A stretch of 60,704 nt of DNA, taken from NCBI GenBank assembly GCA_023379265.1, contig JAMCUI010000015.1:1-60704 (forward strand), read 5' to 3'. The stretch comes from Patescibacteria group bacterium (GTDB lineage Bacteria > Patescibacteriota > Microgenomatia > 2-02-FULL-39-11). The position numbers were made by a program, and so were the translations under genes. Numbering within the stretch: the stretch's first letter is position 1; each line of letters starts with the position of its first letter. Below, one piece after another: positions 1-60,704 of the stretch. The notes beneath the pieces are model-generated. The model was not told the origin of the DNA. It was given only the letters and a program-made list of their open reading frames with translations, and did not search any database.

Positions 1-174
1 TATCGTTTATTTTCCGACAAATTATATCAACGGAGCTATGTATTTTAGTGAAGTCCAGGTAATCTCAAACATGAGTACAATTAATAGCGTGCTTCAAGTA
101 AGAATGTAGAAAATCAAAGATTTACGGGTACTTATCCCTTGACAGTAGGTAGTATTTGTGCTACACTATCAATA

Positions 175-1044
175 ATGAAGCTAAATAAATACACAATCAG
201 AGATTTACAAAGAGATTTTCCGAATGATAAGGCCTGTTTAGACTGGTTAATAAAATACTTTTATCCTAATGGTATCTACTGCAAAAACTGTAAGAGAATA
301 ACAAAACATCACCCTATTAAATCACGACCTTCATATAGCTGTGATATATGCGGTAATCATGTACACCCTACCGCTAATACTATATTCCATAAATCAACCA
401 CTCCACTTACTTTATGGTTTTATGCTATCTACCTTATGACTGCTACCCGTGCAGGCATTTCTGCAAAACAATTAGAACGTGAATTAGGAGTTACCTATAA
501 GACTGCATGGCGCATGTTTCACCAAATCAGAAAAATGATGTATGATGATAAAACTCCGCTAGGCGGTGAAGTTGAAGTAGACGAAACGTATGTTGGAGGC
601 AAAGCACTAAACAGACGATACGCTGCTAACTTCAATGAAAAACCAAAAGAAGTCGTCATGGGCATGGTAGAACGTGGAGGACAGGCTAAAGTGCGCCACG
701 TCATAAGTTCGGGTACACGCTCATTACTTCCACAGATTACTAAAAATGTTAAGATAGGCGCACAAATCTATACCGATCAATGGCCTGCCTATGATACGCT
801 CCCCAAACTCGGTTTTAGCCATAAAAGTATTAACCACTTGGAAGCCTATGTGCATAACAACGTACATACACAAAACATAGAAAATCTATGGTCGCATATA
901 AAACGAGGAATAATGGGCGTATATCGCCATGTAGACCCAAAGTATCTACAAGCGTATGTTAATGAATATGCGTTCCGCTATAGTCAGAGGAATAACCCAC
1001 AAGCTATGTTTTGGGCTTTGATGGAGAGGGTGCAGAAGGTTTAA
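175..1044 (+). CDS. IS1595-family (ISXO2-like) DDE transposase
   Basis: N-terminal zinc ribbon (CKNCKR...CDICGNH) followed by an ISXO2-like DDE core (EVDETYVGG, YTDQWPAY, NIENLWSHIKR). The ATG at 175 is preferred over the TTG at 139 in the ORF track. IS ends were not identified. Confidence 0.85.
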   Translation: MKLNKYTIRDLQRDFPNDKACLDWLIKYFYPNGIYCKNCKRITKHHPIKSRPSYSCDICGNHVHPTANTIFHKSTTPLTLWFYAIYLMTATRAGISAKQLERELGVTYKTAWRMFHQIRKMMYDDKTPLGGEVEVDETYVGGKALNRRYAANFNEKPKEVVMGMVERGGQAKVRHVISSGTRSLLPQITKNVKIGAQIYTDQWPAYDTLPKLGFSHKSINHLEAYVHNNVHTQNIENLWSHIKRGIMGVYRHVDPKYLQAYVNEYAFRYSQRNNPQAMFWALMERVQKV

Positions 1045-1170
1045 TTTTTTTTGATACATTTTTTAATGTATTTTCAAATTCTTCTTTAGTGGGTTCAAGT
1101 CCTGCAAAATCCCTAGAAGCATTATCTTTTTTCTCTGCTTTTTTGTCTTTCATACGATGATTATAACATG

Positions 1171-2151
1171 TCAATCGAGCGAAATATTTTTTGCAGCTTC
1201 TGCAAGCAAAATGCTTTCAATTTTAGCTCTCTCTGCAATAAATTTATCACTATTTAATATATCAACAACTTTTTCTGCTGGTATGACAAAAGAAATACCG
1301 ACATTTAAATTTTTTATTTCATTTTCATCACTGGCAAAATCTAAATCAGTTTCACTTGTAAAAAAATGTCCACTTACTAATCCTAACCAATAAAAAATTC
1401 TCTGACCTGTTCTTTGTGAGATACTTTCTTCACTGCTTATATAATATGGATTTAATGAAACAAAAACTGGTGATCCACTTAAGCCTTTAATTGACCTGCT
1501 TTCAATTAAATATATTTCGGATTCTCCTATCTTTTTGTCTATATATACCTTTTCTTCAGGAAATAAAGCTATATTTCCTGTACGAAAAATTGGGTAATTT
1601 TTTTTATTCCCAACATGATGTCTAAATAATCCGATGGCACTTACGTCATCTCCTTCATTAAATCCATCTCGTTTGCCTATTTTGTTTTTATCAATAGCCC
1701 ACTCCATAGGTAGTGATAGCCAATCAAATTCTTTCTGGGTTATATTTAGTATTGTTGTAACTGCAACATCAACATGTTCTGGTTCTGTTGGGTGAAATTT
1801 CCATGCTGTTAAAGGTAATTCAATAACTCCAGACGTACCGTCATGCTTATTTATTCTTACTATCATGTTTTTATCTTTAGCCTTGTATTTCTCAGATTCT
1901 GCTTTTATTCCATCAATAACATGTTTCGCAGTTGTTAGATAGCTTACTTGGCCTTTTGGTTTTACTGGATAGGATAAAAAAAACGCAGTACCGCCATAAT
2001 GCTCTTTGGTAGCACCATTTGCATCTTGATATCGATAGCCTACAAATACAACGCATTTTTTAAACTTAGGATCAATAAGCATATCGTTATTATCTGAAAA
2101 ATAGTAACGTGGTAGTCCAGCTCCGCTATAATCTGTTTTTAATACTAGCAT
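1171..2151 (-). CDS. Cytoplasmic trypsin-like (S1/Trypsin_2-type) serine protease
   Basis: 326 aa with no signal peptide. Candidate catalytic triad: TTAKHV (His), HVDVAV (Asp), IKGLSGSPVF (GxSGSP Ser). Confidence 0.65.
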   Translation of the reverse strand: MLVLKTDYSGAGLPRYYFSDNNDMLIDPKFKKCVVFVGYRYQDANGATKEHYGGTAFFLSYPVKPKGQVSYLTTAKHVIDGIKAESEKYKAKDKNMIVRINKHDGTSGVIELPLTAWKFHPTEPEHVDVAVTTILNITQKEFDWLSLPMEWAIDKNKIGKRDGFNEGDDVSAIGLFRHHVGNKKNYPIFRTGNIALFPEEKVYIDKKIGESEIYLIESRSIKGLSGSPVFVSLNPYYISSEESISQRTGQRIFYWLGLVSGHFFTSETDLDFASDENEIKNLNVGISFVIPAEKVVDILNSDKFIAERAKIESILLAEAAKNISLD

Positions 2152-2194
2152 ATTTATTTACCTACGTCTAGGGGATAAATGCCGATTTACGGTA

Positions 2195-2222
2195 TTGACA
2201 AGATATAAGATAGTGTTATAAT
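2195..2222 (+). promoter_or_regulatory. Sigma70-type promoter upstream of rpoB
   Basis: TTGACA (2195-2200), 16-nt spacer, TGtTATAAT (extended -10; TATAAT at 2217-2222). Confidence 0.55.
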
Positions 2223-2314
2223 TTAGCCATTATTCAAGAGTAAGGCACTAGGCGTACAAATCGTCAGTACGCTTCTTTGGTGTTTTTTTTTGCTCCAAAT
2301 AAGTAAAATTCCTG

Positions 2315-5300
2315 ATGCGAAAATCTAAAAATAATTCCCAACAAGATATTGAGCACAAACGTCTCTATTGGGGAAAGAATTTTTCACACCTGCCAATACT
2401 TGATCTGACGGCTGTTCAGAAGGAGTCTTATGGTTGGTTTTTACAGGAAGGCATCCAAGAACTTCTGACAGAAGTTTCTCCGATTGAGGATTTTACCGGA
2501 AAAAATTGGATATTGTTTTTTGGTCAACACCATTTTGATAAACCACGGTATACCCCAGCCGAATGTTTGGAAAAAGGTCTTACTTTTGATTCTCCTTTGA
2601 AGGTTGAAGCCATCCTGACAAATAAGCAGACCGGGAAAGAAATAAGACAGGAAGTATTTCTTGGCGATATACCCACCATGACTGAAAACGGTACATTTAT
2701 CATCAATGGTGTAGAAAGATGTATTGTAAACCAGATAGTCAGATCTCCGGGAATATATTTTACAGGAGATATGGATCCGGCAACCGGTAAAACTCTTTAT
2801 ACCGCTGAAGTACGCCCGATGTTTGGGTCATGGTTGGATTTTTCCGTTTCCAGGAATGATGTGGTTACAGTAAGGATTGACCGTAGAAGGAAGTATTCGG
2901 CAACTACATTCCTGCGCGCAATGGGGATGGCAACGGATGAGGAGATAATGAGGATTTTTTCTGATTCTGACAGGCAAAAAACTATAATGGCCGCCACGAT
3001 TGAAAAAGATCCTACTAAAACAAGAGAAGAAGCTCTTGTAGAGATTTACAGAAAGATGAGACCGGGAGAGCCGGCAGTTTTGGAAAATGCTACAGAGCTA
3101 TTGAATAACCTTTTTTTCAGCCACAGACGTTACAGCTTGGGTAGAGTAGGAAGATATAAAATAAACAAAAAACTGGAACTTGCCACTCCTAACGATCAGG
3201 AACACTGGATATTATCCAAGGACGATATTGTAAGAACAGTAAAATATCTTATCAGCCTGACTGAAGGGGTAGGAAATAGTGATGATATAGATCACATGGG
3301 AAATAGGAGGATAAGGAGGGTAGGAGAACTTGTAGCTACGAATGCGTTTAAGCTTGGTTTAACCAGACTTGAAAGGTCAATCCGTGAGAGAATGAGTTTG
3401 GCAGGAACCCAAATTGAGATTACTCCTTCCCAGATAATAAACGCCAGACCCATAATTGCAGCAATAAACGACTTTTTCCGCACAAGCCAACTTTCCACCA
3501 TTCTTGATCAGACAAATCCCCTTAGCGAGGTAGATAACCTGCGACGTCTGACAGTCATGGGATCAGGCGGAATTTCCAGGGAACGTGCCTCATTTTCCAT
3601 TAGGGACATAAATTCTTCCCAATACAGCAGGATATGTCCGGTGAGAAGCCCTGAAGGACCGAACATTGGTCTTGTTACTTATATGGCTCTTTATGCAAGA
3701 GTGAATGAATTTGGTTTTCTGGAAGCCCCATATAAAAGAGTAGAAGTTGAGGGTAAATCAAATAGACCAAGAGTCACGGATGAAATTGTCTATTTGGCTT
3801 CAGATGACGAGCAGAATTACTACATAACCCACGCTGATGTACCTGTAGATGAGAAGGGATATCTAGTTGGTGACAGAATTCCGGCACGGTATAAAGGAGA
3901 TTTTTTGGAAACAGACGCCAAAAATATCAGTTTTATCGATGTTGTTCCCAGACAGGTGGTTGGAGTATCGGCATCCCTTATACCATTTCTAGCCCACGAT
4001 GAAGCAAACAGGGCTCTTATGGGAACACATATGCAGTGTCAGGCTGTACCTTTGGTAAAACCGCAGTCTCCCGTGGTGGGAACAGGGATGGAAGGAATTA
4101 TTCCTCAGGCCTTGAGAAGGTCAGTGATCAGTCCTGAGGATGGAAAAGTCGTCTATGTGGATGCAAACAAACTGGTGGTAAAAGGAAAAAGCGGCAAGGA
4201 ATATACATACAATATTGAGAAATTCAAACGGACTTCTCAAAATACAGCCTTTTCCCAAAACCCTCTGGTTTCCTTGGGAGATAAAGTAAATAAGGGCCAA
4301 TGTGTAATTGATGCACCGGCAACCGAAAACGGTGAGTTAGCGCTTGGGCAGAATTTGGTTATTGCCTATGCTTCTTTTGAAGGTTTGGGATATGAGGACG
4401 CCATAGTCATCTCAGATAAATTGGTAAAAGACGATATGCTTTCCTCAATAAGTATTGAGGAATATGAGACTGAAGTGGTGGACACAAAACTTGGACCTGA
4501 AGAAACAACACGCGATATTCCAAACGTCGGTGAGGAAGCCCTGGCAAATCTGGATGAGAAAGGAATCGTTGTTATTGGGGCAGAAGTATATCCTAATGAT
4601 ATTCTTGTAGGAAAAATAGCCCCCAAGGGCGAAACAGAATTGACCGCAGAAGAAAGACTTTTAAGGGCAATTTTTGGCGAGAAAGCCAGAGAAGTACGCG
4701 ACACATCCCTTCGTATGCCTCATGGTGAAAAAGGTGTGGTAATTGATGTCAAAATTCTGGATCGCGAAAAGGGTGACGAACTGCAACCGGGAACGATAAA
4801 GAAGATCATTGTCAAAGTGGCTCAGATGAGGAAAGTGGTGGTAGGTGACAAGCTAGCCGGAAGGCACGGGAATAAAGGAGTCATCAGCAAAATAGTGCCT
4901 GTTGCCGATATGCCCTATCTTGAGGATGGTACTCAGGTAGACATTATTATTTCTCCATTGTCCGTTTTGTCCAGAATGAATTTGGGACAACTCCTAGAAG
5001 CTCATCTTGGTTGGGCCGCAATAAAAGGCGGATATAAAGTAGCTGTACCTGTTTTTGAGCATATTGCGGAAAAGAAAATTATAGAGGAATTGGAAACAAA
5101 TGGGCTCTCCACAAGTGGTAAACTGACGCTTTATGATGGTAGGACGGGACAGCCTCTTAAAGAAAAAGTGGTAGTGGGGATTGGTTATGTCATGAAACTC
5201 ATACACATGGTTGAGGATAAGACTCACGCCAGATCTACAGGCCCTTACTCACTTGTGACTCAGCAGCCATTGGGAGGAAAAGCGCAGATGGGAGGACAAA

Positions 5301-5707
5301 GATTGGGAGAGATGGAGGTATGGGCACTTGAAGCACACAGAGCTGCATATACTCTCCAGGAGATGCTGACAATAAAATCTGATGATGTGGTAGGGCGGGC
5401 CCGTGCATTTGAAGCAATAGTCAAAGGCAGCGATATTCCTGCTTCTACCATACCTGAATCATTTAAGGTATTAGTCAAGGAATTACAGGCTTTGGGTTTG
5501 AATGTTTTGCCTACCGGCGCCGTACTAGCAACAAGAAAACCTGTTGGAGATATTATTTCTGAAAATGAAGAGGAAAAAGTTGAAAAAGAAGCACAGGCAT
5601 TGGCAGTTGCTGCTGGAGAGGAGACGGTGGATGAAACGGCTGCCGTCACATCAACAACAGCAGTCACAACAGTACCTGAAGATGAAAACGTAAAAAAAGA
5701 ATTGTGA
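2315..5707 (+). CDS. rpoB: DNA-directed RNA polymerase beta subunit
   Basis: 1130 aa with conserved beta-subunit blocks (GTFIINGVERCIVNQ, NRALMGTHMQCQAVP, GRHGNKGV, GGQRLGEMEVWALEA). Acidic, Thr-rich C-terminal tail. Confidence 0.98.
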   Translation: MRKSKNNSQQDIEHKRLYWGKNFSHLPILDLTAVQKESYGWFLQEGIQELLTEVSPIEDFTGKNWILFFGQHHFDKPRYTPAECLEKGLTFDSPLKVEAILTNKQTGKEIRQEVFLGDIPTMTENGTFIINGVERCIVNQIVRSPGIYFTGDMDPATGKTLYTAEVRPMFGSWLDFSVSRNDVVTVRIDRRRKYSATTFLRAMGMATDEEIMRIFSDSDRQKTIMAATIEKDPTKTREEALVEIYRKMRPGEPAVLENATELLNNLFFSHRRYSLGRVGRYKINKKLELATPNDQEHWILSKDDIVRTVKYLISLTEGVGNSDDIDHMGNRRIRRVGELVATNAFKLGLTRLERSIRERMSLAGTQIEITPSQIINARPIIAAINDFFRTSQLSTILDQTNPLSEVDNLRRLTVMGSGGISRERASFSIRDINSSQYSRICPVRSPEGPNIGLVTYMALYARVNEFGFLEAPYKRVEVEGKSNRPRVTDEIVYLASDDEQNYYITHADVPVDEKGYLVGDRIPARYKGDFLETDAKNISFIDVVPRQVVGVSASLIPFLAHDEANRALMGTHMQCQAVPLVKPQSPVVGTGMEGIIPQALRRSVISPEDGKVVYVDANKLVVKGKSGKEYTYNIEKFKRTSQNTAFSQNPLVSLGDKVNKGQCVIDAPATENGELALGQNLVIAYASFEGLGYEDAIVISDKLVKDDMLSSISIEEYETEVVDTKLGPEETTRDIPNVGEEALANLDEKGIVVIGAEVYPNDILVGKIAPKGETELTAEERLLRAIFGEKAREVRDTSLRMPHGEKGVVIDVKILDREKGDELQPGTIKKIIVKVAQMRKVVVGDKLAGRHGNKGVISKIVPVADMPYLEDGTQVDIIISPLSVLSRMNLGQLLEAHLGWAAIKGGYKVAVPVFEHIAEKKIIEELETNGLSTSGKLTLYDGRTGQPLKEKVVVGIGYVMKLIHMVEDKTHARSTGPYSLVTQQPLGGKAQMGGQRLGEMEVWALEAHRAAYTLQEMLTIKSDDVVGRARAFEAIVKGSDIPASTIPESFKVLVKELQALGLNVLPTGAVLATRKPVGDIISENEEEKVEKEAQALAVAAGEETVDETAAVTSTTAVTTVPEDENVKKEL

Positions 5708-5746
5708 TTTTGTAAAAAAGATTAGTAACATTAAAAATTAAAAATA

Positions 5747-8700
5747 ATGGATAAAAAAGGTAATTTTGGTAATATAGTAGATTTTTCCGGTCTTAAACTG
5801 ACATTGGCTTCTTCAGAGGATATAATGGCATGGTCTTATGGAGAGGTGGTAAAACCAGAGACAATTAACTACCGTACTCTAAAACCTGAAAAGGATGGTC
5901 TTTTTGACGAAAGAATTTTCGGTCCAACCAAGGACTGGGAATGTTACTGCGGCAAGTACAAAAGAATCCGCTACAGAGGCATAATTTGTGATAAATGTGG
6001 AGTTGAAGTGACACAAAGCAAAGTCAGACGTGAGAGAATGGGACACATAAAGCTAGCTGCACCTGTAGCGCATGTCTGGTTTTTTAAGGGAGCCCCATCT
6101 AAATTATCCCTGCTTCTTGATTTGACTCCAAAGGGTTTGGAAAACGTAATCTATTTTGCTTCATATCTTGTGACAGATGTTAATCGTGATGAGCAGAAAA
6201 AAGCTGAAGCGAAATTGACTGAAGTTTTTGAGAAGAGGAAAGCGGATAGGGAAAAAGAGATTAAGGTAAAGATGGATGAGATAAATAGCGAATATGGGAA
6301 TGAGAAAAAAGTTACAGAAAACAGGATAAAAAACAAAGAAGCAAAGGATTTGGCTTTGGAAGAGTTGGAATACAGAAGAAAACAGCAGACTACAGCAGTG
6401 CAGGAAGAAAACATGAGAGCTGAGGAAACAGCCAAGGAAATATTCAAAACCATTGCAGACCTTGTAGGAAGACTGCGTTTCTTAACCATTATTTCTGAGG
6501 ATGAATATCTTAAGTTAAGAGAATATGAAACAACATCATTTTTCAACGTAGGAATGGGAGCAGAGTGTATACTAGAGGTTTTAAAAAAGATAGATTTGGC
6601 AAAAATTACCGCAGAACTCAGAAAAAAAACACAAGAACTGACCGGCGCCAGAAAAGTAAAAGCAACTAAAAGACTGCGTGTGGTGGAAGGTCTGAAAAAA
6701 GCAGAGATTGATCCTTCTTGGATGATTTTGTCCGTACTTCCTGTAATTCCTCCAGATTTGCGTCCGATGGTGCAGTTGACGGGCGGTAAATTTGCCACGT
6801 CGGACCTAAATGATCTATATAGAAGAGTCATAAATAGAAATAACAGGCTTAAGCATCTTATTGAACTGGGGGCGCCAGAGATAATTCTGCGCAATGAAAA
6901 AAGGATGCTTCAGGAGGCAGTCGATTCGCTAATAGACGCGAGCCAAAGGACTACAGGGCGTGTAGCAACTAACAATGCTCTTCGTTCTCTTTCGGACATG
7001 CTTCGTGGAAAACAGGGTCGTTTCCGCCAAAACCTTTTGGGTAAGAGGGTCGATTATTCGGGTCGTTCAGTCATTGTTGTTGGGCCTGAGTTATCTCTTG
7101 CTTCCTGCGGTTTGCCCAAAGAGATGGCGCTTGAACTTTTTAAGCCTTTTGTTTTGCGTGAGTTAATAGTGCGAGGTTTGGCCCCAAACGTCAAAAGCGC
7201 CAAGAATATACTAGAGAGAAGACAATCACAGGTATTTGATATATTAGAGGAAATAACAAAGAACCATCCGGTACTTCTCAACCGTGCTCCTACTCTTCAT
7301 AAATTAGGAATTCAGGCGTTTTACCCAATCCTGATTGAGGGTGCGGCAATTAGAATCCACCCCTGTGTTTGTGCAGGATACAACGCTGATTTTGATGGCG
7401 ACCAGATGGCGGTACACGTGCCACTGTCCAAAGCGTCCCAGGAGGAAGCCAAAGCTTTGATGTTGCCTATAAACAATCTATTGAAACCTGCAGACGGTTC
7501 TCCGATAACTATCCCAAACAAAGAGATGGCTTTGGGATGTTATTATCTGACGACGTTTGCGCCGGGGGGAGAGAGCATAAAAGATGAAGAATTGCCTATA
7601 TTTGCTGATAGTCAGGAGGCAATCTATGCTTTGCAGGTAAACAAGATCGGTTTGCGCCAGCCGGTAAGGTTGAGTCTTGGAGGGAAGCTGACACGTACAA
7701 CAGTTGGACGGATACTTTTTAATGAAAACCTGCCGGAGGAGATGCGCTACTATAATGAACCTGTAAAAGCAGCAACCATAAAATACCTGGTTACAAGCGC
7801 TTTTGACCTTTACCCTCAGGAAGAAGTAGCGGCACTTATTGATAAATTTAAGAATTTCGGATTTTGGGGAGCGACTCTTGCAGGTGGAATGTCCGTGTCG
7901 GTTTTTGATAACCTCATAATAGGAAATAAGAATGAAATGATAAAACAGGCAGAAAAGAAAGTAGCTGATGTAGAAAATAATTACCGGCAGGGCCTTATAA
8001 CAAATGAAGAAAGAAAAAGACTGCAGAATGAAATTTGGATTGATATAACCGAAGAGGTGGCAGATGCCACATGGGAGGCTATGTCTGACGATAATCCGGT
8101 AAAAATCATTATCAACTCTGGAGGAGCCCGTGCCTCAAAAGACCAGCTAAAACAACTTTGCGCCATAAAGGGATTGGTGGTTGATCCTTTGGGGAAAATT
8201 GTGGAGTTGCCGACCAAATCAAATTACAGGGAAGGTCTTTCCATTTTTGAATATGTGACTTCAACAAGAGGTTCCAGAAAAGGGTTGACTGATTCAGCAC
8301 TAAAGACAGCCGATGCAGGATATCTGACCAGAAGGCTGGTGGATGTGGCCCATGACATGATTGTAAGAAGTGAAGACTGTAAGACTACAAAAGGTCTGGA
8401 GATATCAAGGACAGAAGGAAGACAGACACAGCTTGAAGCAAGAGTGACTGGAAGAGTGGTAGTAGAAAAAATTGTCAATCCAAAGACAAAGAAGGTCATA
8501 TTCAAGCCTGGCGATTTGATAACTGAGGATAAGCTTTATCTCCTGAAAGATGTGGACAGTGTAGTAGTAAGATCACCTTTGACATGCGAGTTGAAGTACG
8601 GAATATGTGCTACCTGTTATGGTCTGGATTTGGGTAACAAGAAGTTTGTTGAAATAGGTACTCCAGTTGGTATAGTAGCCGCCCAGTCAATAGGTGAGCC

Positions 8701-9466
8701 GGGAACTCAATTGACAATGAGAGTAAGGCATGCAGGAGGAATAGTCGGGCTTGACGTGACACAGGGTTTACCCCGCGTGGAGGAACTTTTTGAAGCCAGA
8801 ACTCCAAAAATATTTTCACCAATATCAGAAATTGCTGGAAAAGTATCTGTTGAGGAAACTGAGAGCGGTGTAAAAGTTACAGTAAGAAGCGTAGGTATAA
8901 AACCGGCAGAGGAGAGGATTTATACTGTGCCGGCTGCCTCTGAGTTGAGGGTGAAAGAAGGGGATCTTATTGCAGCAGGTGATCCAATTACTCATGGCCC
9001 GCTTGACATAAAAGAAGTATTCCAAATAAGAGGACTATTGGGTGCACAGACTTATCTTCTTTCAGAAGTGCAAAATGTTTATGAGTCACAAGGTATCCCC
9101 ATTCATGACAAGCATTTTGAAGTGATAATAAGGAAAATGAGTGATAAGGTCAGAATAGAAACTTCAGGTGATACGTCATTCCTACCTGGCGAGTTGGTAG
9201 ATAAGAGGCGTTTTGAGGAAGAAAATGCCCGTGTCATAACAGAGGGTGGTGAGCCATCAAGTGCTCAGGTAGTCATACTAGGAATTACGCGTGCAGCACT
9301 TTATACCGAGTCGTGGCTTTCAGCCGCCTCATTCCAGGAAACCACGAGCATACTGACTGAGACTGCGCTTTTGGGTAAGGAAGATCACTTGTTGGGTCTG
9401 AAGGAAAATGTTATAATCGGCAGACTTATTCCAGTAACGGACGACAGAGCAAAGATCGAAGCTTAA
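5747..9466 (+). CDS. rpoC: DNA-directed RNA polymerase beta' subunit
   Basis: 1239 aa with the zinc motif [23 protein letters not shown] and the catalytic NADFDGD. Confidence 0.98.
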
Positions 9467-9588
9467 AAAGGGATTTTCAATTAGTTGAATAGACATATAT
9501 CGATACACTAAATATGAATTCCCCGCAATAAGAAAACACTAACTTGTTTTTAAGCTCCGGCTAGTTTTTGAAAAATATTTCAATTTTT

Positions 9589-10065
9589 ATGCCAACGATA
9601 AATCAATTAGTCAAAAAAGGTAGAAAGAAAATTGCCAAAAAGGTAAAAGCTACAGCTTTGAGGCGTTATTTTAATGCCAAAGACAGGCAGATGAAACAAA
9701 TCTCAGCTCCCTTCAAGCGCGGAGTTGTCACATTGGTCAAAACAATGACACCTAAAAAGCCAAATTCAGCCTTGAGGAAAGTGGCAAGGGTCAGACTTTC
9801 AAACAAGCAGGAAGTGACAGCTTATATCCCAGGTATAGGACATGAATTGACAGAGCACGCTATAGTGCTAGTGAGAGGTGGACGGGTCAAAGATCTACCG
9901 GGAGTGAAGTATCATATAGTAAGAGGGAAGTTTGACACGTCGGGAGTATCCGGAAGGAAAAAAGGGAGATCAAGGTATGGTACAAAGAAATCAGGTGGCG
10001 GGTCAGCTCCTTCTGCGGCAAAAGCAGCAGCTCCAGCACCCGCAGCAGCAGCTCCAGCAGCATAA
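9589..10065 (+). CDS. rpsL: 30S ribosomal protein S12 with Ala/Pro-rich C-terminal tail
   Basis: [14 protein letters not shown] start at the ATG at 9589 (the ORF-track start at 9568 is TTG); [17 protein letters not shown] motif; tail [23 protein letters not shown]. Confidence 0.95.
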
Positions 10066-10084
10066 TTAATATTAAAGAAAAACT

Positions 10085-10561
10085 ATGTCACGAACAGGAA
10101 AAGTAAGAAAAATTCAGGTTGCAGTCGATCCGATTTTCGGTAACAAGCTTTTGGCTAAATTCATAAACTGTGTCATGAAAGACGGCAAAAAGAGTGTTGC
10201 CCAAAAGCAGGTATACAGTGCCTTGGATATCATAAAAGGTAAAGATATGGATGCGCTGACGGTATTTCAGAATGCCATCCAAAATGTAGGTCCCAGGTTT
10301 GAGGTGCGGGCACGAAGGGTGGGAGGAGCTTCCTACCAGGTACCTACTGAGATCCGGGGGGACAGAAGGATATCGCTTGCCATAAGGTGGATTATTGATG
10401 CGGCCAACAAGCGTCCCAGTAAACAGTATCATACTTTTGCCGAAAAACTCGCTGCAGAACTTTTAGATGTAAACAGTAATACAGGGGAAGCAATAAGAAA
10501 AAGAGACTTAATGCACCGAAATGCCGAAGCCAACAAGGCCTTTGCGCATTTCCGTTGGTAA
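10085..10561 (+). CDS. rpsG: 30S ribosomal protein S7
   Basis: 158 aa ending in the typical NKAFAHFRW; sits in the rpsL-rpsG-fusA order. Confidence 0.95.
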
Positions 10562-10637
10562 AACATATTACAGTCGTTGGCGGTTAGCTTGGAATATAAT
10601 TGAGTATAAGCTAAGGCCAGCGACAATTTTTATTTTT

Positions 10638-12743
10638 ATGGCAGGAAATGTTACTCTCACAAAAAACAGGGATGTTCCCATTGATAAAATCCGTAACATC
10701 GGGATTATCGCTCACATCGACGCTGGAAAGACCACCACTACAGAAAGAATTCTTTATTATACAGGGAGGACGTATAAGATTGGCGATATAGATGAGGGTA
10801 CGACACAGATGGACTGGATGCCTCAGGAAAGGGAAAGGGGTATCACTATCACTTCAGCTGCAACTACCACTTTCTGGAAAGATATCCGCATAAACATTAT
10901 TGACACACCGGGACATGTTGACTTTACGGCAGAAGTTGAAAGGTCTCTCCGTGTCCTTGATGGAGGAGTGACTGTACTTGATGCTGAAGAAGGAGTACAG
11001 TCGCAGTCTGAGACTGTTTGGCACCAGGCTGATAAATATAATGTGCCTCGTGTCTGTTTCGTAAACAAAATGGACAAGCTGGGAGCAGATTTCCACCGTA
11101 CGGTAGGCATGATAAAAGAAAGACTTGGGACACATCCGGCAATTATGACTTTGCCTATAGGAAAAGAAAATACTTTTAAGGGTGTAATTGATCTTTTATC
11201 TATGAAGAGTTTGATTTGGGGTAGTGATGAGTTGGGGGCAAAGTTTGAATTAAAAGATGAGATTCCTGCCGATATGAAAAAAGAGGTGGAGGAATACCGC
11301 CACAAACTTATAGAACAGATTTGTGAACAAGATGATGCGCTTCTGGAGAAATATCTTGGTGGACACCAGCCGACAGTTGATGAACTTAAGAAAGTATTGC
11401 GTAAAGCAACTATCGCTTACAAACTTGTCCCCATTTATTGCGGTACTTCGCTTCGCAATAAGGGAGTGCAACCACTTTTGGATGCAATTGTAGATTATTT
11501 ACCGTCTCCTCTGGATGTAGCTTCCATAAAAGGGATCAATCCTAAGACACAAAAAGAGGAGGAAAGAAAAACAAACAAAGAGGACCCTTTTTCCGCATTG
11601 GCTTTTAAGATTCAGCTTGATCCTCATGTAGGAAAATTGACTTATGTCAGGATTTATTCCGGAAAGGTTGCTTCAGGTTCTTATACATACAACGCGACAA
11701 AAGATAAACAGGAAAGAATAGGCAGGTTGCTTCTTATGCATGCAAACCAAAGAGAAGAAGTTACAGAAGCTTTAGCTGGGGAAATTGTTGCTATAGTGGG
11801 ACTGAAAGATACAGGTACGGGCGATACTCTTTGTGATGAAGCACACCCGATAATTCTGGAGAAAATCACTTTCCCTGATCCGGTTATTTCTCTTGCGATT
11901 GAGCCAAAAACGAAAGCCGATCAGGAGAAAATGGGTTTGGCTCTTCAAAGATTGTCAGAGGAAGATCCGACATTTATTGTCAAATCAAATTACGAGACCG
12001 GACAGACAATCATTTGGGGGATGGGAGAATTACATCTTGATGTTCTTGTTGATAGGATGAAGAGGGAATTCAAGGTAGACGCTAATGTCGGGGCACCACA
12101 GGTGGCATACAAGGAAACCGTCAAAAAGGTGGCAGAAGGTGAAGGTAAATATATCAGACAGACAGGGGGACGCGGTCAGTACGGACACTGTTTTCTACGT
12201 GTGGAGCCTAAGGCTCGGGGGGAAGGTAATGAATTTGTGGATGCAATAAAAGGCGGAGCAATACCAAATGAATTTATTCCTTCTGTAGAAAAGGGTGTGA
12301 AAGAAGCAGAAGATAAAGGGATTTTGGCAGGATATCCTTTAACTGATATAAAAGTTACACTCTATGACGGGACGTACCACGAGGTGGATTCCTCCGATAT
12401 AGCCTTTAAGATTGCCGGAAGCATGGCGCTTCAAAGCGCAACAAAACAGGCAGAATTGATACTCCTTGAACCCATTATGAAAGTGGAAGTGACAACTCCT
12501 GACGAGTTTATGGGTACCATAATTGGAGACCTTTCCAGTAAACGTGCACAGATACTCTCTACGGAAAAAAGAGGCAATATCACTCTCATTTTGGCTATGG
12601 TACCGTTGGCTGAACTATCAGGTTATGCTACAACCCTCCGGAGCCTTTCGCAGGGTAGGTCATCTTACTATATGGAGCCTTCTCATTATGAAGAAGTCCC
12701 AAAAAACATCACCGAAAAAATCGTCACCGCTTCTGCTTCATAA
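10638..12743 (+). CDS. fusA: Elongation factor G
   Basis: G1 motif AHIDAGKTT and DTPGHVDF. The ATG at 10638 ([26 protein letters not shown]) is preferred over the upstream ORF-track start. Confidence 0.95.
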
Positions 12744-12866
12744 ATAAATCAGGTTTTCATGTCGTAACTTTCCAAGAGTTGGGTTCTCAATCCCATTTTC
12801 TATATATTCCTAAATAAAAGGGAAGAAACTGGTCTATCTACATTGATCTGTAGTATCTGACTTTTG

Positions 12867-12893
12867 ATTTAATCCTTCGCCGAAATCTCCGGG
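12867..12893 (+). repeat. Dispersed intergenic motif, copy A (ATTTAATCCTTCGCcGAAATCTCCGGG)
   Basis: 26 of 27 nt identical to 27151-27177. Follows a small hairpin and T-run downstream of fusA. Confidence 0.7.
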
Positions 12894-13289
12894 CATAAGA
12901 GTGAGAGATGAATGCAAATTTATCGCTCAGGAGGAAGCCCCGGGCATAAGAGCGGGTAGCTTCATTTGTGAGAATATCAGAATAGAGAGTATAATAAAGA
13001 TAAGTTGTGATTGTAAGAAGGTTTCCGGTTATAAATTATGAAAAATAACAGGTTTAAATTTTTTTCTACAAGATCTGACAGGATTTCATATAAGAGAGAT
13101 AAGCGCCAATTCATTGAGATCAAGACACCCGTTAGTATCCTTAAGAATTTTAAAAACTCAGTATTTAACCGATTCTATAATAAAAAATCCGATGGAATCG
13201 ATTCTCCACAAAAAAGAGACAAATAATTAAAATAATTTCTTCAGTATAGATAAATTAATTATTAAATTCAAAATTGCAGTGAAATAAAT

Positions 13290-13949
13290 ATGGTTACAGA
13301 TATTAATAAAACTAAGAAGTTTGAAGATTTCTATACTCAATTCAAACTACGTTCTTATAAAAAAGGCGAAATGCTCATCAGATCAGATGATAATCCTCAA
13401 GGTATTTTTTGTTTAACAAAAGGATATGTCAGACAATACGCGCTTTCGACTGCCGGCATTGAACTTACCCTTCATATATTAAAACCAATCTCTTACTTTC
13501 CTATGGTATGGGCGATCAATGGTACTCCAAATATTTATAATTTTGAAGCTTTAACTGACGTTGAGGTAGGACGAGCACCCCGTGATGATGTAGTAAACTT
13601 CATTAAAGACAAACCGAAGATTATATTTGAACTAATGAGTGAGCTACTGGAAGATTATGCCGAATCTTTGACCCGTGTTGAGCATCTGGTTTTTAGCGAT
13701 GCTTATAGGCGGGTGATATCAGTGCTTTTGTATATTGCGAAGCATTTCGGTGAAAATGATGGTAGACAAATAATTATTGCTCATCGGTTTACCCATCAGG
13801 ATATTGCGACATTGGTTGGTGTTGCCCGAGAAACGGCCAGTATCGAAATGGTAAAATTGGAAAGAAAAGGATTGGTTGAATATAGCGATCATATGATGTT
13901 ATTTAAGAGTCTCGAAAGGCTGGAACATGAATTGCTGTCAGGCCACTAG
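13290..13949 (+). CDS. Crp/Fnr-family transcriptional regulator
   Basis: 219 aa with an N-terminal cNMP-binding-like beta-roll and a C-terminal HTH (HQDIATLVGVARETASIEMVKLERKG). Confidence 0.8.
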   Translation: MVTDINKTKKFEDFYTQFKLRSYKKGEMLIRSDDNPQGIFCLTKGYVRQYALSTAGIELTLHILKPISYFPMVWAINGTPNIYNFEALTDVEVGRAPRDDVVNFIKDKPKIIFELMSELLEDYAESLTRVEHLVFSDAYRRVISVLLYIAKHFGENDGRQIIIAHRFTHQDIATLVGVARETASIEMVKLERKGLVEYSDHMMLFKSLERLEHELLSGH

Positions 13950-14173
13950 CACGAAATCTCCCCTTACACATAAACTGTAATCCGGATTACTCTCATATTG
14001 TCACTCAAGTTGCTGACGCGCCTTCACTACTGAGTTATACTCATTTATGTTATCAGGGTAGTAGATAGATAAAAGAAAGGTATCAATAATCTTATTAAAA
14101 AATATTTCGAACTTAACAACCTGATAATCAAAAGAATTATTAATATTGGAAACTATAAAAGGAGATGAGATAT

Positions 14174-14311
14174 ATGATGACAAAGGATATCAAAGTAATT
14201 GATAAGACGGGTGACAAGAATTCTCAGAAAGTAGATGTAAAGCCTATTGAGAAGGTAGATAAAAAGGAAAAGGATATCAGCAATGCTGAGTCAGTAAAAA
14301 AGAATGTATAG
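14174..14311 (+). CDS. Small Lys-rich hypothetical protein (45 aa)
   Basis: AAGGAG Shine-Dalgarno 7 nt upstream of the ATG; followed by the intrinsic terminator at 14415-14442. No recognisable homology. Confidence 0.35.
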   Translation: MMTKDIKVIDKTGDKNSQKVDVKPIEKVDKKEKDISNAESVKKNV

Positions 14312-14414
14312 TTAAATGAAGAAAAGTGAAAAAGCTAATTCTTCGATATATTGATCTTACAAACGCTTAATTTTACAATAAGCTTATTTCGGAGACAATA
14401 TATAGCTAAGACAA

Positions 14415-14442
14415 TCCATCGGACAAATCCGATGGGTTTTTT
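14415..14442 (+). terminator. Rho-independent terminator
   Basis: Stem tCCATCGGA / TCCGATGGg with a 4-nt loop, followed by TTTTTT. Confidence 0.7.
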
Positions 14443-14856
14443 AGTTATGCGGGTACAAATAGATAGTAATCTGTATTACTTAAAAACTGATATCGGAATT
14501 ACTGAATTGATCATTTATTGAACATATACTTATATAAATAATCGGATTACATCAGGAAAACAAATTAATAAATTAAAAATATTATGATTTTTACAATATT
14601 TGATTACATATTTAGAGGCGGTATTTTTTACGATATGTTTTTATTGTTCACGGTACAGATTGAATCTTAGATAAAGGTAAGTATGATTGTCAAATTATTC
14701 AGACAGCTATTTTCTAAAACCCAAAAAGAAACAAAACAGAGAGATTTTGAGTGGGAAAGATTTCAACAGACAACAGCGAAAGAACAATTTCTAAAATTAT
14801 GGGGAATGGGAATAACGATCCCTACAATATTTTTGTTATAAAGGAGGTGAAAATAT

Positions 14857-15303
14857 ATGAACACACAAACACAGGAGGAAGTTACAACAGTTGAGAACAT
14901 AAGGCCTTCCCAAGTCGTGAGAAAAACGACAACACAAAGAGACCCTTTGATAAAAGAAGAAGCTCCGCAGAAAGTCTTTGATAAGAAGAAGAGAATTTTT
15001 AGAATAAATCAAATAATTTGGTACATTTTAGGATTTGTTGAGGTGCTTCTCGCATTCAGAATAGTGCTCAAGGCGTTAGGAGCAAACCAAGGTAGCGGCT
15101 TTACGAGTTTTATATATTCAATTACTGGACCTTTAGCGCTTCCGTTTAGCGGGATTCTGGGTGAAAGTTTGAACGGAAATTCACTCATTGAGTGGTCCAG
15201 TGTATTTGCGGTAGTGGTTTATCTCGTTATTGCAGGAGGTCTGGTTTATCTTTTGGATCTTGTTAACCCTGTGACCCAGGAGGAAGTGGTAGCAGCAGTA
15301 TAA
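14857..15303 (+). CDS. YggT-family membrane protein
   Basis: 148 aa with YggT-like segments (FRIVLKALGAN...FTSFIYSITGPLALPF) and two TM helices; strong SD AAAGGAGGTGA. Confidence 0.7.
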   Translation: MNTQTQEEVTTVENIRPSQVVRKTTTQRDPLIKEEAPQKVFDKKKRIFRINQIIWYILGFVEVLLAFRIVLKALGANQGSGFTSFIYSITGPLALPFSGILGESLNGNSLIEWSSVFAVVVYLVIAGGLVYLLDLVNPVTQEEVVAAV

Positions 15304-15313
15304 CGAGGAATAT

Positions 15314-15574
15314 ATGATTAAGTTATTTTCTCCAGTTTATCTGAACCCAATTTCAAAGCAGGATAAAGTAGAACAAGGCGAACGCAGCAAAATAAGTTAT
15401 TGGCTCGGAAAACTGTATAGTCAAGAAGAAAAGAAAGTGCAAGAAGAACGCGGGAAAAAACAATTGCTGGGTAGTAAGTCTGGAGGTGAGTCAGAAATTG
15501 ATAAATCTTTAGAGGAAGAGGGCAAAGATGAACAGATTAAAAACCAGGCTATTAAAAAAGAGGCAGACAGGTAA
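15314..15574 (+). CDS. Hypothetical Lys/Glu-rich protein
   Basis: 86-aa ORF immediately downstream of the yggT-like gene. No recognisable motif. Confidence 0.35.
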   Translation: MIKLFSPVYLNPISKQDKVEQGERSKISYWLGKLYSQEEKKVQEERGKKQLLGSKSGGESEIDKSLEEEGKDEQIKNQAIKKEADR

Positions 15575-15595
15575 ACAATAGATGATCTAGTCAGG

Positions 15596-15979
15596 ATGTC
15601 CAACAGGTGTATTTATAGCCTTTCAACACAATTTCCCTGGAACTTTTTCCCGAATTCTATAGATATAGAAGAAGACAGGGTTACTTTTACTTTCCACCAA
15701 TTTCTCGCATCACAATCACACAGTGTTGATATTAAAGATATCGCCAATGTATTTATAGAATCATCTCTCTTCTCTGCTACTTTGCAGGTAGTTTCTCACA
15801 CTTATATAAAAAATGATATTAAAATCGAGTATTTAAACAGGAAGAAAGCTGAAAAGGCGCGGAGAATTATCGAAGGACTCAGAACCTTTGCGGAACACAA
15901 CATAAATACATCCAATTATGGCGTTGATGAATTAATCACAAAAATTGAAGAATTTCATATAAAACATTCTGTATCATAA
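15596..15979 (+). CDS. Hypothetical protein
   Basis: 127-aa ORF co-directional with its neighbours. No recognisable motif. Confidence 0.4.
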   Translation: MSNRCIYSLSTQFPWNFFPNSIDIEEDRVTFTFHQFLASQSHSVDIKDIANVFIESSLFSATLQVVSHTYIKNDIKIEYLNRKKAEKARRIIEGLRTFAEHNINTSNYGVDELITKIEEFHIKHSVS

Positions 15980-16102
15980 AGTCTTGTTATTTTTGTTTCA
16001 GGAAAGTTTATATTCAGCTGAAGCATATCATTCGGATTCCCCGACCGTAAGGTCAAAGAAACATCAATTTCCATTTTTAGAGAAGTCTTATAGAATAAGA
16101 TC

Positions 16103-16540
16103 ATGAATTATAAACTCAAAGAAGAAAAAATATCAAAGATAATACAAACCATTTTTGATTTGGATAATAAAATTTATACTGAAAGATATCACCTGCGGTC
16201 AAAAGATCTTAAGCAACTGTCCGGTTATATGGAAGGCAGCAAAGTTTATGTAGCCTATGATGGTGAGATACCAATAGGGTACATAGCTTACAGGAAAAAG
16301 TGTAATGAGGTGAATATCCCCAGTCTTGCAGTTTTATCCCAATACAGGAATAAAGGGATAGGTACGGTGCTTATGAAGAAATTGATGGAAAAACTCAAAA
16401 AACACAAGTTTCATCTTACTACACATCCTGCTAACAGCCGGGCAATACGTTTCTATCTGAAATTTGGTTTTACGATTTCAGCCTTGAAGGATAATTATTA
16501 CGGTAAAGATCAGCCAAGACTTATCTTAATAAAAGAATAG
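16103..16540 (+). CDS. GNAT-family N-acetyltransferase
   Basis: 145 aa with acetyl-CoA motif A (LAVLSQYRNKGIGTVLMKKL). Confidence 0.8.
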   Translation: MNYKLKEEKISKIIQTIFDLDNKIYTERYHLRSKDLKQLSGYMEGSKVYVAYDGEIPIGYIAYRKKCNEVNIPSLAVLSQYRNKGIGTVLMKKLMEKLKKHKFHLTTHPANSRAIRFYLKFGFTISALKDNYYGKDQPRLILIKE

Positions 16541-16573
16541 AGGTATCTTATCTAATAAGAAGGATACAGAGTT

Positions 16574-17656
16574 TCAGAACTTTTCTAATTGTCTTAAAAG
16601 ACGATATCCGATTTTCTTAAAAGGGATTTCAACTAAATAATATAATATTATGGCAATAATAATACTGTAAATTAGTACAAGGTAATACCTGATAAAATAG
16701 TTTAGAAGGGCTTTTGTACCTGAAGAGGTATCCATAAAACTAAGCCTACCAATATTGGCAAGTTTTTCTAAAACTGCAAAATGAACCAAATATAATCCAT
16801 AACTAATTTTGCCGAGTAAAACGGTAAAATTGTTTACGATCAGTTTCGGTTTCAACAACATACTGAATAATATCAGAAAGAAAAATAGACCAGAAAAAGG
16901 ATTAGCTTCGAGTAAATGCATTCCGGTTAAGCTTAAAAATATATAAATAAAAAATATATATAAAAGAGCTCTACTTATATTTTTGTCTATCTGATACTTT
17001 GCATTTTCATAAATAAGAAAATAAAGAATAAATCCTAAACCAAATAAAGGCAGCTGCATAAAGAAATACTGATCAAGGTAAGCTTTCCAAAGTTGTGAAT
17101 CGGCAACCAGAGGATACCTACTAAAAATAATAAAAAGCGCTTCCTTAATCAAAATACTCAAAAAGGTGAAGATTACGGCCTCTTTCAGGTTTTTTACTAT
17201 TTTGACCAGCGCCGGTAATATGAGATAAAAACTGGCTATAACCGCAATAAACCATCCCCCGGGTACGATACTGTTGATGTAATAGGGAAAAAATCCGTGA
17301 GTGAACGTCAGGTTTGCAAGAATATTTTTGAAACTGTCTTGATCCAAAGGATGCCCATATTTAGTAATAAAATAATAAACCACTGCGATGTAATATATCG
17401 GAGCGATACGAATAATTCTTTTAACATAAAAGGAAAGAGTACTGTGTTTATATGTATGTGTCTTTAATTTTAATGAAGCATATAACGTCATTGCCGAAAT
17501 CATAAAAAATACTTCTACGAAAAATCTGCCATTTGAAAATAGGTTACTGAAAAATACAGGTATATTTTCATTGTTTCCGTAAAGATAACAGTGGACTGCG
17601 ATTATGCCTAGTATAGCTATACCTTTTAATGCATCTATTGATCTGAAATGTCTCAT
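16574..17656 (-). CDS. Membrane acyltransferase (Acyl_transf_3 family)
   Basis: Polytopic membrane protein with the typical N-terminus MRHFRSIDALKGIAILGIIAVHC. The ATG at 17656 is preferred over the TTG at 17701. Confidence 0.8.
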   Translation of the reverse strand: MRHFRSIDALKGIAILGIIAVHCYLYGNNENIPVFFSNLFSNGRFFVEVFFMISAMTLYASLKLKTHTYKHSTLSFYVKRIIRIAPIYYIAVVYYFITKYGHPLDQDSFKNILANLTFTHGFFPYYINSIVPGGWFIAVIASFYLILPALVKIVKNLKEAVIFTFLSILIKEALFIIFSRYPLVADSQLWKAYLDQYFFMQLPLFGLGFILYFLIYENAKYQIDKNISRALLYIFFIYIFLSLTGMHLLEANPFSGLFFFLILFSMLLKPKLIVNNFTVLLGKISYGLYLVHFAVLEKLANIGRLSFMDTSSGTKALLNYFIRYYLVLIYSIIIAIILYYLVEIPFKKIGYRLLRQLEKF

Positions 17657-17886
17657 GTCAGTTAATAAATATGTGATAGTCGCACTATAATTTAAGGACA
17701 AAGAATAAAATATTTACATGTTATTATACTCTCGTGATAGAGAAAGAATAAGTTGCCTGATTTATAAAACAACTTTTTCTGGTATAATCATTTATAAGAA
17801 GATCAGGTTTTCATACCGGGCATTTAAGCATCCTGAAGCAATCAGGAGGGACTTCTGCAAATTTATAACTTAAATTTATGGTATGA

Positions 17887-20475
17887 ATGCCTGGTTTTTT
17901 TATGAGTTCCGACAGAAAAGCTATCCGATTAAAAGATAACTTGATGCCAAAAGAACCCGATAAAGTCATATCCGGCTTATCCCAGAAAGAGGCTGCGGCG
18001 AGACTGGAAAAAGACGGATTCAACGAGCTTCCTTCCCAGAAGAGACAAAATATCTTCTCTATCTTTCTGCGTGTAATCTCCGAACCGATGCTGCTTCTTC
18101 TTATTGGAAGCGGTATGGTCTATCTTTTCCTGGGAGAAGTAAAGGATGCGCTGATGCTTCTGTCGTTCATTTTTGTGGTAATCGGTATCACTTTTTATCA
18201 GGAGAGAAAAACAGAGAGGACTCTTGAGGCTTTGAGAAATCTGTCCAGTCCAAGGGCTTTGGTCATAAGGGATGGTGAAAGGAAGAGAATTGCCGGCAGG
18301 GAAGTGGTAAAGGGGGATATTATACTTCTTCACGAGGGTGATCGTGTCCCGGCTGATAGTAGGATATTATCATGCGAAAATCTGTCGGTTGATGAGTCGC
18401 TTATTACTGGAGAATCGGTACCAGTCAGAAAATCTGAGGCGGATGGAAATCCAGTAAACCCGCGGCCGGGAGGAGACGATTTGCCTTTTGTTTTCTCAGG
18501 GTCCCTCATAGTAAGCGGAAGAGGTGTCGCTCAGGTAATTTCAACCGGAATCTATACGGAGATGGGGAAAATCGGCAAAGCCCTGGAAACAATAAAAGAA
18601 GAAGAAACCCTATTGAAGAAAGAAACCGACAGAATTGTCAAGATTGTCACTTTCATAGGTATATCTTTATGCATCTTTATCGTTGTGATCTATGCTTTAG
18701 CCAAAAACGACCTTCTTGGTGGTTTCCTGTCCGGTCTTGCCTTGAGTATGGCCATGCTGCCTGAGGAATTTCCAGTAGTGCTTATTATCTTTCTGACCCT
18801 TGGCGCCTGGAGGATATCAAAAAGAAGAGTATTGACCAGAAAACCGGCTGTGATTGAAACACTGGGTGCGGCTACAGTTCTCTGTGTTGATAAGACGGGT
18901 ACTCTGACTTTGAATAAAATGGAGCTGGCAGATATATTTTCCAACAATTCTCTTTATGAATTAAATGACTCTGGGATTCTTCCCGAAAAACACCACGATC
19001 TTATGGAATATGGAATTTTAGCCAGCCAACGAGATCCTTTTGATCCAATAGAAAAAGAGATTAAGAAAAAGGGAGAATTTTACCTGAAGAACACTGAACA
19101 CATTCATGGTAATTGGAATCTGGTAAAAGAATATCCTTTATCCAAAGAGCTTTTGGCTCTATCCCATGTCTGGCAGTCGCCCGATAAGGAAGATTTTGTG
19201 ATAGCTGCCAAAGGTGCGCCGGAAGCAGTTCTTGATCTATGTCATGCACGTAAATCTGAAAAGGCAAAGACACTGGGAACGGTAAGGGAAATGTCGGAAA
19301 AAGGATTGAGAGTCCTGGGAGTCGCAAAAGCATTTTTTACAGAATCAAGCCTCCCTAATAAACAGCATGATTATGACTTCGAATTTGTAGGGCTTTTGGG
19401 TTTTATTGATCCGATACGTCTGGCTGTACCGGAGGCTGTGAAGGAAGCATACAATGCCGGAATAAGGATAGTCATGATTACCGGAGACTATCCGGGCACT
19501 GCTACATTTGTAGCAAGAAAAATAGGGCTTTTGCATCCTGACGATCATATTACAGGAGACCAGTTGTCAAGACTTAACCATCAGGAGTTGAGGGAAAAGT
19601 TAAGACATATAAATATTTTTGCCAGAATAGTACCGGAGCAGAAATTGGCCATAGTAAATGCCCTCAAGGCAAACGGAGAGATTGTAGCTATGACCGGAGA
19701 CGGGGTAAATGATGCCCCGGCACTCAAATCAGCAAATATAGGTATAGCCATGGGGGAGAGAGGAACAGATGTGGCAAGGGAGGCGTCGTCTCTGGTCCTT
19801 CTCAATGATGATTTTTCATCAATTGTAGCAGCTGTGCGTTTGGGAAGAAGAATTTATGACAATCTCAAAAGAGCCATGGGCTATATTTTTGCGGTACATA
19901 TACCTATTGCAGGTATGTCTCTTCTTCCGGTAATATTTAATCTTCCGTCTGTACTTCTGCCGGCGCATATTGCTTTTCTGGAGCTTATAATCGATCCGGC
20001 TTGTTCAACAGTATTTGAATCGGAAAAAGAAGATGAGCATATAATGCAAAAGCCGCCAAGAAATCTTTATCAGCCGTTATTTAATAGAGGAATTATAAGT
20101 ATAAGTATCCTGCAGGGCATAAGTGTACTAGTTATGGTATTTCTTATATTTATTTATTCCCTTTTTATCGGCAAAAATGATGTCGAGGCAAGATCTGTTG
20201 CCTTTACCACTCTCGTATTTGCAAACCTGATGCTTATTGTGACCAATCTTTCCTGGACAAAGAATTTTTTCCAAATAATCTTATCGGCAAACAGGGCACT
20301 AATGATTGTTTCGGGATTTGCCCTTGTCTCCCTCTTTCTGGTCATTTATATGCCATTTTTGCGATCACTTTTCCATTTTACTTTTCTGCATACCGATGAC
20401 TTGATCCTTTCATTTGTGACTGCGGCAATAGCCATTCTGTGGTTTGAAATAATAAAAATTTTCAGGAAAATTTGA
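17887..20475 (+). CDS. Cation-transporting P-type ATPase (type II, Ca2+/Mn2+-like)
   Basis: DKTGTLT phosphorylation site, MITGD, GDGVNDAPAL, about 10 TM segments. The exact start is uncertain (17887, 17902 or 17944). Confidence 0.9.
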   Translation: MPGFFMSSDRKAIRLKDNLMPKEPDKVISGLSQKEAAARLEKDGFNELPSQKRQNIFSIFLRVISEPMLLLLIGSGMVYLFLGEVKDALMLLSFIFVVIGITFYQERKTERTLEALRNLSSPRALVIRDGERKRIAGREVVKGDIILLHEGDRVPADSRILSCENLSVDESLITGESVPVRKSEADGNPVNPRPGGDDLPFVFSGSLIVSGRGVAQVISTGIYTEMGKIGKALETIKEEETLLKKETDRIVKIVTFIGISLCIFIVVIYALAKNDLLGGFLSGLALSMAMLPEEFPVVLIIFLTLGAWRISKRRVLTRKPAVIETLGAATVLCVDKTGTLTLNKMELADIFSNNSLYELNDSGILPEKHHDLMEYGILASQRDPFDPIEKEIKKKGEFYLKNTEHIHGNWNLVKEYPLSKELLALSHVWQSPDKEDFVIAAKGAPEAVLDLCHARKSEKAKTLGTVREMSEKGLRVLGVAKAFFTESSLPNKQHDYDFEFVGLLGFIDPIRLAVPEAVKEAYNAGIRIVMITGDYPGTATFVARKIGLLHPDDHITGDQLSRLNHQELREKLRHINIFARIVPEQKLAIVNALKANGEIVAMTGDGVNDAPALKSANIGIAMGERGTDVAREASSLVLLNDDFSSIVAAVRLGRRIYDNLKRAMGYIFAVHIPIAGMSLLPVIFNLPSVLLPAHIAFLELIIDPACSTVFESEKEDEHIMQKPPRNLYQPLFNRGIISISILQGISVLVMVFLIFIYSLFIGKNDVEARSVAFTTLVFANLMLIVTNLSWTKNFFQIILSANRALMIVSGFALVSLFLVIYMPFLRSLFHFTFLHTDDLILSFVTAAIAILWFEIIKIFRKI

Positions 20476-20505
20476 TCGGTATAAACGGTATGGCTTTGTA
20501 TCAAA

Positions 20506-21729
20506 TTAACAATAATACATTTTCAGAAAAGATTTGCGAAAATCAATTACGCCTTTTCTAATTTCTTTGATTGACTTTCTTTTCAGTAATACATCAGATA
20601 TAAATTTTGCTATTTGTTTCATTTCTTCTTCTCTCATACCAAGCCTTGTAACTTCATTTGTCCCAATTCTAATCCCGGTCTGATCTGATATTTTATTCCA
20701 CGGCAGCTGAAAAGAATTTACTATGATATTTGCTTTTTCCAGTAACCGCATTGTTTCATCTCCTGACTTTTTAACATCAATAAGCACAGTGTGGCTCCTG
20801 GTAAAATTTTTGTGAGGACAGATGACTTCAAGTCCGAATTTATATAATGCTTGTGCTAAAGCTTGAGCATTTTTTATGACCTGGACTGCATATTCGTGTC
20901 CGTATTTTTCAAATTCCGCCAAAGTGATAGCCAATCCTGTGACGTGATGAGCGTGATGGTTTGATGTAAACATGGGTACTAATGCACGTTCAATTTTCTT
21001 TCGATATTGTTTTATATTTTTACAGGCGACAAGCCCGTGACTTGGCCCCGAAAGAGTCTTATTTGTACTTGTTGAAATCATGTCGGCTCCTTCACCCAGC
21101 GGGTCCTGAAATGTCTGTCCGGCAATAAGCCCTGCTACGTGAGCTGCGTCATAAAGAATTTTTGTCCCGGTATGGTCACATATTTTTCGGAGCTCTTTTA
21201 ACGGTGTCGGAAAAAGGAATTCCGATGTCCCCAAAAGTACCACTTTAGGTTTTTTCCTATGGATAGTTTTTTTTGCTTTTTCCAGATCAATAGTAAACTC
21301 TTTTCTGTCAAAAGGGAGAGATGCTACTCTGACTCCAAAAAGAGAAAGCAGGTTGTTTTTTGCATGGCTATAATGTCCTGTATCTTTTGTCCTAAGGGAT
21401 AATAGAAGATCTCCCGGTTGGAGGAGTGCATAAAAAGCCACCATATTTGCCACCATTCCGGAAGTGGGCTGCAAATTTACGTACTTCGCATGGAAAAGTT
21501 TCCGGGCAAGATTTGCCGCGGTACTTTCTATCTTGTCAAAATAATGGTTTCCGGCATACCATCTGTGGTTTATTCTTCCGACTGTGTATCTGTTTCCAAG
21601 ATCCGATGATATTGCCAGCCGTGTGAGTGGGCTCATCAGATTTTCTGAAGTAACAAGATTTAGACAATTATTCCGGAAAGAGTTATGTTTATTTATTTGT
21701 TTGATCAGTTTGTGTACATGATTTTTCAT
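20506..21729 (-). CDS. glyA: Serine hydroxymethyltransferase
   Basis: LNLVTSENLMSP and the PLP-lysine block STSTNKTLSGPSHG. The ATG at 21729 is used because the upstream part of the ORF-track call (to 21876) is the T-box leader. Confidence 0.85.
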   Translation of the reverse strand: MKNHVHKLIKQINKHNSFRNNCLNLVTSENLMSPLTRLAISSDLGNRYTVGRINHRWYAGNHYFDKIESTAANLARKLFHAKYVNLQPTSGMVANMVAFYALLQPGDLLLSLRTKDTGHYSHAKNNLLSLFGVRVASLPFDRKEFTIDLEKAKKTIHRKKPKVVLLGTSEFLFPTPLKELRKICDHTGTKILYDAAHVAGLIAGQTFQDPLGEGADMISTSTNKTLSGPSHGLVACKNIKQYRKKIERALVPMFTSNHHAHHVTGLAITLAEFEKYGHEYAVQVIKNAQALAQALYKFGLEVICPHKNFTRSHTVLIDVKKSGDETMRLLEKANIIVNSFQLPWNKISDQTGIRIGTNEVTRLGMREEEMKQIAKFISDVLLKRKSIKEIRKGVIDFRKSFLKMYYC

Positions 21730-21736
21730 AAGCCAC

Positions 21737-21776
21737 AAAAAAACCGTCCCAACGTTTATAAAAACGTAAGGGACGG
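21737..21776 (-). terminator. Intrinsic terminator of the T-box expression platform
   Basis: Minus strand: CCGTCCCttACGTTTttatAAACGTtGGGACGG followed by U7, ending 8 nt before the glyA ATG. Confidence 0.8.
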
Positions 21777-21895
21777 CCATAAAAAACCGCGGTTCCACCC
21801 TATTTGGTAAGAAATGTTTGTCCACTGATCTTACCCACTTTATTTGTTTTTGGCTCCGGCATGCCCTTGCCATCATTGCCTTCCAGTCTTATTAG
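21737..21895 (-). promoter_or_regulatory. T-box riboswitch leader (probably tRNA-Gly responsive)
   Basis: Minus strand carries the T-box consensus AAAUAGGGUGGAACCGCGG (21787-21805). A canonical antiterminator (AGGG / bulge UGGAACC / GCGG-loop-CCGU / CCCU) competes with the terminator. A stem-III-like hairpin GGUAAGA...UCUUACC lies just upstream. A GAA-GGC-A candidate specifier is at 21878-21880. Confidence 0.8.
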
Positions 21896-21997
21896 TATAA
21901 CAAATTGAGGCAATCTGTAAATAGTGCTATCCTTAGGGGATGAAATCAGAGTGTAAATCTTTCCAGAATTATCAAATATCAGAAATATTTTACTGGC

Positions 21998-22807
21998 ATG
22001 GATTTATTTATTATTAAACTATTATTATCAGCAGTTGTCGGTGGAAGCTATGCGGCAATTGTCACCTGGATTTCCGAAAAATTCGGTGCAAAACTAGGAG
22101 GACTCCTTCTTGGTTTGCCATCAACTTCTCTGGTAAGTCTCATATTTATAGCCTGGACTCAGAATGCAAATGTGGCTATTGAGGCTGTACATATAATCCC
22201 CGCTGCAGTTTGCGCGGCATCTCTTTTTGTTGTCGCTTTTATACAGCTTTATAAGAGATTTGGGGCAAAATTCTCCTTCCTTTTATCTTTCCTCTTTTGG
22301 AGTCTTTTAACTCTTCCTCTTATTGCAATACATCTTTCCAATATTGTCCTGTCAGTGGGTATAGGGTTTGTCTATATTTCCGTTGCCTTCTACGCAGTAA
22401 GGGATTATCCCGACAAGAAAGCAAAGATACTAAAGATTAACGGCAAGATTCTTTTTACCCGAGGAATTTTGAGTGGAACAATCATTTGCCTGGCTGTAGT
22501 TTTAAGCAAAGTCTTGGGACCGCTTTGGGGAGGGTTGATGGGAAGTTTTCCGGCTATTTTTACTAGCTCACTTATCATCCTTATGAGAGCACATGGGATA
22601 GAGTTTACTTCTTCTGTAGTCAAACGCATGCCGTATGGAAATTTTACCAACATATTTTTCGCCTTGGGATTTTACTTTTTTGTTCCCAGTTTTGGTATGG
22701 TTGCTGGTACGGCGCTGGCATATGCATGTACCATTATCATTGCAGGAATAATGTATTTTGCTGTATTTCCTTTCTTTGAGTTTATGTCCGGTTATCAAAA
22801 TTTATGA
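21998..22807 (+). CDS. Polytopic membrane protein, function unknown
   Basis: 269 aa with about 8 hydrophobic segments and no catalytic motif. Confidence 0.6.
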   Translation: MDLFIIKLLLSAVVGGSYAAIVTWISEKFGAKLGGLLLGLPSTSLVSLIFIAWTQNANVAIEAVHIIPAAVCAASLFVVAFIQLYKRFGAKFSFLLSFLFWSLLTLPLIAIHLSNIVLSVGIGFVYISVAFYAVRDYPDKKAKILKINGKILFTRGILSGTIICLAVVLSKVLGPLWGGLMGSFPAIFTSSLIILMRAHGIEFTSSVVKRMPYGNFTNIFFALGFYFFVPSFGMVAGTALAYACTIIIAGIMYFAVFPFFEFMSGYQNL

Positions 22808-22872
22808 AATGAGCTACTAGTTATTTTCCATAAATTCTTCTGGAGTAAATAAGACTATTATGTTATCCTTCA

Positions 22873-23694
22873 ATGCGTATGAAGACAAGAGTGCAACAGT
22901 CGGAGATAAAAATCCACGTACCCAGCAATCGTAACGAACTAATTGAAAAGGCGCTGGCTGTAGTGAATGAAAACAAAGAGATTTCTACTCTTTGGAAAGT
23001 GATGAATGTCAATGCCATAGAAAGGTTGGGCATGACGGATCACGGACCGGTGCACTTCCAGATAGTGGCCAATATTTCAGTCCGCTTTGTCAGGCTACTG
23101 GTGAAAAAGGGAGTAGTAATGTCTATTACCAAAGATTTCGATCTTGAGGAAAAATACGCAGAACTGGTAGTACTTTTGGCAAGCCTTTTCCATGATCTTG
23201 GAATGTCTATAAACCGAGAGGGACATGAGGAATTCAGTCTGTTTTTAGCTAACCGCCTGTTGCATGAGACGCTTACTTTTTTGCCGATTGAGGAGAGAAC
23301 GATCGTCATATCGGAAGTATTGCATGCGATAATTTCTCACAGAAGCGACGGTGGACCGGTGACTGTTGAAGCTGGTATTGTGAGAGTAGCTGATGCGCTG
23401 GATATGAGCAAGGGACGTTCCCGCATACCATATGAATCAGGGAAAATGGACATTCACTCCGTATCGGCCGCTGCAATAGAAAATGTGGAAATTACGGAGG
23501 GGGATGAAGCTGCCCCAAAAAAAGAAAAACTCATTCAGATAAATATCACTATGAATAACTCTGCAGGGCTTTTCCAGCTTGATGAGCTACTGAAGAAAAA
23601 AATTGTCGGGTCGGGGATAGAGCAATATGTAAGCGTGCGGGCGTTTATAGACCAGAAAACGGAAAAGAAGCTCATAAAGGAATATAAGATTTAA
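22873..23694 (+). CDS. HD-domain phosphohydrolase
   Basis: HGPVHF...LASLFHDLGMS (H...HD) and a later DALD motif. Confidence 0.7.
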   Translation: MRMKTRVQQSEIKIHVPSNRNELIEKALAVVNENKEISTLWKVMNVNAIERLGMTDHGPVHFQIVANISVRFVRLLVKKGVVMSITKDFDLEEKYAELVVLLASLFHDLGMSINREGHEEFSLFLANRLLHETLTFLPIEERTIVISEVLHAIISHRSDGGPVTVEAGIVRVADALDMSKGRSRIPYESGKMDIHSVSAAAIENVEITEGDEAAPKKEKLIQINITMNNSAGLFQLDELLKKKIVGSGIEQYVSVRAFIDQKTEKKLIKEYKI

Positions 23695-23788
23695 TCCCTT
23701 CTCACCATTTCTTCATAAGATCTTCATCCTCTTCTGATATATTACTTTCTAGACGAACAAATTCATAAATGAAAGGAGGTGAAAATAT

Positions 23789-24121
23789 ATGAAAGCAAAA
23801 TTTTTTACAATCACGGTTTTGGCACTTATTGCAGGAGTAGTATCTCTTGCAGGAGTGAGTCCGGCATTTGCCAAAGACAGAAACCACAGTCACGAAACCA
23901 AGTCAGTTGAAGTGCAAAGTGTTGATCCTAAAAATGATCAAAAAGACAGTATTTCAAATGACAACACACGATATTCCATAAGTTCAGTTGATGTTTCCGG
24001 AAAGGAAAACTCAAATGACAAGAATAACGTGACGGAGAAGAAAGACTCCAAAGACAACTCAGTAAATGATAATTCTATTGATGTAAATCAGACTGAGGTG
24101 CAGAATGAAACAAACAGTTGA
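23789..24121 (+). CDS. Secreted Asn/Ser/Asp/Lys-rich protein
   Basis: Signal peptide MKAKFFTITVLALIAGVVSLAGVSPAFA. Strong SD identical to that of the yggT-like gene. Confidence 0.6.
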   Translation: MKAKFFTITVLALIAGVVSLAGVSPAFAKDRNHSHETKSVEVQSVDPKNDQKDSISNDNTRYSISSVDVSGKENSNDKNNVTEKKDSKDNSVNDNSIDVNQTEVQNETNS

Positions 24122-24137
24122 TCTATTATACATACCC

Positions 24138-24169
24138 AAACTAAGCCCGCCTGACCGCGGTCTTAGTTT
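24138..24169. terminator. GC-rich hairpin between convergent genes
   Basis: AAACTAAGcCCGCctgaccGCGGtCTTAGTTT (12 bp stem). No clean U-tract on either strand. Confidence 0.4.
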
Positions 24170-24257
24170 GTTGATATAAAACCCCGCATATTTCCGGAGG
24201 ATTTAGTTTTTTCTATTCCTGTTTACATGTATTTAACAGATTTCCGCGGTGTAAATT

Positions 24258-25097
24258 TTAGTGTTTATGGATGAGATGATGCGTATGGATGTGCTCATGA
24301 GTTTTGCCGCGGTGCCGGTGAATATGTTCATGGATAAGATTATATTTCTTCAAAAGATCAGAATCTGAGAGTATTTTTTCAGGAATGTCATCTGCGACTA
24401 TTTTATGGTTTTCTGAAAGAACAATAACCCTATCTGCTATATCCTGTACGATGGAAAGATTATGCGTAGCTGTAATAACAGTGTTATTCATACTGTTTAA
24501 TTCAAAAATAAAATCAATAAGCCTGCTTTGGCTGCGCGGGTCCAGTCCTGAGGTGGGTTCGTCAAAAAGCCAGACAGCGGGCGAGTAGGAAAGTACTGAA
24601 GCAATAGCCACTCTCTTTTTTTCCCCTCCGGAAAGGCGGTAGGGAGCACGTTTTGACAGGTGTTCTATACCCATCATTTGCATCGCACTTTTTGTCTTTT
24701 GCAATATCTCATTTTTATCAAAACCCATGTGAAGCGGGGCAAATACCACTTCATCAAAAACAGTGGAAGAGAAGAGTTGGACATCGGAGTCCTGGAAGAC
24801 AAAGCCTATTTTACTGCGGAAATCGTAAGATTTTTTTTCGATATCAAAATATTTTTGATTGATTATTTCTCCAAAAGCTTTGTATGTACCTTTGTCGGCA
24901 AAAACCAATCCATCAATAATTTTCAATAATGTGCTTTTTCCTGAACCATTGGCACCAAGAAGAACTATTTTTTCTCCTTCGTGTACACTAAAAGTAATAT
25001 CGGACAGTGCTGCAAAATTCTGGTATTTATAACCGACTTTGTCAAATTCCAGTATAGGAGGATTTTTTTTATTAATTTTAGAATTGTTATGTATCAT
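24258..25097 (-). CDS. ECF/CbiO-type ABC ATPase with His-rich C-terminal tail
   Basis: Walker A GANGSGKST, signature LSGGEKKR, Walker B WLFDEP. Tail is HEHIHRHRGKTHEHIHTHHLIHKH. Confidence 0.9.
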   Translation of the reverse strand: MIHNNSKINKKNPPILEFDKVGYKYQNFAALSDITFSVHEGEKIVLLGANGSGKSTLLKIIDGLVFADKGTYKAFGEIINQKYFDIEKKSYDFRSKIGFVFQDSDVQLFSSTVFDEVVFAPLHMGFDKNEILQKTKSAMQMMGIEHLSKRAPYRLSGGEKKRVAIASVLSYSPAVWLFDEPTSGLDPRSQSRLIDFIFELNSMNNTVITATHNLSIVQDIADRVIVLSENHKIVADDIPEKILSDSDLLKKYNLIHEHIHRHRGKTHEHIHTHHLIHKH

Positions 25098-25170
25098 ATA
25101 AAAATAATAATTAGATATGAAATCTTCAGAGACATCATTTGAGTAGAGAAATATAATCTGTCAATTATTT

Positions 25171-26007
25171 TTATTGGGTTCTCCAAATCAAAAAAAGCCC
25201 GAAAATTATTGCTGTTGTTGCAACTATTGACCAAAAATCCAAAATAGTGAGAGAAAAATCGCTTAAAATATAAATTTTATTCCTATAACCTCTGGAGAGC
25301 ATAGCCTGATAGATCTCTTCACTCAGTACTTGAGTTTTTCCAAAAAGAGTGCCCAAAGCGGAAGAGACAAGATGTCTGTTTTCCCACTGGGTAAACCGTC
25401 CGACCATCCGGCTTTTGCGGGCTAAAAACATGGAATTGACCGTTTCCAAAAGCACGAATATATATCTGTATGTCATCATTGTCATAATTATAAGAATCTG
25501 GGGAGCATGAAGCCGGTCAAGGGCTTTGAGGAGTCTGATCCAGGGTGTGGTCAATACCAGAAGTATACCAAGAGAGACTGAAGTGGCGACGCGGGTGAGA
25601 AGGAAAAGTGCCGTCAGAAGACCGTTTTGTGTCACTGCTATAAAGAAATGTTGTTGTGGATTATTTATGAGAGTGAGGAGAGGTTTTCCCGGAGTGAAAA
25701 AGTTAAAGATAGCCGGCAGCGCAATAATGCCGGTGAAAAATGGAAGGAAAAGCCAGACGCGGGTGATGAAAAATTTCAGCGAAATTTTTGAGATTCCGGC
25801 AAATATTAGAAGGAAAATATAAACGGAAATTATAAAATACAGATTTACGGAGAGATTAACGGCAAGAAGAAAAAGGATAAAGCAGACTATTTTTGTCCTG
25901 GGGTCAAGCCGCTGCAGAAAGCCGTCTTTCTTGGCGATTGTCTCTGAAAAGACGGAATTTTGTATGGCTCCGGTAATATTTTCCAGATTTTTTTCAATGA
26001 AAGACAT
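25171..26007 (-). CDS. ECF transporter transmembrane component (CbiQ/NikQ/EcfT-like)
   Basis: 278-aa polytopic protein between the M and O components; CbiQ-like ARKSRMVG loop. Confidence 0.8.
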   Translation of the reverse strand: MSFIEKNLENITGAIQNSVFSETIAKKDGFLQRLDPRTKIVCFILFLLAVNLSVNLYFIISVYIFLLIFAGISKISLKFFITRVWLFLPFFTGIIALPAIFNFFTPGKPLLTLINNPQQHFFIAVTQNGLLTALFLLTRVATSVSLGILLVLTTPWIRLLKALDRLHAPQILIIMTMMTYRYIFVLLETVNSMFLARKSRMVGRFTQWENRHLVSSALGTLFGKTQVLSEEIYQAMLSRGYRNKIYILSDFSLTILDFWSIVATTAIIFGLFLIWRTQ

Positions 26008-26009
26008 GT

Positions 26010-27005
26010 TTATTTATTTTTTAATTTGAAAACCTTAAAAAGTAAATACACGACAGATACTACAATAAATACGCCTAGAAATCCTGAAAAAAGATAGCCC
26101 AAAAAAGAATTACCCAAAACTGAAAAATTGTATCCTGAAAAAGGTGCGCTCCAAAGGCCAGTCCAGCGGTCAAACCCGGCCGGTATATACCCCAAACCTA
26201 GTTCCGAAAGCTGTTGTCGACTCCACTCACCCCAGGCAGTACCCGGGGTCAAAAGACCAAGAGGCGTAAGAAGGATGAGAAGAAAAATGATAACTATTGC
26301 CAAAGGAAAAAACCTGCCGGATTTTGCCACTTTTTTGTCGGGAGTTATTAGAGAGGGATTTGTCCGGTATATCCAGGATAGGGTAAGTCCTGTAACAAAG
26401 GCTTCAGCAAGGCCGGCGAGAGTCAAATGTCCCAGCATCATTGCCGGAATAGAAACGGTAAGACCATAGGGAAAATAAAGCGGTTGGCCGGTGATGCTGC
26501 GGAAAATTATTGGTTGGATTCCTAGTTCAACGGCAGCCAAAAGGGCAGCCAGATTTATAGCGATGTATCCGGCAACTGCAGCAGAGACGATTTTCCATCC
26601 GGTTTCTTTTTTCCATCCTGCCAAAAAACGGAAAATGGCATAGCCCGCTAGCGCCATGACAATAGCCATATTAAAAATATTTGCGCCCAGCGTCAGTATG
26701 CCTCCGTCGCCAAAAAATAAAGCCTGTATGATAAGGGCGACTGTTGTCGTCAGCATGCCAATCCATGGACCTAAAATAATTGATGATATGACTGTGCCTA
26801 CAGCATGGCCGGTGGTGCCTCCCGGAAGGGGTACGTTGAACATCATGATAAGAAAAGAGAGGGCGGAAAAAAGGGATATAAGAGGTATAGTTTTTGAATC
26901 AAGTTTCTTTTTGGCCTCTCGTGAAGCCTTCATGAGAAAAGGTGTACAAACCGTATAAAGAGTAAATGATGTAGTTGGGCTAAGATATCCGTCCGGAATA
27001 TGCAT
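26010..27005 (-). CDS. CbiM/NikM substrate-capture component fused to a PDGLE (CbiN/NikN-like) domain
   Basis: Diagnostic N-terminus MHIPDGYLSP. The C-terminal roughly 100 aa contain a TM segment plus TPGTAWGEW...GLWSAPFSGY (PDGLE-like). Confidence 0.85.
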   Translation of the reverse strand: MHIPDGYLSPTTSFTLYTVCTPFLMKASREAKKKLDSKTIPLISLFSALSFLIMMFNVPLPGGTTGHAVGTVISSIILGPWIGMLTTTVALIIQALFFGDGGILTLGANIFNMAIVMALAGYAIFRFLAGWKKETGWKIVSAAVAGYIAINLAALLAAVELGIQPIIFRSITGQPLYFPYGLTVSIPAMMLGHLTLAGLAEAFVTGLTLSWIYRTNPSLITPDKKVAKSGRFFPLAIVIIFLLILLTPLGLLTPGTAWGEWSRQQLSELGLGYIPAGFDRWTGLWSAPFSGYNFSVLGNSFLGYLFSGFLGVFIVVSVVYLLFKVFKLKNK

Positions 27006-27118
27006 AGGTTTCTGAAAGTAAAAAGGACAGGAGTGAAAACGGTGATTTGGTAATCAGTATTAATTATACTAAAAAAACTGCGGTTTGTATGAAGTCTATA
27101 GAAGAATTCTCCCCGCAA

Positions 27119-27150
27119 CAGCACCCGGGATTACCCGGGCACTGTTTTTT
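27119..27150 (+). terminator. Orphan plus-strand terminator-like hairpin
   Basis: CAGCACCCGGGattaCCCGGGCACTG (11 bp) followed by TTTTTT. No plus-strand gene is recognisable upstream. Confidence 0.4.
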
Positions 27151-27177
27151 ATTTAATCCTTCGCAGAAATCTCCGGG
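27151..27177 (+). repeat. Dispersed intergenic motif, copy B (ATTTAATCCTTCGCaGAAATCTCCGGG)
   Basis: 26 of 27 nt identical to copy A. Directly follows the hairpin and T-run at 27119-27150. Confidence 0.7.
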
Positions 27178-27203
27178 TTTTAGCCCCAGGAACTTCACTC
27201 CGG

Positions 27204-27686
27204 TTACTGATTTGCCCCTTTTAGAAAACCGCCGCGAATTCCCGTCCCCCCAAAAAGATATTGTAAATTTATACCGTTTTGGTTAGCCCATGCCTGCAAT
27301 TCCTGTCTTTCTTGCCGTATGGCGTCTTTTCTTTGGGTTGGCGTCATATTCTTAAAGTTGGCTTTATCCGCCCCCCTTTGAGAGAGGAGTTCTTTATGTT
27401 TGGCTATAATGAGCAGTTTTTGGGCATCTGTAATTTTGCCGTCTTTGACCAGTTGGTCAAGTTTTGCTTCAAAATTGGCTTCCATCTTCGTTTGGCGTTC
27501 CTGTCGGTATTGGTCAAATACTGACTGGACATCATTTTGGTTCAAGCCGAATTTCTGGGCAATCATCTGCACAAGAGTCGGCAGTTGCTGGTTTGCCGTA
27601 TTTTGGGCATAGACCTCTCCTAGACCAAATACTGCTGCACCGGTAAGAAGTGTAACGATAAGGGCTATAATAAGTGCTTTTTTCAA
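27204..27686 (-). CDS. Secreted or membrane-anchored coiled-coil protein, function unknown
   Basis: A TTG start at 27686 lies 7 nt after AAGGAGGTGA and gives the signal-like N-terminus (M)KKALIIALIVTLLTGAAVFG. The ORF-track ATG at 27707 lies inside that SD. Confidence 0.6.
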   Translation of the reverse strand: MKKALIIALIVTLLTGAAVFGLGEVYAQNTANQQLPTLVQMIAQKFGLNQNDVQSVFDQYRQERQTKMEANFEAKLDQLVKDGKITDAQKLLIIAKHKELLSQRGADKANFKNMTPTQRKDAIRQERQELQAWANQNGINLQYLFGGTGIRGGFLKGANQ

Positions 27687-27941
27687 GTTGATATCACCTC
27701 CTTTCATGTTGGGGGAGTATAAAGCCTTAAGCTGAAGAAAAGCTTAAGTAGCAAAGCTGTTGTAAGGGCTATTTTACCGTAAGTTTGTTTTTTTCCCTGT
27801 TTTCCATAAGAAGAGCAGAGGCAAATACAAAAACGCCAAGTATAAACACGGCAAGAATTATGACGGGTATAACAAGAACAATCATCTACTAATCTCATTT
27901 ACATCCTGAATATGAAAATTCCATGAGTATGTATTGATTGC

Positions 27942-27970
27942 TTGACAAATGCAACTGAGTTGCATATAAT
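27942..27970 (+). promoter_or_regulatory. Consensus sigma70 promoter with an embedded palindromic operator (probable Zur box)
   Basis: TTGACA, 17-nt spacer, TATAAT. The spacer holds the perfect 8-1-8 palindrome ATGCAACTgAGTTGCAT (27949-27965). A second imperfect TTGCAtTTC...GAAAcTGCAA repeat follows at about 27983-28010. Confidence 0.7.
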
Positions 27971-28072
27971 GACAAAAACAAATTGCATTTCTTGCGTTAG
28001 AAACTGCAAACAGTATGTACCTTTCTAAACTGATTCTTATCAAGCCTTGATGAAGTAAGAGAGCTAAATATT

Positions 28073-28495
28073 ATGATAAAAAAACACGATTGTAAGGAAG
28101 AATTGCGACAAGTAAACCTGAAGGTGACTCCGGCACGGTTGGGAGTGCTTGCGGCTTTGGAAAGTGCCAGTAGCCCTTTGGATACCGGAAACCTCACTAG
28201 TTATCTTTCAGGCCATGGTATTAAAGTTGACCGAGTGACAGTTTTTAGGATAATAAACATATTGACTGACAGGGGACTGGCAAAACCGGTGCTTTTTGAC
28301 GACGGGAAACTGCGTTATGATTACGGGTCAAGGCCGGAGCATCACCATTTTGTCTGCGAAAAGTGCGGAAGGGTGGAAATGGTTTCAAACTGCGTTCTCA
28401 AACCCCTGGAAAAAAAACTACAAAAGACTAAGGGATTTTTCATAAGACGCCACAGCCTGGAATTTTTCGGCCTGTGCGCCAAATGCCTAAAATGA
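28073..28495 (+). CDS. zur: Fur-family metalloregulator (Zur-like)
   Basis: 140 aa with a winged HTH and the EHHHFVCEKCG...CAKC metal sites. First gene of a znuABC-type operon. Confidence 0.8.
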   Translation: MIKKHDCKEELRQVNLKVTPARLGVLAALESASSPLDTGNLTSYLSGHGIKVDRVTVFRIINILTDRGLAKPVLFDDGKLRYDYGSRPEHHHFVCEKCGRVEMVSNCVLKPLEKKLQKTKGFFIRRHSLEFFGLCAKCLK

Positions 28496-28496
28496 T

Positions 28497-29432
28497 ATGA
28501 AAAAGACTGTCATCTCAATCATAGGACTGATATTTGTGATTTCGTTTGTTGCTATTGCCGGTAAAATTCTTACCCGGCAGAGTTTGAATTTAGAGACGGC
28601 TAAAGGCGATAAATTGGTTGTTGCAGCGTCATTTTATCCAATTTATTTTTTTGCTTCACAAATAGGAGGAGATAAAGCGCAGGTATTTAATATAACTCCT
28701 CCAAGCGCCGAACCTCACGATTTTGAACCCACGACTCAGGTGATAGTGAAAATTCATGAAAGTAATATGCTGGTGATGAATGGGGGAAACCTTGAGCCGT
28801 GGTCGCAAAAATTGCAGGATCAGCTTTCAGGAAGCAATGTAAAAATTGTTATAGCCGGAGCAGGATTAACAAATAATGAGATGGTGGAAAACGGGCAAAA
28901 AATTCAGGATCCCCATATTTGGCTTGACCCGCTTTTGGCAAAAAAAGAAGCCGGAGAAATTTTGGCTGGTTTTAAGGAAACTGACCCAAAGGATGCAGCT
29001 TATTTTGAGAAGAATGCGGAATTGCTTGTAAGCAGGTTGGATAGTCTGGATAAAGAATATAGAGACGGATTAAAAAATTGTCAAAAGAAGGATTTTGTCA
29101 CCGCTCATGCGGCTTTCGGATATATTGCCGCACAATACGGTCTAAACCAGGTTGCCATAAGCGGAGTGACTCCGGATGAGGAACCTTCTTCCCAGAAAAT
29201 GGCTGAGATAGCAGATTTGGTGAGGAAAGAAAATATAAAAATCATATTTTTTGAAAAGCTGGTGAGCCCCAAACTTTCACAGGCAATTGCTGCCGAGACG
29301 GGAGCAAAGACTCTTGTTTTGGATCCAATTGAGGGAATTACAAAAAATGAGACGGCTGCCGGCCAGAATTACTTTTCGCTGATGGAAAATAATTTAAATA
29401 ATTTGAAAGCTGCGTTGGATTGCAAAAGTTAA
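28497..29432 (+). CDS. znuA: Metal ABC transporter substrate-binding protein (ZnuA/TroA family)
   Basis: N-terminal membrane anchor and cluster-9 SBP motifs (EPHDFEP, DPHIWLDP). Confidence 0.85.
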   Translation: MKKTVISIIGLIFVISFVAIAGKILTRQSLNLETAKGDKLVVAASFYPIYFFASQIGGDKAQVFNITPPSAEPHDFEPTTQVIVKIHESNMLVMNGGNLEPWSQKLQDQLSGSNVKIVIAGAGLTNNEMVENGQKIQDPHIWLDPLLAKKEAGEILAGFKETDPKDAAYFEKNAELLVSRLDSLDKEYRDGLKNCQKKDFVTAHAAFGYIAAQYGLNQVAISGVTPDEEPSSQKMAEIADLVRKENIKIIFFEKLVSPKLSQAIAAETGAKTLVLDPIEGITKNETAAGQNYFSLMENNLNNLKAALDCKS

Positions 29433-29439
29433 ATGAATT

Positions 29440-30198
29440 ATGTCACAGGTAGATCATACAAAAAATATTATTGAGCTGAAAAATATAAGTTTTTCCTACG
29501 GAAATGAACTGGTGGTGAAGGACGTCAACCTTGAAGTGCACAAGGGTGATTATCTTGGCATAATCGGTGTTAACGGCGGGGGGAAATCTACCCTTTTGAA
29601 GCTGATGCTGGGACTTCTGACTCCAACAAAAGGCCATATCTATCTTTACGACAAAGGTATAAAGCAGTTTCATGACTGGTCAAAAATAGGTTATATCTCA
29701 CAACAGGCAGCCCATATAGACCCCAGTTTCCCCATGACTGTTGCTGAAGTGGTACAGATGGGACGTTATCCCAAACTCGGACTCTTTCATTTCCCCGGCA
29801 AAAAGGATAAAGAAATAGTGCGTCGGGCTTTGGACGATGTTGAGATGTGGCGTTTCAAGGACCGTTTGGTTGGTGACCTGTCTGGAGGACAGCAACAGAG
29901 GGTGTTTATTGCCAGAGCGCTTGCGGGCGAACCGGAAGTGATCATACTGGATGAGCCGACGGTCGGGGTGGATGTGGCAACCCAGAAACAATTTTATTCC
30001 CTATTGCAGAGGCTTAATAGGGAAAACAACCTGACTCTTATTCTTGTTTCGCACGAACTTGATGTTGTTGCGCATGAGGCTACAGAGATTGCCTATATCA
30101 ACCGCTCGCTTATCTATTGGGGATTGCCGGGCAAGTTTATGAAAAGCCAATATTTTACTACCCTTTTCGGAGAAAAAAGACATGCTAAACATATTTAA
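29440..30198 (+). CDS. znuC: Metal ABC transporter ATP-binding protein
   Basis: Walker A GVNGGGKST, signature LSGGQQQR, Walker B ILDEPT. Confidence 0.9.
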   Translation: MSQVDHTKNIIELKNISFSYGNELVVKDVNLEVHKGDYLGIIGVNGGGKSTLLKLMLGLLTPTKGHIYLYDKGIKQFHDWSKIGYISQQAAHIDPSFPMTVAEVVQMGRYPKLGLFHFPGKKDKEIVRRALDDVEMWRFKDRLVGDLSGGQQQRVFIARALAGEPEVIILDEPTVGVDVATQKQFYSLLQRLNRENNLTLILVSHELDVVAHEATEIAYINRSLIYWGLPGKFMKSQYFTTLFGEKRHAKHI

Positions 30199-31006
30199 TT
30201 ACGGGTTTATTGTAAGAGGGATAGAAGTCGGTCTTATTATAGGAGCCATTGCCCCGCTAATAGGTATATTTCTGGTACTTCGCCGGTATTCGCTTATTGC
30301 AGACACCCTATCCCATGTCTCTTTGGCAGGAGTGGCAGTTGGGCTTCTTTTGAAGATAAACCCTTTGATTACAGTGATTGCATCGGCTGTAGGCGCGTCT
30401 GTAGTAATTGAAAGATTGAGACTTTCCAAAAGGATTTATGGGGAGTCAGCCCTTTCCATATTTCTTTCAGGCAGTTTGGCTCTTGCAATAGTGCTCATAA
30501 GCGTTGCCAACGGTTTCAGCGTGGACCTTTTCAATTACCTTTTTGGAAGCATTGTGACGGTAAAAACAGCTGACGTATATATCATTTTGACTATCGGCAT
30601 ACTAATTCTTCTGACTGTTATCGCGTTTTATAAAGAGCTGGTCTATATCACCTTTGATGAAGAGGCAGCCAGGGTCGGCGGTATACCGACCAGATTTATA
30701 AATACTCTTCTTATCATTCTGACTGCCTTTACGGTGGCTGTTGCTATCCCAATAGTAGGGATACTTCTTATATCCGCTCTTATTGTCATTCCTGTTGTGG
30801 CGGCTCTTCAACTCCGAAGAAGCTTCATAAAGACAATTCTTTATGCTGAGGTGATATCCATATTTTCCGTACTGTCCGGAATAATAGGCTCATTTTATCT
30901 GAATCTTTCAGCCGGTGGAGTAATCGTGCTTATCAACCTTTTTATACTCCTTCTTACTTTTTCTTTTCAGAAATATATTTTTCCCCAGTCAAAGATGTCT
31001 ATCTGA
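30182..31006 (+). CDS. znuB: Metal ABC transporter permease
   Basis: 274-aa polytopic ABC-3 family permease (LIADTLSHVSLAGVA). Overlaps the end of znuC. Confidence 0.85.
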   Translation: MLNIFNYGFIVRGIEVGLIIGAIAPLIGIFLVLRRYSLIADTLSHVSLAGVAVGLLLKINPLITVIASAVGASVVIERLRLSKRIYGESALSIFLSGSLALAIVLISVANGFSVDLFNYLFGSIVTVKTADVYIILTIGILILLTVIAFYKELVYITFDEEAARVGGIPTRFINTLLIILTAFTVAVAIPIVGILLISALIVIPVVAALQLRRSFIKTILYAEVISIFSVLSGIIGSFYLNLSAGGVIVLINLFILLLTFSFQKYIFPQSKMSI

Positions 31007-31010
31007 TTTT

Positions 31011-32249
31011 TCAGCTGACGACTACTTTATCAATTTCAAAGATTGATCCTACAGAATAATGGTCGGAAAAGGAGATATTATGGCCGTTTTCGATGAAAGG
31101 GTCATTCATTTTGTAGTTACCGTTTGAACCGCTTGTCAAAACGACAAAATGTGTGCCTCCGTAAGCATATATTCCGACAATAACCGGATTATTGGAAGAG
31201 AGGATCGAGTCAATCTGTGCACCAATTCTGGACGCAGTCACGCCATTTACGGATATTGTGTAAAGAAGGTAAGCCGGATAATACGAAGCGAAATTGGATG
31301 GGTTGTTATTGATATCAAGTGGAGTCACTTTGTGTCCATAATGTGTGATGACCATTGCCATGGAGGTGACAAGACAACCGTCGCTGGCAATTGTGTATTG
31401 TGTGTGGTTTAGAGCGGTATTTCCCCATTGGGAATCACGCTGGTTATAATAACAACCCCAACTGTCACAGGATGTCTGACCTGATAAAATCGATGCTCCT
31501 CCCTGATTTGCCACGAAGTTGGAAAATCCTGCAAGTTGGGCCTTGGCAGCAGACAGTAGCCTCTGGTAGTTTTCTTCGCTACCTTGTGTCTCAGCAAGAA
31601 GTCTTTTTTTGGATGTTTCCTCATCAGCCAACTGTTTGGTATAGGATTCGAGTTGGACTTGTAGGGCTTTGAGTTTGGCTTGTTTATCTTCAAGAATTTG
31701 CTTTTGTTCTGTAAAGTTCACTTTGGTCATCTGGACTTGGATCATCAGTTCTTTATCGTGGTCCTGAACTATGCGCAGATATGATTCCTTCATCACGAAA
31801 TCCGATAAGCTTTTGGAAGACATGAGAAGCTGTAAGGGTTGTACGGAGCCGACTTTATAGGTAGCCAGAATCCTTTCCAAAAGGACGTTTCCCACCTGGT
31901 TGAGTGAGCCTTCAAGAGTCGCGATTTTAGTTGACGTAATCTCTATATTGTTTTCCAGATCATCAATCTGGGTTTTGGTTTCAGCGATCCTGAGGGTAGT
32001 CACTTTCATTTGTGTGTCATAGTAAGAGATCTGATCTGATAGAGTTTTTTCCTGTCCCTGAAGGTCACTGATTTTATTTTCCAGATCATGAATCTGGTTT
32101 TCCAGATCCTGGAGTGATTGGCTGTTGGCTGGTTGAGAAGTCGGAGTTTGGGCGAAAATATCTTTTCTTGACGGAAAGGATATATAAATCAGTATTATAA
32201 AAACAGGGATTGAGATGATGAGTAAAAACTTTTTTATACGATAGGTCAT
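31011..32249 (-). CDS. Membrane-anchored coiled-coil protein with a C-terminal C39-like cysteine peptidase domain (putative cell-wall hydrolase)
   Basis: N-terminal TM segment and a long heptad-rich region. The C-terminus carries DGCLVTSMAMVITHYG (Cys) and GGTHFVVLTSG (His), typical of Peptidase_C39_2-like domains. Confidence 0.6.
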   Translation of the reverse strand: MTYRIKKFLLIISIPVFIILIYISFPSRKDIFAQTPTSQPANSQSLQDLENQIHDLENKISDLQGQEKTLSDQISYYDTQMKVTTLRIAETKTQIDDLENNIEITSTKIATLEGSLNQVGNVLLERILATYKVGSVQPLQLLMSSKSLSDFVMKESYLRIVQDHDKELMIQVQMTKVNFTEQKQILEDKQAKLKALQVQLESYTKQLADEETSKKRLLAETQGSEENYQRLLSAAKAQLAGFSNFVANQGGASILSGQTSCDSWGCYYNQRDSQWGNTALNHTQYTIASDGCLVTSMAMVITHYGHKVTPLDINNNPSNFASYYPAYLLYTISVNGVTASRIGAQIDSILSSNNPVIVGIYAYGGTHFVVLTSGSNGNYKMNDPFIENGHNISFSDHYSVGSIFEIDKVVVS

Positions 32250-32417
32250 AAAAGAAATTTGAGTCTGGTAAACCTATTTTATTGTGAAAGAGGTGGGACC
32301 GGATATAAGAATCAATATCCGTCCGTAAGATCTATTCTAATGTTTTTTCCCGGTTATCTCAATATTCCCTAAGCTGTTCATGGTGAAAATTAAAAAATAG
32401 AATTATTATTATAATTT

Positions 32418-32548
32418 ACGGGTCCTGCCGTTTGAGTATTCCAAGTCTTCGTTTTAGAGCGCTCGCGATGAAAGTTTATATTATCCATAGAGTCTTAACC
32501 GCTCGCTAATTAAAACTCAGCTTGGAAGCCTTCTCAAACATCACCCGT
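32418..32548. other. 131-nt extended imperfect hairpin (candidate structured RNA or inverted-repeat element)
   Basis: Three collinear complementary segments close the element: ACGGGT/ACCCGT, GTTTGAG/CTCAAAC and TCCAAG(g)/CTTGGA (about 20 bp in total). An internal 9-bp hairpin is GAGTTTTAA...TTAAGACTC on the minus strand. Confidence 0.5.
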
Positions 32549-32583
32549 TGTTAAAAGTAATGTATTTTATTTTCTTAGTATTT

Positions 32584-34185
32584 TCAATTATTGTTAACAG
32601 ATTTCACTTCGTCCGTCACGTCCTTAAACTGGTAAAGGTGTTTCATATCCGGAAAAATGTAATTTTTGTCGGGCAAAATCGGAAAATCGGTTTTGAAGTA
32701 GAGGTTGCTTATAAGGCGCAGCGAATTGACAGGAGAGATAGCGGGATAGAGACTTTTGTGTGAGACTCCCGGCAGATAGTAGGCGGCAAAAATAGGGAAT
32801 TTTTCTTTCAGGAGATCGGTTGTAGCTTTGCTCCAACTGTCGGCTGGAATTACCTTTTCTCCCAAAAATGGAGCCCCTTCGTCAGTCTCAAGAAGTATGA
32901 CAGGAGGCCGTGGACTTTCCTTCAAAATTGTGTTTATGACGTCTTCAATCTTCAAGTTAATACAGTTTACCTGGTTGGTATAGTTTTCTGTCTCTGTCTT
33001 CTTGAGAGTTTTCCGGGGTCCGATATTTTGACAATTTCTGTCAAAGACGTAAGGTCCGTGAGGGGCGATAATATGGGTAAAGACAAACTTAGGGCCAGGT
33101 AATTTTGCTACTTCTGGTAATTCCCTAAACTGGTAGAGTATCCTTTTTCTTTTATCCTCGATTGATTCGGTAATGACATTTCTGGGAAGGTATCTTATGA
33201 TTAGAGGCCTTAGTATAGAAGATTCAAGTATGGTATAGCTGAAATCATCGATACTGCCGATATTTTCTTTCTCAATAATAAAATTGTCGTCAGCCAGCGG
33301 ATTAAAGTGGGTCGGTCCCCACCAGGAGCCCATCTGGTAATAACCGTATCCCAATTCCCTGATCAGTCGCAGGAAATTGTTATTTTCAATCAGAGTGCTG
33401 ACAAGCGTCTGGTCACCAGAATTTTTGTATTTTGAGAGATAGTCAAGATACTCCATATTCAGCATTGAAGTGATGGAAAGGAATGATTTGGGGTAATTGG
33501 ATGCGCTTTCACTTGCGATATAAAACTTCTTGTCTTTCAAAAAATCGAGAAAGCCAGTACTGTCATAATTGAAATATTGTTTCAATACTGAAGGTGCAGA
33601 ATAATCTTCGGGCAATATAAAATAGATATCCGGCAGTTTATTACGGTTAAATTCCGACTCATTTATATCCGGCAGGACCAATGGGCTTTGGGGTCCGGTT
33701 TCCTGGCGCTGGGAAATTTCATAATGTCCGATCTGGAAAATATTGAGAAAAGTGATTATTAGGGCAATTAGAAGAAGAAAACGGTTCAAAAGTATAAGGC
33801 GCGTTTTGAGCCTCCTGACAAAAAGGAAAGTCAGGAGGAATAAGATAAAGCATATTGCAAGGGCAAAATGCGATTTGTTGTCTACAAACAAATCTGATTT
33901 TATGGGGATATTTCCCAGTAAGGAAAAAATGCCAATATAGGAAAAGAATATGATGATAAAAAATGAGGAGAAAACTTTCCCTTTTTCCCTGTTTTTCATC
34001 AGCGGCAGAGATAATAGATAAACAATAAAAGCAAAGATGACGGCCGCAACTGACGGAATGGTTATCTCAGAGAGCGAAAGTTCGCCGATATTGTGGAAAA
34101 AAGAGACCAATATAAAAGAAGAGGAAAAAAGAACCGCGGATAAGGGCAGGAAGGACAATAAGGATTTCAGATATTTCATCTTCAA
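32584..34185 (-). CDS. Membrane protein with an extracytoplasmic sulfatase/alkaline-phosphatase-superfamily domain (LTA-synthase-like)
   Basis: About 5 N-terminal TM helices, then a soluble domain containing FVFTHIIAPHGPYVFD. Confidence 0.6.
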   Translation of the reverse strand: MKMKYLKSLLSFLPLSAVLFSSSFILVSFFHNIGELSLSEITIPSVAAVIFAFIVYLLSLPLMKNREKGKVFSSFFIIIFFSYIGIFSLLGNIPIKSDLFVDNKSHFALAICFILFLLTFLFVRRLKTRLILLNRFLLLIALIITFLNIFQIGHYEISQRQETGPQSPLVLPDINESEFNRNKLPDIYFILPEDYSAPSVLKQYFNYDSTGFLDFLKDKKFYIASESASNYPKSFLSITSMLNMEYLDYLSKYKNSGDQTLVSTLIENNNFLRLIRELGYGYYQMGSWWGPTHFNPLADDNFIIEKENIGSIDDFSYTILESSILRPLIIRYLPRNVITESIEDKRKRILYQFRELPEVAKLPGPKFVFTHIIAPHGPYVFDRNCQNIGPRKTLKKTETENYTNQVNCINLKIEDVINTILKESPRPPVILLETDEGAPFLGEKVIPADSWSKATTDLLKEKFPIFAAYYLPGVSHKSLYPAISPVNSLRLISNLYFKTDFPILPDKNYIFPDMKHLYQFKDVTDEVKSVNNN

Positions 34186-35630
34186 TCCTTTTTCAACATA
34201 AGATAAATAATGCGTTGGGATTGTGGAATAATTGTTTTTTCTCTGATGGTAAAGTAGTGCCCAAATTCTTTCTCAAAATGTTCCTGGTTGTAGTCTGAAA
34301 ATACGTCTTCCCTGTTTTGCAGAAGAAGTTTCACGCGATTGTCTCCTTTGGGCACAAATTCAATAATCAGCGATTGGCAAATCTCGGAAAAAAAAGACGC
34401 CAGCAGGGAAAGAGGAATATTGTGTGTCATAACCAGATGATGTACTAGTGCCAGAGCCATCACCATGTCAGGGCGTGGACGGCCAAAGATGAGAGGTTCT
34501 CTTTCAAGATTGACCCATCCCAAGGCAGGAGTCGGGTTGGTGATATCTATCCAAAGCGGTAGTATATTTTTCTCATTGTTTTTTTTCATCAGGATATAGT
34601 TTTTCTCCACAGCAGGATAGTCATAATCCATGGATATGGTATATATACCCATTTCAGAAGCTATCCTACTGAACATTCCGGCATTGGCACCGATATCCCA
34701 CAACGTTTTTGGATGGATAGTCTTCAGGTATTTTGCGACAATCTTTTTCTTCTTATCAAATGCATCACTATGATAACTGCCTTTGGTATCACCTTCATAA
34801 TAGTGTGACCAGGTGGACTTAACATCCTGCCATTTCATGCCTCTTATGGTACTCTCAAGACTATCCAGTATTCCTAAAAGTGATTGTTTACTGAGAGATC
34901 TTTCTCCCTTTTCTGACAAGGGAATACTTGAGTATTTTTTCTGGCTTCTGGCGTGAAGGCTAATGTGCATAAAAAGGGATAGATTCATCTTGGCTGAAAG
35001 AGGGAGCAGTTTGGCAGCAAGATCCAAAGGGATGTTTCCCAAATAGTCCTGAAGAAGTTTAGCCAACCGGAAATCTCTATAAGCTACGACTGCAAGAGGA
35101 GACAGGAATTGCTCACAGAACTGTCTGTAGGCTACCCATGGTTGACCTTCAACATATTTTTCAAAGGATAGCGTGTCTATAAAAATGGGCTTGCCGTCCG
35201 GGAGAAACTGGATATTGAAACTGGTAGCATCCTTAAGACTCATATCAAAAGATAAAGCTGTCTTTTGTATCAAGAGTGTAAGAAGGGCCGTGTCTTTAAG
35301 CTGGCTGAAACACCATTCATAAGGATAGGAGATGAAAGGGATAATTTCGGGAGCGATAATTTTGTATGCTAGTGAATTTTTAGGAGAATTGCTTATTTCT
35401 TTATGGGTGATGAGATATTTTTTCTCAACAAGCTTTTTATAAAGGCCTGACTGCATAAGAGAGTCATAATTTTCCTTATAAAAAAGATTTACCTGCCGGA
35501 AAATCTTACCATCTTTGGTATAGATGAAACCGCTTGGATCTTTATAGGAAGCAGGATTGGAGATCTCGCTTGAACTTTGCATGTTTTTAGAAGCGGAGGA
35601 GATTGAGGTTGTTTTGTGTTTAGTCGGCAT
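34182..35630 (-). CDS. Class I SAM-dependent methyltransferase with an N-terminal extension
   Basis: Motif I LWDIGANAGMFS; 4-nt overlap with the downstream gene. Confidence 0.65.
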   Translation of the reverse strand: MPTKHKTTSISSASKNMQSSSEISNPASYKDPSGFIYTKDGKIFRQVNLFYKENYDSLMQSGLYKKLVEKKYLITHKEISNSPKNSLAYKIIAPEIIPFISYPYEWCFSQLKDTALLTLLIQKTALSFDMSLKDATSFNIQFLPDGKPIFIDTLSFEKYVEGQPWVAYRQFCEQFLSPLAVVAYRDFRLAKLLQDYLGNIPLDLAAKLLPLSAKMNLSLFMHISLHARSQKKYSSIPLSEKGERSLSKQSLLGILDSLESTIRGMKWQDVKSTWSHYYEGDTKGSYHSDAFDKKKKIVAKYLKTIHPKTLWDIGANAGMFSRIASEMGIYTISMDYDYPAVEKNYILMKKNNEKNILPLWIDITNPTPALGWVNLEREPLIFGRPRPDMVMALALVHHLVMTHNIPLSLLASFFSEICQSLIIEFVPKGDNRVKLLLQNREDVFSDYNQEHFEKEFGHYFTIREKTIIPQSQRIIYLMLKKD

Positions 35631-35862
35631 CTTCGCTATCTGTCATAATTTTTCCGGAAGACTTTCGTCTAAAAATATCCTTGAATTTCCTGACTCCGGA
35701 TTTGAAAAAGAGAGAGCCGCCAAGAACTGTGGCAATAACCAATTGGAATATGTAGCTGCCTGTTCCCGGATCAAGGTATGCATAAGCCGGTTTGGGTACG
35801 ACGATAAGATAGAGAAGGAAGAAATAGATAAAAACTTTGGTTTTGGTTGACATGAATTTCAT
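35620..35862 (-). CDS. Small membrane protein (YLDPGTGS motif)
   Basis: The ATG at 35862 gives MKFMSTKTKVFIYFF... and two TM helices. Translationally coupled to the methyltransferase. Confidence 0.5.
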   Translation of the reverse strand: MKFMSTKTKVFIYFFLLYLIVVPKPAYAYLDPGTGSYIFQLVIATVLGGSLFFKSGVRKFKDIFRRKSSGKIMTDSEDAD

Positions 35863-36046
35863 CTTTGTAGATACCTGCAACTTATATCAAAACTTGATTT
35901 GAAGGCGGGATAGCGGTTTTGATAACTGCTATATATTATAATAAATTTTCAAAAAAAATAAACGGAGACTATTTTACTATCTGTTTGTAATCTATTATAC
36001 ACCCCTATAAAATATCTAATTTACCTGATAAAAAGCTGAGAAAATG

Positions 36047-36982
36047 TCAGGTTTTTGAGAAATAGTCATATACTGATCTGGACAATCTGGCTATGCGCTC
36101 TTGTGTTTCATCTGGAGAATCGCTCTCTGTCATGATAACTATAACGTAGTCACCTTTCGGGCTATAGACTATACCCGCATCATGGGTATATGTATCAATT
36201 TCTCCAGTCTTGTGTGCGATCACCGTTTCGGGAGGCAGATATTTGGGGATTTTTCCATTGAGCGCCTGTTTTTTCAGTAAATCGGTCATTTTCCAAGTAC
36301 TGTCACTATCAGCCAATTCTCCACTATATAATTTTTCAAAAAACATGGCGATATCATAAGGGGTGGTGACAGGTGGTTCTCCCAATCTGGATTCCTGGAA
36401 ATTATTTTTCGACAGAAAATCAGACACCGATGAAAGAGTCAGTTTGTCAGATAGGAGAAGGGCAGCATCATTATCCGAAACAGTGATCATTTTATTTAAC
36501 GCATCATCTGTCGACATGGTGACTGTGCCTAACGTCTGGTCAGCATAACTTGGGTCGATATCAAATTCACTGTTTAATACCTGTATGTCCTGACTGAGTA
36601 TATCGTTTTCACTAAGGAGGCCTTTTTGTATCTGGTCGAAAGTTTGGGCCATTACCCAAAGTTTGTAAAGGCTGGCAGCGTTAAAGGAAGTATGCTCATT
36701 GTAAAAATAATTTTCTCCCGTCCTTAAGTTCTGTATGACTATACCGTATGTGCCGGGGGCGTCTCTCAATGAGTTTTCTACTATATCTTTCAGGTTGGGG
36801 GTTTGAAGCGGAGTAGAAAGTAAAGACGGGGATGGTGAGACTTCTTGGGTAGGAGTAGGGAGTATGACGACTGTGGAATTTTCTTTAGCGGAGCTTCTTT
36901 CGGTGAGTTTCAGATAGGCGGGTACAGCAAAAATGGCCAAAGCAATAATGAAGGCTAAGAATTTAGAAATTTTTGCAAACAT
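36047..36982 (-). CDS. Class A beta-lactamase-like serine hydrolase
   Basis: N-terminal anchor plus SxxK (ASLYK), SDN (VSDND) and KTG (HKTGE) motifs. Confidence 0.75.
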   Translation of the reverse strand: MFAKISKFLAFIIALAIFAVPAYLKLTERSSAKENSTVVILPTPTQEVSPSPSLLSTPLQTPNLKDIVENSLRDAPGTYGIVIQNLRTGENYFYNEHTSFNAASLYKLWVMAQTFDQIQKGLLSENDILSQDIQVLNSEFDIDPSYADQTLGTVTMSTDDALNKMITVSDNDAALLLSDKLTLSSVSDFLSKNNFQESRLGEPPVTTPYDIAMFFEKLYSGELADSDSTWKMTDLLKKQALNGKIPKYLPPETVIAHKTGEIDTYTHDAGIVYSPKGDYVIVIMTESDSPDETQERIARLSRSVYDYFSKT

Positions 36983-37341
36983 TACCGCAATAATTGAAGA
37001 TTTTTTATCAGTTATATCCGTGTGTTTAGCTTTCGGTTATTTTCCTATCATACAAAAATCTCCGGCTTTTTGTAAGGACAAGAAGAAATATAAACTGCGA
37101 TGGGTAAAAAATAAAGAGAGGATTGTGGGTAAGATGTAGCATGCCGTATATCTTATACCGGTTTTGCCGGAAATACTTTGACATATACAAGCAAAATACC
37201 CCTTTTACCTGAAAAACTGCTTATACTCACATAACTCAGGTTTGCAGCTGAGTTACTCAGTATATACCCAACCTAATCTGCTTTTTCGGCTTTACGAGCT
37301 TCAAACCAGAGTAAGATGGGTATAGAGAGAAACCTACGGGT

Positions 37342-37968
37342 TTATTCCATGACATCCAGAATTTGTGCAAGTCTTGGTTTGTCAAAGCCGATTATATACT
37401 CCGGTTCCATATCCTCGTATTGTATCTCGGTTACCGGCACACCCATTTGTCCGGTTTTTCTGACCATCTCTTCAGCCGCCTGTTGGTTTAGGTCGACATG
37501 GATTACTTCATGGTTTATTTTATTTCTTTCTAGCCAGGCCTGTTCCATCTTGCAGTATGGGCAGGTCATAGTGGAGTAGAGGCGCACTTTTTGCGGTTTT
37601 GATTCTTCTACACCAGCAGACTCATCTATAAGTTTTTTAATTTTTACCTCTGCGTCCGATGCCAGCTGGGAAATCTTGTCGTTTTGTGCCAGAGCCTTTA
37701 TCACGGCAGGTTGCCCCGTACCCGCAAGGACATCTTTATCTTTTTGGAAGACGGATATGGCACAAGGCAAAAAACCTAAAAGATTATGGTTTTCCGCAAC
37801 AATCGTCTTTATCCATTCGGGTCTACAAATAAGGATCATCTTACCAATTTTGTCCGGCAGTTCAGCTTCACCAAGAATTTTCCAACCGTCCTCTTTGGCT
37901 TTTTGTGTAACGTTGTCAACGGTTTTGCCCAAAGTGAATTTGCTTTTCCTAAAGTATGCGATGTTCAT
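37342..37968 (-). CDS. DUF302-like domain fused to a glutaredoxin/NrdH-like domain
   Basis: The C-terminal 80 aa contain CPYC and the GVPVT motif of the Grx fold. The N-terminal 120 aa resemble DUF302. Confidence 0.65.
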   Translation of the reverse strand: MNIAYFRKSKFTLGKTVDNVTQKAKEDGWKILGEAELPDKIGKMILICRPEWIKTIVAENHNLLGFLPCAISVFQKDKDVLAGTGQPAVIKALAQNDKISQLASDAEVKIKKLIDESAGVEESKPQKVRLYSTMTCPYCKMEQAWLERNKINHEVIHVDLNQQAAEEMVRKTGQMGVPVTEIQYEDMEPEYIIGFDKPRLAQILDVME

Positions 37969-37985
37969 AAAATACCTCCTAAATA

Positions 37986-38015
37986 TTTTTAATCCGCCTT
38001 CGCGAAATTCCCCGG
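37986..38015 (+). repeat. Dispersed intergenic motif, degenerate copy C (TTTTTAATCCgcCTTCGCGAAATtCCcCGG)
   Basis: Gapped similarity to copies A and B; contains the perfect palindrome TTCGCGAA. Confidence 0.45.
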
Positions 38016-38126
38016 CCCGTTTCGTCCAACCTTAAGCCAGGCGTAAGATCAAGGGATACAGAGGCCTTTTTTCGCTTCGGCGAGGTTTACGCTCAGACGA
38101 AGCGCATTATTAAGATTCCCCAACCG

Positions 38127-38399
38127 TTAAGTTGTGGGAGCTTTAACAGAAAAATTTTGAATCATCTCTGCAATCTTTGCCGCTTTTTGGTTCGTGAGAG
38201 AGTAGTAAATGAATTTGCCCTCTTTCTCGCTTTTGACCAGGCCTGATTTTTTCAGTTTTAATAGATGCTGGGATACTGCCGATTGGGACAGGCCGCAATT
38301 TCTTACCAGATCTTGGACGTTTTTGCTTCTTGCCGAAAGGCATCTTATAAGCTTGAGTCTTACCGGATTGCAGATTGCAGAAATTACCAAGTGTCTCAT
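38127..38399 (-). CDS. ArsR/SmtB-family transcriptional regulator
   Basis: 90 aa with an ArsR-type HTH (VQDLVRNCGLSQSAVSQHLLKLKKSGLV). Confidence 0.85.
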   Translation of the reverse strand: MRHLVISAICNPVRLKLIRCLSARSKNVQDLVRNCGLSQSAVSQHLLKLKKSGLVKSEKEGKFIYYSLTNQKAAKIAEMIQNFSVKAPTT

Positions 38400-38406
38400 G
38401 AGGATA

Positions 38407-38430
38407 ATATATTAGCATTTACTAATATGT
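38407..38430. promoter_or_regulatory. Inverted repeat directly upstream of the ArsR-family gene (candidate operator)
   Basis: ATATATTAG-n6-CTAATATGT (8 of 9 complementary), starting 8 nt from the start codon. Confidence 0.4.
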
Positions 38431-38636
38431 ATGTCAAGGTCTATCCTCAAGGCATTAATTTACAGGTTCTACCACGTCGATCATTACTTATCTAATATTT
38501 TTAAGTATAGCTGGCATAAAGCACTCCATATGCGATTTACGAAAATTTCCATCTGCTTCGCATATTCCACTTTTTATCAATATCTCAATTATTCTGTACT
38601 TAGAGTTTACAATTGCTTATGATATGGATAAAAAGA

Positions 38637-40121
38637 ATGAAGAAATTTTTGGCTGGGTTTAACAAGCATATATATCTTTGGGGAACGGTTTTTTTCCTTG
38701 CGGTAAATCTATTCCAGCTGACGAGCATGCCTATATTCAACGATGAGGGAATCTATCTCCATTGGGGCCGCGAATTCTATCAGGGTTTAGGCAAAGGGTA
38801 TCCCCTTATGGTGGCAGTTGACGGCAAACAGACAGGAGTCCCTTTAGTATATGGGTTGTTGCAGTTTCTACCGATTGATCCTCTCTTGTCTGTCCGTTTT
38901 TTTAGCGTAGCCGTATCACTTGTTACATTTTTGGCCATCCTTGCCGTTTATAAAAAAGTCAGCGAGAAAAGACCGGATATCTTTTTGGTGCTTTTGCTGA
39001 CATTCAGCCCCTATCTTCTTTTTTTTGACCGGATGGCTCTTCCAGACGGATTGATTGCGGCATGTTATACATTGTCGGTTCTCATATCCCTCTCTTTATT
39101 TGAAAAACCGCAGATTATAAAGGGGTTGGCGCTGGGTGCGGTAATTGCCCTGGGATGGTGGTTTAAGTCAACCATACTTATCATACTGCCTCCATTTCTT
39201 ATCCTTTTGGTTTGGAGATTCAGGAAGAAAGATTTTTCTTCCGGGAGACTTATTGCGGCAGTTCTGGCAGGAGCTATGATTTTTCTTCTTATGGTTGCTC
39301 CGATAATCTTCCATCCTGATTACCAGAGGATGGCTTTTCCAGAAAGCAATAGAATTTACTCTTTTTCTGAAGTATTGCGCCAGGCGCCTAAGCTTTTTAC
39401 CGACAAAGCACCCCTTTATACAGCCTGGTTTGCCGATTATGCGACGCCTTTAGTCTTTATGTCATTTCTCTTGGGTATTTTGTGCCTGATAAAGAAAAAA
39501 GGCTACCGGCCTCTTTTTGTATTTCTGGTGGTGCCTATTCTTGCCGAAATATTTTTGGTCAAGATATTTTCTGCCAGATATATCGTTTATGTATTGCCTC
39601 TTTTTCTCCTTTTTTCCTATGAAGGCTTCTCTTTTATAAAACAAAAAAGTTGGAAGTATGCATTTTTATTTGCGACTCTCCTTTCATCCATGACAGTCAG
39701 TCTGCTCCTTATTTTTTATCCCGGGCGGTTTTACCAGCTGATGGAAAAATTTCCTAAAGGTCGTGAAGATCTTTACCAGTATTTTGACGGATGGACTTCA
39801 GGTTATGGGGTCAAAGAGGCGGCCGACTGGATAACAAAAGATGCGGGAGAAAGACTCAGTGTAGTCTTTGTCCGGGATGACAGCGGCAACCCAGAGGATG
39901 CGATGTATGTCTTCCTGCGGCGGGATAATATAAAAGTTTTCCCCATAAATCTTTTGGGCTATTTTGCCAGACAAAAGGACGTCAGGCTTTATTTTGTCTC
40001 AAGAGGTGTCCAGATGGGAGGAGTGGAAAAGTATGCACGGCTACTCAAAAGATATGATAAGCCTTTTGGGAATGAATATATAGGTATATATAATATTGCG
40101 CTTCCGGAATCGGGAAGTTAG
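38637..40121 (+). CDS. GT39/ArnT-like (PMT_2) membrane glycosyltransferase
   Basis: About 11 TM helices with a short C-terminal soluble domain. Start ambiguous (TTG 38613, ATG 38619, ATG 38637). Confidence 0.6.
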   Translation: MKKFLAGFNKHIYLWGTVFFLAVNLFQLTSMPIFNDEGIYLHWGREFYQGLGKGYPLMVAVDGKQTGVPLVYGLLQFLPIDPLLSVRFFSVAVSLVTFLAILAVYKKVSEKRPDIFLVLLLTFSPYLLFFDRMALPDGLIAACYTLSVLISLSLFEKPQIIKGLALGAVIALGWWFKSTILIILPPFLILLVWRFRKKDFSSGRLIAAVLAGAMIFLLMVAPIIFHPDYQRMAFPESNRIYSFSEVLRQAPKLFTDKAPLYTAWFADYATPLVFMSFLLGILCLIKKKGYRPLFVFLVVPILAEIFLVKIFSARYIVYVLPLFLLFSYEGFSFIKQKSWKYAFLFATLLSSMTVSLLLIFYPGRFYQLMEKFPKGREDLYQYFDGWTSGYGVKEAADWITKDAGERLSVVFVRDDSGNPEDAMYVFLRRDNIKVFPINLLGYFARQKDVRLYFVSRGVQMGGVEKYARLLKRYDKPFGNEYIGIYNIALPESGS

Positions 40122-40226
40122 GAATACGGGAAAAGGAATTTTTCTTGTCCCTTTCTACGGAACTTATACATTGAATACACGTGGCGTGAAGGTATAAATG
40201 CCCTACATAAATGCCCTTTCTACCTC

Positions 40227-40255
40227 TTGCACGGGAAAAAAGCTTAGTGTATAAT
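40227..40255 (+). promoter_or_regulatory. Sigma70-type promoter upstream of tuf
   Basis: TTGCAC, 17-nt spacer, TATAAT, 65 nt before the tuf ATG (SD TAAGGAGG). Confidence 0.55.
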
Positions 40256-40320
40256 TTCGCTACCCCAAATAATTTGGGAATATTTTTATTTTGTTATAAA
40301 CATCTAAGGAGGAAGTATTT

Positions 40321-41505
40321 ATGGCTACAGGAGTTTTTCAGAGAAGTAAACCCCATCTTAATATCGGGACTATCGGTCACGTTGATCACGGTAAGACTAC
40401 ACTGACTTCAGCAATTACACACGTGTTGGCCCAAAAAGGTATGGCCAAAGCTCTGAAATACGAAGAAATAGATAATGCTCCTGAAGAAAAAGCCAGAGGT
40501 GTCACAATAAATATCCACCACTCCGAGTATGAAACAGCCAAACGCCACTATGCACATATCGATGCCCCAGGACATGCAGATTACATAAAAAACATGATCA
40601 CTGGTGCAGCCCAAATGGATGGCGCCATTTTGGTGGTCTCTGCTCCTGATGGTCCGATGCCCCAGACAAGAGAGCACATACTTCTGGCACAACAGGTAAA
40701 CGTGCCGGCAATTGTCGTTTTTCTTAATAAGGTCGACATGGTATCGGATAAGGAACTTTTGGATCTGGTAGAGATGGAAATCAGAGAGCTTTTGACCAAA
40801 TACAAATTCCCGGGAGACAAAGTCAAAATTATAAGAGGCAGCGCCCTCAAGGCTCTGCAGGGAGACGCGGAAGCTATCAAGTCAATTGAGGCTCTAATGG
40901 ATGCGGTAGACAGCGAAATTCCCACACCGGTACGTGATACAGACAAACCGTTCCTTATGCCTATTGAGGATGTTTTCTCAATCAAGGGCCGAGGGACAGT
41001 CGTTACCGGCAGAGTGGAAAGAGGAAAGATAAAAGTCAACGAAGAAATAGAGATAGTCGGTATAAAGGCCACACAAAAGACAGTTATCACAGGGGTCGAA
41101 ATGTTCAGGAAAACTCTGGATGAAGCGATGGCCGGAGACAATGTCGGCCTTCTTCTAAGAGGTGTCGAGAAAAACCAGGTGGAGCGCGGACAGGTAGTAG
41201 CCAAGCCTGGCAGTATCACCCCTCATACAGAATTTGAGGCTGAGATTTATGTCCTGACGAAGGAAGAAGGAGGAAGGCATACGCCTTTCTTCACAGGATA
41301 CAGACCGCAGTTTTATGTAAAAACTACTGATATTACTGGCGAGATTACCCTTCCCAAGGGAGTGGAAATGGTGATGCCGGGAGACAGTATCAAGATGACG
41401 GCAAAACTCATCGTGCCTGTAGCTCTTGAGGAAGGCCAGAGATTTGCAGTAAGAGAAGGCGGACATACAGTAGGTGCGGGAGTAGTAACAAAAATACTAA
41501 AGTAA
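40321..41505 (+). CDS. tuf: Elongation factor Tu
   Basis: 394 aa with [17 protein letters not shown] and NKVD. Confidence 0.98.
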
Positions 41506-41583
41506 AGAGTTATTTGAAATTCCGCAGCTTCTAGCGGACATACAGTAGGTGCGGGAGTAGTAACAAAAATACTAAAGTAAAGA
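41459..41583 (+). repeat. Repeat-spacer-repeat: the 3' end of tuf (50 nt including the stop) repeated at +75 nt
   Basis: 41459-41508 is identical (50/50) to 41534-41583, with a 25-nt unique spacer. Confidence 0.9.
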
Positions 41584-41601
41584 AGTTTTAACAATAAGAA
41601 A

Positions 41602-41910
41602 ATGCCGAAGGGACGAATTCGCGTACGTTTAAAAGCTTATGATGGCAGAATCATTGATGATTCATGCCAGAAGATACTGGATACGGCCGTAAGGACCGGT
41701 GCCCGGGTGGTGGGACCAATACCTCTGCCGACGGAAAAACAGCATTTTTCCGTCCCAACATCCCCGTTTACCGATAAGGATAGCCGGAATGCGTTTATGG
41801 TGAAGATACATAAGCGCCTTATCGATATCATCGAGCCTACGGACAAGACTATTGACTCTTTAATGCATCTGGAACTGCCAGCAGGCGTGGACATAGAAGT
41901 AAAGATGTGA
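41602..41910 (+). CDS. rpsJ: 30S ribosomal protein S10
   Basis: 102 aa starting IRVRLKAYD; position after tuf. Confidence 0.95.
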
Positions 41911-42068
41911 AAGTAGAGTTGGACTTTGGGTCAAGAGGATTGTGTTGTAATTCAAGAGCAGGCGTGGACATAGAAGTAAAGATGTGAAAGTAGAGTTGGA
42001 CTTTGGGTCAAGAGGATTGTGTTGTAATTCAAGAGCAGGCGTGGACATAGAAGTAAAGATGTGAAAGT
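41880..42068 (+). repeat. 77-nt unit x 2.45 beginning 30 nt inside the 3' end of rpsJ
   Basis: 41881-41957 equals 41958-42034 (77/77). 42035-42068 repeats the first 34 nt. Each copy contains AGVDIEVKM plus TGA. Confidence 0.9.
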
Positions 42069-42096
42069 TCCAAAATGTCAGACGGGTTGATTTGGT

Positions 42097-42125
42097 TTGA
42101 TATATCAGACTTAAATCTGTATAAT
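42097..42125 (+). promoter_or_regulatory. Consensus sigma70 promoter inside the rpsJ-rplC spacer
   Basis: TTGATA, 17-nt spacer, TATAAT. Confidence 0.55.
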
Positions 42126-42193
42126 TGTAAAAGATCATGATGGTGAAAAAACACCGTTATAAAACAAAATAATCGGATGTTGCGGGATATTTA

Positions 42194-42219
42194 TAGCCCC
42201 TTATCCGGGGCTATTTTTT
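42194..42219 (+). terminator. Rho-independent terminator 19 nt upstream of rplC
   Basis: TAGCCCCttatccGGGGCTA followed by TTTTTT. Confidence 0.75.
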
Positions 42220-42238
42220 GTTTGAATGATAATAAATT

Positions 42239-42892
42239 ATGATACAAGCAATTTTAGGCATAAAAAAAGATCAGTCGCAGACTTTTACACCGGATGGGAA
42301 AAGAATCCCGGTGACACGCGTATCGACTGCTTCATGCCGGGTGGTAAACGTAAAAACTGAAGATAAAGACGGTTACAATGCTATCCAGCTTGGTATTGGT
42401 AGCAAAAGAGCCGTTACTCTCACTAAACCTGAATTGGGAAATTTGAAAAAGGCGGGGTTGGACAAAAATCCACCCCGTTTTTTGCGGGAAGTCAGCATAG
42501 AGAACAAAGAAGATTTTACCGATGAGAAACTCAAACCGGGTTCAGAAATAAAAACTTCTGACGTATTTAAGGAAGGTGATGTTATCCAGGTGACCGGTGT
42601 GACCAAAGGTAAAGGTTTTCAGGGAGCAGTAAAAAGACACCACTTCAAGGGAGGTCCCAGGACCCACGGACAGTCAGATCGCGAAAGGGCTCCCGGCTCA
42701 ATAGGCCAGACTACTACTCCGGGAAGAGTCTACCGCGGCAAAAGAATGGCAGGACATATGGGCAGCGATACAGTGACAGTCAAAAATCTGAAAGTAGTCA
42801 AAATTGATGATGAAAAAAACATATTGACAGTTTTGGGTGTGGTACCTGGTGGAAGAAATTCGCTGCTTGTTATTAAAAAGTTAACAAATTAA
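42239..42892 (+). CDS. rplC: 50S ribosomal protein L3
   Basis: 217 aa with GVTKGKGFQG; S10-operon order. Confidence 0.95.
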   Translation: MIQAILGIKKDQSQTFTPDGKRIPVTRVSTASCRVVNVKTEDKDGYNAIQLGIGSKRAVTLTKPELGNLKKAGLDKNPPRFLREVSIENKEDFTDEKLKPGSEIKTSDVFKEGDVIQVTGVTKGKGFQGAVKRHHFKGGPRTHGQSDRERAPGSIGQTTTPGRVYRGKRMAGHMGSDTVTVKNLKVVKIDDEKNILTVLGVVPGGRNSLLVIKKLTN

Positions 42893-42962
42893 TTAGGGGA
42901 AGATTAGAACAGGGGCAGCAAACTAAATCTGCAATTATCATTACCAAATTATAAGTACAAAT

Positions 42963-43841
42963 ATGCCAAGGGTAAAAAAAGATAAAGAGCAAATAGAGAC
43001 AAAGAAAGATCTGAAAATTGACGTATACAACCTGAGCGGAAAAGTGACTGGGAAAGCGGATCTGCCGGGTGAGTTTTTTGCGGCAAAGGTATCAATGCCT
43101 CTTATAAATCAGGCTATCCGTGTATATACCGCAAACCAGCGTGCAGGTACCCACGACACAAAAACCCGGACTTTTGTTATCGGTTCCACCAAAAAAATTT
43201 ACCGCCAGAAGGGTACAGGGCGTGCCAGACACGGGGATATCAAAGCCCCGATTTTTGTCGGTGGAGGAGTGGCTCACGGCCCAAAACCAAAAGACTATTC
43301 CCTTTCTTTGCCAAAAAAGATGAGACAAAACGTTTTTTGCGCATCACTCACTGACAAGTTCCAGAATGGGAAGCTAAAAGTAGTGACGGGATTGGCAGAG
43401 ATCGAGCCTAAGACAAAAAATGTCAACCTGATGCTCAAGAATTTGGGATACTTGGCTGACGATGGAGCACTTGGAAAAAGCGTCATATTGGTATTGCCTT
43501 CAGTCATGAGGAATGTGATTTTGGCCGGAAGGAATATCGAAAATCTCTCTGTTTCCCAAGTGGAAAATTTGAGCGCTTATGATGTAATGAGGGTGCAAGA
43601 AGTGCTTTTTATGAAAGAGTCTCTCAAGGTTTTGGATGACAGAAGCGCTTCAAAAGTTAAAGAAGACAAAAAGGGGAAAAAGGCAATAGAAATGGATTTG
43701 AGTCTCGGGACGGGAAAGCCGGAAGAAAAGAAGCCAAAAACGGTAACAGCAAAGAAAGCAAAAAAGGAAGAGAAGCCAGCCAAAAAGACTGTAAAGAAAG
43801 CAGTCAAAAAGGTAAATGGAAAATCAGCAAAAAAGAAATAA
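42963..43841 (+). CDS. rplD: 50S ribosomal protein L4 with an approximately 85-aa Lys-rich C-terminal extension
   Basis: L4 core (QKGTGRARHGDIKAPIFVGGGVAHGPKP) followed by a KKPKTVTAKKAKKEEKPAKK... tail. Confidence 0.93.
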   Translation: MPRVKKDKEQIETKKDLKIDVYNLSGKVTGKADLPGEFFAAKVSMPLINQAIRVYTANQRAGTHDTKTRTFVIGSTKKIYRQKGTGRARHGDIKAPIFVGGGVAHGPKPKDYSLSLPKKMRQNVFCASLTDKFQNGKLKVVTGLAEIEPKTKNVNLMLKNLGYLADDGALGKSVILVLPSVMRNVILAGRNIENLSVSQVENLSAYDVMRVQEVLFMKESLKVLDDRSASKVKEDKKGKKAIEMDLSLGTGKPEEKKPKTVTAKKAKKEEKPAKKTVKKAVKKVNGKSAKKK

Positions 43842-43854
43842 GTTGATATTTTAT

Positions 43855-44151
43855 ATGTCAGAAAACGTAATTATACGACCAATAATAACTGAAAAATCAT
43901 TGATAGACGCAAAAAACGGAATCTTTACATTTGCAGTGGAAGGGAAAGCGACAAAATTCCAGATAAAGAAAGCGATAGAGTCGATGTTTAGCGTCCATGT
44001 CAAATTGATCACAACCGTAAAGACTAAAGGTAAAAAAAGGACTGTAGGCAGGAAAAGGCTGACGGTATATAAGCCTGATTTGAAAAAAGCCAGAGTCAAA
44101 TTGGCAAAGGATGAGAAAATAGATTTGTTTGAAGTAGGAGAAGGAAAATGA
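43855..44151 (+). CDS. rplW: 50S ribosomal protein L23
   Basis: The ATG at 43855 gives [15 protein letters not shown]. Confidence 0.93.
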
Positions 44152-44921
44152 CAAGATTTAGAAATTTCATGGAACCGAAATCACTCATGAGTATATTACC
44201 GAAAAATTCCGGAAGGAATAATTCCGGGAAAATTACAGTGAGGCATCAGGGAGCGCGTGAGAAAAGGTATTACCGTGAGATTGATTTTAAGAGGGATAAA
44301 TTTGGGGTAGAGGGAAAAATCATTGCCTTTGATTATGACCCAAATAGGAATGTGGAGATAGCCCTGGTGCTTTACAAAGATGGAGAAAAAAGGTATATTT
44401 TGAAACCTCAGGGTTTGAAGGTGGGGGATATGGTGCTTTCCAAGCAGGATGCCGAGGCCAGATTGGGCAACAGTCTTTTTTTGGCAAATATACCTATTGG
44501 TACTTCTGTACACAATGTTGAACTAGCAGAGGGAAGGGGTGGGCAAATGGTAAGAGGCGCCGGAACTGCAGCAGTAGTCTTGGCAAAAGAAGGAAGTTTT
44601 GCCCACGTCAGGTTGCCTTCAGGTGAGATCAGGATGATAAAAGGCAACTGCTATGCCACAGTGGGACAGCTGGCAAACTCCGAATGGAAATCACAAATTA
44701 TTGGGAAGGCCGGAAGGAAAAGGCATATGGGGATAAGGCCACAAGTACGCGGAACAGCAATGAATCCCCGTTCTCATCCGCATGGTGGAGGAGAAGGTAG
44801 AAGCGGAGAGGGTCTCAAACAGCCCAAGACTCCATGGGGGAAGCCTGCAAGAGGTTTGAAAACCAGAAAACCGGGCAAGTTCAGCGATAAATATATATTA
44901 CAAAGGAGAAAGAAGAAATAA
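44148..44921 (+). CDS. rplB: 50S ribosomal protein L2
   Basis: [37 protein letters not shown] and [13 protein letters not shown]. Shorter N-terminus than E. coli L2. Confidence 0.95.
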
Positions 44922-44922
44922 T

Positions 44923-45207
44923 ATGAGCAGAAGCCTGAAGAAAGGTCCATACATAAACCAGAAATTGCTGAAAAAAGTAATCGTGATGAAAAATTCCGGG
45001 CGCGGCGAAGCAGTGAAGACTTGGGATAGGAGTTGCCAGATACCGCCTGAATTTGTCGGCCAGAAGCTGGCTGTTTATAACGGAAGGCATTTTATAGAAG
45101 TGTTTGTGACTGAGGCGATGGTCGGCCATAGGCTTGGAGAATTTGCGCCAACCCGCACATTTAGGGGACATGGACAAGTGACAAAGAGAGTTTTGGAGAA
45201 GACATAA
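44923..45207 (+). CDS. rpsS: 30S ribosomal protein S19
   Basis: [10 protein letters not shown]...[16 protein letters not shown]. Confidence 0.96.
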
Positions 45208-45210
45208 TCT

Positions 45211-45708
45211 ATGAATAACACGGTTTATATAAAATATTTGCGGATATCCTCCAAGAAAATGCGGGGATTGGCAAAAATAGTAGTAGGTATGCCGCCCAAA
45301 GTCGCTTTGGACAGGCTGTCTGTAGTCAGCGGAAAAGCCGGCAGAATGATGAGTCTGGTCGTAAAATCGGCCATGGCCAATGCGACCAACAATATGAAGC
45401 TAAACGCCGCAGACTTGCGTATCAAAAGGATAGAGGTTTTGGAAGGACCTGCATTCAAGCGCTGGCAACCGGTATCCAGGGGGATGGCGCACCAGATAAA
45501 AAAAAGAACTACGCATTTGAGAATAGAGCTTGAAGAGAAACAGGGTAAGACGCTTCCCGCAGCAGCAGGAAAGGATAATAAGCCGGTTCAGGAAAAGAAA
45601 AGAGTAGAAAAAGCAGAAGTAAAAGCGCTGCCACAAGAAAAAGAAAAGAATATGAAAAAAGAAGAAATTGTGACTGAAAGGAGAGAAAAAAGTGGGACAA
45701 AAAGTTAA
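45211..45708 (+). CDS. rplV: 50S ribosomal protein L22 with a Lys/Glu-rich C-terminal extension
   Basis: L22 core followed by about 50 extra residues; operon order. Confidence 0.9.
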   Translation: MNNTVYIKYLRISSKKMRGLAKIVVGMPPKVALDRLSVVSGKAGRMMSLVVKSAMANATNNMKLNAADLRIKRIEVLEGPAFKRWQPVSRGMAHQIKKRTTHLRIELEEKQGKTLPAAAGKDNKPVQEKKRVEKAEVKALPQEKEKNMKKEEIVTERREKSGTKS

Positions 45709-46351
45709 TCCTAAAGGTTTTAGAATAGGTCCTCTTTATAGTTGGGAGTCAAGATGGTTTGCCAACAAGAAGGATTATAAGAACTTTGTGGTGGAAGATG
45801 CCAAACTGCGCAAATCACTTCTTGCCAGGCTGCAGCCTGCAGGCATAGTGAAGGTGGAAATTGAAAGATCGATAAACAAGATCAATATTATCCTTAACGT
45901 GGTGCGTCCCGGAATGGTGATAGGTCGGGGCGGAAGCGGTATGGAAACGGTAAAAAAATTCATAATTGATACAATTTTTGCCCACAGGAGAAGCATAAAG
46001 CAAAATATCAAGAAAGCATCCCTCAAAGTGGATATTAGGGTAGAACCGGTAAAGGAGCCTTATCTTTCTTCATATTTTGTCGCTTCCCAAATTGCCGAAC
46101 AGTTGGCCAAAAGGCTCAATCATAAGAGGGCAGTGTCCATGGCGATGGAAAAAGTGAAGACTGCCGGTGCAAGAGGAGTAAAAATTGTCCTATCAGGAAG
46201 GATAGGCGGGGCGGAAATCTCAAGACGAGAAAGCTATAAGACTGGTACTATACCCTTGTCGACATTACGTGAGGATGTTGATTTTGCGGCTGTACCATCC
46301 CTGACTAAATCCGGTTACATAGGCGTGAAGGTCTGGATTTGCAAGTCATAA
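45692..46351 (+). CDS. rpsC: 30S ribosomal protein S3
   Basis: GTG start; MGQKVNPKGFRIG; KH domain. Confidence 0.95.
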   Translation: MGQKVNPKGFRIGPLYSWESRWFANKKDYKNFVVEDAKLRKSLLARLQPAGIVKVEIERSINKINIILNVVRPGMVIGRGGSGMETVKKFIIDTIFAHRRSIKQNIKKASLKVDIRVEPVKEPYLSSYFVASQIAEQLAKRLNHKRAVSMAMEKVKTAGARGVKIVLSGRIGGAEISRRESYKTGTIPLSTLREDVDFAAVPSLTKSGYIGVKVWICKS

Positions 46352-46378
46352 AAAAGCAAAAGATTCATTACTTATATT

Positions 46379-46786
46379 ATGTTAGTACCAAAAAGAGCAA
46401 AATACAGAAAACAGTTCCGGGGCACAATGGGAGGCCAATCGCTTCGGGGTAGTTACCTTTCTTTTGGCGAATACGGCCTAAAGGCTATGTCGGCCAGCTG
46501 GGTGTCATCCCGTCAGATAGAGGCTGGAAGGCGCGTTTTGACTAGATATACAGCAAAGGGAGGTCGTGTCTGGATCAGGATATTTCCTGATAAGCCAGTT
46601 TCTGACAAACCGCCAGAAGTAAGAATGGGAGGGGGCAAGGGAGATATAGTTGATTATGTAGCAGTGGTGCGGCCGGGAAGGATAATTTTTGAGATGGGGG
46701 GAATCCCTGAGGAATTGGCAAAAGAAGCCCTTGAGTCTGCTTCTAGTAAATTACCACTGAAGACAAAATTTCTGAAAAGGGACTAA
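46379..46786 (+). CDS. rplP: 50S ribosomal protein L16
   Basis: MLVPKRAKYRKQFRG... Confidence 0.96.
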   Translation: MLVPKRAKYRKQFRGTMGGQSLRGSYLSFGEYGLKAMSASWVSSRQIEAGRRVLTRYTAKGGRVWIRIFPDKPVSDKPPEVRMGGGKGDIVDYVAVVRPGRIIFEMGGIPEELAKEALESASSKLPLKTKFLKRD

Positions 46787-46790
46787 AAAT

Positions 46791-47003
46791 ATGAAAAAAA
46801 GTGTTTTTAAGGACTTGAGGAACAAATCGGATGAAGAACTGAAAAAGATGGTGGCTGATACCAAAAAGGAGCTTGTAAAGATTATGATCCAGCATAAATC
46901 AGGCAAACTCAAAGACGTCATGCTTTCCAGAAGAAAAAAGAAGGATATTGCCAGGATGTTAACAATTTTGCGTGAGAAAAAGATTACGCAGGAGAGAGCA
47001 TAA
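46791..47003 (+). CDS. rpmC: 50S ribosomal protein L29
   Basis: 70 aa; position between rplP and rpsQ; typical LRNKSDEEL helix. Confidence 0.9.
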   Translation: MKKSVFKDLRNKSDEELKKMVADTKKELVKIMIQHKSGKLKDVMLSRRKKKDIARMLTILREKKITQERA

Positions 47004-47007
47004 GTAT

Positions 47008-47280
47008 ATGAAAGCAGAAAAAGAAACAACCAGGAAGCATAAAATCACAAAAACGCTGAAAGGAAAAGTAGTGTCCAATAAAATGACCAGGACTATAGTG
47101 GTTGAAGTGGGCAGGCAAAGAGTGCACCCTCTTTACAAGAAAATCATGAGAAGATCCAAAAGATATAAGGTCGAGGGAGATGAAAAATCAGTAAATATAG
47201 GAGATATGGTAAAGATTGGTGCGGTGAGACCGATCTCAAAAGAAAAACATTTTCAGTTAATAGGTAAAGTAGGAAAATAA
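47008..47280 (+). CDS. rpsQ: 30S ribosomal protein S17
   Basis: ATG at 47008; [17 protein letters not shown]...HPLYKK. Confidence 0.93.
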
Positions 47281-47281
47281 T

Positions 47282-47656
47282 ATGATCCAACTTAGAAGCA
47301 TCGTAAATGTAGCAGACAACAGTGGAGCGCACAGGCTTTCTGTCATCCAGGTGATGGGGCACGGTAATAGGACTCTAGCTTACTTGGGGGATGTAGTAAA
47401 CTGTGTTGTAAAAAAAGCGGACCCTGAAGGTATGGTCAAGACCCATGAGAAAGTGAAAGCGGTAATTGTACGCTCCCGCAAAGAAAAAAGAAGGCTAGAC
47501 GGTTCATATATCAGGTTTGACGACAATGCGGTTGTGATAATTGACAATCCCAAGGATAAAAATCCCAAAGGTACCAGGATTTTTGGGCCAGTTGCCCGTG
47601 AGCTCAAGGACTTGGGTTTTGCCAAGATTGTTTCCATGGCCCAGGAGGTATATTGA
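47282..47656 (+). CDS. rplN: 50S ribosomal protein L14
   Basis: [16 protein letters not shown]... Confidence 0.96.
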
Positions 47657-47743
47657 CAAAAGTTGCGGGTAGAATTCAGATTTATTATTCTGACAATCTG
47701 TAATCTGATTCCGTAATTCAAGTTTATTAAAGCAACAAATCAT

Positions 47744-48049
47744 ATGAAACTGAAAAAAGGCGACGAAGTCATAATTACATCCGGAAAGGATAAGGGTAAA
47801 AAAGGCAAGATAGAGAAAGTATTTAGAAAAAGCAATACGGTACTTTTGCCGGGTTTGAATGTTTTTAAGAGACATATGAAAAAAAGGGACGAAAACAATC
47901 CCGGAGGGATAATAGATTTCCCCCGACCGGTAAAAGTGGCAAACGTGGCCCTTATCTGTCCCAAGTGCGGAAAGCCAACCAGAATAGGATATAAAGTCCA
48001 GGGAGATACCAAAAGCCGTATTTGCAGAAAATGTGATTCAATATTATAA
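47744..48049 (+). CDS. rplX: 50S ribosomal protein L24
   Basis: KKGDEVIITSGKDKGKKG KOW motif. Has a CPKCG...CRKC zinc-ribbon-like C-terminus. Confidence 0.93.
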   Translation: MKLKKGDEVIITSGKDKGKKGKIEKVFRKSNTVLLPGLNVFKRHMKKRDENNPGGIIDFPRPVKVANVALICPKCGKPTRIGYKVQGDTKSRICRKCDSIL

Positions 48050-48053
48050 TCTT

Positions 48054-48623
48054 ATGTCTAATCTTTTTAAGTATTATCAGGAAGAAGGAAGAAAAATTTT
48101 GGCCAAGGATTTGGGCATTGGGAATATCATGATGGTGCCCAAGCTGGTAAAGATTGTAGTCAATATCGGCCTTGGTGAGGCGCTGACAGACAAGAAGGTG
48201 CTTGAAGTGGCAGCAGGGCAATTGTCCCAGATTACTGGGCAAAAACCTTCCATAAGGCGTGCTAAACATGATATTTCCTCTTTCAAGTTGCGTCAGGGAG
48301 ATGCGGTAGGACTAAAAGTGACCCTTAGGGGAAGAATGATGTATGATTTTTGTGAGAAGCTGGTGAAGATAGTTTTACCAAGAATCAGGGATTTTCGGGG
48401 AGTGCCAGATACCGGTTTTGATAAGGAAGGCAATTTCACATTGGGATTATCCGAACAGATAGTATTTCCGGAGATAGAATACAGCCAGGTAGATAAGATA
48501 AGAGGACTGGAGATGACCTTTGTCATTTCCGGTAAAGGAAAGAAAGAAGCAAGGAGGCTTTTGGAGGTTTTGGGTATGCCGTTTAAGAAACCGGTTGCAG
48601 CAAAGAGGGCAGAAGGGAAATAA
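48054..48623 (+). CDS. rplE: 50S ribosomal protein L5
   Basis: ATG at 48054; [16 protein letters not shown]. Confidence 0.95.
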
Positions 48624-48640
48624 TAATTTTTTATAAAAAT

Positions 48641-48826
48641 ATGGCTAAAGTATCTGATATAGTCAAATTCAAGAAAAAACAGAAATTCAATGTACGCGCG
48701 CATAACCGCTGTCAGCTATGCGGAAGAAACAGGGGATATATGAGAAAATTCGGTTTATGCCGGCTTTGCTTCCGCGAGTTAGCCCTGAAAGGTGAATTGC
48801 CAGGAGTAGTAAAGGCTAGCTGGTGA
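48641..48826 (+). CDS. rpsN: 30S ribosomal protein S14, type Z (zinc-binding, 61 aa)
   Basis: [10 protein letters not shown]...CRLCFRE. Confidence 0.95.
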
Positions 48827-48994
48827 GGCGTAAGACAGACTTAATTCGTAGGTTTTGATGAGTGACGGAAACAGCGGGAGTAGTAAAGGCTAGCTGGTGA
48901 GGCGTAAGACAGACTTAATTCGTAGGTTTTGATGAGTGACGGAAACAGCGGGAGTAGTAAAGGCTAGCTGGTGAGGAGTAAGACAGACTTAATT
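48803..48994 (+). repeat. 74-nt unit x 2.6 beginning 24 nt inside the 3' end of rpsN
   Basis: 48803-48876 equals 48877-48950 (74/74). 48951-48994 repeats the first 44 nt with one mismatch (48977). Confidence 0.9.
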
Positions 48995-49010
48995 ATTGAA
49001 TAAAAAATAT

Positions 49011-49406
49011 ATGATGACTGATCCGATTTCAGATTTGCTGACACAGATAAAAAATGCCTATATGGCGGAAAAAAAGACGATTGAGGTATCCCACAGTAAT
49101 ATGCAGGAGTCTCTTGTAAAGCTTCTTTCCCGAGAAGGTTATCTGGGTAAAATTGAGATAAACAAAAAAGATAAAGTGAAAAAGACCATATCGGTAGAAA
49201 TGGTTTATGAGGATAAGAAACCCAGATTGACAGAGATAGTCCGTGTCAGCAAACCCAGCAAGAAAGTATATATCTCTAAAAATGAGATACCCAGAGTCTT
49301 GGGAGGGTTGGGGATTGTGGTCATATCCTCTCCTGCAGGTTTAATCTCTGGCAGGGAAGCAAGGAAAAAAGGTATAGGCGGAGAGTTAATCTGCAAAATT
49401 TGGTAA
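49011..49406 (+). CDS. rpsH: 30S ribosomal protein S8
   Basis: ATG at 49011; MMTDPISDLLTQIKNA...GGELICKIW. Confidence 0.95.
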   Translation: MMTDPISDLLTQIKNAYMAEKKTIEVSHSNMQESLVKLLSREGYLGKIEINKKDKVKKTISVEMVYEDKKPRLTEIVRVSKPSKKVYISKNEIPRVLGGLGIVVISSPAGLISGREARKKGIGGELICKIW

Positions 49407-49476
49407 GCCTTTTTAGAATTTAGATAAATACTGATGATAAAGAATAGACGGAAAGCTGATCTATAAGATTTGGTAA
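49374..49476 (+). repeat. Diverged second copy of the 3' end of rpsH at +70 nt
   Basis: 49374-49406 and 49444-49476 match at 26 of 33 positions with no gaps, and both end in TAA. The peptides are IGGELICKIW* and IDGKLIYKIW*. Confidence 0.8.
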
Positions 49477-49495
49477 AGTTTATTTGTATAAAAAT

Positions 49496-50056
49496 ATGTC
49501 AAGAATAGGACAAAAACCCATTGCAAAGGAACAAGATGTCAAAGTAGAAGCGAGCGGCAGTGCCGTACACGTGGAAGGGTCAGCCGGAAAGATGGATTTG
49601 ACGTTGCCGGAAGGTTTTTCGCTCACTACAGGAGAAAAAGAATTACTTCTAAAGATCGAAAATGAAAGAATTGCCGACGGCAAAATTCATGGGCTTTTCC
49701 GCAGTCTTTTGCAAAATGCAGTGACAGGAGTAAAAAAGCCGTGGACCAAGACGCTGGAGCTTGTGGGAGTAGGTTATAGAGCACAGACAACTGGTAGCGA
49801 CCTGGTCCTGAATTTGGGTTTTTCCCACCCGATAAACATAAAAGCACCGGCAGGGATTACATTCCAAGTGACTGAAAACAAAGTGACTGTTTCCGGGGTA
49901 GATAAATATATGGTGGGAGAAATGGCGGCAAAAATAAGAAGGTTGAAACCACCCGAACCTTATAAGGGGAAAGGGATAAGATATACAGGTGAACATATAA
50001 GAAAGAAACTCGGTAAAGCTGCAAAGGCGGTTGGTGGGGCAGCAGGCGCAAAGTAA
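49496..50056 (+). CDS. rplF: 50S ribosomal protein L6
   Basis: ATG at 49496; MSRIGQKPI... Confidence 0.95.
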   Translation: MSRIGQKPIAKEQDVKVEASGSAVHVEGSAGKMDLTLPEGFSLTTGEKELLLKIENERIADGKIHGLFRSLLQNAVTGVKKPWTKTLELVGVGYRAQTTGSDLVLNLGFSHPINIKAPAGITFQVTENKVTVSGVDKYMVGEMAAKIRRLKPPEPYKGKGIRYTGEHIRKKLGKAAKAVGGAAGAK

Positions 50057-50131
50057 AAACTGTCTTAAGAGTCTCAAAAAAGCATTAAGTTTTAGCAACT
50101 GGAGCTAAATAAAAATTAAAGCAAATTGACC

Positions 50132-50500
50132 ATGATAATAAAACATATAAAAGGTAATAAAAGAAGGAAATTGAGATCAAGGATAAAGGTTGTCACAAAA
50201 GGAAGAGGTGCCGGCAAGCCGCGACTTTCAGTATACCGGTCCAGCCGCTATCTCTATGCCCAACTCATTGACGATGTCAAGGGCACAACACTTGTTGCGG
50301 TTTCGGAAAAAGAGTTGAAGCTTACAGGGGATAAACAACCGACAAAAACAGAGAGGGCCAAACTTTTAGGTGCGTCTCTGGCACAAAAAGCTAAGAAAAA
50401 GGATATTAAAAAGGTAGTTTTTGACAGGGGCAGTTATCAATATCACGGCCGAGTGAAGAGTTTTGCTGACGAGGCAAGAGACGGCGGCCTGGAGTTTTAA
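50132..50500 (+). CDS. rplR: 50S ribosomal protein L18
   Basis: RLSVYRSSRYLYAQLIDD...FDRGSYQYHGRVKSFADEARDGGL. Confidence 0.95.
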   Translation: MIIKHIKGNKRRKLRSRIKVVTKGRGAGKPRLSVYRSSRYLYAQLIDDVKGTTLVAVSEKELKLTGDKQPTKTERAKLLGASLAQKAKKKDIKKVVFDRGSYQYHGRVKSFADEARDGGLEF

Positions 50501-50504
50501 TAAT

Positions 50505-50972
50505 ATGAATTCACACAGATATCCCAATGCAGTGCCTTCAGAATTTGAAGAAAAAGTGATTCAGGTCAACCGTGTTTCAAAAAAGACAAAAGGCGGTAAC
50601 AAAATAGGATTTTCCGTCCTGGTTGTAGTCGGAGACAAAAAAGGCCGGGTGGGAGTAGGTTTGGGTAAGGCGGCTGATGTCGCATCAGCGGTAAAAAAAG
50701 CCATGTCATACGCTAAGAAGCATCTTATTACAGTGCCTATGGTCAAGACGTCCATCCCGCATGAGATAAGGATGAAATATGGCGCGTCTAAAATACTTCT
50801 GAAACCGGCCCCGGGAGGTACAGGAATTAGGGCAGGAGGAGCAGTCAGGGCGGTAGTTGAGGCTGCAGGAGTAAGGGATATTGTCTCAAAGATACTCGGT
50901 ACTGACAATAAAGCGACAAACGTCTATGCTACGTTTGCGGCATTAAAAAGATTAAGGAGTCAGGTAGTATGA
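50505..50972 (+). CDS. rpsE: 30S ribosomal protein S5
   Basis: ATG at 50505; VIQVNRVSKKTKGG... Confidence 0.95.
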   Translation: MNSHRYPNAVPSEFEEKVIQVNRVSKKTKGGNKIGFSVLVVVGDKKGRVGVGLGKAADVASAVKKAMSYAKKHLITVPMVKTSIPHEIRMKYGASKILLKPAPGGTGIRAGGAVRAVVEAAGVRDIVSKILGTDNKATNVYATFAALKRLRSQVV

Positions 50973-51409
50973 TAGAACTGAATAAATTGTCTAAAATTGC
51001 AAAAAGAGGGAAAAAACGCCTCGGTCAGGGACACGGAAGCGGTAGAGGTAAGACTGCCGGGCGCGGCACTAAAGGCCAGAAAGCCAGGGGGAAAATGTCC
51101 ATGACATTTTCAGCAGGCAACCTTTCGCTTGTAAAAAGGCTACCTCTGATACGCGGCAAGTTGCGTAACCAGTCAATATTAAAGAAGAAACTGCCGGTCA
51201 ATGTCAAATTCCTCAATTTCCTTCCGGAAAATTCAGAAGTTGACCTGGACTTTCTCATAAAGAATCATATAGTAAAGGAAGATGTAAAAGAAACTGGCGT
51301 CAAGATACTGGGTGATGGGGAGTTGAAAATTGCCCTGACGGTAAAATTGCCTTGTTCCAAAGGCGCCAGGAAGAAAATTGAAAAAGCAGGCGGTAAGGTG
51401 GAAAATTAA
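50969..51409 (+). CDS. rplO: 50S ribosomal protein L15
   Basis: KRLGQGHGSGRGKTAGRGTKGQKAR. Overlaps the rpsE stop (ATGA), so no rpmD lies between them. Confidence 0.95.
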   Translation: MIELNKLSKIAKRGKKRLGQGHGSGRGKTAGRGTKGQKARGKMSMTFSAGNLSLVKRLPLIRGKLRNQSILKKKLPVNVKFLNFLPENSEVDLDFLIKNHIVKEDVKETGVKILGDGELKIALTVKLPCSKGARKKIEKAGGKVEN

Positions 51410-51427
51410 AGAGGAATTTTCCCTTGA

Positions 51428-52714
51428 ATGAACAAATATATTAACTCTATAATAAATGCCTTCAAATCCAAGGAGCTGCGGCAGAAACTAATTATCACAG
51501 CCTTCATTTTCCTAGTCTTCAGAATTTTTGCACATATACCTTTACCAGGGGTCAACTTGATAAAGCTGCGTAGCCTTTTTTCCCAGAGTGAGTTCTTGGG
51601 ACTTTTGGATATATTTTCCGGAGGTACGCTGGCCAACTTTTCGGTAATGGCCATAGGGCTAAACCCCTATATAAACGCTTCGATCATATTGCAGCTTCTG
51701 ACAATGGTTTTCCCCAAGCTTGAGGAACTTTCCAAAGAAGGCGAATACGGCCAGGAGAAAATAAACCAGTATACAAGGCTTCTGACAATTCCTCTTGCAG
51801 CTATACAAGCTGTAGGCATGTATGCGCTCCTCAAAAGCCAAAACATCATCGGCCTTCTGCCTCCCCTGACTCTTATATCGATGGTGGTCACGATGACTAC
51901 GGGGACAATACTCCTGATGTGGTTTGGTGAGCTCATCTCGGAATTTGGCGTAGGTAACGGCATCTCACTTCTTATCTTTGCCGGAATTGTTGGTCGTCTG
52001 CCGGTAGTGGCCGGACAGGCATTTACGATAGTCAATCAGGAAATGCTTGTAAATGCCGTGATATTTATATTTCTGGCGCTTCTTGTGGTAGCTGGCATTG
52101 TCTTTATTAATGAAGCGGTGCGTCAGGTGCCGGTACACTATGCTAAAAGAATTAGGGGTAACCGTATGTACGGAGGTTCGACCACATATTTGCCTTTGCG
52201 TCTCAACCAGGCCGGTGTCATACCCATCATTTTTGCCGTTTCCATAGTCCTTATCCCCTCTCTTGTGGGAAAATTTGTCGCCCTCATACCCAATAAGTTT
52301 CTGGCTGGAATTGCTGGAGGGATTGTCGCGGTTTTCAACACTAACGGTTTTGTTTACAACCTGGTCTACTTTTTACTGGTCATAGGCTTCACATACTTTT
52401 ATACTGCTGTTACTTTTAACCCGCAAAAGATAGCGGGAGAGATACAAAAATACGGAGGTTTTATCCCTGGCATCAGGCCCGGTTCGCCCACAGCCCAGTA
52501 TCTCAACTATATACTGACCAGGATTACACTGGCAGGGGCAATATTCCTGGGACTTGTCGCGATCCTTCCGGCGCTTATGAAACAAGCTACGGGCATTGCT
52601 TCCCTTACCATCGGCGGAACAGGTATACTTATAGTCGTGGCGGTAGTTTTGGAGACGGTCAAAAGTATCGAAGCGCAGCTTCTGATGAGGAATTATGAAG
52701 GGTTTTTGAAATAG
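51428..52714 (+). CDS. secY: Preprotein translocase subunit SecY
   Basis: 428 aa, 10 TM segments, conserved operon position. Confidence 0.96.
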
Positions 52715-52754
52715 TTGTTAGTTAAAGTATTAACTGTTTGACTATAAGGATTGT

Positions 52755-53333
52755 ATGCACTTAATTATTTACGGTCCCGAAGGTTCAGGCAAAGGCACAC
52801 AGGCAAAACTGCTTGCTGAAAAATTAAAAGTTCCGGTTTATACATCAGGAGACTTGGTTCGACAGGCTGCAGCCAAGGACAAAAGCCCTTTGGGAGACGC
52901 TTGCCGTACGGCTTTGACTGAAGGCAAGTATGTGGATGATGGTAATATGTTTCAGCTTTGGGAAAACAGGTTGCAGACTGATGAGGCAAAAAAGGGATTT
53001 TTACTGGATGGTTTTCCCAGAAACAAGAAGCAGGCTGAATTCCTTTTTGTGCATGTGAAAGAATACGGTTATGGTATAGACAGGCTTATTTACCTAAAAT
53101 TGTCTGATGCCGAGTCCATAAAGAGGTTGTCTTTGCGGCACAGGACTCTTTTTGCCGGCAGTACCGTCAACCATGATGATCCGGAACGCGTCGCCCAGAG
53201 ACTGAAAGTCTATAGGGAAAAAGAAGAAGATATGCTCTCCTTTTTCAGGAGTAAATATCTGATTTTGGAAATAGATGCGGCTGGTACGATAGAAAAAGTA
53301 CATGAGGATATTGTCAGAGCCCTGAAAATTTAG
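52755..53333 (+). CDS. adk: Adenylate kinase (short, no zinc lid)
   Basis: P-loop GPEGSGKGTQ, LLDGFPR. Confidence 0.9.
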   Translation: MHLIIYGPEGSGKGTQAKLLAEKLKVPVYTSGDLVRQAAAKDKSPLGDACRTALTEGKYVDDGNMFQLWENRLQTDEAKKGFLLDGFPRNKKQAEFLFVHVKEYGYGIDRLIYLKLSDAESIKRLSLRHRTLFAGSTVNHDDPERVAQRLKVYREKEEDMLSFFRSKYLILEIDAAGTIEKVHEDIVRALKI

Positions 53334-53420
53334 CCGGATTATGTTAAAGGAAGAGAATTACGACTTGTGGAGCTTAAAAACATATTGCAGCGTCTTCATC
53401 TTTGACCCATTTTGTGCTCG

Positions 53421-53957
53421 ATGAAATTCTCGGTCTTTGTCATTTCAGGAATGCCAGGTAGCGGTAAGACTGCCGCATCAGAATACTTCCAGAAAAGGCA
53501 TATTCCCGTAGTAAGAATGGGAGAATTGACTCAGGAAGAGCTTGTGAAAAGGAAGCTTGCAGCCGGCTGGGAAAATGAGAAATTTGTCTGGACAGATTTG
53601 AGGAAGACTGAGGGGAAAGATATTTATGCCAAACTGGCAGCCCAAAGGGTAACGGAGTTTGAGGCGAAGGGAAAAATAGTAATTGAGGGGATGAGGACCT
53701 TGGCTGAGTATGATTTTTTTGCCAATATGTTTCCGGGTTTTAAGACAATCTTTATTGAAGCCGGAAAGGAGAAGAGATATCAAAGGTTGCAGGAGAGGAG
53801 AGTCAGGCCATTGAGCACAAAAGAGGCAAGGCAAAGAGATGAAGATGAGGCAAAAGGTTTTGACTTGGTAAAACTTAGGGATAAAGCTGATTTTATAGTA
53901 GGAAATGACGGTTCGTTTGAAGAATTTTTTGAAAAACTCCGGAAAATTATTGACTGA
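53421..53957 (+). CDS. Second P-loop nucleotide kinase-like protein (archaeal UPF0200-like)
   Basis: The ATG at 53421 gives MKFSVFVISGMPGSGKTAASEYF...VVRMGE. Lies between adk and map. Confidence 0.65.
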   Translation: MKFSVFVISGMPGSGKTAASEYFQKRHIPVVRMGELTQEELVKRKLAAGWENEKFVWTDLRKTEGKDIYAKLAAQRVTEFEAKGKIVIEGMRTLAEYDFFANMFPGFKTIFIEAGKEKRYQRLQERRVRPLSTKEARQRDEDEAKGFDLVKLRDKADFIVGNDGSFEEFFEKLRKIID

Positions 53958-54035
53958 TTTTATATGATACATCTGAAAAAACCTGAAGAAATGGAAACTT
54001 TACCAAATCGAAAATTATAGACGGTAAAGACAAAT

Positions 54036-54863
54036 ATGATTCATTTAAAAACAGTTGAAGAGATAGAAAAAATGAAAAAAGGAGGCAAGATCCTCCATGA
54101 CGTGCTGGGGATTTTGGTAAAGGAAGCCAAACTGGGAGTCTCACTGATATCACTTGACCAAATGGCAGAAAGGCTCATCGTGGAGAGGGGTGGGACATCA
54201 TCTTTTAAGCGGGTAAAAGGTTACCACTGGACTATCTGCAGTTGTGTCAATGATGTGGTGGTACACGGTATTCCCGATGAGTACAAGATAAAGACTGGTG
54301 ATATTGTCGGTATAGACTGCGGGGTATATTTTGAAGGTTTCCATACGGATGCGGCCTGGACGGTATCAGTGGGGAACAGCGACAGTAAAGTGAAAAAATT
54401 TCTGGATACTGGGGAGGCAGCCTTCAGGAAGGCAATAAGCCAGGTAAAATTGGGAAATTACATTTATGACATATCAAAAGCCATACAGGATACTGTGGAG
54501 AAAGAAGGCGGGTATGGAGTATCAAGGACTCTTGTCGGACACGGGGTGGGGAGGCAGCTTCACGAGGAGCCGGAGGTGCCGGGTTATGTCAGTAGTCCCA
54601 GTACCTCATTCCATAAATTTAACCGTATGGACAATCTTCGAGAAGAGGACGAAAAATTAAGGGAACAAAGTATTAGGGAGTCTACGCCAAGGCTGGTTCC
54701 GGGCCTAGTGATTGCCATTGAGGTGATTTATAATATGGGAAGTCCGGACGTGGTTTACAAGGGAAATGACGGGTGGACAATTGTCACGAAAGATGGTAAA
54801 ATATCAGGACTCTTTGAAGCGACCGTGGCGGTAACTTCCCACGGTTGCGTTGTTTTGACTTAG
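54036..54863 (+). CDS. map: Methionine aminopeptidase type I with an approximately 27-aa insertion
   Basis: Metal ligands in GIDCGVYFEGFHTD, VGHGVGRQLHEEP and IAIE. Extra segment SSPSTSFHKFNRMDNLREEDEKLREQSIRESTPR. Confidence 0.9.
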   Translation: MIHLKTVEEIEKMKKGGKILHDVLGILVKEAKLGVSLISLDQMAERLIVERGGTSSFKRVKGYHWTICSCVNDVVVHGIPDEYKIKTGDIVGIDCGVYFEGFHTDAAWTVSVGNSDSKVKKFLDTGEAAFRKAISQVKLGNYIYDISKAIQDTVEKEGGYGVSRTLVGHGVGRQLHEEPEVPGYVSSPSTSFHKFNRMDNLREEDEKLREQSIRESTPRLVPGLVIAIEVIYNMGSPDVVYKGNDGWTIVTKDGKISGLFEATVAVTSHGCVVLT

Positions 54864-55013
54864 AAATGTTTCAAAAATTAAGCTAAACGGGGTTGTGTCA
54901 ATGACCATTTGCAGAGAGCTTTGCTTTTGGAATAGTTTCCTATTTGGAGTAGATCAGAAGTTACACCGTTTTATTTATAGGGAGAAAAGAAGAGATACAG
55001 GTTTGTTTTAATT

Positions 55014-55232
55014 ATGGTTCATCAGGGAATGACCGAAGTAGTCGGTCAAGTTCTAGAGGCTTTGCCCAATACCCTGTTTAGGGTGAAATTGCCTGAAGGT
55101 AAGGTAATCCTTTGCCACCTGTCAGGTAAAATGAGGATAAATTATATCAGGATTATGCCTGGGGACAAGGTCAAGGTGGAAGTGACTCCTTATGATCCCA
55201 ATAAAGGAAGAATTACATTTAGGTTAAGATAA
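55014..55232 (+). CDS. infA: Translation initiation factor IF-1
   Basis: 72 aa S1-like fold; [11 protein letters not shown]...[12 protein letters not shown]. Confidence 0.95.
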
Positions 55233-55256
55233 TTTGATTGAAAAACAGAATTAGAT

Positions 55257-55370
55257 ATGAAAGTGCAAGCTTCAGTAAAGAAAAGATGTAAAAAGTGCAA
55301 GGTGGTCGTCAGACGCGGCAAGGTCTATATAGTCTGTGACAATCCCAAGCATAAGCAAAGACAGGGATAA
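55257..55370 (+). CDS. rpmJ: 50S ribosomal protein L36
   Basis: Hand-translated 37 aa [37 protein letters not shown]. Below the ORF-track length cutoff. Confidence 0.93.
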
Positions 55371-55441
55371 ATTGGTGGTGGGTTATGGTTTGTTGGGTGT
55401 AAGTTATTAGTGACAGTATTTGATTATATTAACTTAAAAGT

Positions 55442-55861
55442 ATGGCAAGGATTGTAGGATTGGATTTACCAGATCATAAAAGAGTGGATATTGCTTTGAC
55501 CTATATTTACGGGATAGGCAGGAGCAACGTACGCGTCATATTGGAAAAATCCTCAGTAGCGGCAACCAAAAGAGTAAAAGAACTGACAGAAGATGAAATA
55601 GGTAGGATCCAGAAGGCAATTGAGAGCAGTTTCAAGGTAGAGGGAGACCTCAAAGGAGAAATTTCCGAAAATATAAAAAGGCTCAGAGAAATAGGGTCAT
55701 ACCGGGGGATTAGGCATATCAGGGGACTTCCCGTCAGGGGACAAAGGACAAGGTCAAACGCCAGAACCAAAAGAGGTAAGAGAAAGACGGTGGGAGCATT
55801 GCGTAAGGAGACAAGAGCCAAACTGGAGACAGGTGCTACCGCCCAACCCGCAGCAAAATAA
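55442..55861 (+). CDS. rpsM: 30S ribosomal protein S13
   Basis: [10 protein letters not shown]...GSYRGIRH. Confidence 0.96.
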
Positions 55862-55887
55862 AATAAAAATATATTTATTTTTGACAC

Positions 55888-56262
55888 ATGGCAACAAAAA
55901 AACAACAAAAAATAATTGAAAAAGGCAGAGTGTATATCACTTCGACGTTCAACAATACTCTTGTCACAATTACGGATGACAAAGGCAACACTCTTGGCTG
56001 GGGCAGTGCAGGTGGCGTGGGTTTCAAGGGGACAAGGAAATCCACTCCTTTTGCCGCTACAACCGCAGTTGACCAGGTAGCCAAAAAGATTGTTTTTGCC
56101 CATGGTTTAAGGAGTGTCGATGTATATATAAAGGGTCCGGGAGCAGGTAGGGACGCAGCACTGCGAGCCCTCAAAAGCGCGGGTCTTTCAATCAGCATGA
56201 TTGCCGATGTTACCCCCATGCCCCACAACGGAGTCAGACCCAAGAAGAAAAGAAGAGTATAA
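55888..56262 (+). CDS. rpsK: 30S ribosomal protein S11
   Basis: [21 protein letters not shown]... Confidence 0.96.
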
Positions 56263-56279
56263 GTGAGTTATGGATTATG

Positions 56280-56341
56280 GGTTGTGAGTTGTTGGTTAAA
56301 AAGCTAAAAGTTTTTAAGTACTTAACTACCAACTCATAACC
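56280..56341 (+). other. 20-bp plus-strand hairpin in the rpsK-rpsD spacer
   Basis: GGTTGTGAGTTGTTGGTTAA pairs with TTAACTACCAACTCATAACC (1 mismatch, 2 G-U pairs that work only in the plus-strand RNA). Confidence 0.5.
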
Positions 56342-56367
56342 GATAATTTATTCAAAAAATTAATTTT

Positions 56368-56988
56368 ATGGCAAGATATAGAGGACCACGAAACAGATTG
56401 GCAAGACGGGAAGGTACAGACATTGGACTGAAAACCAGCGGTCTGTCTGCCCATGCTTCTCTTATGAGAAGGCTAAAGATTATCCCGGGACACCACGGCC
56501 AGCGCGGTGGCAGAAAATTGTCTGATTATGGTAAACAGCTGCGGGAAAAGCAGAAAGTGAAGCGGATATATGGTCTTATGGAGAAACAGTTTGCCAAGTA
56601 TTTTGCCCAAGCCAGCCGGGAAAAAGCCAATACAGGAGAAGCGCTTTTGACTATTCTTGAGAGAAGGCTTGATAATGTAGTTTATCGTTTGGGATTGGCG
56701 CCTACACGTGCTTCAGCCCGACAATTTGTATCCCACGGACACATATATATAGACGGCAAAAGAGTCAATATCCCATCATTTTCAGTCGAAAAAGATATGG
56801 TAGTTTCTGCAGGCAGTAAGCTTATGGTTACACCACTACTGAAGAAACTTCTTGAGGACAAAAGTCCCAATATTGTCGCCTGGCTTGAGAGGAAAGGGCC
56901 GGTGGGGAAAGTAGTCAGGTTGCCACAGAGGGAAGACATCACCGATGACATCAACGAACAGCTTATTATAGAATATTATTCACGTTAA
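56368..56988 (+). CDS. rpsD: 30S ribosomal protein S4
   Basis: [16 protein letters not shown]...; S4 domain. Confidence 0.96.
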
Positions 56989-57032
56989 AAATAAATTTCA
57001 GGAGTATTTCCACCGATTATAAAGGAGGCAAG

Positions 57033-57953
57033 ATGATAGAACCAAATTTTTCAGTAAAAACCGATGTAGAGAAACCGGATTATGGCAAGTTTGTGATTGA
57101 ACCTCTGGATGAGGGTTATGGGCATACATTGGGAAACAGCATGAGGAGGGTACTTCTTACTTCCCTTCGCGGTGCCGCAGTGACCAGAGTCAAGATAGAC
57201 GGGGTCAAGCATCAGTTTTCCACTCTTTCAGGTCTTAAGGAAGATATTGTCCAGTTGATGCTAAACATAAAGAAAATCAGACTGAGACTGCAGGGAGACA
57301 AGCCGGTCGTAGTCAATCTTGTGGCCAAGGGTCCCAAGAAACTGATGGCAGGGGATATCAAATCTTCAGAAGTCGAAGTGGTAAATGAAGACCTTTACCT
57401 GGGTGAGTTGACTTCAAATAAAGCCAAGATCGCCATGGAGCTGACTGTTGAACCGGGTACAGGTTACAGATTGGCTGAGGAAGTTGATGGAGAGAAAAAG
57501 GAATTGGGTACCATACTTTTGGATGCCCTTTTCTCACCGGTAGTCCGTGTCAACTATAAGGTAGAGGCTACACGTGTGGGAAGGATGACCAATCTTGACA
57601 AGCTTATTTTGGAGATTTGGACCGATGGTACAGTCATTCCATCTGATGCCCTCAAGCAGTCTGCCAACACTTTGGTCTCTTACTTTTTGCAGATATACGA
57701 ACCCAAAGCCAAAGCCTCAGAGGGAGTAGCAGTGACCCCGACATTATCAGAGGAGATATTGAAGATGACACTTGAAGAGCTTGATATTCCTACCCGCATA
57801 GTCAATGCCCTTCACAACGGCGGCATAGACACGGTGGGTCAGCTTTTGGGAGCTCCCAAAAAGGATCTTTACAAGATAAAGAATTTAGGGGCAAAATCCA
57901 TTACCACCATTGAAGAAGTATTGAGGGAAAAGGGTATAGCCCTGACGGTATAA
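57033..57953 (+). CDS. rpoA: DNA-directed RNA polymerase alpha subunit
   Basis: 306 aa with NTD (GHTLGNSMRRVLL) and CTD (LDIPTRIVNALHNGGIDTVGQL). Confidence 0.96.
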   Translation: MIEPNFSVKTDVEKPDYGKFVIEPLDEGYGHTLGNSMRRVLLTSLRGAAVTRVKIDGVKHQFSTLSGLKEDIVQLMLNIKKIRLRLQGDKPVVVNLVAKGPKKLMAGDIKSSEVEVVNEDLYLGELTSNKAKIAMELTVEPGTGYRLAEEVDGEKKELGTILLDALFSPVVRVNYKVEATRVGRMTNLDKLILEIWTDGTVIPSDALKQSANTLVSYFLQIYEPKAKASEGVAVTPTLSEEILKMTLEELDIPTRIVNALHNGGIDTVGQLLGAPKKDLYKIKNLGAKSITTIEEVLREKGIALTV

Positions 57954-57977
57954 AAGTATTTTTGGATTAAAGACTTT

Positions 57978-58448
57978 ATGAGACACCAAGTTTTCGGCAA
58001 AAAATTCAACCGGGACATAAAAGAGAGAAAAGCTCTTTTCAAAAGTCTTTTGACAGGACTCATTGATACCGGTAAGATAAAGACCACTTTGCCCAAAGGA
58101 AAGGCAATAGTCAGGCTTGCCGACAAATTAGTGTCCCAGGTCAAAAGCGGCTCTCTCAGCCAGCTGTCACAGGTGACTGCCTTTCTAGCAAAGAAAGACC
58201 TGGTTGATAAGCTCGTAAAAGATATTGCTCCCAGATTTGGAGGCGTGACCGGCGGATATGTGCGTATGGTCAGGCTTGGCAAAAGGGCTGGGGATGGCAG
58301 CGAGGAAGTATCCCTTTCCTGGAGTCGCGAAGCGCTCAAAAAAGAAAAGGAAGAAACACCCAGGAAAGCGGCCAAAAAAGAGGTAAAAAAAGAGACCAAA
58401 AAAAGCAGTAAAAAAGAAACTGTCACGAAGAAGGAAACCAAAAGATGA
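57978..58448 (+). CDS. rplQ: 50S ribosomal protein L17 with a Lys-rich tail
   Basis: MRHQVFGKKFNRD...GGYVRMVRLG, then a KKEKEETPRKAAKKEVKK... tail. Confidence 0.93.
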   Translation: MRHQVFGKKFNRDIKERKALFKSLLTGLIDTGKIKTTLPKGKAIVRLADKLVSQVKSGSLSQLSQVTAFLAKKDLVDKLVKDIAPRFGGVTGGYVRMVRLGKRAGDGSEEVSLSWSREALKKEKEETPRKAAKKEVKKETKKSSKKETVTKKETKR

Positions 58449-58870
58449 AATACACCAAAGCGACAAAAGCAAAAGATGTGAGACGCGCCTGGCATTTAGT
58501 TGATGTAGGCGGCAAAATCCTGGGACGGGAGTCCACCAAGATTGCCCAGCTTCTTATAGGCAAAGGGAAACCCTATTTTGTCCCAAGCCTTGACTGCGGG
58601 GATTATGTAGTCATCATAAATGCAGCAAAAGTTGCCCTGACAGGAAAGAAGAAAGAGACCAAAGTCTATATGAGATTTTCAGGTTACCCGGGTGGACTGA
58701 AGGTAAAGACGTTTGCCGATGTGCTTATAGAGAACCCGACAAGGATAATACGGGAGTCAGTAGCCGGTATGTTGCCTCAGAACAAACTGAAAGATAAGAT
58801 GCTTAAGAGACTTTATATCTATGCCGATGCCAATCATCCGTATGCACAAAAGTTCAAAAACGATAATTAA
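58445..58870 (+). CDS. rplM: 50S ribosomal protein L13
   Basis: RAWHLVDVGGKILGR... Confidence 0.95.
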   Translation: MKYTKATKAKDVRRAWHLVDVGGKILGRESTKIAQLLIGKGKPYFVPSLDCGDYVVIINAAKVALTGKKKETKVYMRFSGYPGGLKVKTFADVLIENPTRIIRESVAGMLPQNKLKDKMLKRLYIYADANHPYAQKFKNDN

Positions 58871-58887
58871 TATTTAGACGCAAAATT

Positions 58888-59418
58888 ATGCCAAGAAAAA
58901 AGAAAGAAGAAAAAGTAGAAGTAAAGGAAAAAGACACAAAAGTCAAAGAGGTTGAAGGGGCAGTTGTAGCCAAAAGCGCAAAGAAACAGACTTTTTATCA
59001 GGCTGTTGGTAGGAGAAAGGTCTCTACAGCCCGCGTCAGGCTATACGTTGTCAGTTCAGGCGAGATAGAAGTTGGCGGAGTAAAATTGAAAAAGGGCGAT
59101 ATAGTCGTGAACAAAAGACCGGTTGATAAATATTTTCCGGGTGCTGTCTACCAGAAATTATACCAAGCGCCTTTTGCCACTACGGAAAATGTCGGACGGT
59201 TTGCCGTGTCGGCGGTCATTGACGGTGGAGGACTAGCCGGACAATTGGGTGCATTTGTACATGCAGCGTCCCGTGCCCTTCTTTTGGTTGACAGCGATAA
59301 ATACAGACCCGTTCTCAAAAACGCCGGTTTTCTCACTCGTGATCCCAGAAGCAAGGAAAGAAGAAAAGCCGGGAATGCCCAGAAGGCAAGGGCAAAGAAA
59401 CAATCTCCAAAACGTTAA
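58888..59418 (+). CDS. rpsI: 30S ribosomal protein S9 with a Lys/Glu-rich N-terminal extension
   Basis: GRRKVSTARVRL...TRDPRSKERRKAG...KQSPKR. Confidence 0.95.
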   Translation: MPRKKKEEKVEVKEKDTKVKEVEGAVVAKSAKKQTFYQAVGRRKVSTARVRLYVVSSGEIEVGGVKLKKGDIVVNKRPVDKYFPGAVYQKLYQAPFATTENVGRFAVSAVIDGGGLAGQLGAFVHAASRALLLVDSDKYRPVLKNAGFLTRDPRSKERRKAGNAQKARAKKQSPKR

Positions 59419-59656
59419 AACAGCAGATAACAAGAAACAAATAACAAAGAATCCTTCTCAATTGTTTCCGCCGACAATCAACCACGAACGACAAACAAAT
59501 AATTTTCTGTGTTATTATATTTTCATGGGAAAGATTGATTGGAAAAAACTTGTTGGCGCTAGCCTCGGAGTTGAGAGATTTGTCTTTTGTGCAGGCTGAG
59601 ATACATCGGTAACACTTCTTTGTTAGAATAACGGTTCAAAACAGGGAGGTGTTTTT

Positions 59657-60704
59657 CATGCTTATACAAAACAGGGAAGACAGGAAATGGGTACTAAGGC
59701 AGAATTTCAAAGGCGGGAAACCTGAGGTCACAACATATACCATGTGGAGATATCAGGCCGTGGTTAACAATCTATCTTTGGAAGCCAGGCAGAGACTTGA
59801 ATGGTTCGTCTTCTTCTATACGATTGCTAACAGGAACAATTCCCTGACAGCCTCATATTTTGGTATCGCCAGGAAGACCTTCCATAAGTGGAAAAGACGT
59901 TTTGATCCAACTAATATATTTACACTTGAACAGTATTCCAGGGCACCCAGGAAGAGACGGCAGTGGACGGTAACTTACGGGGAAGAAAGAAACATCAGGG
60001 AGCTAAGGGAAAAGCACATGAAGTGGGGAAAGAAGAAGCTTAAGGTAGTATACAAAAGAGCCTATGGAGTTAATATCTCCACCAACAAGATCCAGAAAGT
60101 CATCAGCAGATACAGCCTCTATCCTGATCCGGTTACTCATAAAAGGAAGCTGAAAAGAAGGGTAAAGAGAAGAGACAAGACATATATTAATACATTCGAG
60201 AAGAAAAAGGAGCTGGGATTTCTGTGGCATACAGATTCAGTCATCATCTGGTGGTATGGGGCAAGAAGGGTGATCTTTACGGCAGTTGAGGAATGTACCA
60301 GGATTGCCTATGCCAGAGCCTATACCACCAATTCCTCAAAGAATGCCAAGGACTTCCTTCAAAGACTACTCTATCTTGCCAATCACCAGGTGCAGCATAT
60401 CCACCATGACAACGGCAGTGAGTTTTATGGACAGTTTGAGCAGGCCTGTAAGGAAATGGGAATACAGCAGATATTCTCCAGGGTAAGAACTCCCAAGGAT
60501 AATCCTGCTCTTGAGAGATTTAATTGGACGGTACAGGATGAATGGCTTTCCCTGTCACCTTATGGGTTGGATGATATTGATATTGCCAACCGGGATTTAA
60601 CAGATTGGCTTGTGGAATACAATAGCGTGAGACCGCACAATAGTCTTGATAATATGACCCCAATTGAGTATGCTACGAAAATGTTCGAAGTGTCACCGAT
60701 GTGG
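59657..60704 (+). CDS. rve (integrase-core) DDE transposase, IS481/IS3-like; 3' end runs off the window
   Basis: Hand-translated open frame from the ATG at 59657 (SD GGGAGG 8 nt upstream), absent from the ORF track because it has no stop. Has an HTH-like N-terminus and the DDE core WHTD...HHDNGSEF...NPALERFNWTVQDEW. Confidence 0.85.

Follow-up and report, generated by a model that had tools for sequence, protein, structure and literature searches.

Reiterated gene boundaries in the ribosomal-protein cluster

In Gottesmanbacteria, which are tiny and uncultured, segments of about 56-77 nt lying across gene boundaries of the ribosomal-protein cluster are present as tandem copies. We estimate at roughly 60% the probability that these boundary reiterations are strain-variable tandem copies of short segments and are neither a mobile element, nor a regulatory RNA, nor an artefact. 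The spare gene ends look like scars left by sloppy short-patch recombination rather than a new genetic element. The window, that is, the whole stretch of 60,704 nt analysed here (contig JAMCUI010000015.1 of GCA_023379265.1), contains its cases between 40 and 54 kb only (Table 1).

The original prediction held that the 3' coding end and stop codon of tuf, rpsJ, rpsN and rpsH reappear downstream, and this was found at all four genes, with offsets of 75, 77, 74 and 70 nt, respectively. Translation with code 11 shows intact flanking genes, and comparison of the four spacers showed no similarity between them, both as claimed. The identity of tuf was given by a Pfam GTP_EFTU match on the 99.5% orthologue. 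The further claim that exactly four gaps of the operon are unusually long was incorrect: rplC-rplD (70 nt), rplN-rplX (87 nt), rplF-rplR (75 nt) and kinase-map (78 nt) are long too, and the rplF-rplR and kinase-map gaps contain additional, decayed reiterations.

Table 1. Reiterated gene boundaries of the window (E, repeated block; S, spacer).
Feature	Position	Strand	Description
tuf working 3' end block E1	41459..41508	+	44 coding nt, TAA at 41503-41505, 3 nt beyond
tuf spacer	41509..41533	+	25 nt, weak pairing with E2 (fold z = -2.1)
tuf pseudo-end E2	41534..41583	+	50/50 identical to E1; followed by native tuf-rpsJ spacer
rpsJ array	41880..42068	+	E 41880-41914, S 41915-41956, E 41957-41991, S 41992-42033, E 42034-42068
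rpsN array	48803..48994	+	E 48803-48846, S 48847-48876, E 48877-48920, S 48921-48950, E 48951-48994
rpsH working 3' end E1	49377..49406	+	GGELICKIW*
rpsH spacer	49407..49446	+	weak collinear similarity to native rpsH-rplF spacer and rplF start
rpsH pseudo-end E2	49447..49476	+	DGKLIYKIW*, 23/30 identical to E1, period 70; found in all three genomes
rplF working 3' end	50039..50059	+	AAGAK* plus AAA
rplF decayed pseudo-end	50095..50115	+	GCAACTGGAGCTAAATAAAAA, 56 nt downstream of E1
kinase-map junction unit copy 1	53942..54009	+	working kinase end ..KIID*, TGA 53955-53957, short spacer, map pseudo-start
kinase-map junction unit copy 2	54010..54083	+	kinase pseudo-end GAAAATTATAGACGGT, spacer, working map start at 54036

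A gene-end self-similarity scan of 3097 ORFs, with reversed sequence as the control (null maximum 15.5-16.5), gave scores of 48 for tuf and 36 for rpsJ. The rpsJ copies are all identical (35/35) and separated by a 42-nt spacer (TRF: 2.5 copies, 100%), while the rpsN array has a 30-nt spacer and a final block that differs by a C>A change at 48977. The rpsH reiteration taken alone, with a score of 15.5, is borderline against the same control; its counterpart in a relative of 93% ANI (L005, GCA_964520615.1) scored 29.5 and a protein-level scan gave 37 against a null maximum of 23. The similarity of the rpsH spacer to native sequence had a p value of 0.03-0.09 in two genomes, with a shared ATAGG at the joint.

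The rplF pair was missing from the list of the original prediction, and L005 retains it as a near-identical pair. In the kinase-map gap, gene end, spacer and gene start are recognisable in both copies (score of 30 versus a null maximum of 22), and the map pseudo-start sits within an ORF at 53964-54020 (MIHLKKPEEMETLPNRKL*). The rule that gene 3' ends are the repeated part thus stood at tuf, rpsJ, rpsN and rpsH but failed at kinase-map and at secY-adk of L005, where it is the following gene whose 5' start is reiterated. L005 adds reiterations of the rplC end and of the adk start.

Three shared details of the arrays had been proposed. The G(G/A)CGGA-like string is present at the 5' edge of each block, where it comes from Gly/Ala codons. 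The 13-mer common to the tuf block and the rpsN junction is real, but native rpsN accounts for 10 of its 13 nt. A TGATGA also stands ahead of the rpsN pseudo-end and is most readily understood as what is left of the rpsH start (ATGATGACTGAT); the rpsN spacer includes TGATGAGTGA, which is similar to that start.

Strain variation and independent assemblies

Comparison with sibling genomes, proposed in the original prediction, showed the pattern in the relatives L001 and L005, and L005, which was assembled elsewhere, has diverged versions of three arrays. Strong cases were confined to the window, L001 and L005 among the approximately 175 loci covered by the scan, and some 165 other Microgenomates operons had almost no such reiterations. 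Among near-identical (99.5%) strains, the copy number was 2 or 1 for tuf, 3, 2 or 1 for rpsJ, and 3 or 2 for rpsN. The tuf spacer is missing from L001, L002 and L005; one rpsJ copy is present in L001, L002 and L003, and two, with a diverged spacer, in L005; rpsN has two copies each in L001 and L005. The three copies of rpsJ and rpsN in the window are those of the assembly and could be two, as a de Bruijn graph alone cannot fix the copy number of a tandem repeat longer than k.

Independent k=31 Logan assemblies of four runs (SRR10278331, SRR10252151, SRR10267473 and SRR10244963) have joints or contig breaks inside the repeated blocks, and for three samples the breaks fall exactly there. Logan contigs start or end within the rpsN block, contig L168 begins within the rpsJ block, and contig L166 opens with a joint from spacer to block of rpsN; the start position of the latter points to a spacer-to-block joint with both variant bases in SRR10278331.

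All copies within a genome have substitutions in common (AGCAGG versus AGCGGG in rpsJ, GTAGTAAAGGCTAG versus GTGGTAAAGGCAAG in rpsN, and the lineage-specific GAGATG in both L001 copies), and this sharing of lineage-specific substitutions indicates concerted evolution.

Joints and origin of the copies

Of six loci, five have their joints on GC-rich Gly/Ala codons, and microhomologies were found at the joints of rpsH (ATAGG), of rplC in L005 (CAGG) and of the adk start in L005 (TTGT and AAG). The differences between working copies and pseudo-copies are mostly synonymous in rplC of L005 (p = 0.0015) and in rpsJ of L045 (p = 5e-5); inside the window, the p values for the synonymous excess were 0.033 for map, 0.033 for rplF and 0.12 for rpsH.

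In L005, the working and displaced rplC ends differ at 11-12 of 30 nt, the spacer between them is similar to the native spacer, and the displaced end matches the working end and spacer of the window at 93% identity. The divergence of the newcomer was therefore not made in place after the split. In L045, a second, collapsed S10 copy directly follows the working rpsJ, with its N- and C-terminal codons kept and divergence of the synonymous type, and L142 is closer to the displaced copy of L045 than to its working copy. At these two loci one element-like feature does hold, in that the upstream working end is the newcomer and the downstream displaced end the ancestral one.

Such comparisons suggest a diverged allele as the donor, the strongest evidence for a foreign allele coming from L005 and L045 rather than from the four loci of the window. 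A donor genome was looked for and not found. No diverged flanking patch was seen beside the tuf and rpsJ arrays of the window in comparison with L001, nor a diverged tract preceding the newcomer rplC end of L005; with no diverged flank beside the arrays, imported patches would be only about 55-75 nt long. Recombination of patches with foreign alleles, one of the four candidates first listed with no preference among them, is the closest to the evidence: the synonymous differences fit it, although the missing flanking patch at tuf and rpsJ would require very short tracts. Since the tuf blocks are 50/50 identical and the array is missing in a 99.5% relative, a diverged donor would need rapid later homogenisation, while an old array would need repeated loss.

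The favoured source process is short-patch illegitimate recombination, with taken-up homologous DNA probably the donor. First, a short single-stranded DNA covering a gene end and the sequence that follows it, most likely homologous DNA from relatives and sometimes the cell's own, would be built into the chromosome out of register. One of its ends would pair in register in the last codons of the gene and the other at a few GC-rich bases slightly upstream, usually Gly/Ala codons, by short-patch or homology-facilitated illegitimate recombination or by template switching. Second, the surviving events would be those after which the reading frame is whole, closing with a correct C-terminus and stop codon or opening with a correct start. 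Because the genes are essential and tightly packed, only frame-restoring events would survive, and this filter would explain why the visible layout is always gene end, spacer and gene end, with the mirror image at gene starts. Third, where identical blocks stand at a distance of about 75 nt, units are gained or lost by unequal crossing-over, gene conversion homogenises the blocks and the spacer drifts. The original prediction recognised no described element type, which is fair, and the process proposed to lie behind the arrays is already known: short-patch illegitimate recombination at microhomologies, with unequal crossing-over afterwards. The observed periods (56, 68, 70 and 72-77) are narrowly spread, which is not predicted by the short-patch model.

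Short-patch events of this class have been described as SPDIR, in which a few to about 100 bp are inserted or replaced, with joints at short GC-rich or interrupted microhomologies; the donor can be single-stranded DNA of the cell or taken up, and the events are expected to be commoner with high DNA uptake or reduced genome maintenance (10.1101/2023.11.22.568220). The size class and the microhomology requirement agree with the arrays. However, SPDIR was defined in Acinetobacter baylyi, in selection experiments that put it at about 1e-12 per locus, whereas the arrays are known by comparison only; here the events cluster at the gene boundaries of one conserved cluster and give tandem reiterations that amplify, and the narrow range of 56-77 nt is no described feature of SPDIR.

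In xenologous gene displacement in situ, a homologue is inserted beside the resident gene of a conserved operon and one copy is then lost. The collapsed S10 copy after rpsJ of L045 is the remnant expected from it, but the lineage of the window duplicates the last 7-16 codons only, not whole genes, and the working ends of the window have no detectable foreign origin.

Alternative explanations

Tandem duplication in situ, by slippage or unequal sister exchange at microhomologies and neutral decay of the redundant parts, would need no foreign DNA; it is unlikely, though the likeliest of the alternatives. The kinase-map unit is doubled in its entirety, the spacers of rpsH and rpsN are similar to the start of the next gene, microhomologies lie at the joints, and the identical blocks at tuf, rpsJ and rpsN with copy numbers above two are typical of local amplification. 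At rpsH, with L005 as the reference, 3 of the 5 changes of the window's pseudo-end are non-synonymous and all 4 changes of the working end are synonymous, as expected for decay in place. Against this, the coding-type divergence rejects neutral decay (combined p = 1.9e-7, or 0.006 with the window loci alone), and the rplC newcomer of L005 is too diverged for change since the split. A new tuf spacer should also equal the native 25 nt downstream and does not. The tuf, rpsJ and rplF spacers had no significant similarity to native downstream sequence (p = 0.46-0.96) and no other match among the sequences compared, and a search for a source of the tuf spacer detected none.

It is improbable that the arrays are selected intercistronic modules, in which short ORFs, each with a start codon that overlaps the stop before it (GTGA or ATGA), pass ribosomes downstream or otherwise tune translational coupling. 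The mycobacterial interspersed repetitive units (MIRU), of about 50-77 bp, offer a model. In MIRU-VNTR loci, short ORFs are coupled to their neighbours via overlapping stop and start codons (PMC12548453). The arrays resemble these in their intercistronic position in operons, units of tens of bases, strain-variable copy number and overlap-coupled short ORFs; they differ in that MIRUs are a single dispersed family, believed mobile and inserting at start codons, whereas each array is built from the gene end of its own locus and the spacers share nothing between loci. In the window, as in L001, the gap from rpsN to rpsH is bridged by a full relay of short ORFs, a GTGA overlap is present at every rpsJ and rpsN unit with periods (77 and 74, both 2 mod 3) that hold the relay frame, and L045 has the order rpsJ-GTGA-ORF-ATGA-miniS10. 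The window and L005 both keep the map pseudo-start ORF, the two versions being separated by four substitutions, three of them synonymous, and by a 3-nt indel that preserves the frame, and coding-type conservation of the pseudo-copies is also expected under translation and selection. Yet a full relay was present in 14-21% of shuffled spacers, so that it is no better than chance; it is missing at tuf, rpsH and rplF, and at rpsN in L005, and the peptides of the rpsN mini-ORFs lack conservation between the window and L005. The arrays come and go among 99.5%-identical strains, contrary to a needed function, and mini-ORFs are expected by-products since pseudo-ends and pseudo-starts carry stops and starts themselves.

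The proposal of a functional RNA module was not borne out. The fold z-scores of the arrays were about 0 for three of the four and -0.94 for tuf, a single tuf unit reaching -2.1 (3 of 200 shuffles); the arrays had no matches to Rfam or tRNAs and no promoter or terminator signals were found within them.

A mostly deleted site-specific element at gene 3' ends (an integrase island, a homing endonuclease cassette or off-target CRISPR adaptation) is very improbable. Gene ends are displaced at attachment sites by tRNA/tmRNA islands and by e14 and phage 21 in icd of E. coli. At rplC of L005 and rpsJ of L045, the incoming working end upstream of the displaced original, with mostly synonymous differences, matches the attL/attR arrangement of islands, and the repeat-spacer-repeat layout, whose period varies little (70-77 nt), is reminiscent of a CRISPR unit. 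However, only 23-85 nt lie between the copies, gene starts are duplicated as well, and the tuf, rpsJ and rpsN copies of the window are identical and amplified to three. Blocks of 21 to 50 nt and spacers of 25 to 42 nt leave no fixed repeat length. Searches found no viral match, no integrase, att-like common core or shared spacer sequence, no motif except the Gly/Ala codons, and no recombinase, Cas or endonuclease gene in the Pfam-annotated loci; four to nine elements decaying independently to the same remnant of about 40 nt would be implausible. An integrating element with a surrogate end, as originally suggested, retains only the upstream newcomer end in two relatives.

An assembly or library artefact, to which periods close to common k-mer and read sizes and perfectly identical copies at three loci might point, can be dismissed: arrays with substitutions and indels were assembled independently from the 93%-ANI organism, three genomes have the rpsH, rplF and map cases in common as diverged copies, the Logan contigs of four runs break at the positions expected for k=31 with one holding the spacer-to-block joint, and the genuine scaffolding duplicates of MAGs L012, L069 and L084 look different, as they flank runs of N.

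Setting and distribution of the reiterated gene ends

The DNA belongs to an uncultured Candidatus Gottesmanbacteria (Microgenomates/CPR) genome, a group named in the record titles of related loci, and it is 99.5% identical to contig JAMDBJ010000003.1 of GCA_023487465.1 and about 93% identical to GCA_964520615.1 (L005 hereafter). Gene identities rest on ORF calls and on the Pfam families assigned to the 99.5% orthologues. The genes are intact under code 11, and an alternative genetic code with TGA as a sense codon was rejected. The stop codon is TGA for rpsJ (ATGTGA) and rpsN (TGGTGA), TAA being found in most outgroups, and these TGA stops produce a GTGA start-stop overlap at every unit.

We scanned 3097 ORFs from the window and about 170 related loci, searching the 250 nt past each gene end for similarity to that end, with reversed sequence as the control. 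The original observation that the 3' ends of tuf, rpsJ, rpsN and rpsH reappear downstream was borne out at all four loci (see table). The scan scores were 48 for tuf, 36 for rpsJ and 15.5 for rpsH, against null maxima of 15.5-16.5. The rpsH score is borderline on the reversed-sequence control alone; its counterpart in L005 scores 29.5, and the protein-level scan gave 37 for rpsH against a null maximum of 23. We consider the reiterations genuine. The repeated blocks differ in length (21, 30, 35, 44 and 50 nt) and the periods are tightly clustered (56, 68, 70, 72, 73, 74, 75 and 77 nt).

Positions of the reiterated gene boundaries and of neighbouring features
Feature	Locus	Position	Structure
rpoB-rpoC-rpsL-rpsG-fusA	window	2.3-12.7 kb	
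Direct repeats past fusA	window	12867-12952	51 nt apart
PMT_2-tuf gap	window	40122-40320	
tuf-S10-spc-secY-adk-map-infA-alpha cluster	window	40.3 kb onwards	
tuf array	window	41459, 41534	50-nt block, 25-nt spacer, period 75
rpsJ array	window	41880, 41957, 42034	35-nt block, 42-nt spacer, period 77
rpsJ stop codon	window	41908-41910	TGA
rpsJ-rplC module	window	42097-42214	promoter 42097-42125, terminator 42193-42214
rplC-rplD gap	window	42893-42962	70 nt
rplN-rplX gap	window	47657-47743	87 nt
rpsN array	window	48803, 48877, 48951	44-nt block, 30-nt spacer, period 74; one substitution in last copy
rpsN stop codon	window	48824-48826	TGA
rpsH array	window	49377, 49447	30-nt block, 23/30 identical, period 70
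rplF decayed pseudo-end	window	50095-50115	56 nt past working end
kinase-map junction, duplicated	window	copies start at 53942, 54010	score 30, null maximum 22
Insertion in map	window	54600-54674	75 nt, in frame
rplC-end pair	L005		copies 68 nt apart
adk start, duplicated	L005		period 73
rplF pair	L005		well preserved
Insertion in rplF spacer	L005	11363-11475	113 nt
rpsJ and two short ORFs	L045	6051-6166	
Tandem duplication	L051	18879-19116	113 nt, perfect
Scaffolding duplicates around N runs	L012	11130-11345	
Scaffolding duplicates around N runs	L069	2439-2654	
Scaffolding duplicates around N runs	L084	12528-12760	

Further cases were found at rplF and at the kinase-map junction, where the whole unit of gene end, spacer and next gene start is doubled. 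The kinase end, the spacer and the map start are all recognisable in both copies, the map pseudo-start reading MIHLKKPEEME and the working start MIHLKTVEEIE. The duplicated starts of map and, in L005, of adk show that the repeated piece may be a gene start and not solely a gene end. DNA-level and protein-level scans placed all the clear cases of the window at 40-54 kb and found none among the approximately 40 genes upstream of 40 kb, rpoBC-rpsLG-fusA included. The arrays had also been said to occupy exactly the four unusually long gaps of the operon, a count that fails since the operon has seven gaps of at least 70 nt. Two more of these long gaps, rplN-rplX and rplC-rplD, hold no recognisable pseudo-end in the window; the rplC-rplD gap of L005 holds a displaced rplC end.

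The outgroup junctions at the array sites are tight, mostly 1-7 nt for rpsN-rpsH and mostly 6-11 nt for rpsH-rplF. About 165 other Microgenomates loci gave weak or single cases only, the clearest being a Chisholmbacteria MAG locus (L045) in which an rpsJ pseudo-end follows downstream at a distance of 112 nt. No arrays were present in the nearest S8 relatives (63% identity). JGI metagenome loci served only as controls, their nearest uL5 being just 66% identical.

Copy number and concerted evolution

Comparison of the window with three relatives of about 99.5% identity (L001, L002 and L003) and with L005 showed that the copy number varies between strains. The tuf end is present in two copies in the window and in one copy in the three relatives and in L005, and the rpsH end in two copies in all of them. 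As assembled, the window has three copies of both the rpsJ and the rpsN ends, three rather than two resting on the assembly; the three relatives have one and two copies, respectively, and L005 has two of each. TRF reported 2.5 and 2.6 copies of head-to-tail units with 99-100% identity.

Substitutions that distinguish one genome from another are common to all copies within a genome. For rpsJ, the copies of the window carry AGCAGG and those of L005 carry AGCGGG; for rpsN the corresponding strings are GTAGTAAAGGCTAG and GTGGTAAAGGCAAG; and GAGATG stands in both copies of L001 in place of the GAGGCG or GAGGAG of the window. Unequal crossing-over or gene conversion must therefore be ongoing and must outpace strain divergence, so that the identity of the blocks is uninformative on the age of an array. 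The tuf array is missing in the 99.5% relative, yet its blocks are identical and its spacer is unalignable, so either it was rapidly homogenised once imported or it is old and was lost repeatedly. The arrays resemble minisatellites (VNTRs) in their head-to-tail units, their copy-number polymorphism and the concerted evolution of their copies, and they provide strain-level VNTR markers for an uncultured lineage.

Divergence between copies and the origin of the extra ends

Diverged copies differ from each other in the manner of two working alleles. The rplC copies of L005 have 12 nucleotide differences and only three amino-acid differences, and the stop codon is still a stop. The displaced copy is 93% identical to the working end and spacer of the window, which indicates that it is ancestral and that the working end is the newcomer. 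The rpsJ copies of L045 differ at six nucleotides yet encode the same amino acids; the displaced copy is part of a collapsed mini-S10 ORF and is closer to the working end of a distant relative than to that of L045 itself.

We calculated the probability of these patterns under an in-situ model that places 80% of the differences randomly on the pseudo-copy and treats the remainder as synonymous substitutions in the working copy. The values of P were 0.0015 for rplC (L005), 5e-5 for rpsJ (L045), 0.033 for map, 0.033 for rplF and 0.12 for rpsH, the last three in the window, giving 1.9e-7 for all five loci combined and 0.006 for the window loci only. This comparison of sequences favours a diverged homologous donor as the probable source over duplication in place, the best evidence coming from the relatives and not from the four loci of the window.

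Repeated patch recombination with foreign alleles, one of the explanations first offered, agrees with this coding-type divergence between copies; a foreign patch is missing beside the arrays. A search of 176 loci and of viral contigs yielded neither a donor sequence nor a donor genome. The SNPs that separate the window from the 99.5% relative are evenly spaced, and in L005 the sequence upstream of the new rplC end is not diverged, so the imported tracts must be only about 55-75 nt long. The tract size is 56-77 nt, and 112 nt in L045. DGR-type template and variable repeats were rejected, as the differences are not adenine-specific.

Two short ORFs, linked by GTGA and ATGA overlaps, come after the working rpsJ of L045, and the second one is a collapsed S10 (MSRVRIVLKRRMGRAFGAGVGIEIKM followed by a stop). 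It looks like the remnant of a second rpsJ copy, possibly left by gene displacement in situ.

Joints and proposed short-patch illegitimate recombination

The joints lie in short stretches common to both partners. The rpsH joint is at ATAGG, common to codons 4-5 of rplF and to the bases immediately 5' of the rpsH block, and the rpsH spacer is collinear with the native spacer and rplF start (ATTTAGATAAATACTGATGATAAAGAATAG and ATTTGTATAAAAATATGTCAAGAATAG; p of 0.03-0.09 in two genomes). In L005, the rplC joint is at CAGG, with GGAGCAGCAGG kept in the spacer against the native GGGCAGCAGG, and the adk joints are at TTGT and AAG. All block edges are within GC-rich Gly/Ala codons, and this accounts for the G(G/A)CGGA-like string that had been noticed at or near those edges. 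The joints fall at such codons at five of six loci. AGCRG lies 6 nt or less from the joint at five of six loci, the motif having been picked after the data were seen; as a Chi-like joint motif it was rejected because in-frame Ala/Gly codons account for it. The TGATGA reported before the rpsN pseudo-end is there and is read as a match to the rpsH start ATGATGACTGAT.

We classified the arrays as the outcome, in nature, of short-patch illegitimate recombination at gene boundaries with subsequent unequal crossing-over. Their joints lie at microhomology, as in homology-facilitated illegitimate recombination, and the tract size suits such a process, the donor being deduced solely from the coding-type divergence between copies. 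Short-patch double illegitimate recombination, as described in Acinetobacter baylyi, yields microindels between 3 and about 100 bp long and becomes more frequent under natural transformation and when RecA, DprA or exonucleases are defective; the arrays match it in size, in microhomology joints and possibly in a donor of taken-up ssDNA (10.1101/2023.11.22.568220).

An insertion in the last codons of an essential, tightly packed gene would be lethal unless the C-terminus and the stop were restored, and presumably only homologous gene-end DNA could restore them. The surrogate-end architecture would then be an effect of survivorship and not a targeting mechanism. A conserved operon would also offer the best short homologies for the annealing of homeologous DNA. 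CPR bacteria depend on DNA uptake and are thought to be heavy importers of DNA with a reduced repair repertoire. If our reading is right, the arrays document how short-patch illegitimate recombination, probably involving taken-up DNA, has acted in nature on the genes that a CPR bacterium conserves most, and its traces can be seen only because essential genes eliminate every event that fails to restore a whole gene end. They would show a route by which conserved operons can gain foreign gene termini and longer intergenic spacers with function kept. The arrays reveal neither a new class of element nor a regulatory system.

Possible dedicated elements and active processes

An integrating element that carries a surrogate end was among the first suggestions. 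Two arrays of relatives (rplC in L005 and rpsJ in L045) have the layout of islands integrating into gene ends, namely an imported end upstream and the original end downstream. The tuf, rpsJ and rpsN copies of the window are identical, so imported and original ends are not distinguishable there. However, such islands carry an element body and a recombinase, whereas the copies of the arrays are only 25-42 nt apart and no recombinase gene was found among the Pfam-annotated neighbours.

The arrays are like mycobacterial MIRUs in their intercistronic position, their size and their strain-variable copy number of 1, 2 or 3 (PMC12548453). MIRUs are one dispersed sequence family, and the arrays differ in this defining property, their spacers being unrelated across loci. 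An active length-gauged process that writes gene-boundary cassettes of about 70-77 nt into the most conserved operon, with some mini-ORF relays co-opted to adjust the translational coupling of ribosomal-protein genes, would be a locally generated analogue of MIRUs; we consider it improbable. Candidates for the gauge are ssDNA of a set size from the machinery of DNA uptake or salvage, or a template jump across one SSB-wrapped stretch. A hidden dedicated system or a selected translational device seems similarly unlikely. A CRISPR-like array, including one made by off-target spacer integration, would have a constant repeat length, whereas the blocks vary between 21 and 50 nt, and no cas genes (Cas1-Cas2) were found in the annotated neighbourhoods. 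Our literature search turned up no account of gene ends reiterated within ribosomal operons.

Spacers, RNA structure and short ORFs

When eight junction spacers were aligned locally, all against all, 1 of the 28 pairs reached p<0.05, no more than chance would give. Searches for a source of the spacers (including GTTATTTGAAATTCCGCAGCTTCTA and AGAGTTGGACTTTGGGTCAAGAGGATTGTGTTGTAATTCAAG) within the window at up to 3 mismatches, in the 176 loci and among viral contigs gave no match. At tuf, rpsJ and rplF, the spacer had no significant similarity to the native sequence that lies downstream (p = 0.46-0.96). Derivation of the spacer from a decayed copy of that sequence is weakly supported at rpsH, rpsN and rplC and unsupported at tuf, rpsJ and rplF, and derivation from a collapsed second gene copy holds for L045 only.

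A functional RNA module, also among the original suggestions, found no footing in these data. ARAGORN found nothing and Rfam had no match at the gathering threshold, which speaks against a tRNA-like or known RNA, and no promoter-like or terminator-like site was found within the arrays, the only strong signals being the native promoter and terminator downstream of the rpsJ array. The rpsJ, rpsN and rpsH arrays had fold z-scores between +0.21 and +0.66, and the tuf array had one of -0.94. The single tuf unit is marginal (z = -2.1), with 3 of 200 shuffles folding as well. A structured cis-regulatory RNA (ribosomal-protein leader or attenuator) was thus rejected, there being no excess stability beyond this unit and no Rfam match.

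In the window and L001, short ORFs whose stops and starts overlap at GTGA, the sort of overlap that couples MIRU ORFs to neighbouring genes, form a chain from rpsN to rpsH. Complete ORF relays were also obtained in 14-21% of shuffled spacers, and tuf, rpsH and rplF have none. Ribosome-relay mini-ORFs, being no better than shuffled controls, are regarded as unlikely, and the rpsN-rpsH chain was treated as a by-product of copied stops and starts.

Evidence against an assembly artefact

A systematic assembly artefact, the last of the original options, is ruled out by independent assemblies. Logan contigs (k = 31) from SRR10278331, SRR10252151, SRR10267473 and SRR10244963 end or begin within the rpsN block, and one further contig from SRR10278331 starts within the rpsJ block; the breaks coincide exactly with the first base that differs between copies. 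One SRR10278331 contig (L166) opens with the last four bases of the spacer joined to the third rpsN block. Homologues of the rpsJ, rpsN and rpsH arrays, their spacers diverged, occur in L005, which was assembled independently in another project. Genuine scaffolding artefacts look unlike the arrays, being identical duplicates of 52-61 nt on either side of N runs in three other MAGs. Annotators and assemblers should be aware that contig breaks and "extra" gene ends in the ribosomal operons of such MAGs can be real.

Other observations

The gap between PMT_2 (glycosyltransferase) and tuf is indel-rich among strains, with a 13-nt indel relative to L001 and insertions of 17-57 nt in L005. It may hold a decayed PMT_2 pseudo-end about 122 nt past the stop (IYNIALPES resembling VYNFATPNN; score of 27 against a null maximum of 23). 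The in-frame insertion in map (methionine aminopeptidase), which encodes STSFHKFNRMDNLREEDEKLREQSI, makes the protein 275 aa long in the window against 250 aa in L005; it is in the size class of the junction repeats, yet is not obviously a local duplicate. The two imperfect direct repeats (CCGGGCATAAGAG) in the 294-nt gap past fusA are not derived from the fusA end. The insertion in the rplF spacer of L005 contains a hairpin (GTTCCGTTAATTTTGCTACCCGGAAC) and may be a small inserted element. The tandem duplication in an unrelated Microgenomates MAG (L051, CAYHHA010000014.1) takes in a gene start.

The rpsJ-rplC module is conserved in all the Microgenomates loci examined (including L007-L015, L088 and L089). 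It consists of a near-consensus promoter (TTGATA-17-TATAAT), a leader with ATCATGA..GGTG and CGGAT(G/T)TTGGG, and a terminator-like hairpin, ATAGCCCCTTATCCGGGGCTAT, followed by a T-run, with no Rfam match at the gathering threshold. It looks like an S10-type leader or attenuator located before rplC rather than before rpsJ.

Follow-up and report, generated by a model that had tools for sequence, protein, structure and literature searches.

The rpsJ gene of this Patescibacteria chromosome is followed by a tandem array which, in all likelihood, is a real, selectively neutral and copy-number-variable minisatellite lying between the rpsJ stop codon and the promoter/leader of rplC. The repeat is polymorphic, it drifts neutrally and it belongs to a class of arrays that occurs throughout the genome. 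The window analysed here is the whole stretch of 60,704 nt; the locus within it, all on the + strand, is made up as follows.

41602..41910, + strand: rpsJ (ribosomal protein S10, 102 aa), intact; from the open reading frame list, with Pfam Ribosomal_S10 found on the identical protein in other contigs
41908-41910, + strand: rpsJ stop codon TGA, which falls within the first repeat copy
41880..42068, + strand: tandem array A-B-A-B-A, 77 nt x 2.45 (Tandem Repeats Finder and direct-repeat search)
41880..41914, + strand: A1, the native rpsJ 3' end, made of the final 28 coding nt, TGA and AAGT; the sole copy present in strain GCA_023487465.1
41915..41956, + strand: B1, the 42-nt filler, homologous (about 85% identity) to its 41-nt counterpart in the sister species
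41957..41991, + strand: A2, non-coding copy of the rpsJ end (repeat search)
41992..42033, + strand: B2, second filler copy, the extra unit relative to the sister species (repeat search and sister comparison)
42034..42068, + strand: A3, terminal partial copy abutting the native spacer (repeat search; a Logan contig starts at 42039)
42069..42238, + strand: native rpsJ-rplC spacer, called Z, with 1/170 mismatches against the sister species
42097..42125, + strand: promoter-like site TTGATA-17-TATAAT, 11/12 matches, inside Z; a similar box is present in spacers of relatives
42193..42224, + strand: terminator-like GC hairpin and T-run inside Z, 15-20 nt before the rplC start
42239..42892, + strand: rplC (ribosomal protein L3), from the open reading frame list and homologues

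Tandem Repeats Finder describes 41880-42068 as an array with a period of 77 nt, 2.5 copies, 100% matches and a score of 378, and in a direct-repeat search of the window positions 41880-41956 equal 41957-42033 at 77/77 sites. As assembled, the 77-nt unit is present 2.45 times without any mismatch, in the layout A(35)-B(42)-A-B-A. The three copies of the 35-nt segment A (starts at 41880, 41957 and 42034) are identical, and A consists of the last ~30 nt of rpsJ, TGA included, and the next 4-5 nt. The array holds a 112-nt exact self-match at offset 77, which cannot have arisen by chance in 60.7 kb. Its units stand head to tail and are longer than the 10 nt that a VNTR or minisatellite unit must at least have, which places them in this class. 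Segment B is of another kind: in alignments it shows no likeness to the coding sequence that precedes A or to the spacer that follows, and the idea that it is a diverged copy of one of the two was rejected for this lack of similarity. The first-pass annotation had reported the 77-nt unit in 2.45 identical copies and a rpsJ-rplC spacer of 328 nt. Both descriptions agree with our analysis (rpsJ ends at 41910 and rplC starts at 42239). The tail that it gave as 43 nt per unit is actually 47 nt after the TGA, 42 nt of which are filler B.

Three copy states of the rpsJ locus were found, 0.45, 1.45 and 2.45, the last being the state assembled in the window. Copy number thus varies among close relatives at one and the same locus, as is typical of a VNTR. 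The sister species (CAZFNL010000088.1, ~93% identity) carries A-B-A at the same rpsJ site with a period of 76 and 1.45 copies. Its B measures 41 nt and departs from the B of the window at 6 positions and in 1 gap, and one base separates its two A copies. This assembly is independent of ours, with a contig name in k141_ style (MEGAHIT k141). The same-species strain GCA_023487465.1 (JAMDBJ010000003.1) has no repeat at all; the order is X-A-Z, with 0.45 copies and a 174-nt spacer. The Logan assembly SRR10267473 is also X-A-Z, having no B, no second A and a spacer of 174 nt. Both repeat-free assemblies are 99.0-99.9% identical to the window and encode an identical S10 protein. When the window is compared with GCA_023487465.1 over the 20 kb that are comparable, length differences are seen only at three arrays, with +75 nt at tuf, +154 nt at rpsJ and +74 nt at rpsN in the window. 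No such repeat was found at the rpsJ loci of 79 other relatives, and two scans of JGI metagenome contigs yielded no match to the A-B junction or the A-Z junction.

It is important to ask whether assembly could have produced this structure, since 77 is a common k-mer size. According to this explanation the true state is X-A-Z or 1.45 copies, and the assembler made or over-extended a loop at a repeat of k-mer size. Several observations speak for it: the two same-species assemblies GCA_023487465.1 and Logan SRR10267473 are without the repeat, the window stands at least one unit above its nearest relative at all three arrays (tuf, rpsJ and rpsN), where loops have maybe been over-walked, and the tuf array with its filler is seen in this assembly alone. 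Moreover, several arrays in the genome exceed short-read length, so that their copy counts must be estimates. Against it stands the neutrally diverged B in the independent MEGAHIT k141 assembly of another species. The 112-nt A-B-A fits into one 141-mer, therefore the structure must be present in the reads of the sister sample. A Logan contig of run SRR10278331 is 100% identical to window positions 42039-45892 (3854 nt) and its first 30 nt are exactly the end of A, a length of k-1 at the k of 31 used by Logan. Such a start is the expected signature of a branch in the assembly graph, where A leads either to Z or to something else, and the break differs from the bubble-closing point of a known C/T variant inside A. 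In the repeat-free SRR10267473, by contrast, the k=31 Logan contig passes straight through A unbroken, so that population is truly without the loop. Periods in the genome range over 69-81 with counts spread over 71-77, there is no spike at 77, and the period is thus not fixed near an assembler k across the assembly. Finally, the last copy of the rpsN array has a substitution of its own, so the B-A-B junction there does not come from an over-walked collapsed loop at the usual k; this would take a k of about 26 or less. These comparisons show that the 77-nt unit exists in the organism and was not created by assembly at k=77. The warning given in the first-pass annotation, that an artefact must be excluded, was sound; that the unit itself is a k-mer product is contradicted by the diverged homologue in the independent sister assembly and by periods of 69-81. 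As a whole we hold the artefact explanation to be unlikely, and it survives solely for the second unit, that is for 2.45 versus 1.45 copies.

The DNA that follows the array is of a different character. The single mismatch in the 170 nt of Z between window and sister species points to strong constraint on this spacer. In the spacers of ~20 Gottesmanbacteria relatives the promoter-like box, a CGGAT(G/T) motif and the hairpin with its T-run recur, and the 3' part of the spacer is detectable by BLAST in other genera. Judged from this conservation, Z is probably a candidate leader or attenuator of the rplC operon without an Rfam family; two Rfam matches in the spacer downstream of the array are both far below the gathering scores. 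Relatives typically have rpsJ-rplC spacers of 120-170 nt, which means that the ancestral 174 nt are normal and that 154 nt are due to the array. In every allele Z comes directly after an A copy, and the upstream context of the promoter is therefore constant across copy numbers. Positions 42097-42238 of Z also hold a CGGAT motif and a small hairpin or an 11-codon mini-ORF.

Neutrality of the array can be judged from filler B. Between window and sister species B has diverged by ~15-17%, and fourfold-degenerate sites in 21 neighbouring genes of the same species pair have diverged by 17.7% (275/1555). B changes at about the fourfold-site rate, thus it evolves approximately neutrally. Within each genome the copies are homogeneous: both A copies of the sister species read AGCGGG and all three A copies of the window read AGCAGG at the same place, and in the rpsN array GAGATG in GCA_023487465.1 stands against GAGGCG in the window, in each case shared between copies. 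Lineage-specific bases common to all copies make up the pattern that repeated expansion and contraction, i.e. concerted evolution, would be expected to leave.

We also considered that the array could be a functional non-coding element. It might stabilise the 3' UTR, act as a decoy for a regulator of the rpsJ end, or serve as a spacer whose copy number sets, in the manner of a rheostat, how much read-through from tuf-rpsJ reaches the rplC promoter. The array lies between two transcription units beside a promoter-like site, strains vary in its copy number and identity among the A copies is maintained inside each genome, all of which would suit such a role. Homogenisation of A can be explained by slippage alone, however, and B has a neutral rate. 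The array is wholly absent from one strain of the same species, and there are ~44 arrays of unrelated sequence at unrelated genes. A structured RNA was rejected, as Rfam covariance models gave no match on the rpsJ array and folding of the array against shuffled sequence revealed no stable fold and no stimulatory structure (z = +1.24). A function of this kind appears quite improbable to us. S10 is unaffected by the array because the first copy holds the complete gene end and the stop codon. Expression of rplC is probably unaffected as well, because every allele ends in A and then continues into the same spacer.

The absence of a fold also bears on translational recoding. The first-pass annotation had noted that the -1 frame of rpsJ runs without a stop through the first spacer and ends again in AGVDIEVKM*, and it had suggested that a frameshifted S10 variant might be made. 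As a statement about the sequence the former is true, the -1 frame being open from 41856 to 41987; the latter is left without support, as there is neither a slippery site nor a fold nor conservation in relatives. Recoding would demand a -1 (or +2) shift near the end of rpsJ, after which the ribosome would read B through ...ELDFGSRGLCCNSR... and a second AGVDIEVKM to give an extended S10. No X XXY YYZ heptamer is present in 41856-41910, the only zone where the shift could work, and rpsJ has just one heptamer of this type, at a point (41628) where the -1 frame is not open. The -1 frame of the sister species meets a stop inside B; the period of 76 places its second copy in the +1 frame, which has stops inside A. 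The strain with the identical S10 protein has no array, and the tuf and rpsN arrays, with periods of 75 and 74, have a different relation to the reading frame. By chance alone, ~1/6 of cases would show a -1 frame free of stops over ~26 codons at the base composition of the unit, from which a stop frequency of ~6.5% per codon was estimated. Programmed -1 frameshifting, as in dnaX and in IS element transposases, shares with rpsJ only an open alternative frame past the zero-frame stop. The rpsJ locus differs from it in all three of its marks, the slippery heptamer, the stimulatory structure downstream and the conserved frame. We consider recoding exceedingly improbable, and as far as sequence comparison reaches the frameshift reading is refuted.

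A neutral minisatellite at rpsJ has many counterparts in this genome. In the assembly (1.53 Mb, 20 contigs) there are 76 short-range direct-repeat structures, 44 of them with a period of 69-81 nt. When 42 units were compared all against all, the mean score was 14.5 as against 14.4 for shuffled controls, i.e. the units are unrelated in sequence, with a single strong pair, in which the parts of one array stand at two different contig ends. The same 74-nt array is present at C16:17-122 (contig start) and C20:58965-59077 (contig end); arrays of this kind interrupt the assembly, and contigs C16 and C20 are probably adjacent. Base composition of the units (A 30%, T 30%, G 21%, C 19%) is near the ~40% G+C of the genome. 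In about 21 arrays the repeat runs across the stop codon of a long ORF, in ~12 across a start codon; 2 are inside an ORF, with periods divisible by three, and the remaining ones are at tRNA genes or between genes. Such positions fit a position-blind duplication process combined with selection in a gene-dense genome. The lengths of A and B vary, being 35/42 at rpsJ, 44/30 at rpsN and 50/25 at tuf, and only their sum is approximately constant. In the sister species A-B-A structures with periods of 76, 73, 70, 73, 75 and 73 were found in 179 kb sampled. As a control, 400 kb from another genus of the family yielded 2 repeats of this sort, both of them at a site resembling a tRNA. On the basis of these genomes the arrays appear to be a genus-specific phenomenon. 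The genome also has a class of half-size periods near 36-46 nt. The repeats at C10:104-306, C11:54893-55014 and C20:28476-28586 (periods 37/72, 46 and 40) resemble 3' halves of tRNAs, with T-arm motifs, and are of this half-size class. Long imperfect repeats with a period of 27, 36 or 72 that are rich in GGT/CCA occur at C8:31186-32558, C19:92812-93875, C2:1-537 and C14:38098-38219. Several of these are at contig ends, and with their collagen-like (Gly-X-Y) coding look they form a class apart from the 75-nt arrays.

Three more arrays lie in the window.

41459..41583, + strand: array A(50)-B(25)-A(50) at the tuf 3' end, period 75; found neither in the same-species strain nor in the sister species
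48803..48994, + strand: array at the rpsN (S14) 3' end, period 74 x 2.6 (Tandem Repeats Finder and repeat search)
49376..49476, + strand: decayed A-B-A at the rpsH (S8) 3' end, period 70, where ~24/31 bases still match

At tuf, A comprises ~47 coding nt, TAA and 3 nt, and the 25-nt filler is unique. The insertion is 75 nt long, made of the 25-nt filler and a re-copy of the preceding 50 nt, and with it the tuf-rpsJ gap measures 96 nt instead of 21; both in the sibling strain and in the sister species the site is empty. Because it is absent from the 99.0-99.9% identical strain GCA_023487465.1 as well as from the sister species, the tuf array would be the youngest such event in the window. The third copy of the rpsN array has one C-to-A change; elsewhere this array is found with 1.6 copies (GCA_023487465.1) or with a second copy of just 17 nt (sister species). 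At the rpsH site the sister species has kept a 27-nt exact pair with a period of 70 (CAZFNL010000088.1, 22474-22570), and the decay of this pair in the window shows that arrays can persist and decay over species-level time. Two further cases come from the sister species. At the adk 5' end (25924-26038) a 37-nt copy of the gene start has been inserted 73 nt upstream; here B is the native secY-adk spacer and there is a TTGT microhomology at the junction. At the rplC 3' end (about 15960-16060) there are two diverged copies ~69 nt apart. What is constant at the founding sites of tuf and sister adk is the period, not the inserted length.

We infer the order of events, the part played by slippage in changing copy number and the filtering by selection as follows. 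An insertion of ~77 nt directly after the rpsJ stop codon, made up of the 42-nt filler B and a second copy of the 35 nt that stood before it (A), would have founded the A-B-A structure, and this would predate the split from the sister species. With A copies 77 nt apart, slipped-strand mispairing or unequal exchange could then add units, giving 2.45 copies here. The same slippage may have removed units precisely in the other strain (0.45) and may homogenise the copies within a genome. B is common to the window and the more distant sister, so the simplest history would be an old A-B-A that was lost precisely in one strain and gained a unit in the strain of the window. Misalignment between close direct repeats, slipped-strand and RecA-independent, is how bacteria such as E. 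coli gain and lose repeat units. It accounts for unit gain, for precise loss between the 35-nt A copies and for homogenisation, but leaves unexplained the founding insertion with its filler and the fixed step of ~75 nt. The ~44 arrays of the genome would stem from a duplication process specific to the genus, gene ends being the places where an insertion leaves genes intact. As the founding step we would most readily assume a template switch that is coupled to replication and bridges a fixed distance, e.g. one SSB wrap on the lagging-strand template.

Searches for a source of the filler were negative at all levels: no match of at least 14 nt beyond chance in the rest of the genome and the loci of 80 relatives, nothing significant in local alignments to both strands of the DNA within ~1 kb, and no match with at most 3 mismatches in 21 genomes of the order. 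Ordinary tandem duplication of native sequence therefore does not explain the founding event. Divergence of a copied filler beyond recognition is also contradicted by the young tuf case, which leaves no time for it. No gene-content difference that could account for the process was found when Cas1, RVT_1, flap nuclease and SSB were compared. Neither Cas1 (PF01867) nor the reverse transcriptase RVT_1 (PF00078) is present in this genome or in the sister species, both of which are 93-94% complete; in controls the PF01867 search was positive in 3/19 other genomes and in 7/14 named control genomes. A flap nuclease and one ordinary SSB are present in both genomes as in relatives. Copies within arrays show no adenine-specific differences. 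A shared mobile element was rejected because the units are unrelated in sequence, a reverse transcriptase or Cas1 as cause because both are absent, and a lost flap nuclease or an atypical set of SSBs because both proteins are present as in relatives.

An integrase or reverse transcriptase would nevertheless leave footprints of similar appearance, either by off-target CRISPR spacer acquisition with A as repeat and B as spacer, or by recombination of a rolling-circle cDNA concatemer. A-B-A with a filler of no recognisable source resembles repeat-spacer-repeat, the fillers have no source in the genome, and non-integer copy numbers fit the Campbell-type insertion of a ~75-nt circle or of a concatemer. 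Besides the missing Cas1 and RVT_1, the variable lengths of A and B argue against this origin: their sum alone is constant, which is not what a Cas1-Cas2 ruler produces. Fillers within an array are identical, and at the sister adk 5' end B is native and just a 37-nt A copy has been inserted. With no Cas1, an A of 35, 44 or 50 nt at three loci and identical fillers, the arrays are not CRISPR or neo-CRISPR loci, and we give very little credence to an integrase or reverse transcriptase footprint.

Returning to the template switch over a fixed distance, we suggest tentatively, as a possibility that is far from certain, that in this genus some step of replication or repair may be measured off by a physical ruler of ~75 nt and leave patches that would consist of a re-copied flank of 20-60 nt and a filler that is not locally templated. 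The tuf insertion, which a 99.5%-identical strain lacks, and the rpsJ and rpsN arrays would then be fresh footprints of this step, and gene ends would be the places where patches survive selection. Such a ruler could be the length of lagging-strand template wrapped once around an SSB tetramer, or else a DNA intermediate in the form of a small circle or concatemer. To our knowledge, no described bacterial process yields a pattern of ~75-nt patches.

The MIRU-VNTR and ETR loci of Mycobacterium tuberculosis are similar to the rpsJ array in having units of tens of bases, strain-variable copy numbers and no required function. MIRU and ETR units are ~50-100 bp long. MIRU copies are arranged head to tail, mostly between genes of operons, and are thought to be co-transcribed (PMC3635867). 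MIRUs form a dispersed family with a shared consensus, whereas the arrays described here share the period only, each locus having its own sequence, and the comparison of 42 units (14.5 vs 14.4 shuffled) reveals no consensus of the MIRU type. Unlike MIRUs, the units here start inside the 3' end of a gene and contain a non-native filler, and the host belongs to CPR/Patescibacteria.

By analogy, the closest published parallel may be the perfect tandem repeats of Borgs. The parts of Schoelmerich et al. (2023) considered here describe perfect, rapidly evolving units that arose independently at numerous loci of a single genome and are almost lacking in related ones, and call it a mystery where the unit's central part comes from (PMC9879509). 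The rpsJ array has the traits named in those parts, i.e. perfect units, flanking partial repeats and a start in the end of an ORF (PMC9879509). The Borg units quoted there are 18-21 nt long and enriched in adenine, many of them give in-frame amino-acid repeats, and a fixed period of ~75 nt is not described in these parts of the paper (PMC9879509). The arrays studied here lack the adenine enrichment (A 30%), their period is 69-81 nt and most of them are out of frame and non-coding. Borgs are archaeal elements, and the present arrays are on a bacterial chromosome. A search of the literature for a description of such repeats in Patescibacteria found none.

Taken alone, the rpsJ locus is an ordinary, harmless and neutral polymorphism that satisfies the definition of a VNTR or minisatellite. 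Its value is that near-identical and sister genomes provide a clean example with three states (0, 1 and 2 extra units) of a genome-wide peculiarity, namely dozens of perfect unrelated arrays with one shared step of ~75 nt, confined to one CPR genus. If the fixed step is a real molecular ruler, it would point to something not yet described in how these reduced bacteria replicate or repair their DNA. In practice, arrays of this kind interrupt short-read assemblies, inflate intergenic spacers and create spurious ORFs, and they could act as strain markers in metagenomes.

Two other length differences were noticed between window and sister species. An extra 114 nt between rplF and rplR of the sister species is missing in the window. 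In map (methionine aminopeptidase, 54036-54863) the window has a 75-nt (25-aa) in-frame insertion at 54601-54675 relative to the sister species; it is common to strain GCA_023487465.1 and contains no repeat, and this is a length difference of the same quantum inside coding sequence.

Follow-up and report, generated by a model that had tools for sequence, protein, structure and literature searches.

A tandem array at the 3' end of rpsN in a patescibacterial genome: probably a near-neutral minisatellite belonging to a genus-specific class of gene-end duplications with a step of about 75 nt

The gene for the zinc-type ribosomal protein S14 (rpsN) in the Patescibacteria genome analysed here is followed by a tandem array in which its own 3' end is repeated. 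This raises the question of whether such an array exists in the organism or only in the assembly and, if it exists, whether it forms part of the function of rpsN or has a more general origin. The array is located in the window, i.e., the complete stretch of 60,704 nucleotides that constitutes contig C15, one of 20 contigs of the genome (G000; 1.53 Mb, 94% complete, 90% coding). The relatives to which it was compared include G001 (GCA_964520615.1) and GCA_023487465.1, both of the same genus. We consider it probable that the rpsN array is a real, near-neutral minisatellite of the VNTR type and not a functional part of rpsN, and that it is a member of a genus-specific class in which the terminal 20-60 nt of a gene occur a second time at an offset of about 75 nt.

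The preliminary description of this DNA reported a 74-nt unit present 2.6 times, with a single substitution in the third copy, and this was reproduced exactly, also by TRF (period 74, 2.6 copies, 99% matches, score 377). Positions 48803-48876 and 48877-48950 match at 74 of 74 positions. In 48951-48994 the initial 44 nt recur, altered only by a C-to-A change at 48977, corresponding to unit position 27. The content that it gave for each unit (GVVKASW plus TGA and a 50-nt tail) was also recovered; the unit starts 21 nt 5' of the rpsN stop codon (TGA 48824-48826). Comparison with GCA_023487465.1 and G001 allowed the unit to be partitioned into a block A of 44 nt, which comprises the final 24 nt of rpsN, stop codon included, and the following 20 nt, and a block B of 30 nt. 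The order of the array is A-B-A-B-A' (Table 1). The S14 protein is identical in all three genomes.

Table 1. Coordinates of rpsN, its array and the related gene-end copies in the window.
Feature	Positions	Strand	Basis or remark
tuf 3'-end duplication, offset 75: A (50 nt) + B (25 nt) + A	41459-41583	+	Comparison
rpsJ (S10) 3'-end array, 77 nt x 2.45, 100% identical	41880-42068	+	Starts 31 nt before the stop codon
rpsN, ribosomal protein S14, zinc type, 61 aa, intact	48641-48826	+	ORF; PF00253; CxxC...CxxC pattern
Unit 1: block A 48803-48846, spacer block B 48847-48876	48803-48876	+	Comparison
Unit 2, 74/74 identical to unit 1; extra unit, absent from GCA_023487465.1 and G001	48877-48950	+	Comparison; Logan k=31 break points
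Partial unit 3 (block A'), old distal copy of the gene end, followed by native rpsH upstream sequence	48951-48994	+	
C-to-A difference, distal copy only	48977	+	Logan contig SRR10278331_150768 ties the variant to the rpsH-proximal copy
rpsH (S8), start region ATTGAATAAAAAATATATG the same in all three genomes	49011-49406	+	
rpsH 3' end (49377-49406) copied at 49447-49476, offset 70, 23/30 identical, decayed	49377-49476	+	

In metagenome-assembled genomes, near-perfect tandem repeats of gene ends are routinely suspected to be assembly errors. Either a de Bruijn loop or a polymorphism among strains that carry the sequence once could have been unrolled to 2.6 copies; units 1 and 2 are indeed 100% identical, the array of 192 nt may outrun a short read, and the copy number of 2.6 comes from the assembly. 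Furthermore, contigs of the G000 assembly do break in such arrays: the same array with a 74-nt period is found at the end of contig C20 (58965-59077) and at the start of contig C16 (17-122), which indicates that the assembly broke inside the repeat and that C20 and C16 are neighbours. However, three independent assemblies (G000, GCA_023487465.1, and G001) have the A-B-A structure behind the identical S14, with 2.6 copies at a period of 74, 1.6 copies at a period of 74, and approximately 1.3 copies at a period of 73, respectively. Both copies in GCA_023487465.1 carry GAGATG where G000 has GAGGCG or GAGGAG, and they differ from each other at one position. G001 possesses GTG..GCA in both copies, where all copies of G000 have GTA..GCT, and its orthologous B is followed by a truncated second copy (GGAGTGGTAAAGGCAAG) that bears G001's own synonymous changes. 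Since the copies differ from each other in the relatives, they cannot be the product of a graph loop, and the lineage-specific changes common to the copies of a genome show concerted evolution. Arrays elsewhere in G000 also show a graded divergence, with identities ranging from 81 to 99%, which again argues against an artefact.

Further evidence against an artefact comes from Logan SRR10278331, an independent assembly of raw reads that encodes identical L5, S8, and L3 proteins and for which we take k to be 31, in agreement with the 30-nt overlaps seen. Its contig SRR10278331_4454 (6794 nt) corresponds exactly to 42039-48832 of the window. Its opening 30 nt are the 3' end of the rpsJ A block, from which it continues into native downstream sequence. 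Its closing 30 nt, preceded by rpsN coding sequence, are the initial 30 nt of the rpsN A block with the C variant. A second contig, SRR10278331_150768, reads AGCG+GGAGTAG...GGTGAGGA...ATTATTGAATAAA...ATGATG(rpsH), in which AGCG represents the last 4 nt of B; this layout links the A variant to the copy 3' of the spacer and 5' of rpsH. Such break points at k=31 arise only if B-preceded copies exist both with C and with A, which implies at least two full units. An array of 1.6 copies would give a linear graph, since the stretches in common (26 and 17 nt) do not reach k-1. The copy number of 2.6 thus rests on the genome assembly together with this graph logic, and a mixture of two strains, with C and A in the distal copy, could mimic the branch. 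A 31-mer across the B-to-A junction gave no match in genome_contigs or metagenome_contigs when records of the genome itself were excluded. The preliminary description had considered the single substitution easier to reconcile with real evolution than with a k-mer artefact, and had proposed to test read support for the linkage of the 48977 variant to the third copy and to compare related genomes. Both the Logan contigs and the relatives, in which the same duplication occurs at other copy numbers, bear this out, and an assembly origin of the array seems extremely unlikely.

The comparison also suggests how the array may have been formed. The gap between rpsN and rpsH in other genera of the family is just 0-35 nt and B and A' would, therefore, have been added in the ancestor of the genus, where some 74 nt behind rpsN gave rise to A-B-A'. 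As the comparison of the three genomes shows, each genome has since held its copies of A alike, through gene conversion or re-copying, and B has drifted normally. The same comparison shows that G000 then gained one whole unit. Replication slippage or an unequal exchange between A and A' is the probable mechanism, and a crossover 5' of position 27 would leave the C/A difference in the distal copy only. The array presumably is nearly neutral: rpsN retains its frame and stop codon in the first copy and the start of rpsH is unchanged after the last one, so that the array costs little.

Comparable changes are evident at the other ribosomal-operon arrays in the window. In the rpsJ array, A (35 nt) ends 4 nt past the stop codon and B measures 42 nt. 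Three states of this site were encountered: A only (0.45 copies) in GCA_023487465.1 and in Logan SRR10267473 and SRR10252151, A-B-A (1.45 copies, period 76, one mismatch between the copies) in G001, and A-B-A-B-A (2.45 copies) in G000. The A block of tuf ends 3 nt past the stop codon, and the extra 75 nt behind this gene occur only in G000 among the genomes compared. The tuf-rpsJ spacer is approximately 21 nt in G001, GCA_023487465.1, the Logan contigs, and five other genera, which identifies the 75 nt as a derived insertion. Both copies of the rpsH 3' end finish at TGGTAA, and G001 has the same pair at a spacing of 70 with 97% identity (L040 2474/2544). Outside the window, G001 is exactly one period shorter than G000 at C1 395 (81 nt) and C7 10833 (74 nt) and has the full structure at C4 90840. 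At the level of sequence comparison, whole-unit turnover and concerted evolution of the arrays are thereby established; unequal exchange or slippage is the probable means of this turnover.

The rpsN array is not an isolated case. Exact local direct repeats in G000 pile up at periods of 69-81 nt, and a divergence-tolerant scan of the whole genome at all offsets from 31 to 200 revealed a bell-shaped peak of approximately 66 loci at offsets 69-81, with its centre at 74-75, against a background of 0-1 loci per offset, so that the rpsN array is far above chance. Lesser clusters occur at offsets near 36-46, 108-112, and 140-156. The mean period is 74.7 ± 3.2 nt, and block A measures 39 ± 13.5 nt in arrays with 1.x copies. 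While A spans 22-70 nt and B 13-55 nt, A+B is constant. The lengths of A have a mode at 36-37 nt, with B at 37-38 nt; a fixed geometry of 37+37 was nevertheless rejected because A tails up to 70 nt. What was initially described as a feature of rpsN is, therefore, one instance of a genome-wide class.

The members of this class are found at unrelated genes and at 5' and 3' ends alike. A gene boundary lies inside 33 of 45 arrays, compared to 10.3 ± 2.7 at random placement, and this is an undercount because the crude gene model leaves out ORFs shorter than 70 aa, rpsN among them. At a finer scale, block A has an outer edge that coincides with the ORF edge, where the latter is the first base of a start codon or the final base of a stop codon. 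The two lie within 7 nt of each other in 20 of 25 arrays (null 7.7 ± 2.3, maximum 16 in 1000 trials) and within 4 nt in 15 of 25 (null 4.7 ± 2.1), with offsets of +3 for tuf, +4 for rpsJ, and 0 for both C12 56527 and C7 10833. In the case of rpsN, the part of the block that matches exactly, up to the variant, reaches 2 nt beyond the stop codon, and the full block of 44 nt extends 20 nt beyond it. Arrays that straddle gene ends are accounted for by random duplication with subsequent selection, but this coincidence of the A edge and the ORF edge is not explained in this way.

The distribution of the arrays among relatives was examined with scan settings that recover all three clear arrays of the window. 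In G001, 167 kb sampled yielded 6 pairs at spacings of ~70-76 nt. For three genomes from other genera of the same family, we found at most 1 pair, with a spacing of 69, in 400 kb of G010, and none in 200 kb of G008 or 160 kb of G006. This amounts to at most 1 candidate in 760 kb, versus ~22 predicted from the density in G000. The habit of forming arrays with a step of ~75 nt is, therefore, limited to one genus among those sampled, and a comparison of gene content between genera could reveal the responsible factor. Our literature search yielded no paper on such repeats in bacteria of the candidate phyla. In G008, a different spacing was noted: at two unrelated loci (L064 3844-4053 and L073 13618-13827) a 55-nt block is repeated with 100% identity at a spacing of exactly 155 nt, which may represent a different ruler (~2 x 77).

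The filler between the copies of A is more difficult to trace. B segments have no copy elsewhere in G000, where they gave only chance matches of 13-17 nt, and no sequence in common with each other; a search for short local templates on either strand showed no enrichment. At C1 395, B is a strongly diverged copy of the flank next to A, with 61% identity in register, and the same holds for C7 10833 (p = 0.003). At these two loci a whole unit was duplicated and B then decayed while A stayed identical. In most arrays, including the young tuf insertion, B resembles neither flank. An origin of B as a decayed flank copy throughout was, therefore, rejected: it holds at C1 395 and C7 10833 and weakly at a few other loci, but fails at most loci and at tuf. 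The 25-mer B of tuf has no exact match in genome_contigs or metagenome_contigs and is unlike the tuf-rpsJ spacers of G004, G010, and G002. A donor allele, in which A would be the conserved coding end and B the spacer of another strain, is attractive because A ends at the ORF edge, but was dismissed at tuf since every sampled genome close enough for a 50/50 match has an ordinary spacer. Simple duplication combined with selection does not explain the unrelated filler in this young insertion either.

A functional role in the spc operon would be another way to account for the rpsN array, either as a structured RNA or decoy that tunes the translation of rpsH, or as a translated mini-ORF that re-creates the C-terminus of S14. 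The array is situated between two essential, co-transcribed genes, its A-B-A core is older than the species split within the genus, the copies of A are held identical, and like copies occur behind tuf, rpsJ, and rpsH. However, the RNA of the array folds no better than shuffled sequences (z = +1.44), no Rfam family matched the region 40000-52000 at E <= 1, and no promoter-like or terminator-like site was found inside the arrays. A leader or regulatory RNA of the ribosomal operon was rejected on the basis of this lack of a conserved structure and of an Rfam family. The preliminary description had also drawn attention to TGATGA followed by a GTG-initiated mini-frame, VTETAGVVKASW*. A special meaning of this element is unsupported: the mini-frame exists because the gene end was copied, and in G001 the frame is displaced by an indel of 1 nt, with the second copy ending short of the stop codon, so that neither the frame and stop nor the peptide is conserved. 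Close relatives, moreover, have rpsJ and tuf without the copy, and the same geometry is seen at ~50-65 unrelated genes and at both gene ends. A functional element thus seems very unlikely, although the presence of such copies at four ribosomal-operon genes counts against neutrality and they may have a regulatory effect on spacing or translational coupling.

Known systems that insert or copy short segments provide other candidates. Ectopic spacer integration by Cas1-Cas2 ("neo-CRISPR") would place a spacer-sized insert B between the copies of a repeat-sized target duplication A, and both the A-B-A geometry, with modes of 36-37 for A and 37-38 for B, and a filler without a source in the genome would fit. 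Cas1 (PF01867), however, gave 0 matches in the 94%-complete G000 while control genomes were positive, and A varies from 22 to 70 nt at constant A+B, the opposite of what two fixed rulers would produce. In addition, successive units share the same B (identical in units 1 and 2 of rpsN) and in some arrays B is a decayed flank copy, which makes this origin exceedingly improbable. The tuf and rpsJ sites are known both empty and filled and consist of an insertion with a flanking direct repeat, as would be expected for a small MITE-like mobile element inserted with a long target-site duplication. Nevertheless, the B segments are unrelated to each other and to the rest of the genome, lack conserved termini, and range in length from 13 to 55 nt, and the probability of such an element is next to negligible. 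A diversity-generating retroelement was rejected as well, since reverse transcriptase (PF00078) gave 0 matches in G000 and the copies are identical save for one C/A difference. Neither does the loss of a repair function provide a cause. A Pol I-type 5' nuclease is present in 20 of 20 relatives that gave a match, repeat-rich and repeat-poor alike, and MutS is absent from all searched genomes of the family, including the repeat-poor G010; since repeat-poor genera lack it as well, its absence can be no more than a permissive background. The open frame that encodes the Pol I-type 5' nuclease measures ~300-350 aa, a length suggestive of a protein on its own and not of part of a full-length Pol I.

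The minisatellite reading, in contrast, agrees with what was observed at rpsN in several respects. The array consists of head-to-tail units well over 10 nt in length (74 nt x 2.6, 99% matches), it is present in raw data beyond one assembly as judged from the ends of the Logan k=31 contigs, and its copy number differs between relatives by whole units (~1.3/1.6/2.6 for rpsN, and 0.45/1.45/2.45 for rpsJ). Like bacterial minisatellites or VNTRs, the arrays comprise near-identical head-to-tail units of tens of bases, differ by whole units between close relatives, and occupy sites that are tolerated by the flanking genes. Here, however, ~50-65 loci of unrelated sequence have one unit length (74.5 ± 3 nt), many loci are just A-B-A with unrelated filler, and the block ends at the ORF boundary. 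The minisatellite reading covers the turnover of the units but does not account for the primary event, the step of 75 nt with its partial mode of 37+37, or the end of the block at the ORF boundary.

Other systems resemble the arrays in part. The MIRU-VNTR of the Mycobacterium tuberculosis complex reportedly are units of 40-100 bp in operon spacers. They are alike in the size range of the unit, the location between operon genes, the overlap with stop and start codons, and the variable copy number. MIRU are, however, a dispersed family with a common consensus, whereas each locus here copies local sequence without a consensus; as the units and fillers have chance matches only elsewhere in the genome, a dispersed family of this type was rejected. 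For Ehrlichia ruminantium the repeat unit is said to be ~150 bp. Active expansion and contraction of non-coding tandem repeats has been described for this species (PMC10710844). By that description, the two cases share a lineage-specific, genome-wide gain and loss of units of characteristic length in or near intergenic DNA of a small genome, while the arrays studied here have units of 69-81 nt instead of ~150 and have ORF termini as their anchor points, with 90% of the genome being coding. Turnover of the Ehrlichia type, with a non-coding unit of ~150 bp, was rejected because the units here are shorter and overlap coding ends. Yeast rad27/FEN1 mutants reportedly accumulate duplications through flap ligation. 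These are also short and in tandem (up to ~100 bp) and arise from lagging-strand processing, and a protein-coated flap could serve as a ruler in that system. Flap ligation yields pure duplications, however, whereas tuf has an unrelated filler.

The features that the minisatellite reading does not cover lead to a tentative proposal, which we regard as possible but rather unlikely. An undescribed DNA transaction, independent of Cas1 and reverse transcriptase and anchored on ORF boundaries, might operate in this genus with a step of ~74 nt (often ~37+37), re-copying the first or last 20-60 nt of a gene one ruler-length away and then keeping the copy identical to the live gene end. Filler without a detectable template would sometimes accompany the re-copied gene end. 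The ruler could be protein-wrapped single-stranded DNA, e.g., a flap or gap bound by SSB, or alternatively the footprint that the machinery of coupled transcription and translation leaves when it stalls at starts and stops. One repeat length over many unrelated sequences, together with the anchoring on start and stop codons, would point to an undescribed length-measuring step in replication, repair, or recombination. The young tuf insertion, with its copy of 50 nt and its template-less filler of 25 nt, offers a clean footprint for modelling. For practical purposes, the arrays break assemblies, as is evident at the C20/C16 contig ends and in the Logan contigs. They can also serve as markers of strains.

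A number of other observations were made during this analysis. The rpsJ-rplC spacer 3' of the rpsJ array (42069-42238, 170 nt) has 1-2 differing positions among G000, G001, and GCA_023487465.1. It contains a near-consensus promoter-like site (42097-42125, 11/12) and, just 5' of rplC, a strong hairpin with a T-run (42193-42214). Without matching an Rfam family, it could be a leader or attenuator of the S10 operon. A second class of arrays, composed of fragments of tRNA genes and with periods of 35-46 nt, is found at C10 104-306, C11 54893-55014, C20 28480-28586, and C14 9189-9283. Long coding repeats with a 9-nt sub-period (36/72 nt, Gly-X-Y-like) at C8 31186-32558, C2 1-430, C19 92859-93875, and C14 38098-38219, several of them at contig ends, are of a different kind and were left out of the array statistics. 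Arrays are dense within the 1.3 kb of C4 67561-68898 (42 nt x 4.2, 77 nt x 2.2, and a nested composite in which 36-nt tandem copies are embedded in periods of 74 and 182 nt). Finally, some members of the ~75-nt class are located in frame within coding sequence, at C6 13622-14345 and C1 395-512 (78 nt x 5.3, 81 nt x 3.0, and 81 nt x 1.5), and these would add blocks of 26-27 residues to the encoded proteins.

Follow-up and report, generated by a model that had tools for sequence, protein, structure and literature searches.

A decaying second copy of the rpsH 3' end in a Patescibacteria ribosomal operon as a probable relic of junction-spanning tandem duplication

In the ribosomal operon cluster of an uncultured Patescibacteria-group (CPR) bacterium, a second and diverged version of the last codons of rpsH is found downstream of the stop codon of this gene, and the substitutions that separate the two versions resemble those of an evolving coding sequence. 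The question raised by this locus is whether the downstream copy, or the current end of the gene, came from a different rpsH allele, as the original prediction proposed, or whether both copies descend from a single resident allele.

The window, i.e., the whole stretch of DNA that was analyzed, is an entire contig of 60.7 kb, in which rpoB and rpoC are followed by rpsL, rpsG, and fusA, then by about 27 kb of non-ribosomal genes, and finally by tuf and the S10/spc/alpha cluster. The non-ribosomal genes that separate fusA from tuf (12744-40320) include a Crp-type regulator, GNAT, a P-type ATPase, SHMT, CbiMQO, Fur, ZnuABC, a beta-lactamase-like gene, and PMT_2; in the relatives L161 and L164, tuf comes immediately after fusA. 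An IS1595-family transposase is located at the start of the contig (139-1044).

The rpsH end, its echo, and the rpsH-rplF junction

The live rpsH gene ends in the decapeptide IGGELICKIW, which agrees with the S8 family consensus, and this end (X1) is followed by a filler (Y), the echo of the gene end (X2), and a short spacer before rplF (Table 1). X1 and X2 align without gaps at 26 of 33 positions at an offset of 70, and all seven differences are transitions, with A, A, C, G, A, T, and G at these sites in the downstream copy. Two details of the original prediction were also recovered, given that both copies end in TAA and that, in the frame of X2, TGA TGA TAA stands before it.

Table 1. Coordinates of the rpsH-rplF junction and of the other duplicated junctions (positions of the window)
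Feature	Position	Strand	Basis or state
tuf	40321-41505		
tuf end: X1 41459-41508, Y 41509-41533, X2 41534-41583	41459-41583	+	period 75; X copies 50/50; two copies
rpsJ end array	41880-42068	+	77-nt unit x 2.5, perfect
rpsN end array	48803-48994	+	74-nt unit x 2.6, 1 mismatch
rpsH (ribosomal protein S8), live, 131 aa	49011-49406	+	ORF; PF00410 on the 99%-identical P0001
rpsH end (X1 to X2)	49374-49476	+	period 70; 26/33
X1, live 3' end of rpsH, 10 codons and TAA, ATAGGCGGAGAGTTAATCTGCAAAATTTGGTAA	49374-49406	+	three derived synonymous GC-to-AT changes vs L001
Y, 37-nt filler between X1 and X2	49407-49443	+	65% identity to the L001 Y
X2, dead echo of the rpsH 3' end, ATAGACGGAAAGCTGATCTATAAGATTTGGTAA	49444-49476	+	26/33 to X1; 28/33 to the live L001 end
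Spacer between X2 and rplF, 19 nt	49477-49495	+	
rplF (L6), live	49496-50056	+	ORF; gene call and PF00347 on L155
rplF end: X1 50040-50060 GCAGCAGGCGCAAAGTAAAAA, X2 50096-50116 GCAACTGGAGCTAAATAAAAA	50040-50116	+	offset 56; 16/21
kinase-map junction: a1 53940-53957, b1 53964-53999, a2 54009-54027, b2 54036-54071	53929-54072	+	period 72
secY-adk junction (L001 only, none in the window)			period 73; adk start duplicated

The displaced second end proved to be genuine, as had been claimed, in that it lies far beyond chance and is found in five other assemblies. Seven clusters of self-matches of at least 26/33 at offsets of 20-300 occur in the window, while the 12 composition-matched Markov shuffles that served as the chance control gave 0.08 clusters on average, and in 440 kb of random sequence of local composition no match of the rpsH 33-mer attained as much as 22/33. 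When 74 ORF ends in the window were scanned, a downstream echo above the control maximum was found only for tuf, rpsJ, rpsN, and rpsH.

The X1-Y-X2 arrangement is base-for-base identical in the NCBI MAG contig L155 and in the Logan contigs L156-L158, which come from three different SRA runs, while a diverged orthologous X1-Y-X2 is carried by L001, an independently assembled MEGAHIT MAG whose sequence runs colinear to the window at about 93% identity; the co-linearity is that of assembled contigs (L155, L156-L158, and L001). Given its presence in these five assemblies, including one at ~93% identity, the echo is not an assembly chimera. The original prediction had named a strain-variant chimera as the finding that would count against it, and the arrangement was instead found to be inherited.

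No S8 relative above 58% identity was found in a metagenome scan, and the protein database holds a 3-member S8 cluster (P0001, which includes the window's own S8 protein, P0121) with the next best match at 63% or less. As no close S8 relatives were found, there are no intermediates with which the rpsH duplication could be dated.

In distant relatives, in which S8 is 56-63% identical, the rpsH-rplF spacers measure 19-53 nt and an echo is undetectable, and the 85-nt spacer of L166 is likewise without a clear echo. X2 and the 19-nt spacer together correspond to the compact junction of these relatives, which would be the ancestral state. A candidate reading in which Y is the ancestral spacer and X2 was inserted later was rejected for both rpsN and rpsH, given that X2 plus the short spacer is, at both genes, the compact junction of the distant relatives.

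The filler Y may be what decay has left of the rpsH-rplF spacer and of the rplF start in the first copy. The Y of L001 aligns colinearly with the spacer and rplF start (p about 0.03, permissive gapped alignment), and the Y of the window follows the same order without reaching significance (p of 0.11-0.23). On both strands, neither the rest of the window nor the 170 fetched loci yielded a source of the Y fillers.

No function of the echo was detected. A search of 40000-53500 against Rfam gave no match at E<=1, a consensus scan of the rpsH-rplF spacer revealed no promoter-like or terminator-like pattern, and the units folded no better than their shuffles (z of -0.26 in the window and -1.87 in L001). 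A structured cis-regulatory RNA, such as an r-protein leader or a terminator, was rejected on the basis of these Rfam, folding, and consensus scans. A diversity-generating retroelement was also considered and rejected, given that the differences are not adenine-specific, that no RT was found in the ORFs scanned, and that the target is an essential ribosomal protein.

The starts of rpsN (48628-48652), rplF (49483-49507), and rpsH (48996-49016) share an A/T-rich leader of the TATAAAAATATG type, without a Shine-Dalgarno sequence, which suggests that initiation at these three genes may be SD-independent.

The rpsJ-rplC spacer presents a near-consensus promoter (TTGATA-17-TATAAT, 42097-42125), a mini-ORF of 11 codons (42138-42173, MMVKKHRYKTK), and, at 42193-42224, a strong terminator hairpin (ATAGCCCC...GGGGCTAT with a T-run). 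The distant relatives L161, L164, and L167 share both this hairpin and the GGATTTTGGG motif upstream of it. These spacer features (42097-42224) had no Rfam match and are a candidate for an uncatalogued leader or attenuator before rplC in this CPR clade.

Direction of change in the two copies

The seven differences between X1 and X2 were polarized with L001, the two copies of which (ATAGGCGGAGAGCTGATCTGCAAGATCTGGTAA and ACAGGCGGAGAGCTGATCTGCAAGATCTGATAA) are identical at 31 of 33 positions. All seven changes are GC-to-AT transitions, three of them in the live end and four in the echo. In X1, a C-to-T and a G-to-A change converted CTG to TTA, and a G-to-A change converted AAG to AAA, all of which are synonymous. 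X2 retains the ancestral CTG and AAG codons, and its changes (GGC to GAC, GAG to AAG, and TGC to TAT) replace G with D, E with K, and C with Y; it is nearer to the live end of L001 (28/33) than to its own live end (26/33).

The constraint on these codons can be read from the S8 family, in which the two glycines and the glutamate of the terminal decapeptide are invariant (122/122) and the cysteine is found in 116 of the 122 homologs. The peptide IDGKLIYKIW of the echo violates three of these positions, i.e., an invariant G, the invariant E, and the near-invariant C.

The original prediction counted three of the seven substitutions as synonymous and read them as a sign that the copy had evolved as coding sequence. 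The count is correct, but the synonymous changes arose in the live gene, and the notion of coding-type evolution in the echo is not supported by its own four changes, which break the G, E, and C positions. The changes in the live end are all synonymous given that purifying selection permits nothing else, and the synonymous differences between X1 and X2 thus reflect purifying selection on the live copy and not a constraint on the echo, which, to judge from its substitutions, evolves without coding constraint.

The rates of change point in the same direction. The live end differs from its L001 ortholog at 4 of 33 positions, in a gene in which the other 33-nt bins have 0-5 differences and in which 19 transitions and 5 transversions separate the window from L001. 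On the other hand, X2 and Y differ from their L001 orthologs at 7/33 and 13/37 positions (21% and 35%), as opposed to 6% in the gene.

Given that the L001 copies are identical at 31 of 33 positions, the duplication was of the resident allele, in place, and involved no import of another. The question of which rpsH copy is native, which the original prediction posed, is answered by the L001 polarization: both copies come from the resident allele, and the echo represents the ancestral resident state.

Duplications at neighboring junctions

When the whole window was searched for near repeats and for echoes of the starts and ends of genes, the rpsH pair proved to be one of six junction duplications (tuf, rpsJ, rpsN, rpsH, rplF, and kinase-map), to which secY-adk is added in L001, and the periods are of 70-77 bp in six of these seven. 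All six duplicated junctions of the window lie in 41-54 kb, with none in 0-40 kb. Gene-end echoes are rare among 3439 ORF ends surveyed in about 2 Mb of ribosomal loci of other bacteria and archaea, and nearly all of the echoes in this survey are from the window's own lineage.

The kinase-map junction, the clearest of these cases, presents the end of the upstream gene (a1), a dead map start (b1), a dead gene end (a2), and the live map start (b2), in this order. The dead halves are diverged but recognizable (b1/b2, p about 0.001; a2/a1, p 0.01), and the arrangement, which is also present in L155 and L001 (period 75), is a plain tandem duplication of the gene end, the spacer, and the start of the next gene. 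In L001, the duplication of the adk start (13817-13935, period 73 bp) lies right 3' of secY.

At the rplF end, the echo keeps the ancestral GCT GGA GCT of the live L001 gene, and the live end of the window has changed to GCA GGC GCA, which is synonymous. When the Y segments were compared with the downstream sequence, a stringent local alignment gave weak significance for rpsN alone, and a permissive gapped alignment was significant only for the L001 rpsH and for the map control; for tuf, rpsJ, and rplF, any resemblance of Y to what lies downstream is not significant.

The tuf, rpsJ, and rpsN arrays vary even between close strains. Compared with L155, which is 99.6-99.9% identical, the window has two copies instead of one at tuf, three instead of one at rpsJ, and three instead of two at rpsN, these being numbers as assembled from short reads, in which copy number is unreliable. 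L155, L169, and L001 lack the tuf unit, the rpsJ array has 1.5 units with a homologous Y in L001 and a single copy in L155, L169, and L170, and the rpsN array is one unit shorter in L155 and L001; the Logan contigs begin within the last rpsN X copy.

The X copies also vary together within genomes. At rpsJ, all three window copies have AGCAGG, as opposed to AGCGGG in both L001 copies, and the rpsN copies (GTAGTAAAGGCTAG vs GTGGTAAAGGCAAG) likewise co-vary. Two window copies of rpsN also read GAGGCG and the remaining one GAGGAG, as opposed to GAGATG in both copies of L155. This within-genome co-variation at rpsJ and rpsN indicates concerted evolution, and the tuf, rpsJ, and rpsN arrays would be the younger members of the series, still growing and shrinking between strains. 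The rpsH echo is the oldest-looking of the junction duplications in the tuf/S10/spc/alpha cluster.

The rpsN stop TGA (48824-48844 of the window and its repeats) is followed in frame by GGC GTA AGA CAG ACT TAA, and the TAATTATTGA found after this TAA matches the stop codon and spacer of L165, which suggests either an insertion of 18 nt or a new upstream stop in the window lineage. The rplF-rplR spacer of L001 (11045-11200) contains an additional 113 unique nt, among them a GTTCCG...CGGAAC hairpin, and the distant relative L164 has a 16-nt echo of the rpsJ end at 3354-3402, with a period of 33.

Origin of the duplications and comparison with known systems

The rpsH echo is most probably the decayed half of a local tandem duplication that spanned the gene junction, and we infer that it is now a neutral relic. 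A segment of ~70-78 bp, made up of the last ~35 nt of rpsH, the stop codon, the ~19-nt spacer, and the first rplF codons, would have been duplicated in tandem in the common ancestor of the window genome, L155, and L001. This duplication may have occurred through replication slippage or unequal sister-strand exchange at a short A-rich microhomology; A-runs are found at the presumed boundaries of the unit (GGAAAAAAGG before X and GACAAAAACC in rplF).

Following such an event, the first copy would provide the end of rpsH and the second the start of rplF, and both genes would remain intact. A junction duplication of ~75 bp would be tolerable in a packed and essential operon given that each gene retains one intact copy. 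The redundant halves would then become junk, i.e., the spacer and rplF start of the first copy would turn into Y, and the rpsH end of the second copy into X2.

X2 may have been held near X1 for some time by unequal exchange or gene conversion, as in L001, where the copies are still 31/33 identical, and may then have escaped and decayed under the GC-to-AT transition bias of the lineage, while the live end would have gained only synonymous GC-to-AT changes. The coding-like pattern between X1 and X2 would thus result from the asymmetry between the live copy and the echo in the changes that each accepts. Unequal exchange between short direct repeats would homogenize X and, at times, remove a unit without leaving a scar, and the rpsH and rplF echoes would be frozen and decaying because they have diverged too far for recombination.

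Some features of the series are less readily accommodated. The combination of a perfect X with an unrelated Y, at tuf, rpsJ, and rplF, requires the model to homogenize X and not Y, and the clustering of the periods at 70-77 bp is not predicted by simple slippage; by a rough estimate, such clustering is very unlikely under uniform lengths over the detectable range. Perfect direct repeats of 35-50 nt should be deleted fast, and L155 is already without two of the arrays, although those of rpsJ and rpsN persist over ~7% divergence to L001, which may reflect either a low deletion rate or selection on the spacer. At tuf alone, the recent insertion of a novel filler is kept as an alternative of low probability, given that neither relative has the tuf unit.

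A broader process, by which this lineage would repeatedly insert junction units of ~72-77 bp in its most highly expressed operons, at no fewer than seven junctions and with some units kept as homogenized variable arrays, is a rather doubtful proposition. Weak processing of Okazaki flaps, or a ruler of ~7 helical turns in the replisome or nucleoid, are possible causes of such a process, and the spacers could alternatively be retained for uncoupling the translation of neighboring cistrons.

The import of an allele, by which the current or the displaced end would have come from a different rpsH through the integration of an element or homology-facilitated illegitimate recombination, can claim that the X-Y-X topology resembles an att-type gene-end duplication, that Y has no detectable source in the window, and that the tuf Y is missing from both relatives. 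It is nevertheless very improbable, in that the near identity of the L001 copies points to the duplication of one allele, lineage-specific changes on both copies explain every difference in the window, and the rpsH end differs from L001 to an ordinary extent. The integration or replacement at the gene end that the original prediction envisaged is contradicted by the mere 37 nt between the copies and by the lack of an integrase among the window ORFs scanned, where an IS1595 transposase is located 48 kb away. Five other nearby junctions are similarly duplicated, and at map both halves are local copies. It is also highly unlikely that the units were produced by an off-target integrase (a Cas1-Cas2 "neo-CRISPR" or a staggered-cut insertion), with X as a target-site duplication and Y as captured foreign DNA. 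The Y of 25-42 nt without a local homolog and the unit length of 70-77 nt, reminiscent of a CRISPR repeat plus spacer, would fit this mechanism, and some published accounts document off-target spacer integration; however, X (33-50 nt) and Y (25-42 nt) both vary, whereas integrase rulers fix each of them, the Y segments are identical within multi-copy arrays, and Y is recognizably local at map and at the L001 rpsH. The scan of window ORFs yielded no cas gene, and viral contigs gave two exact 18-mer matches to Y, which is about the chance expectation.

Selection for the units, which would lengthen compact junctions (for translation uncoupling or for processing or standby sites) while X2 and the spacer keep the native start context, is improbable, if somewhat less so than either of these insertions. 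It draws on the restriction of all units to the highly expressed tuf/r-protein cluster (41-54 kb, with none in 0-40 kb), on the match of X2 and its short spacer to the ancestral junction before the next start, and on the persistence of the deletion-prone rpsJ and rpsN arrays across ~7% divergence. The units have, however, no conserved structure, Rfam family, promoter, or terminator, the rpsH X2 and Y change at about neutral rates relative to the gene, and L155 lives without the tuf and rpsJ units. An assembly artifact, be it a chimera of strain variants or a de Bruijn loop that was collapsed or expanded, has the least to recommend it and is extremely unlikely: all three perfect arrays of the window do exceed those of L155 in copies, and copy number from short reads is unreliable, but the divergence of the rpsH pair makes a graph loop impossible, and the arrangement recurs in assemblies from different samples and assemblers, with an evolved ortholog in L001.

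Taken as a relic of tandem duplication, the rpsH echo alone is ordinary, and its value is methodological. Since selection screens the changes that the live copy can accept, a gene end and its dead duplicate will automatically come to differ in a coding-like manner, and such a pattern is not evidence of allele import. About seven junction duplications of similar size, together with their copy-number turnover and concerted evolution, provide a rare view of the birth of spacers in streamlined genomes and hint at a lineage-specific peculiarity of replication or repair; the inserting process, if true, would be one way in which compact operons acquire intercistronic spacers.

The arrangement shares with the att-site duplications of gene ends (tRNA, tmRNA, and protein genes) the presence of two direct copies, the upstream one of which completes the gene. 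It differs from them in that there is no element (37 nt), both copies are of the same resident allele, adjacent genes are affected, and 5' ends are also duplicated (map, and adk in L001). The perfect 74-77-bp units of tuf, rpsJ, and rpsN, with copy numbers that vary at 99.6-99.9% identity, are similar to minisatellites or VNTRs, but these units begin inside the coding sequence and include the stop codon, and the rpsH member is past the array stage and decaying.

Defects in 5'-flap processing (yeast rad27/FEN1 and the E. coli polA 5'-nuclease) result in duplications flanked by short direct repeats. Such duplications are likewise of tens of bp and bounded by microhomology, and a defect of this type is, as a lead only, a plausible source of the lineage-specific excess and its limited size range.

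The closest analogy is probably found in the tandem-duplication/random-loss process of animal mitochondria, which, in the accounts given in PMC9494961 and PMC3025957, leaves spacers of decayed gene fragments, the copies sometimes evolving in concert. In both systems, a head-to-tail duplication extends over gene boundaries in a compact genome, each part retains one live copy, the redundant parts decay into spacer, and similar copies are homogenized. The unit here is, in contrast, of ~56-77 bp and comprises only the end of one gene, a spacer, and the start of the next, the gene order is unchanged, the host belongs to the Patescibacteria, and about seven junctions of one cluster are involved. A local tandem duplication across a junction is a known kind of event, and what is unusual here is its recurrence within one operon cluster and its regular size.
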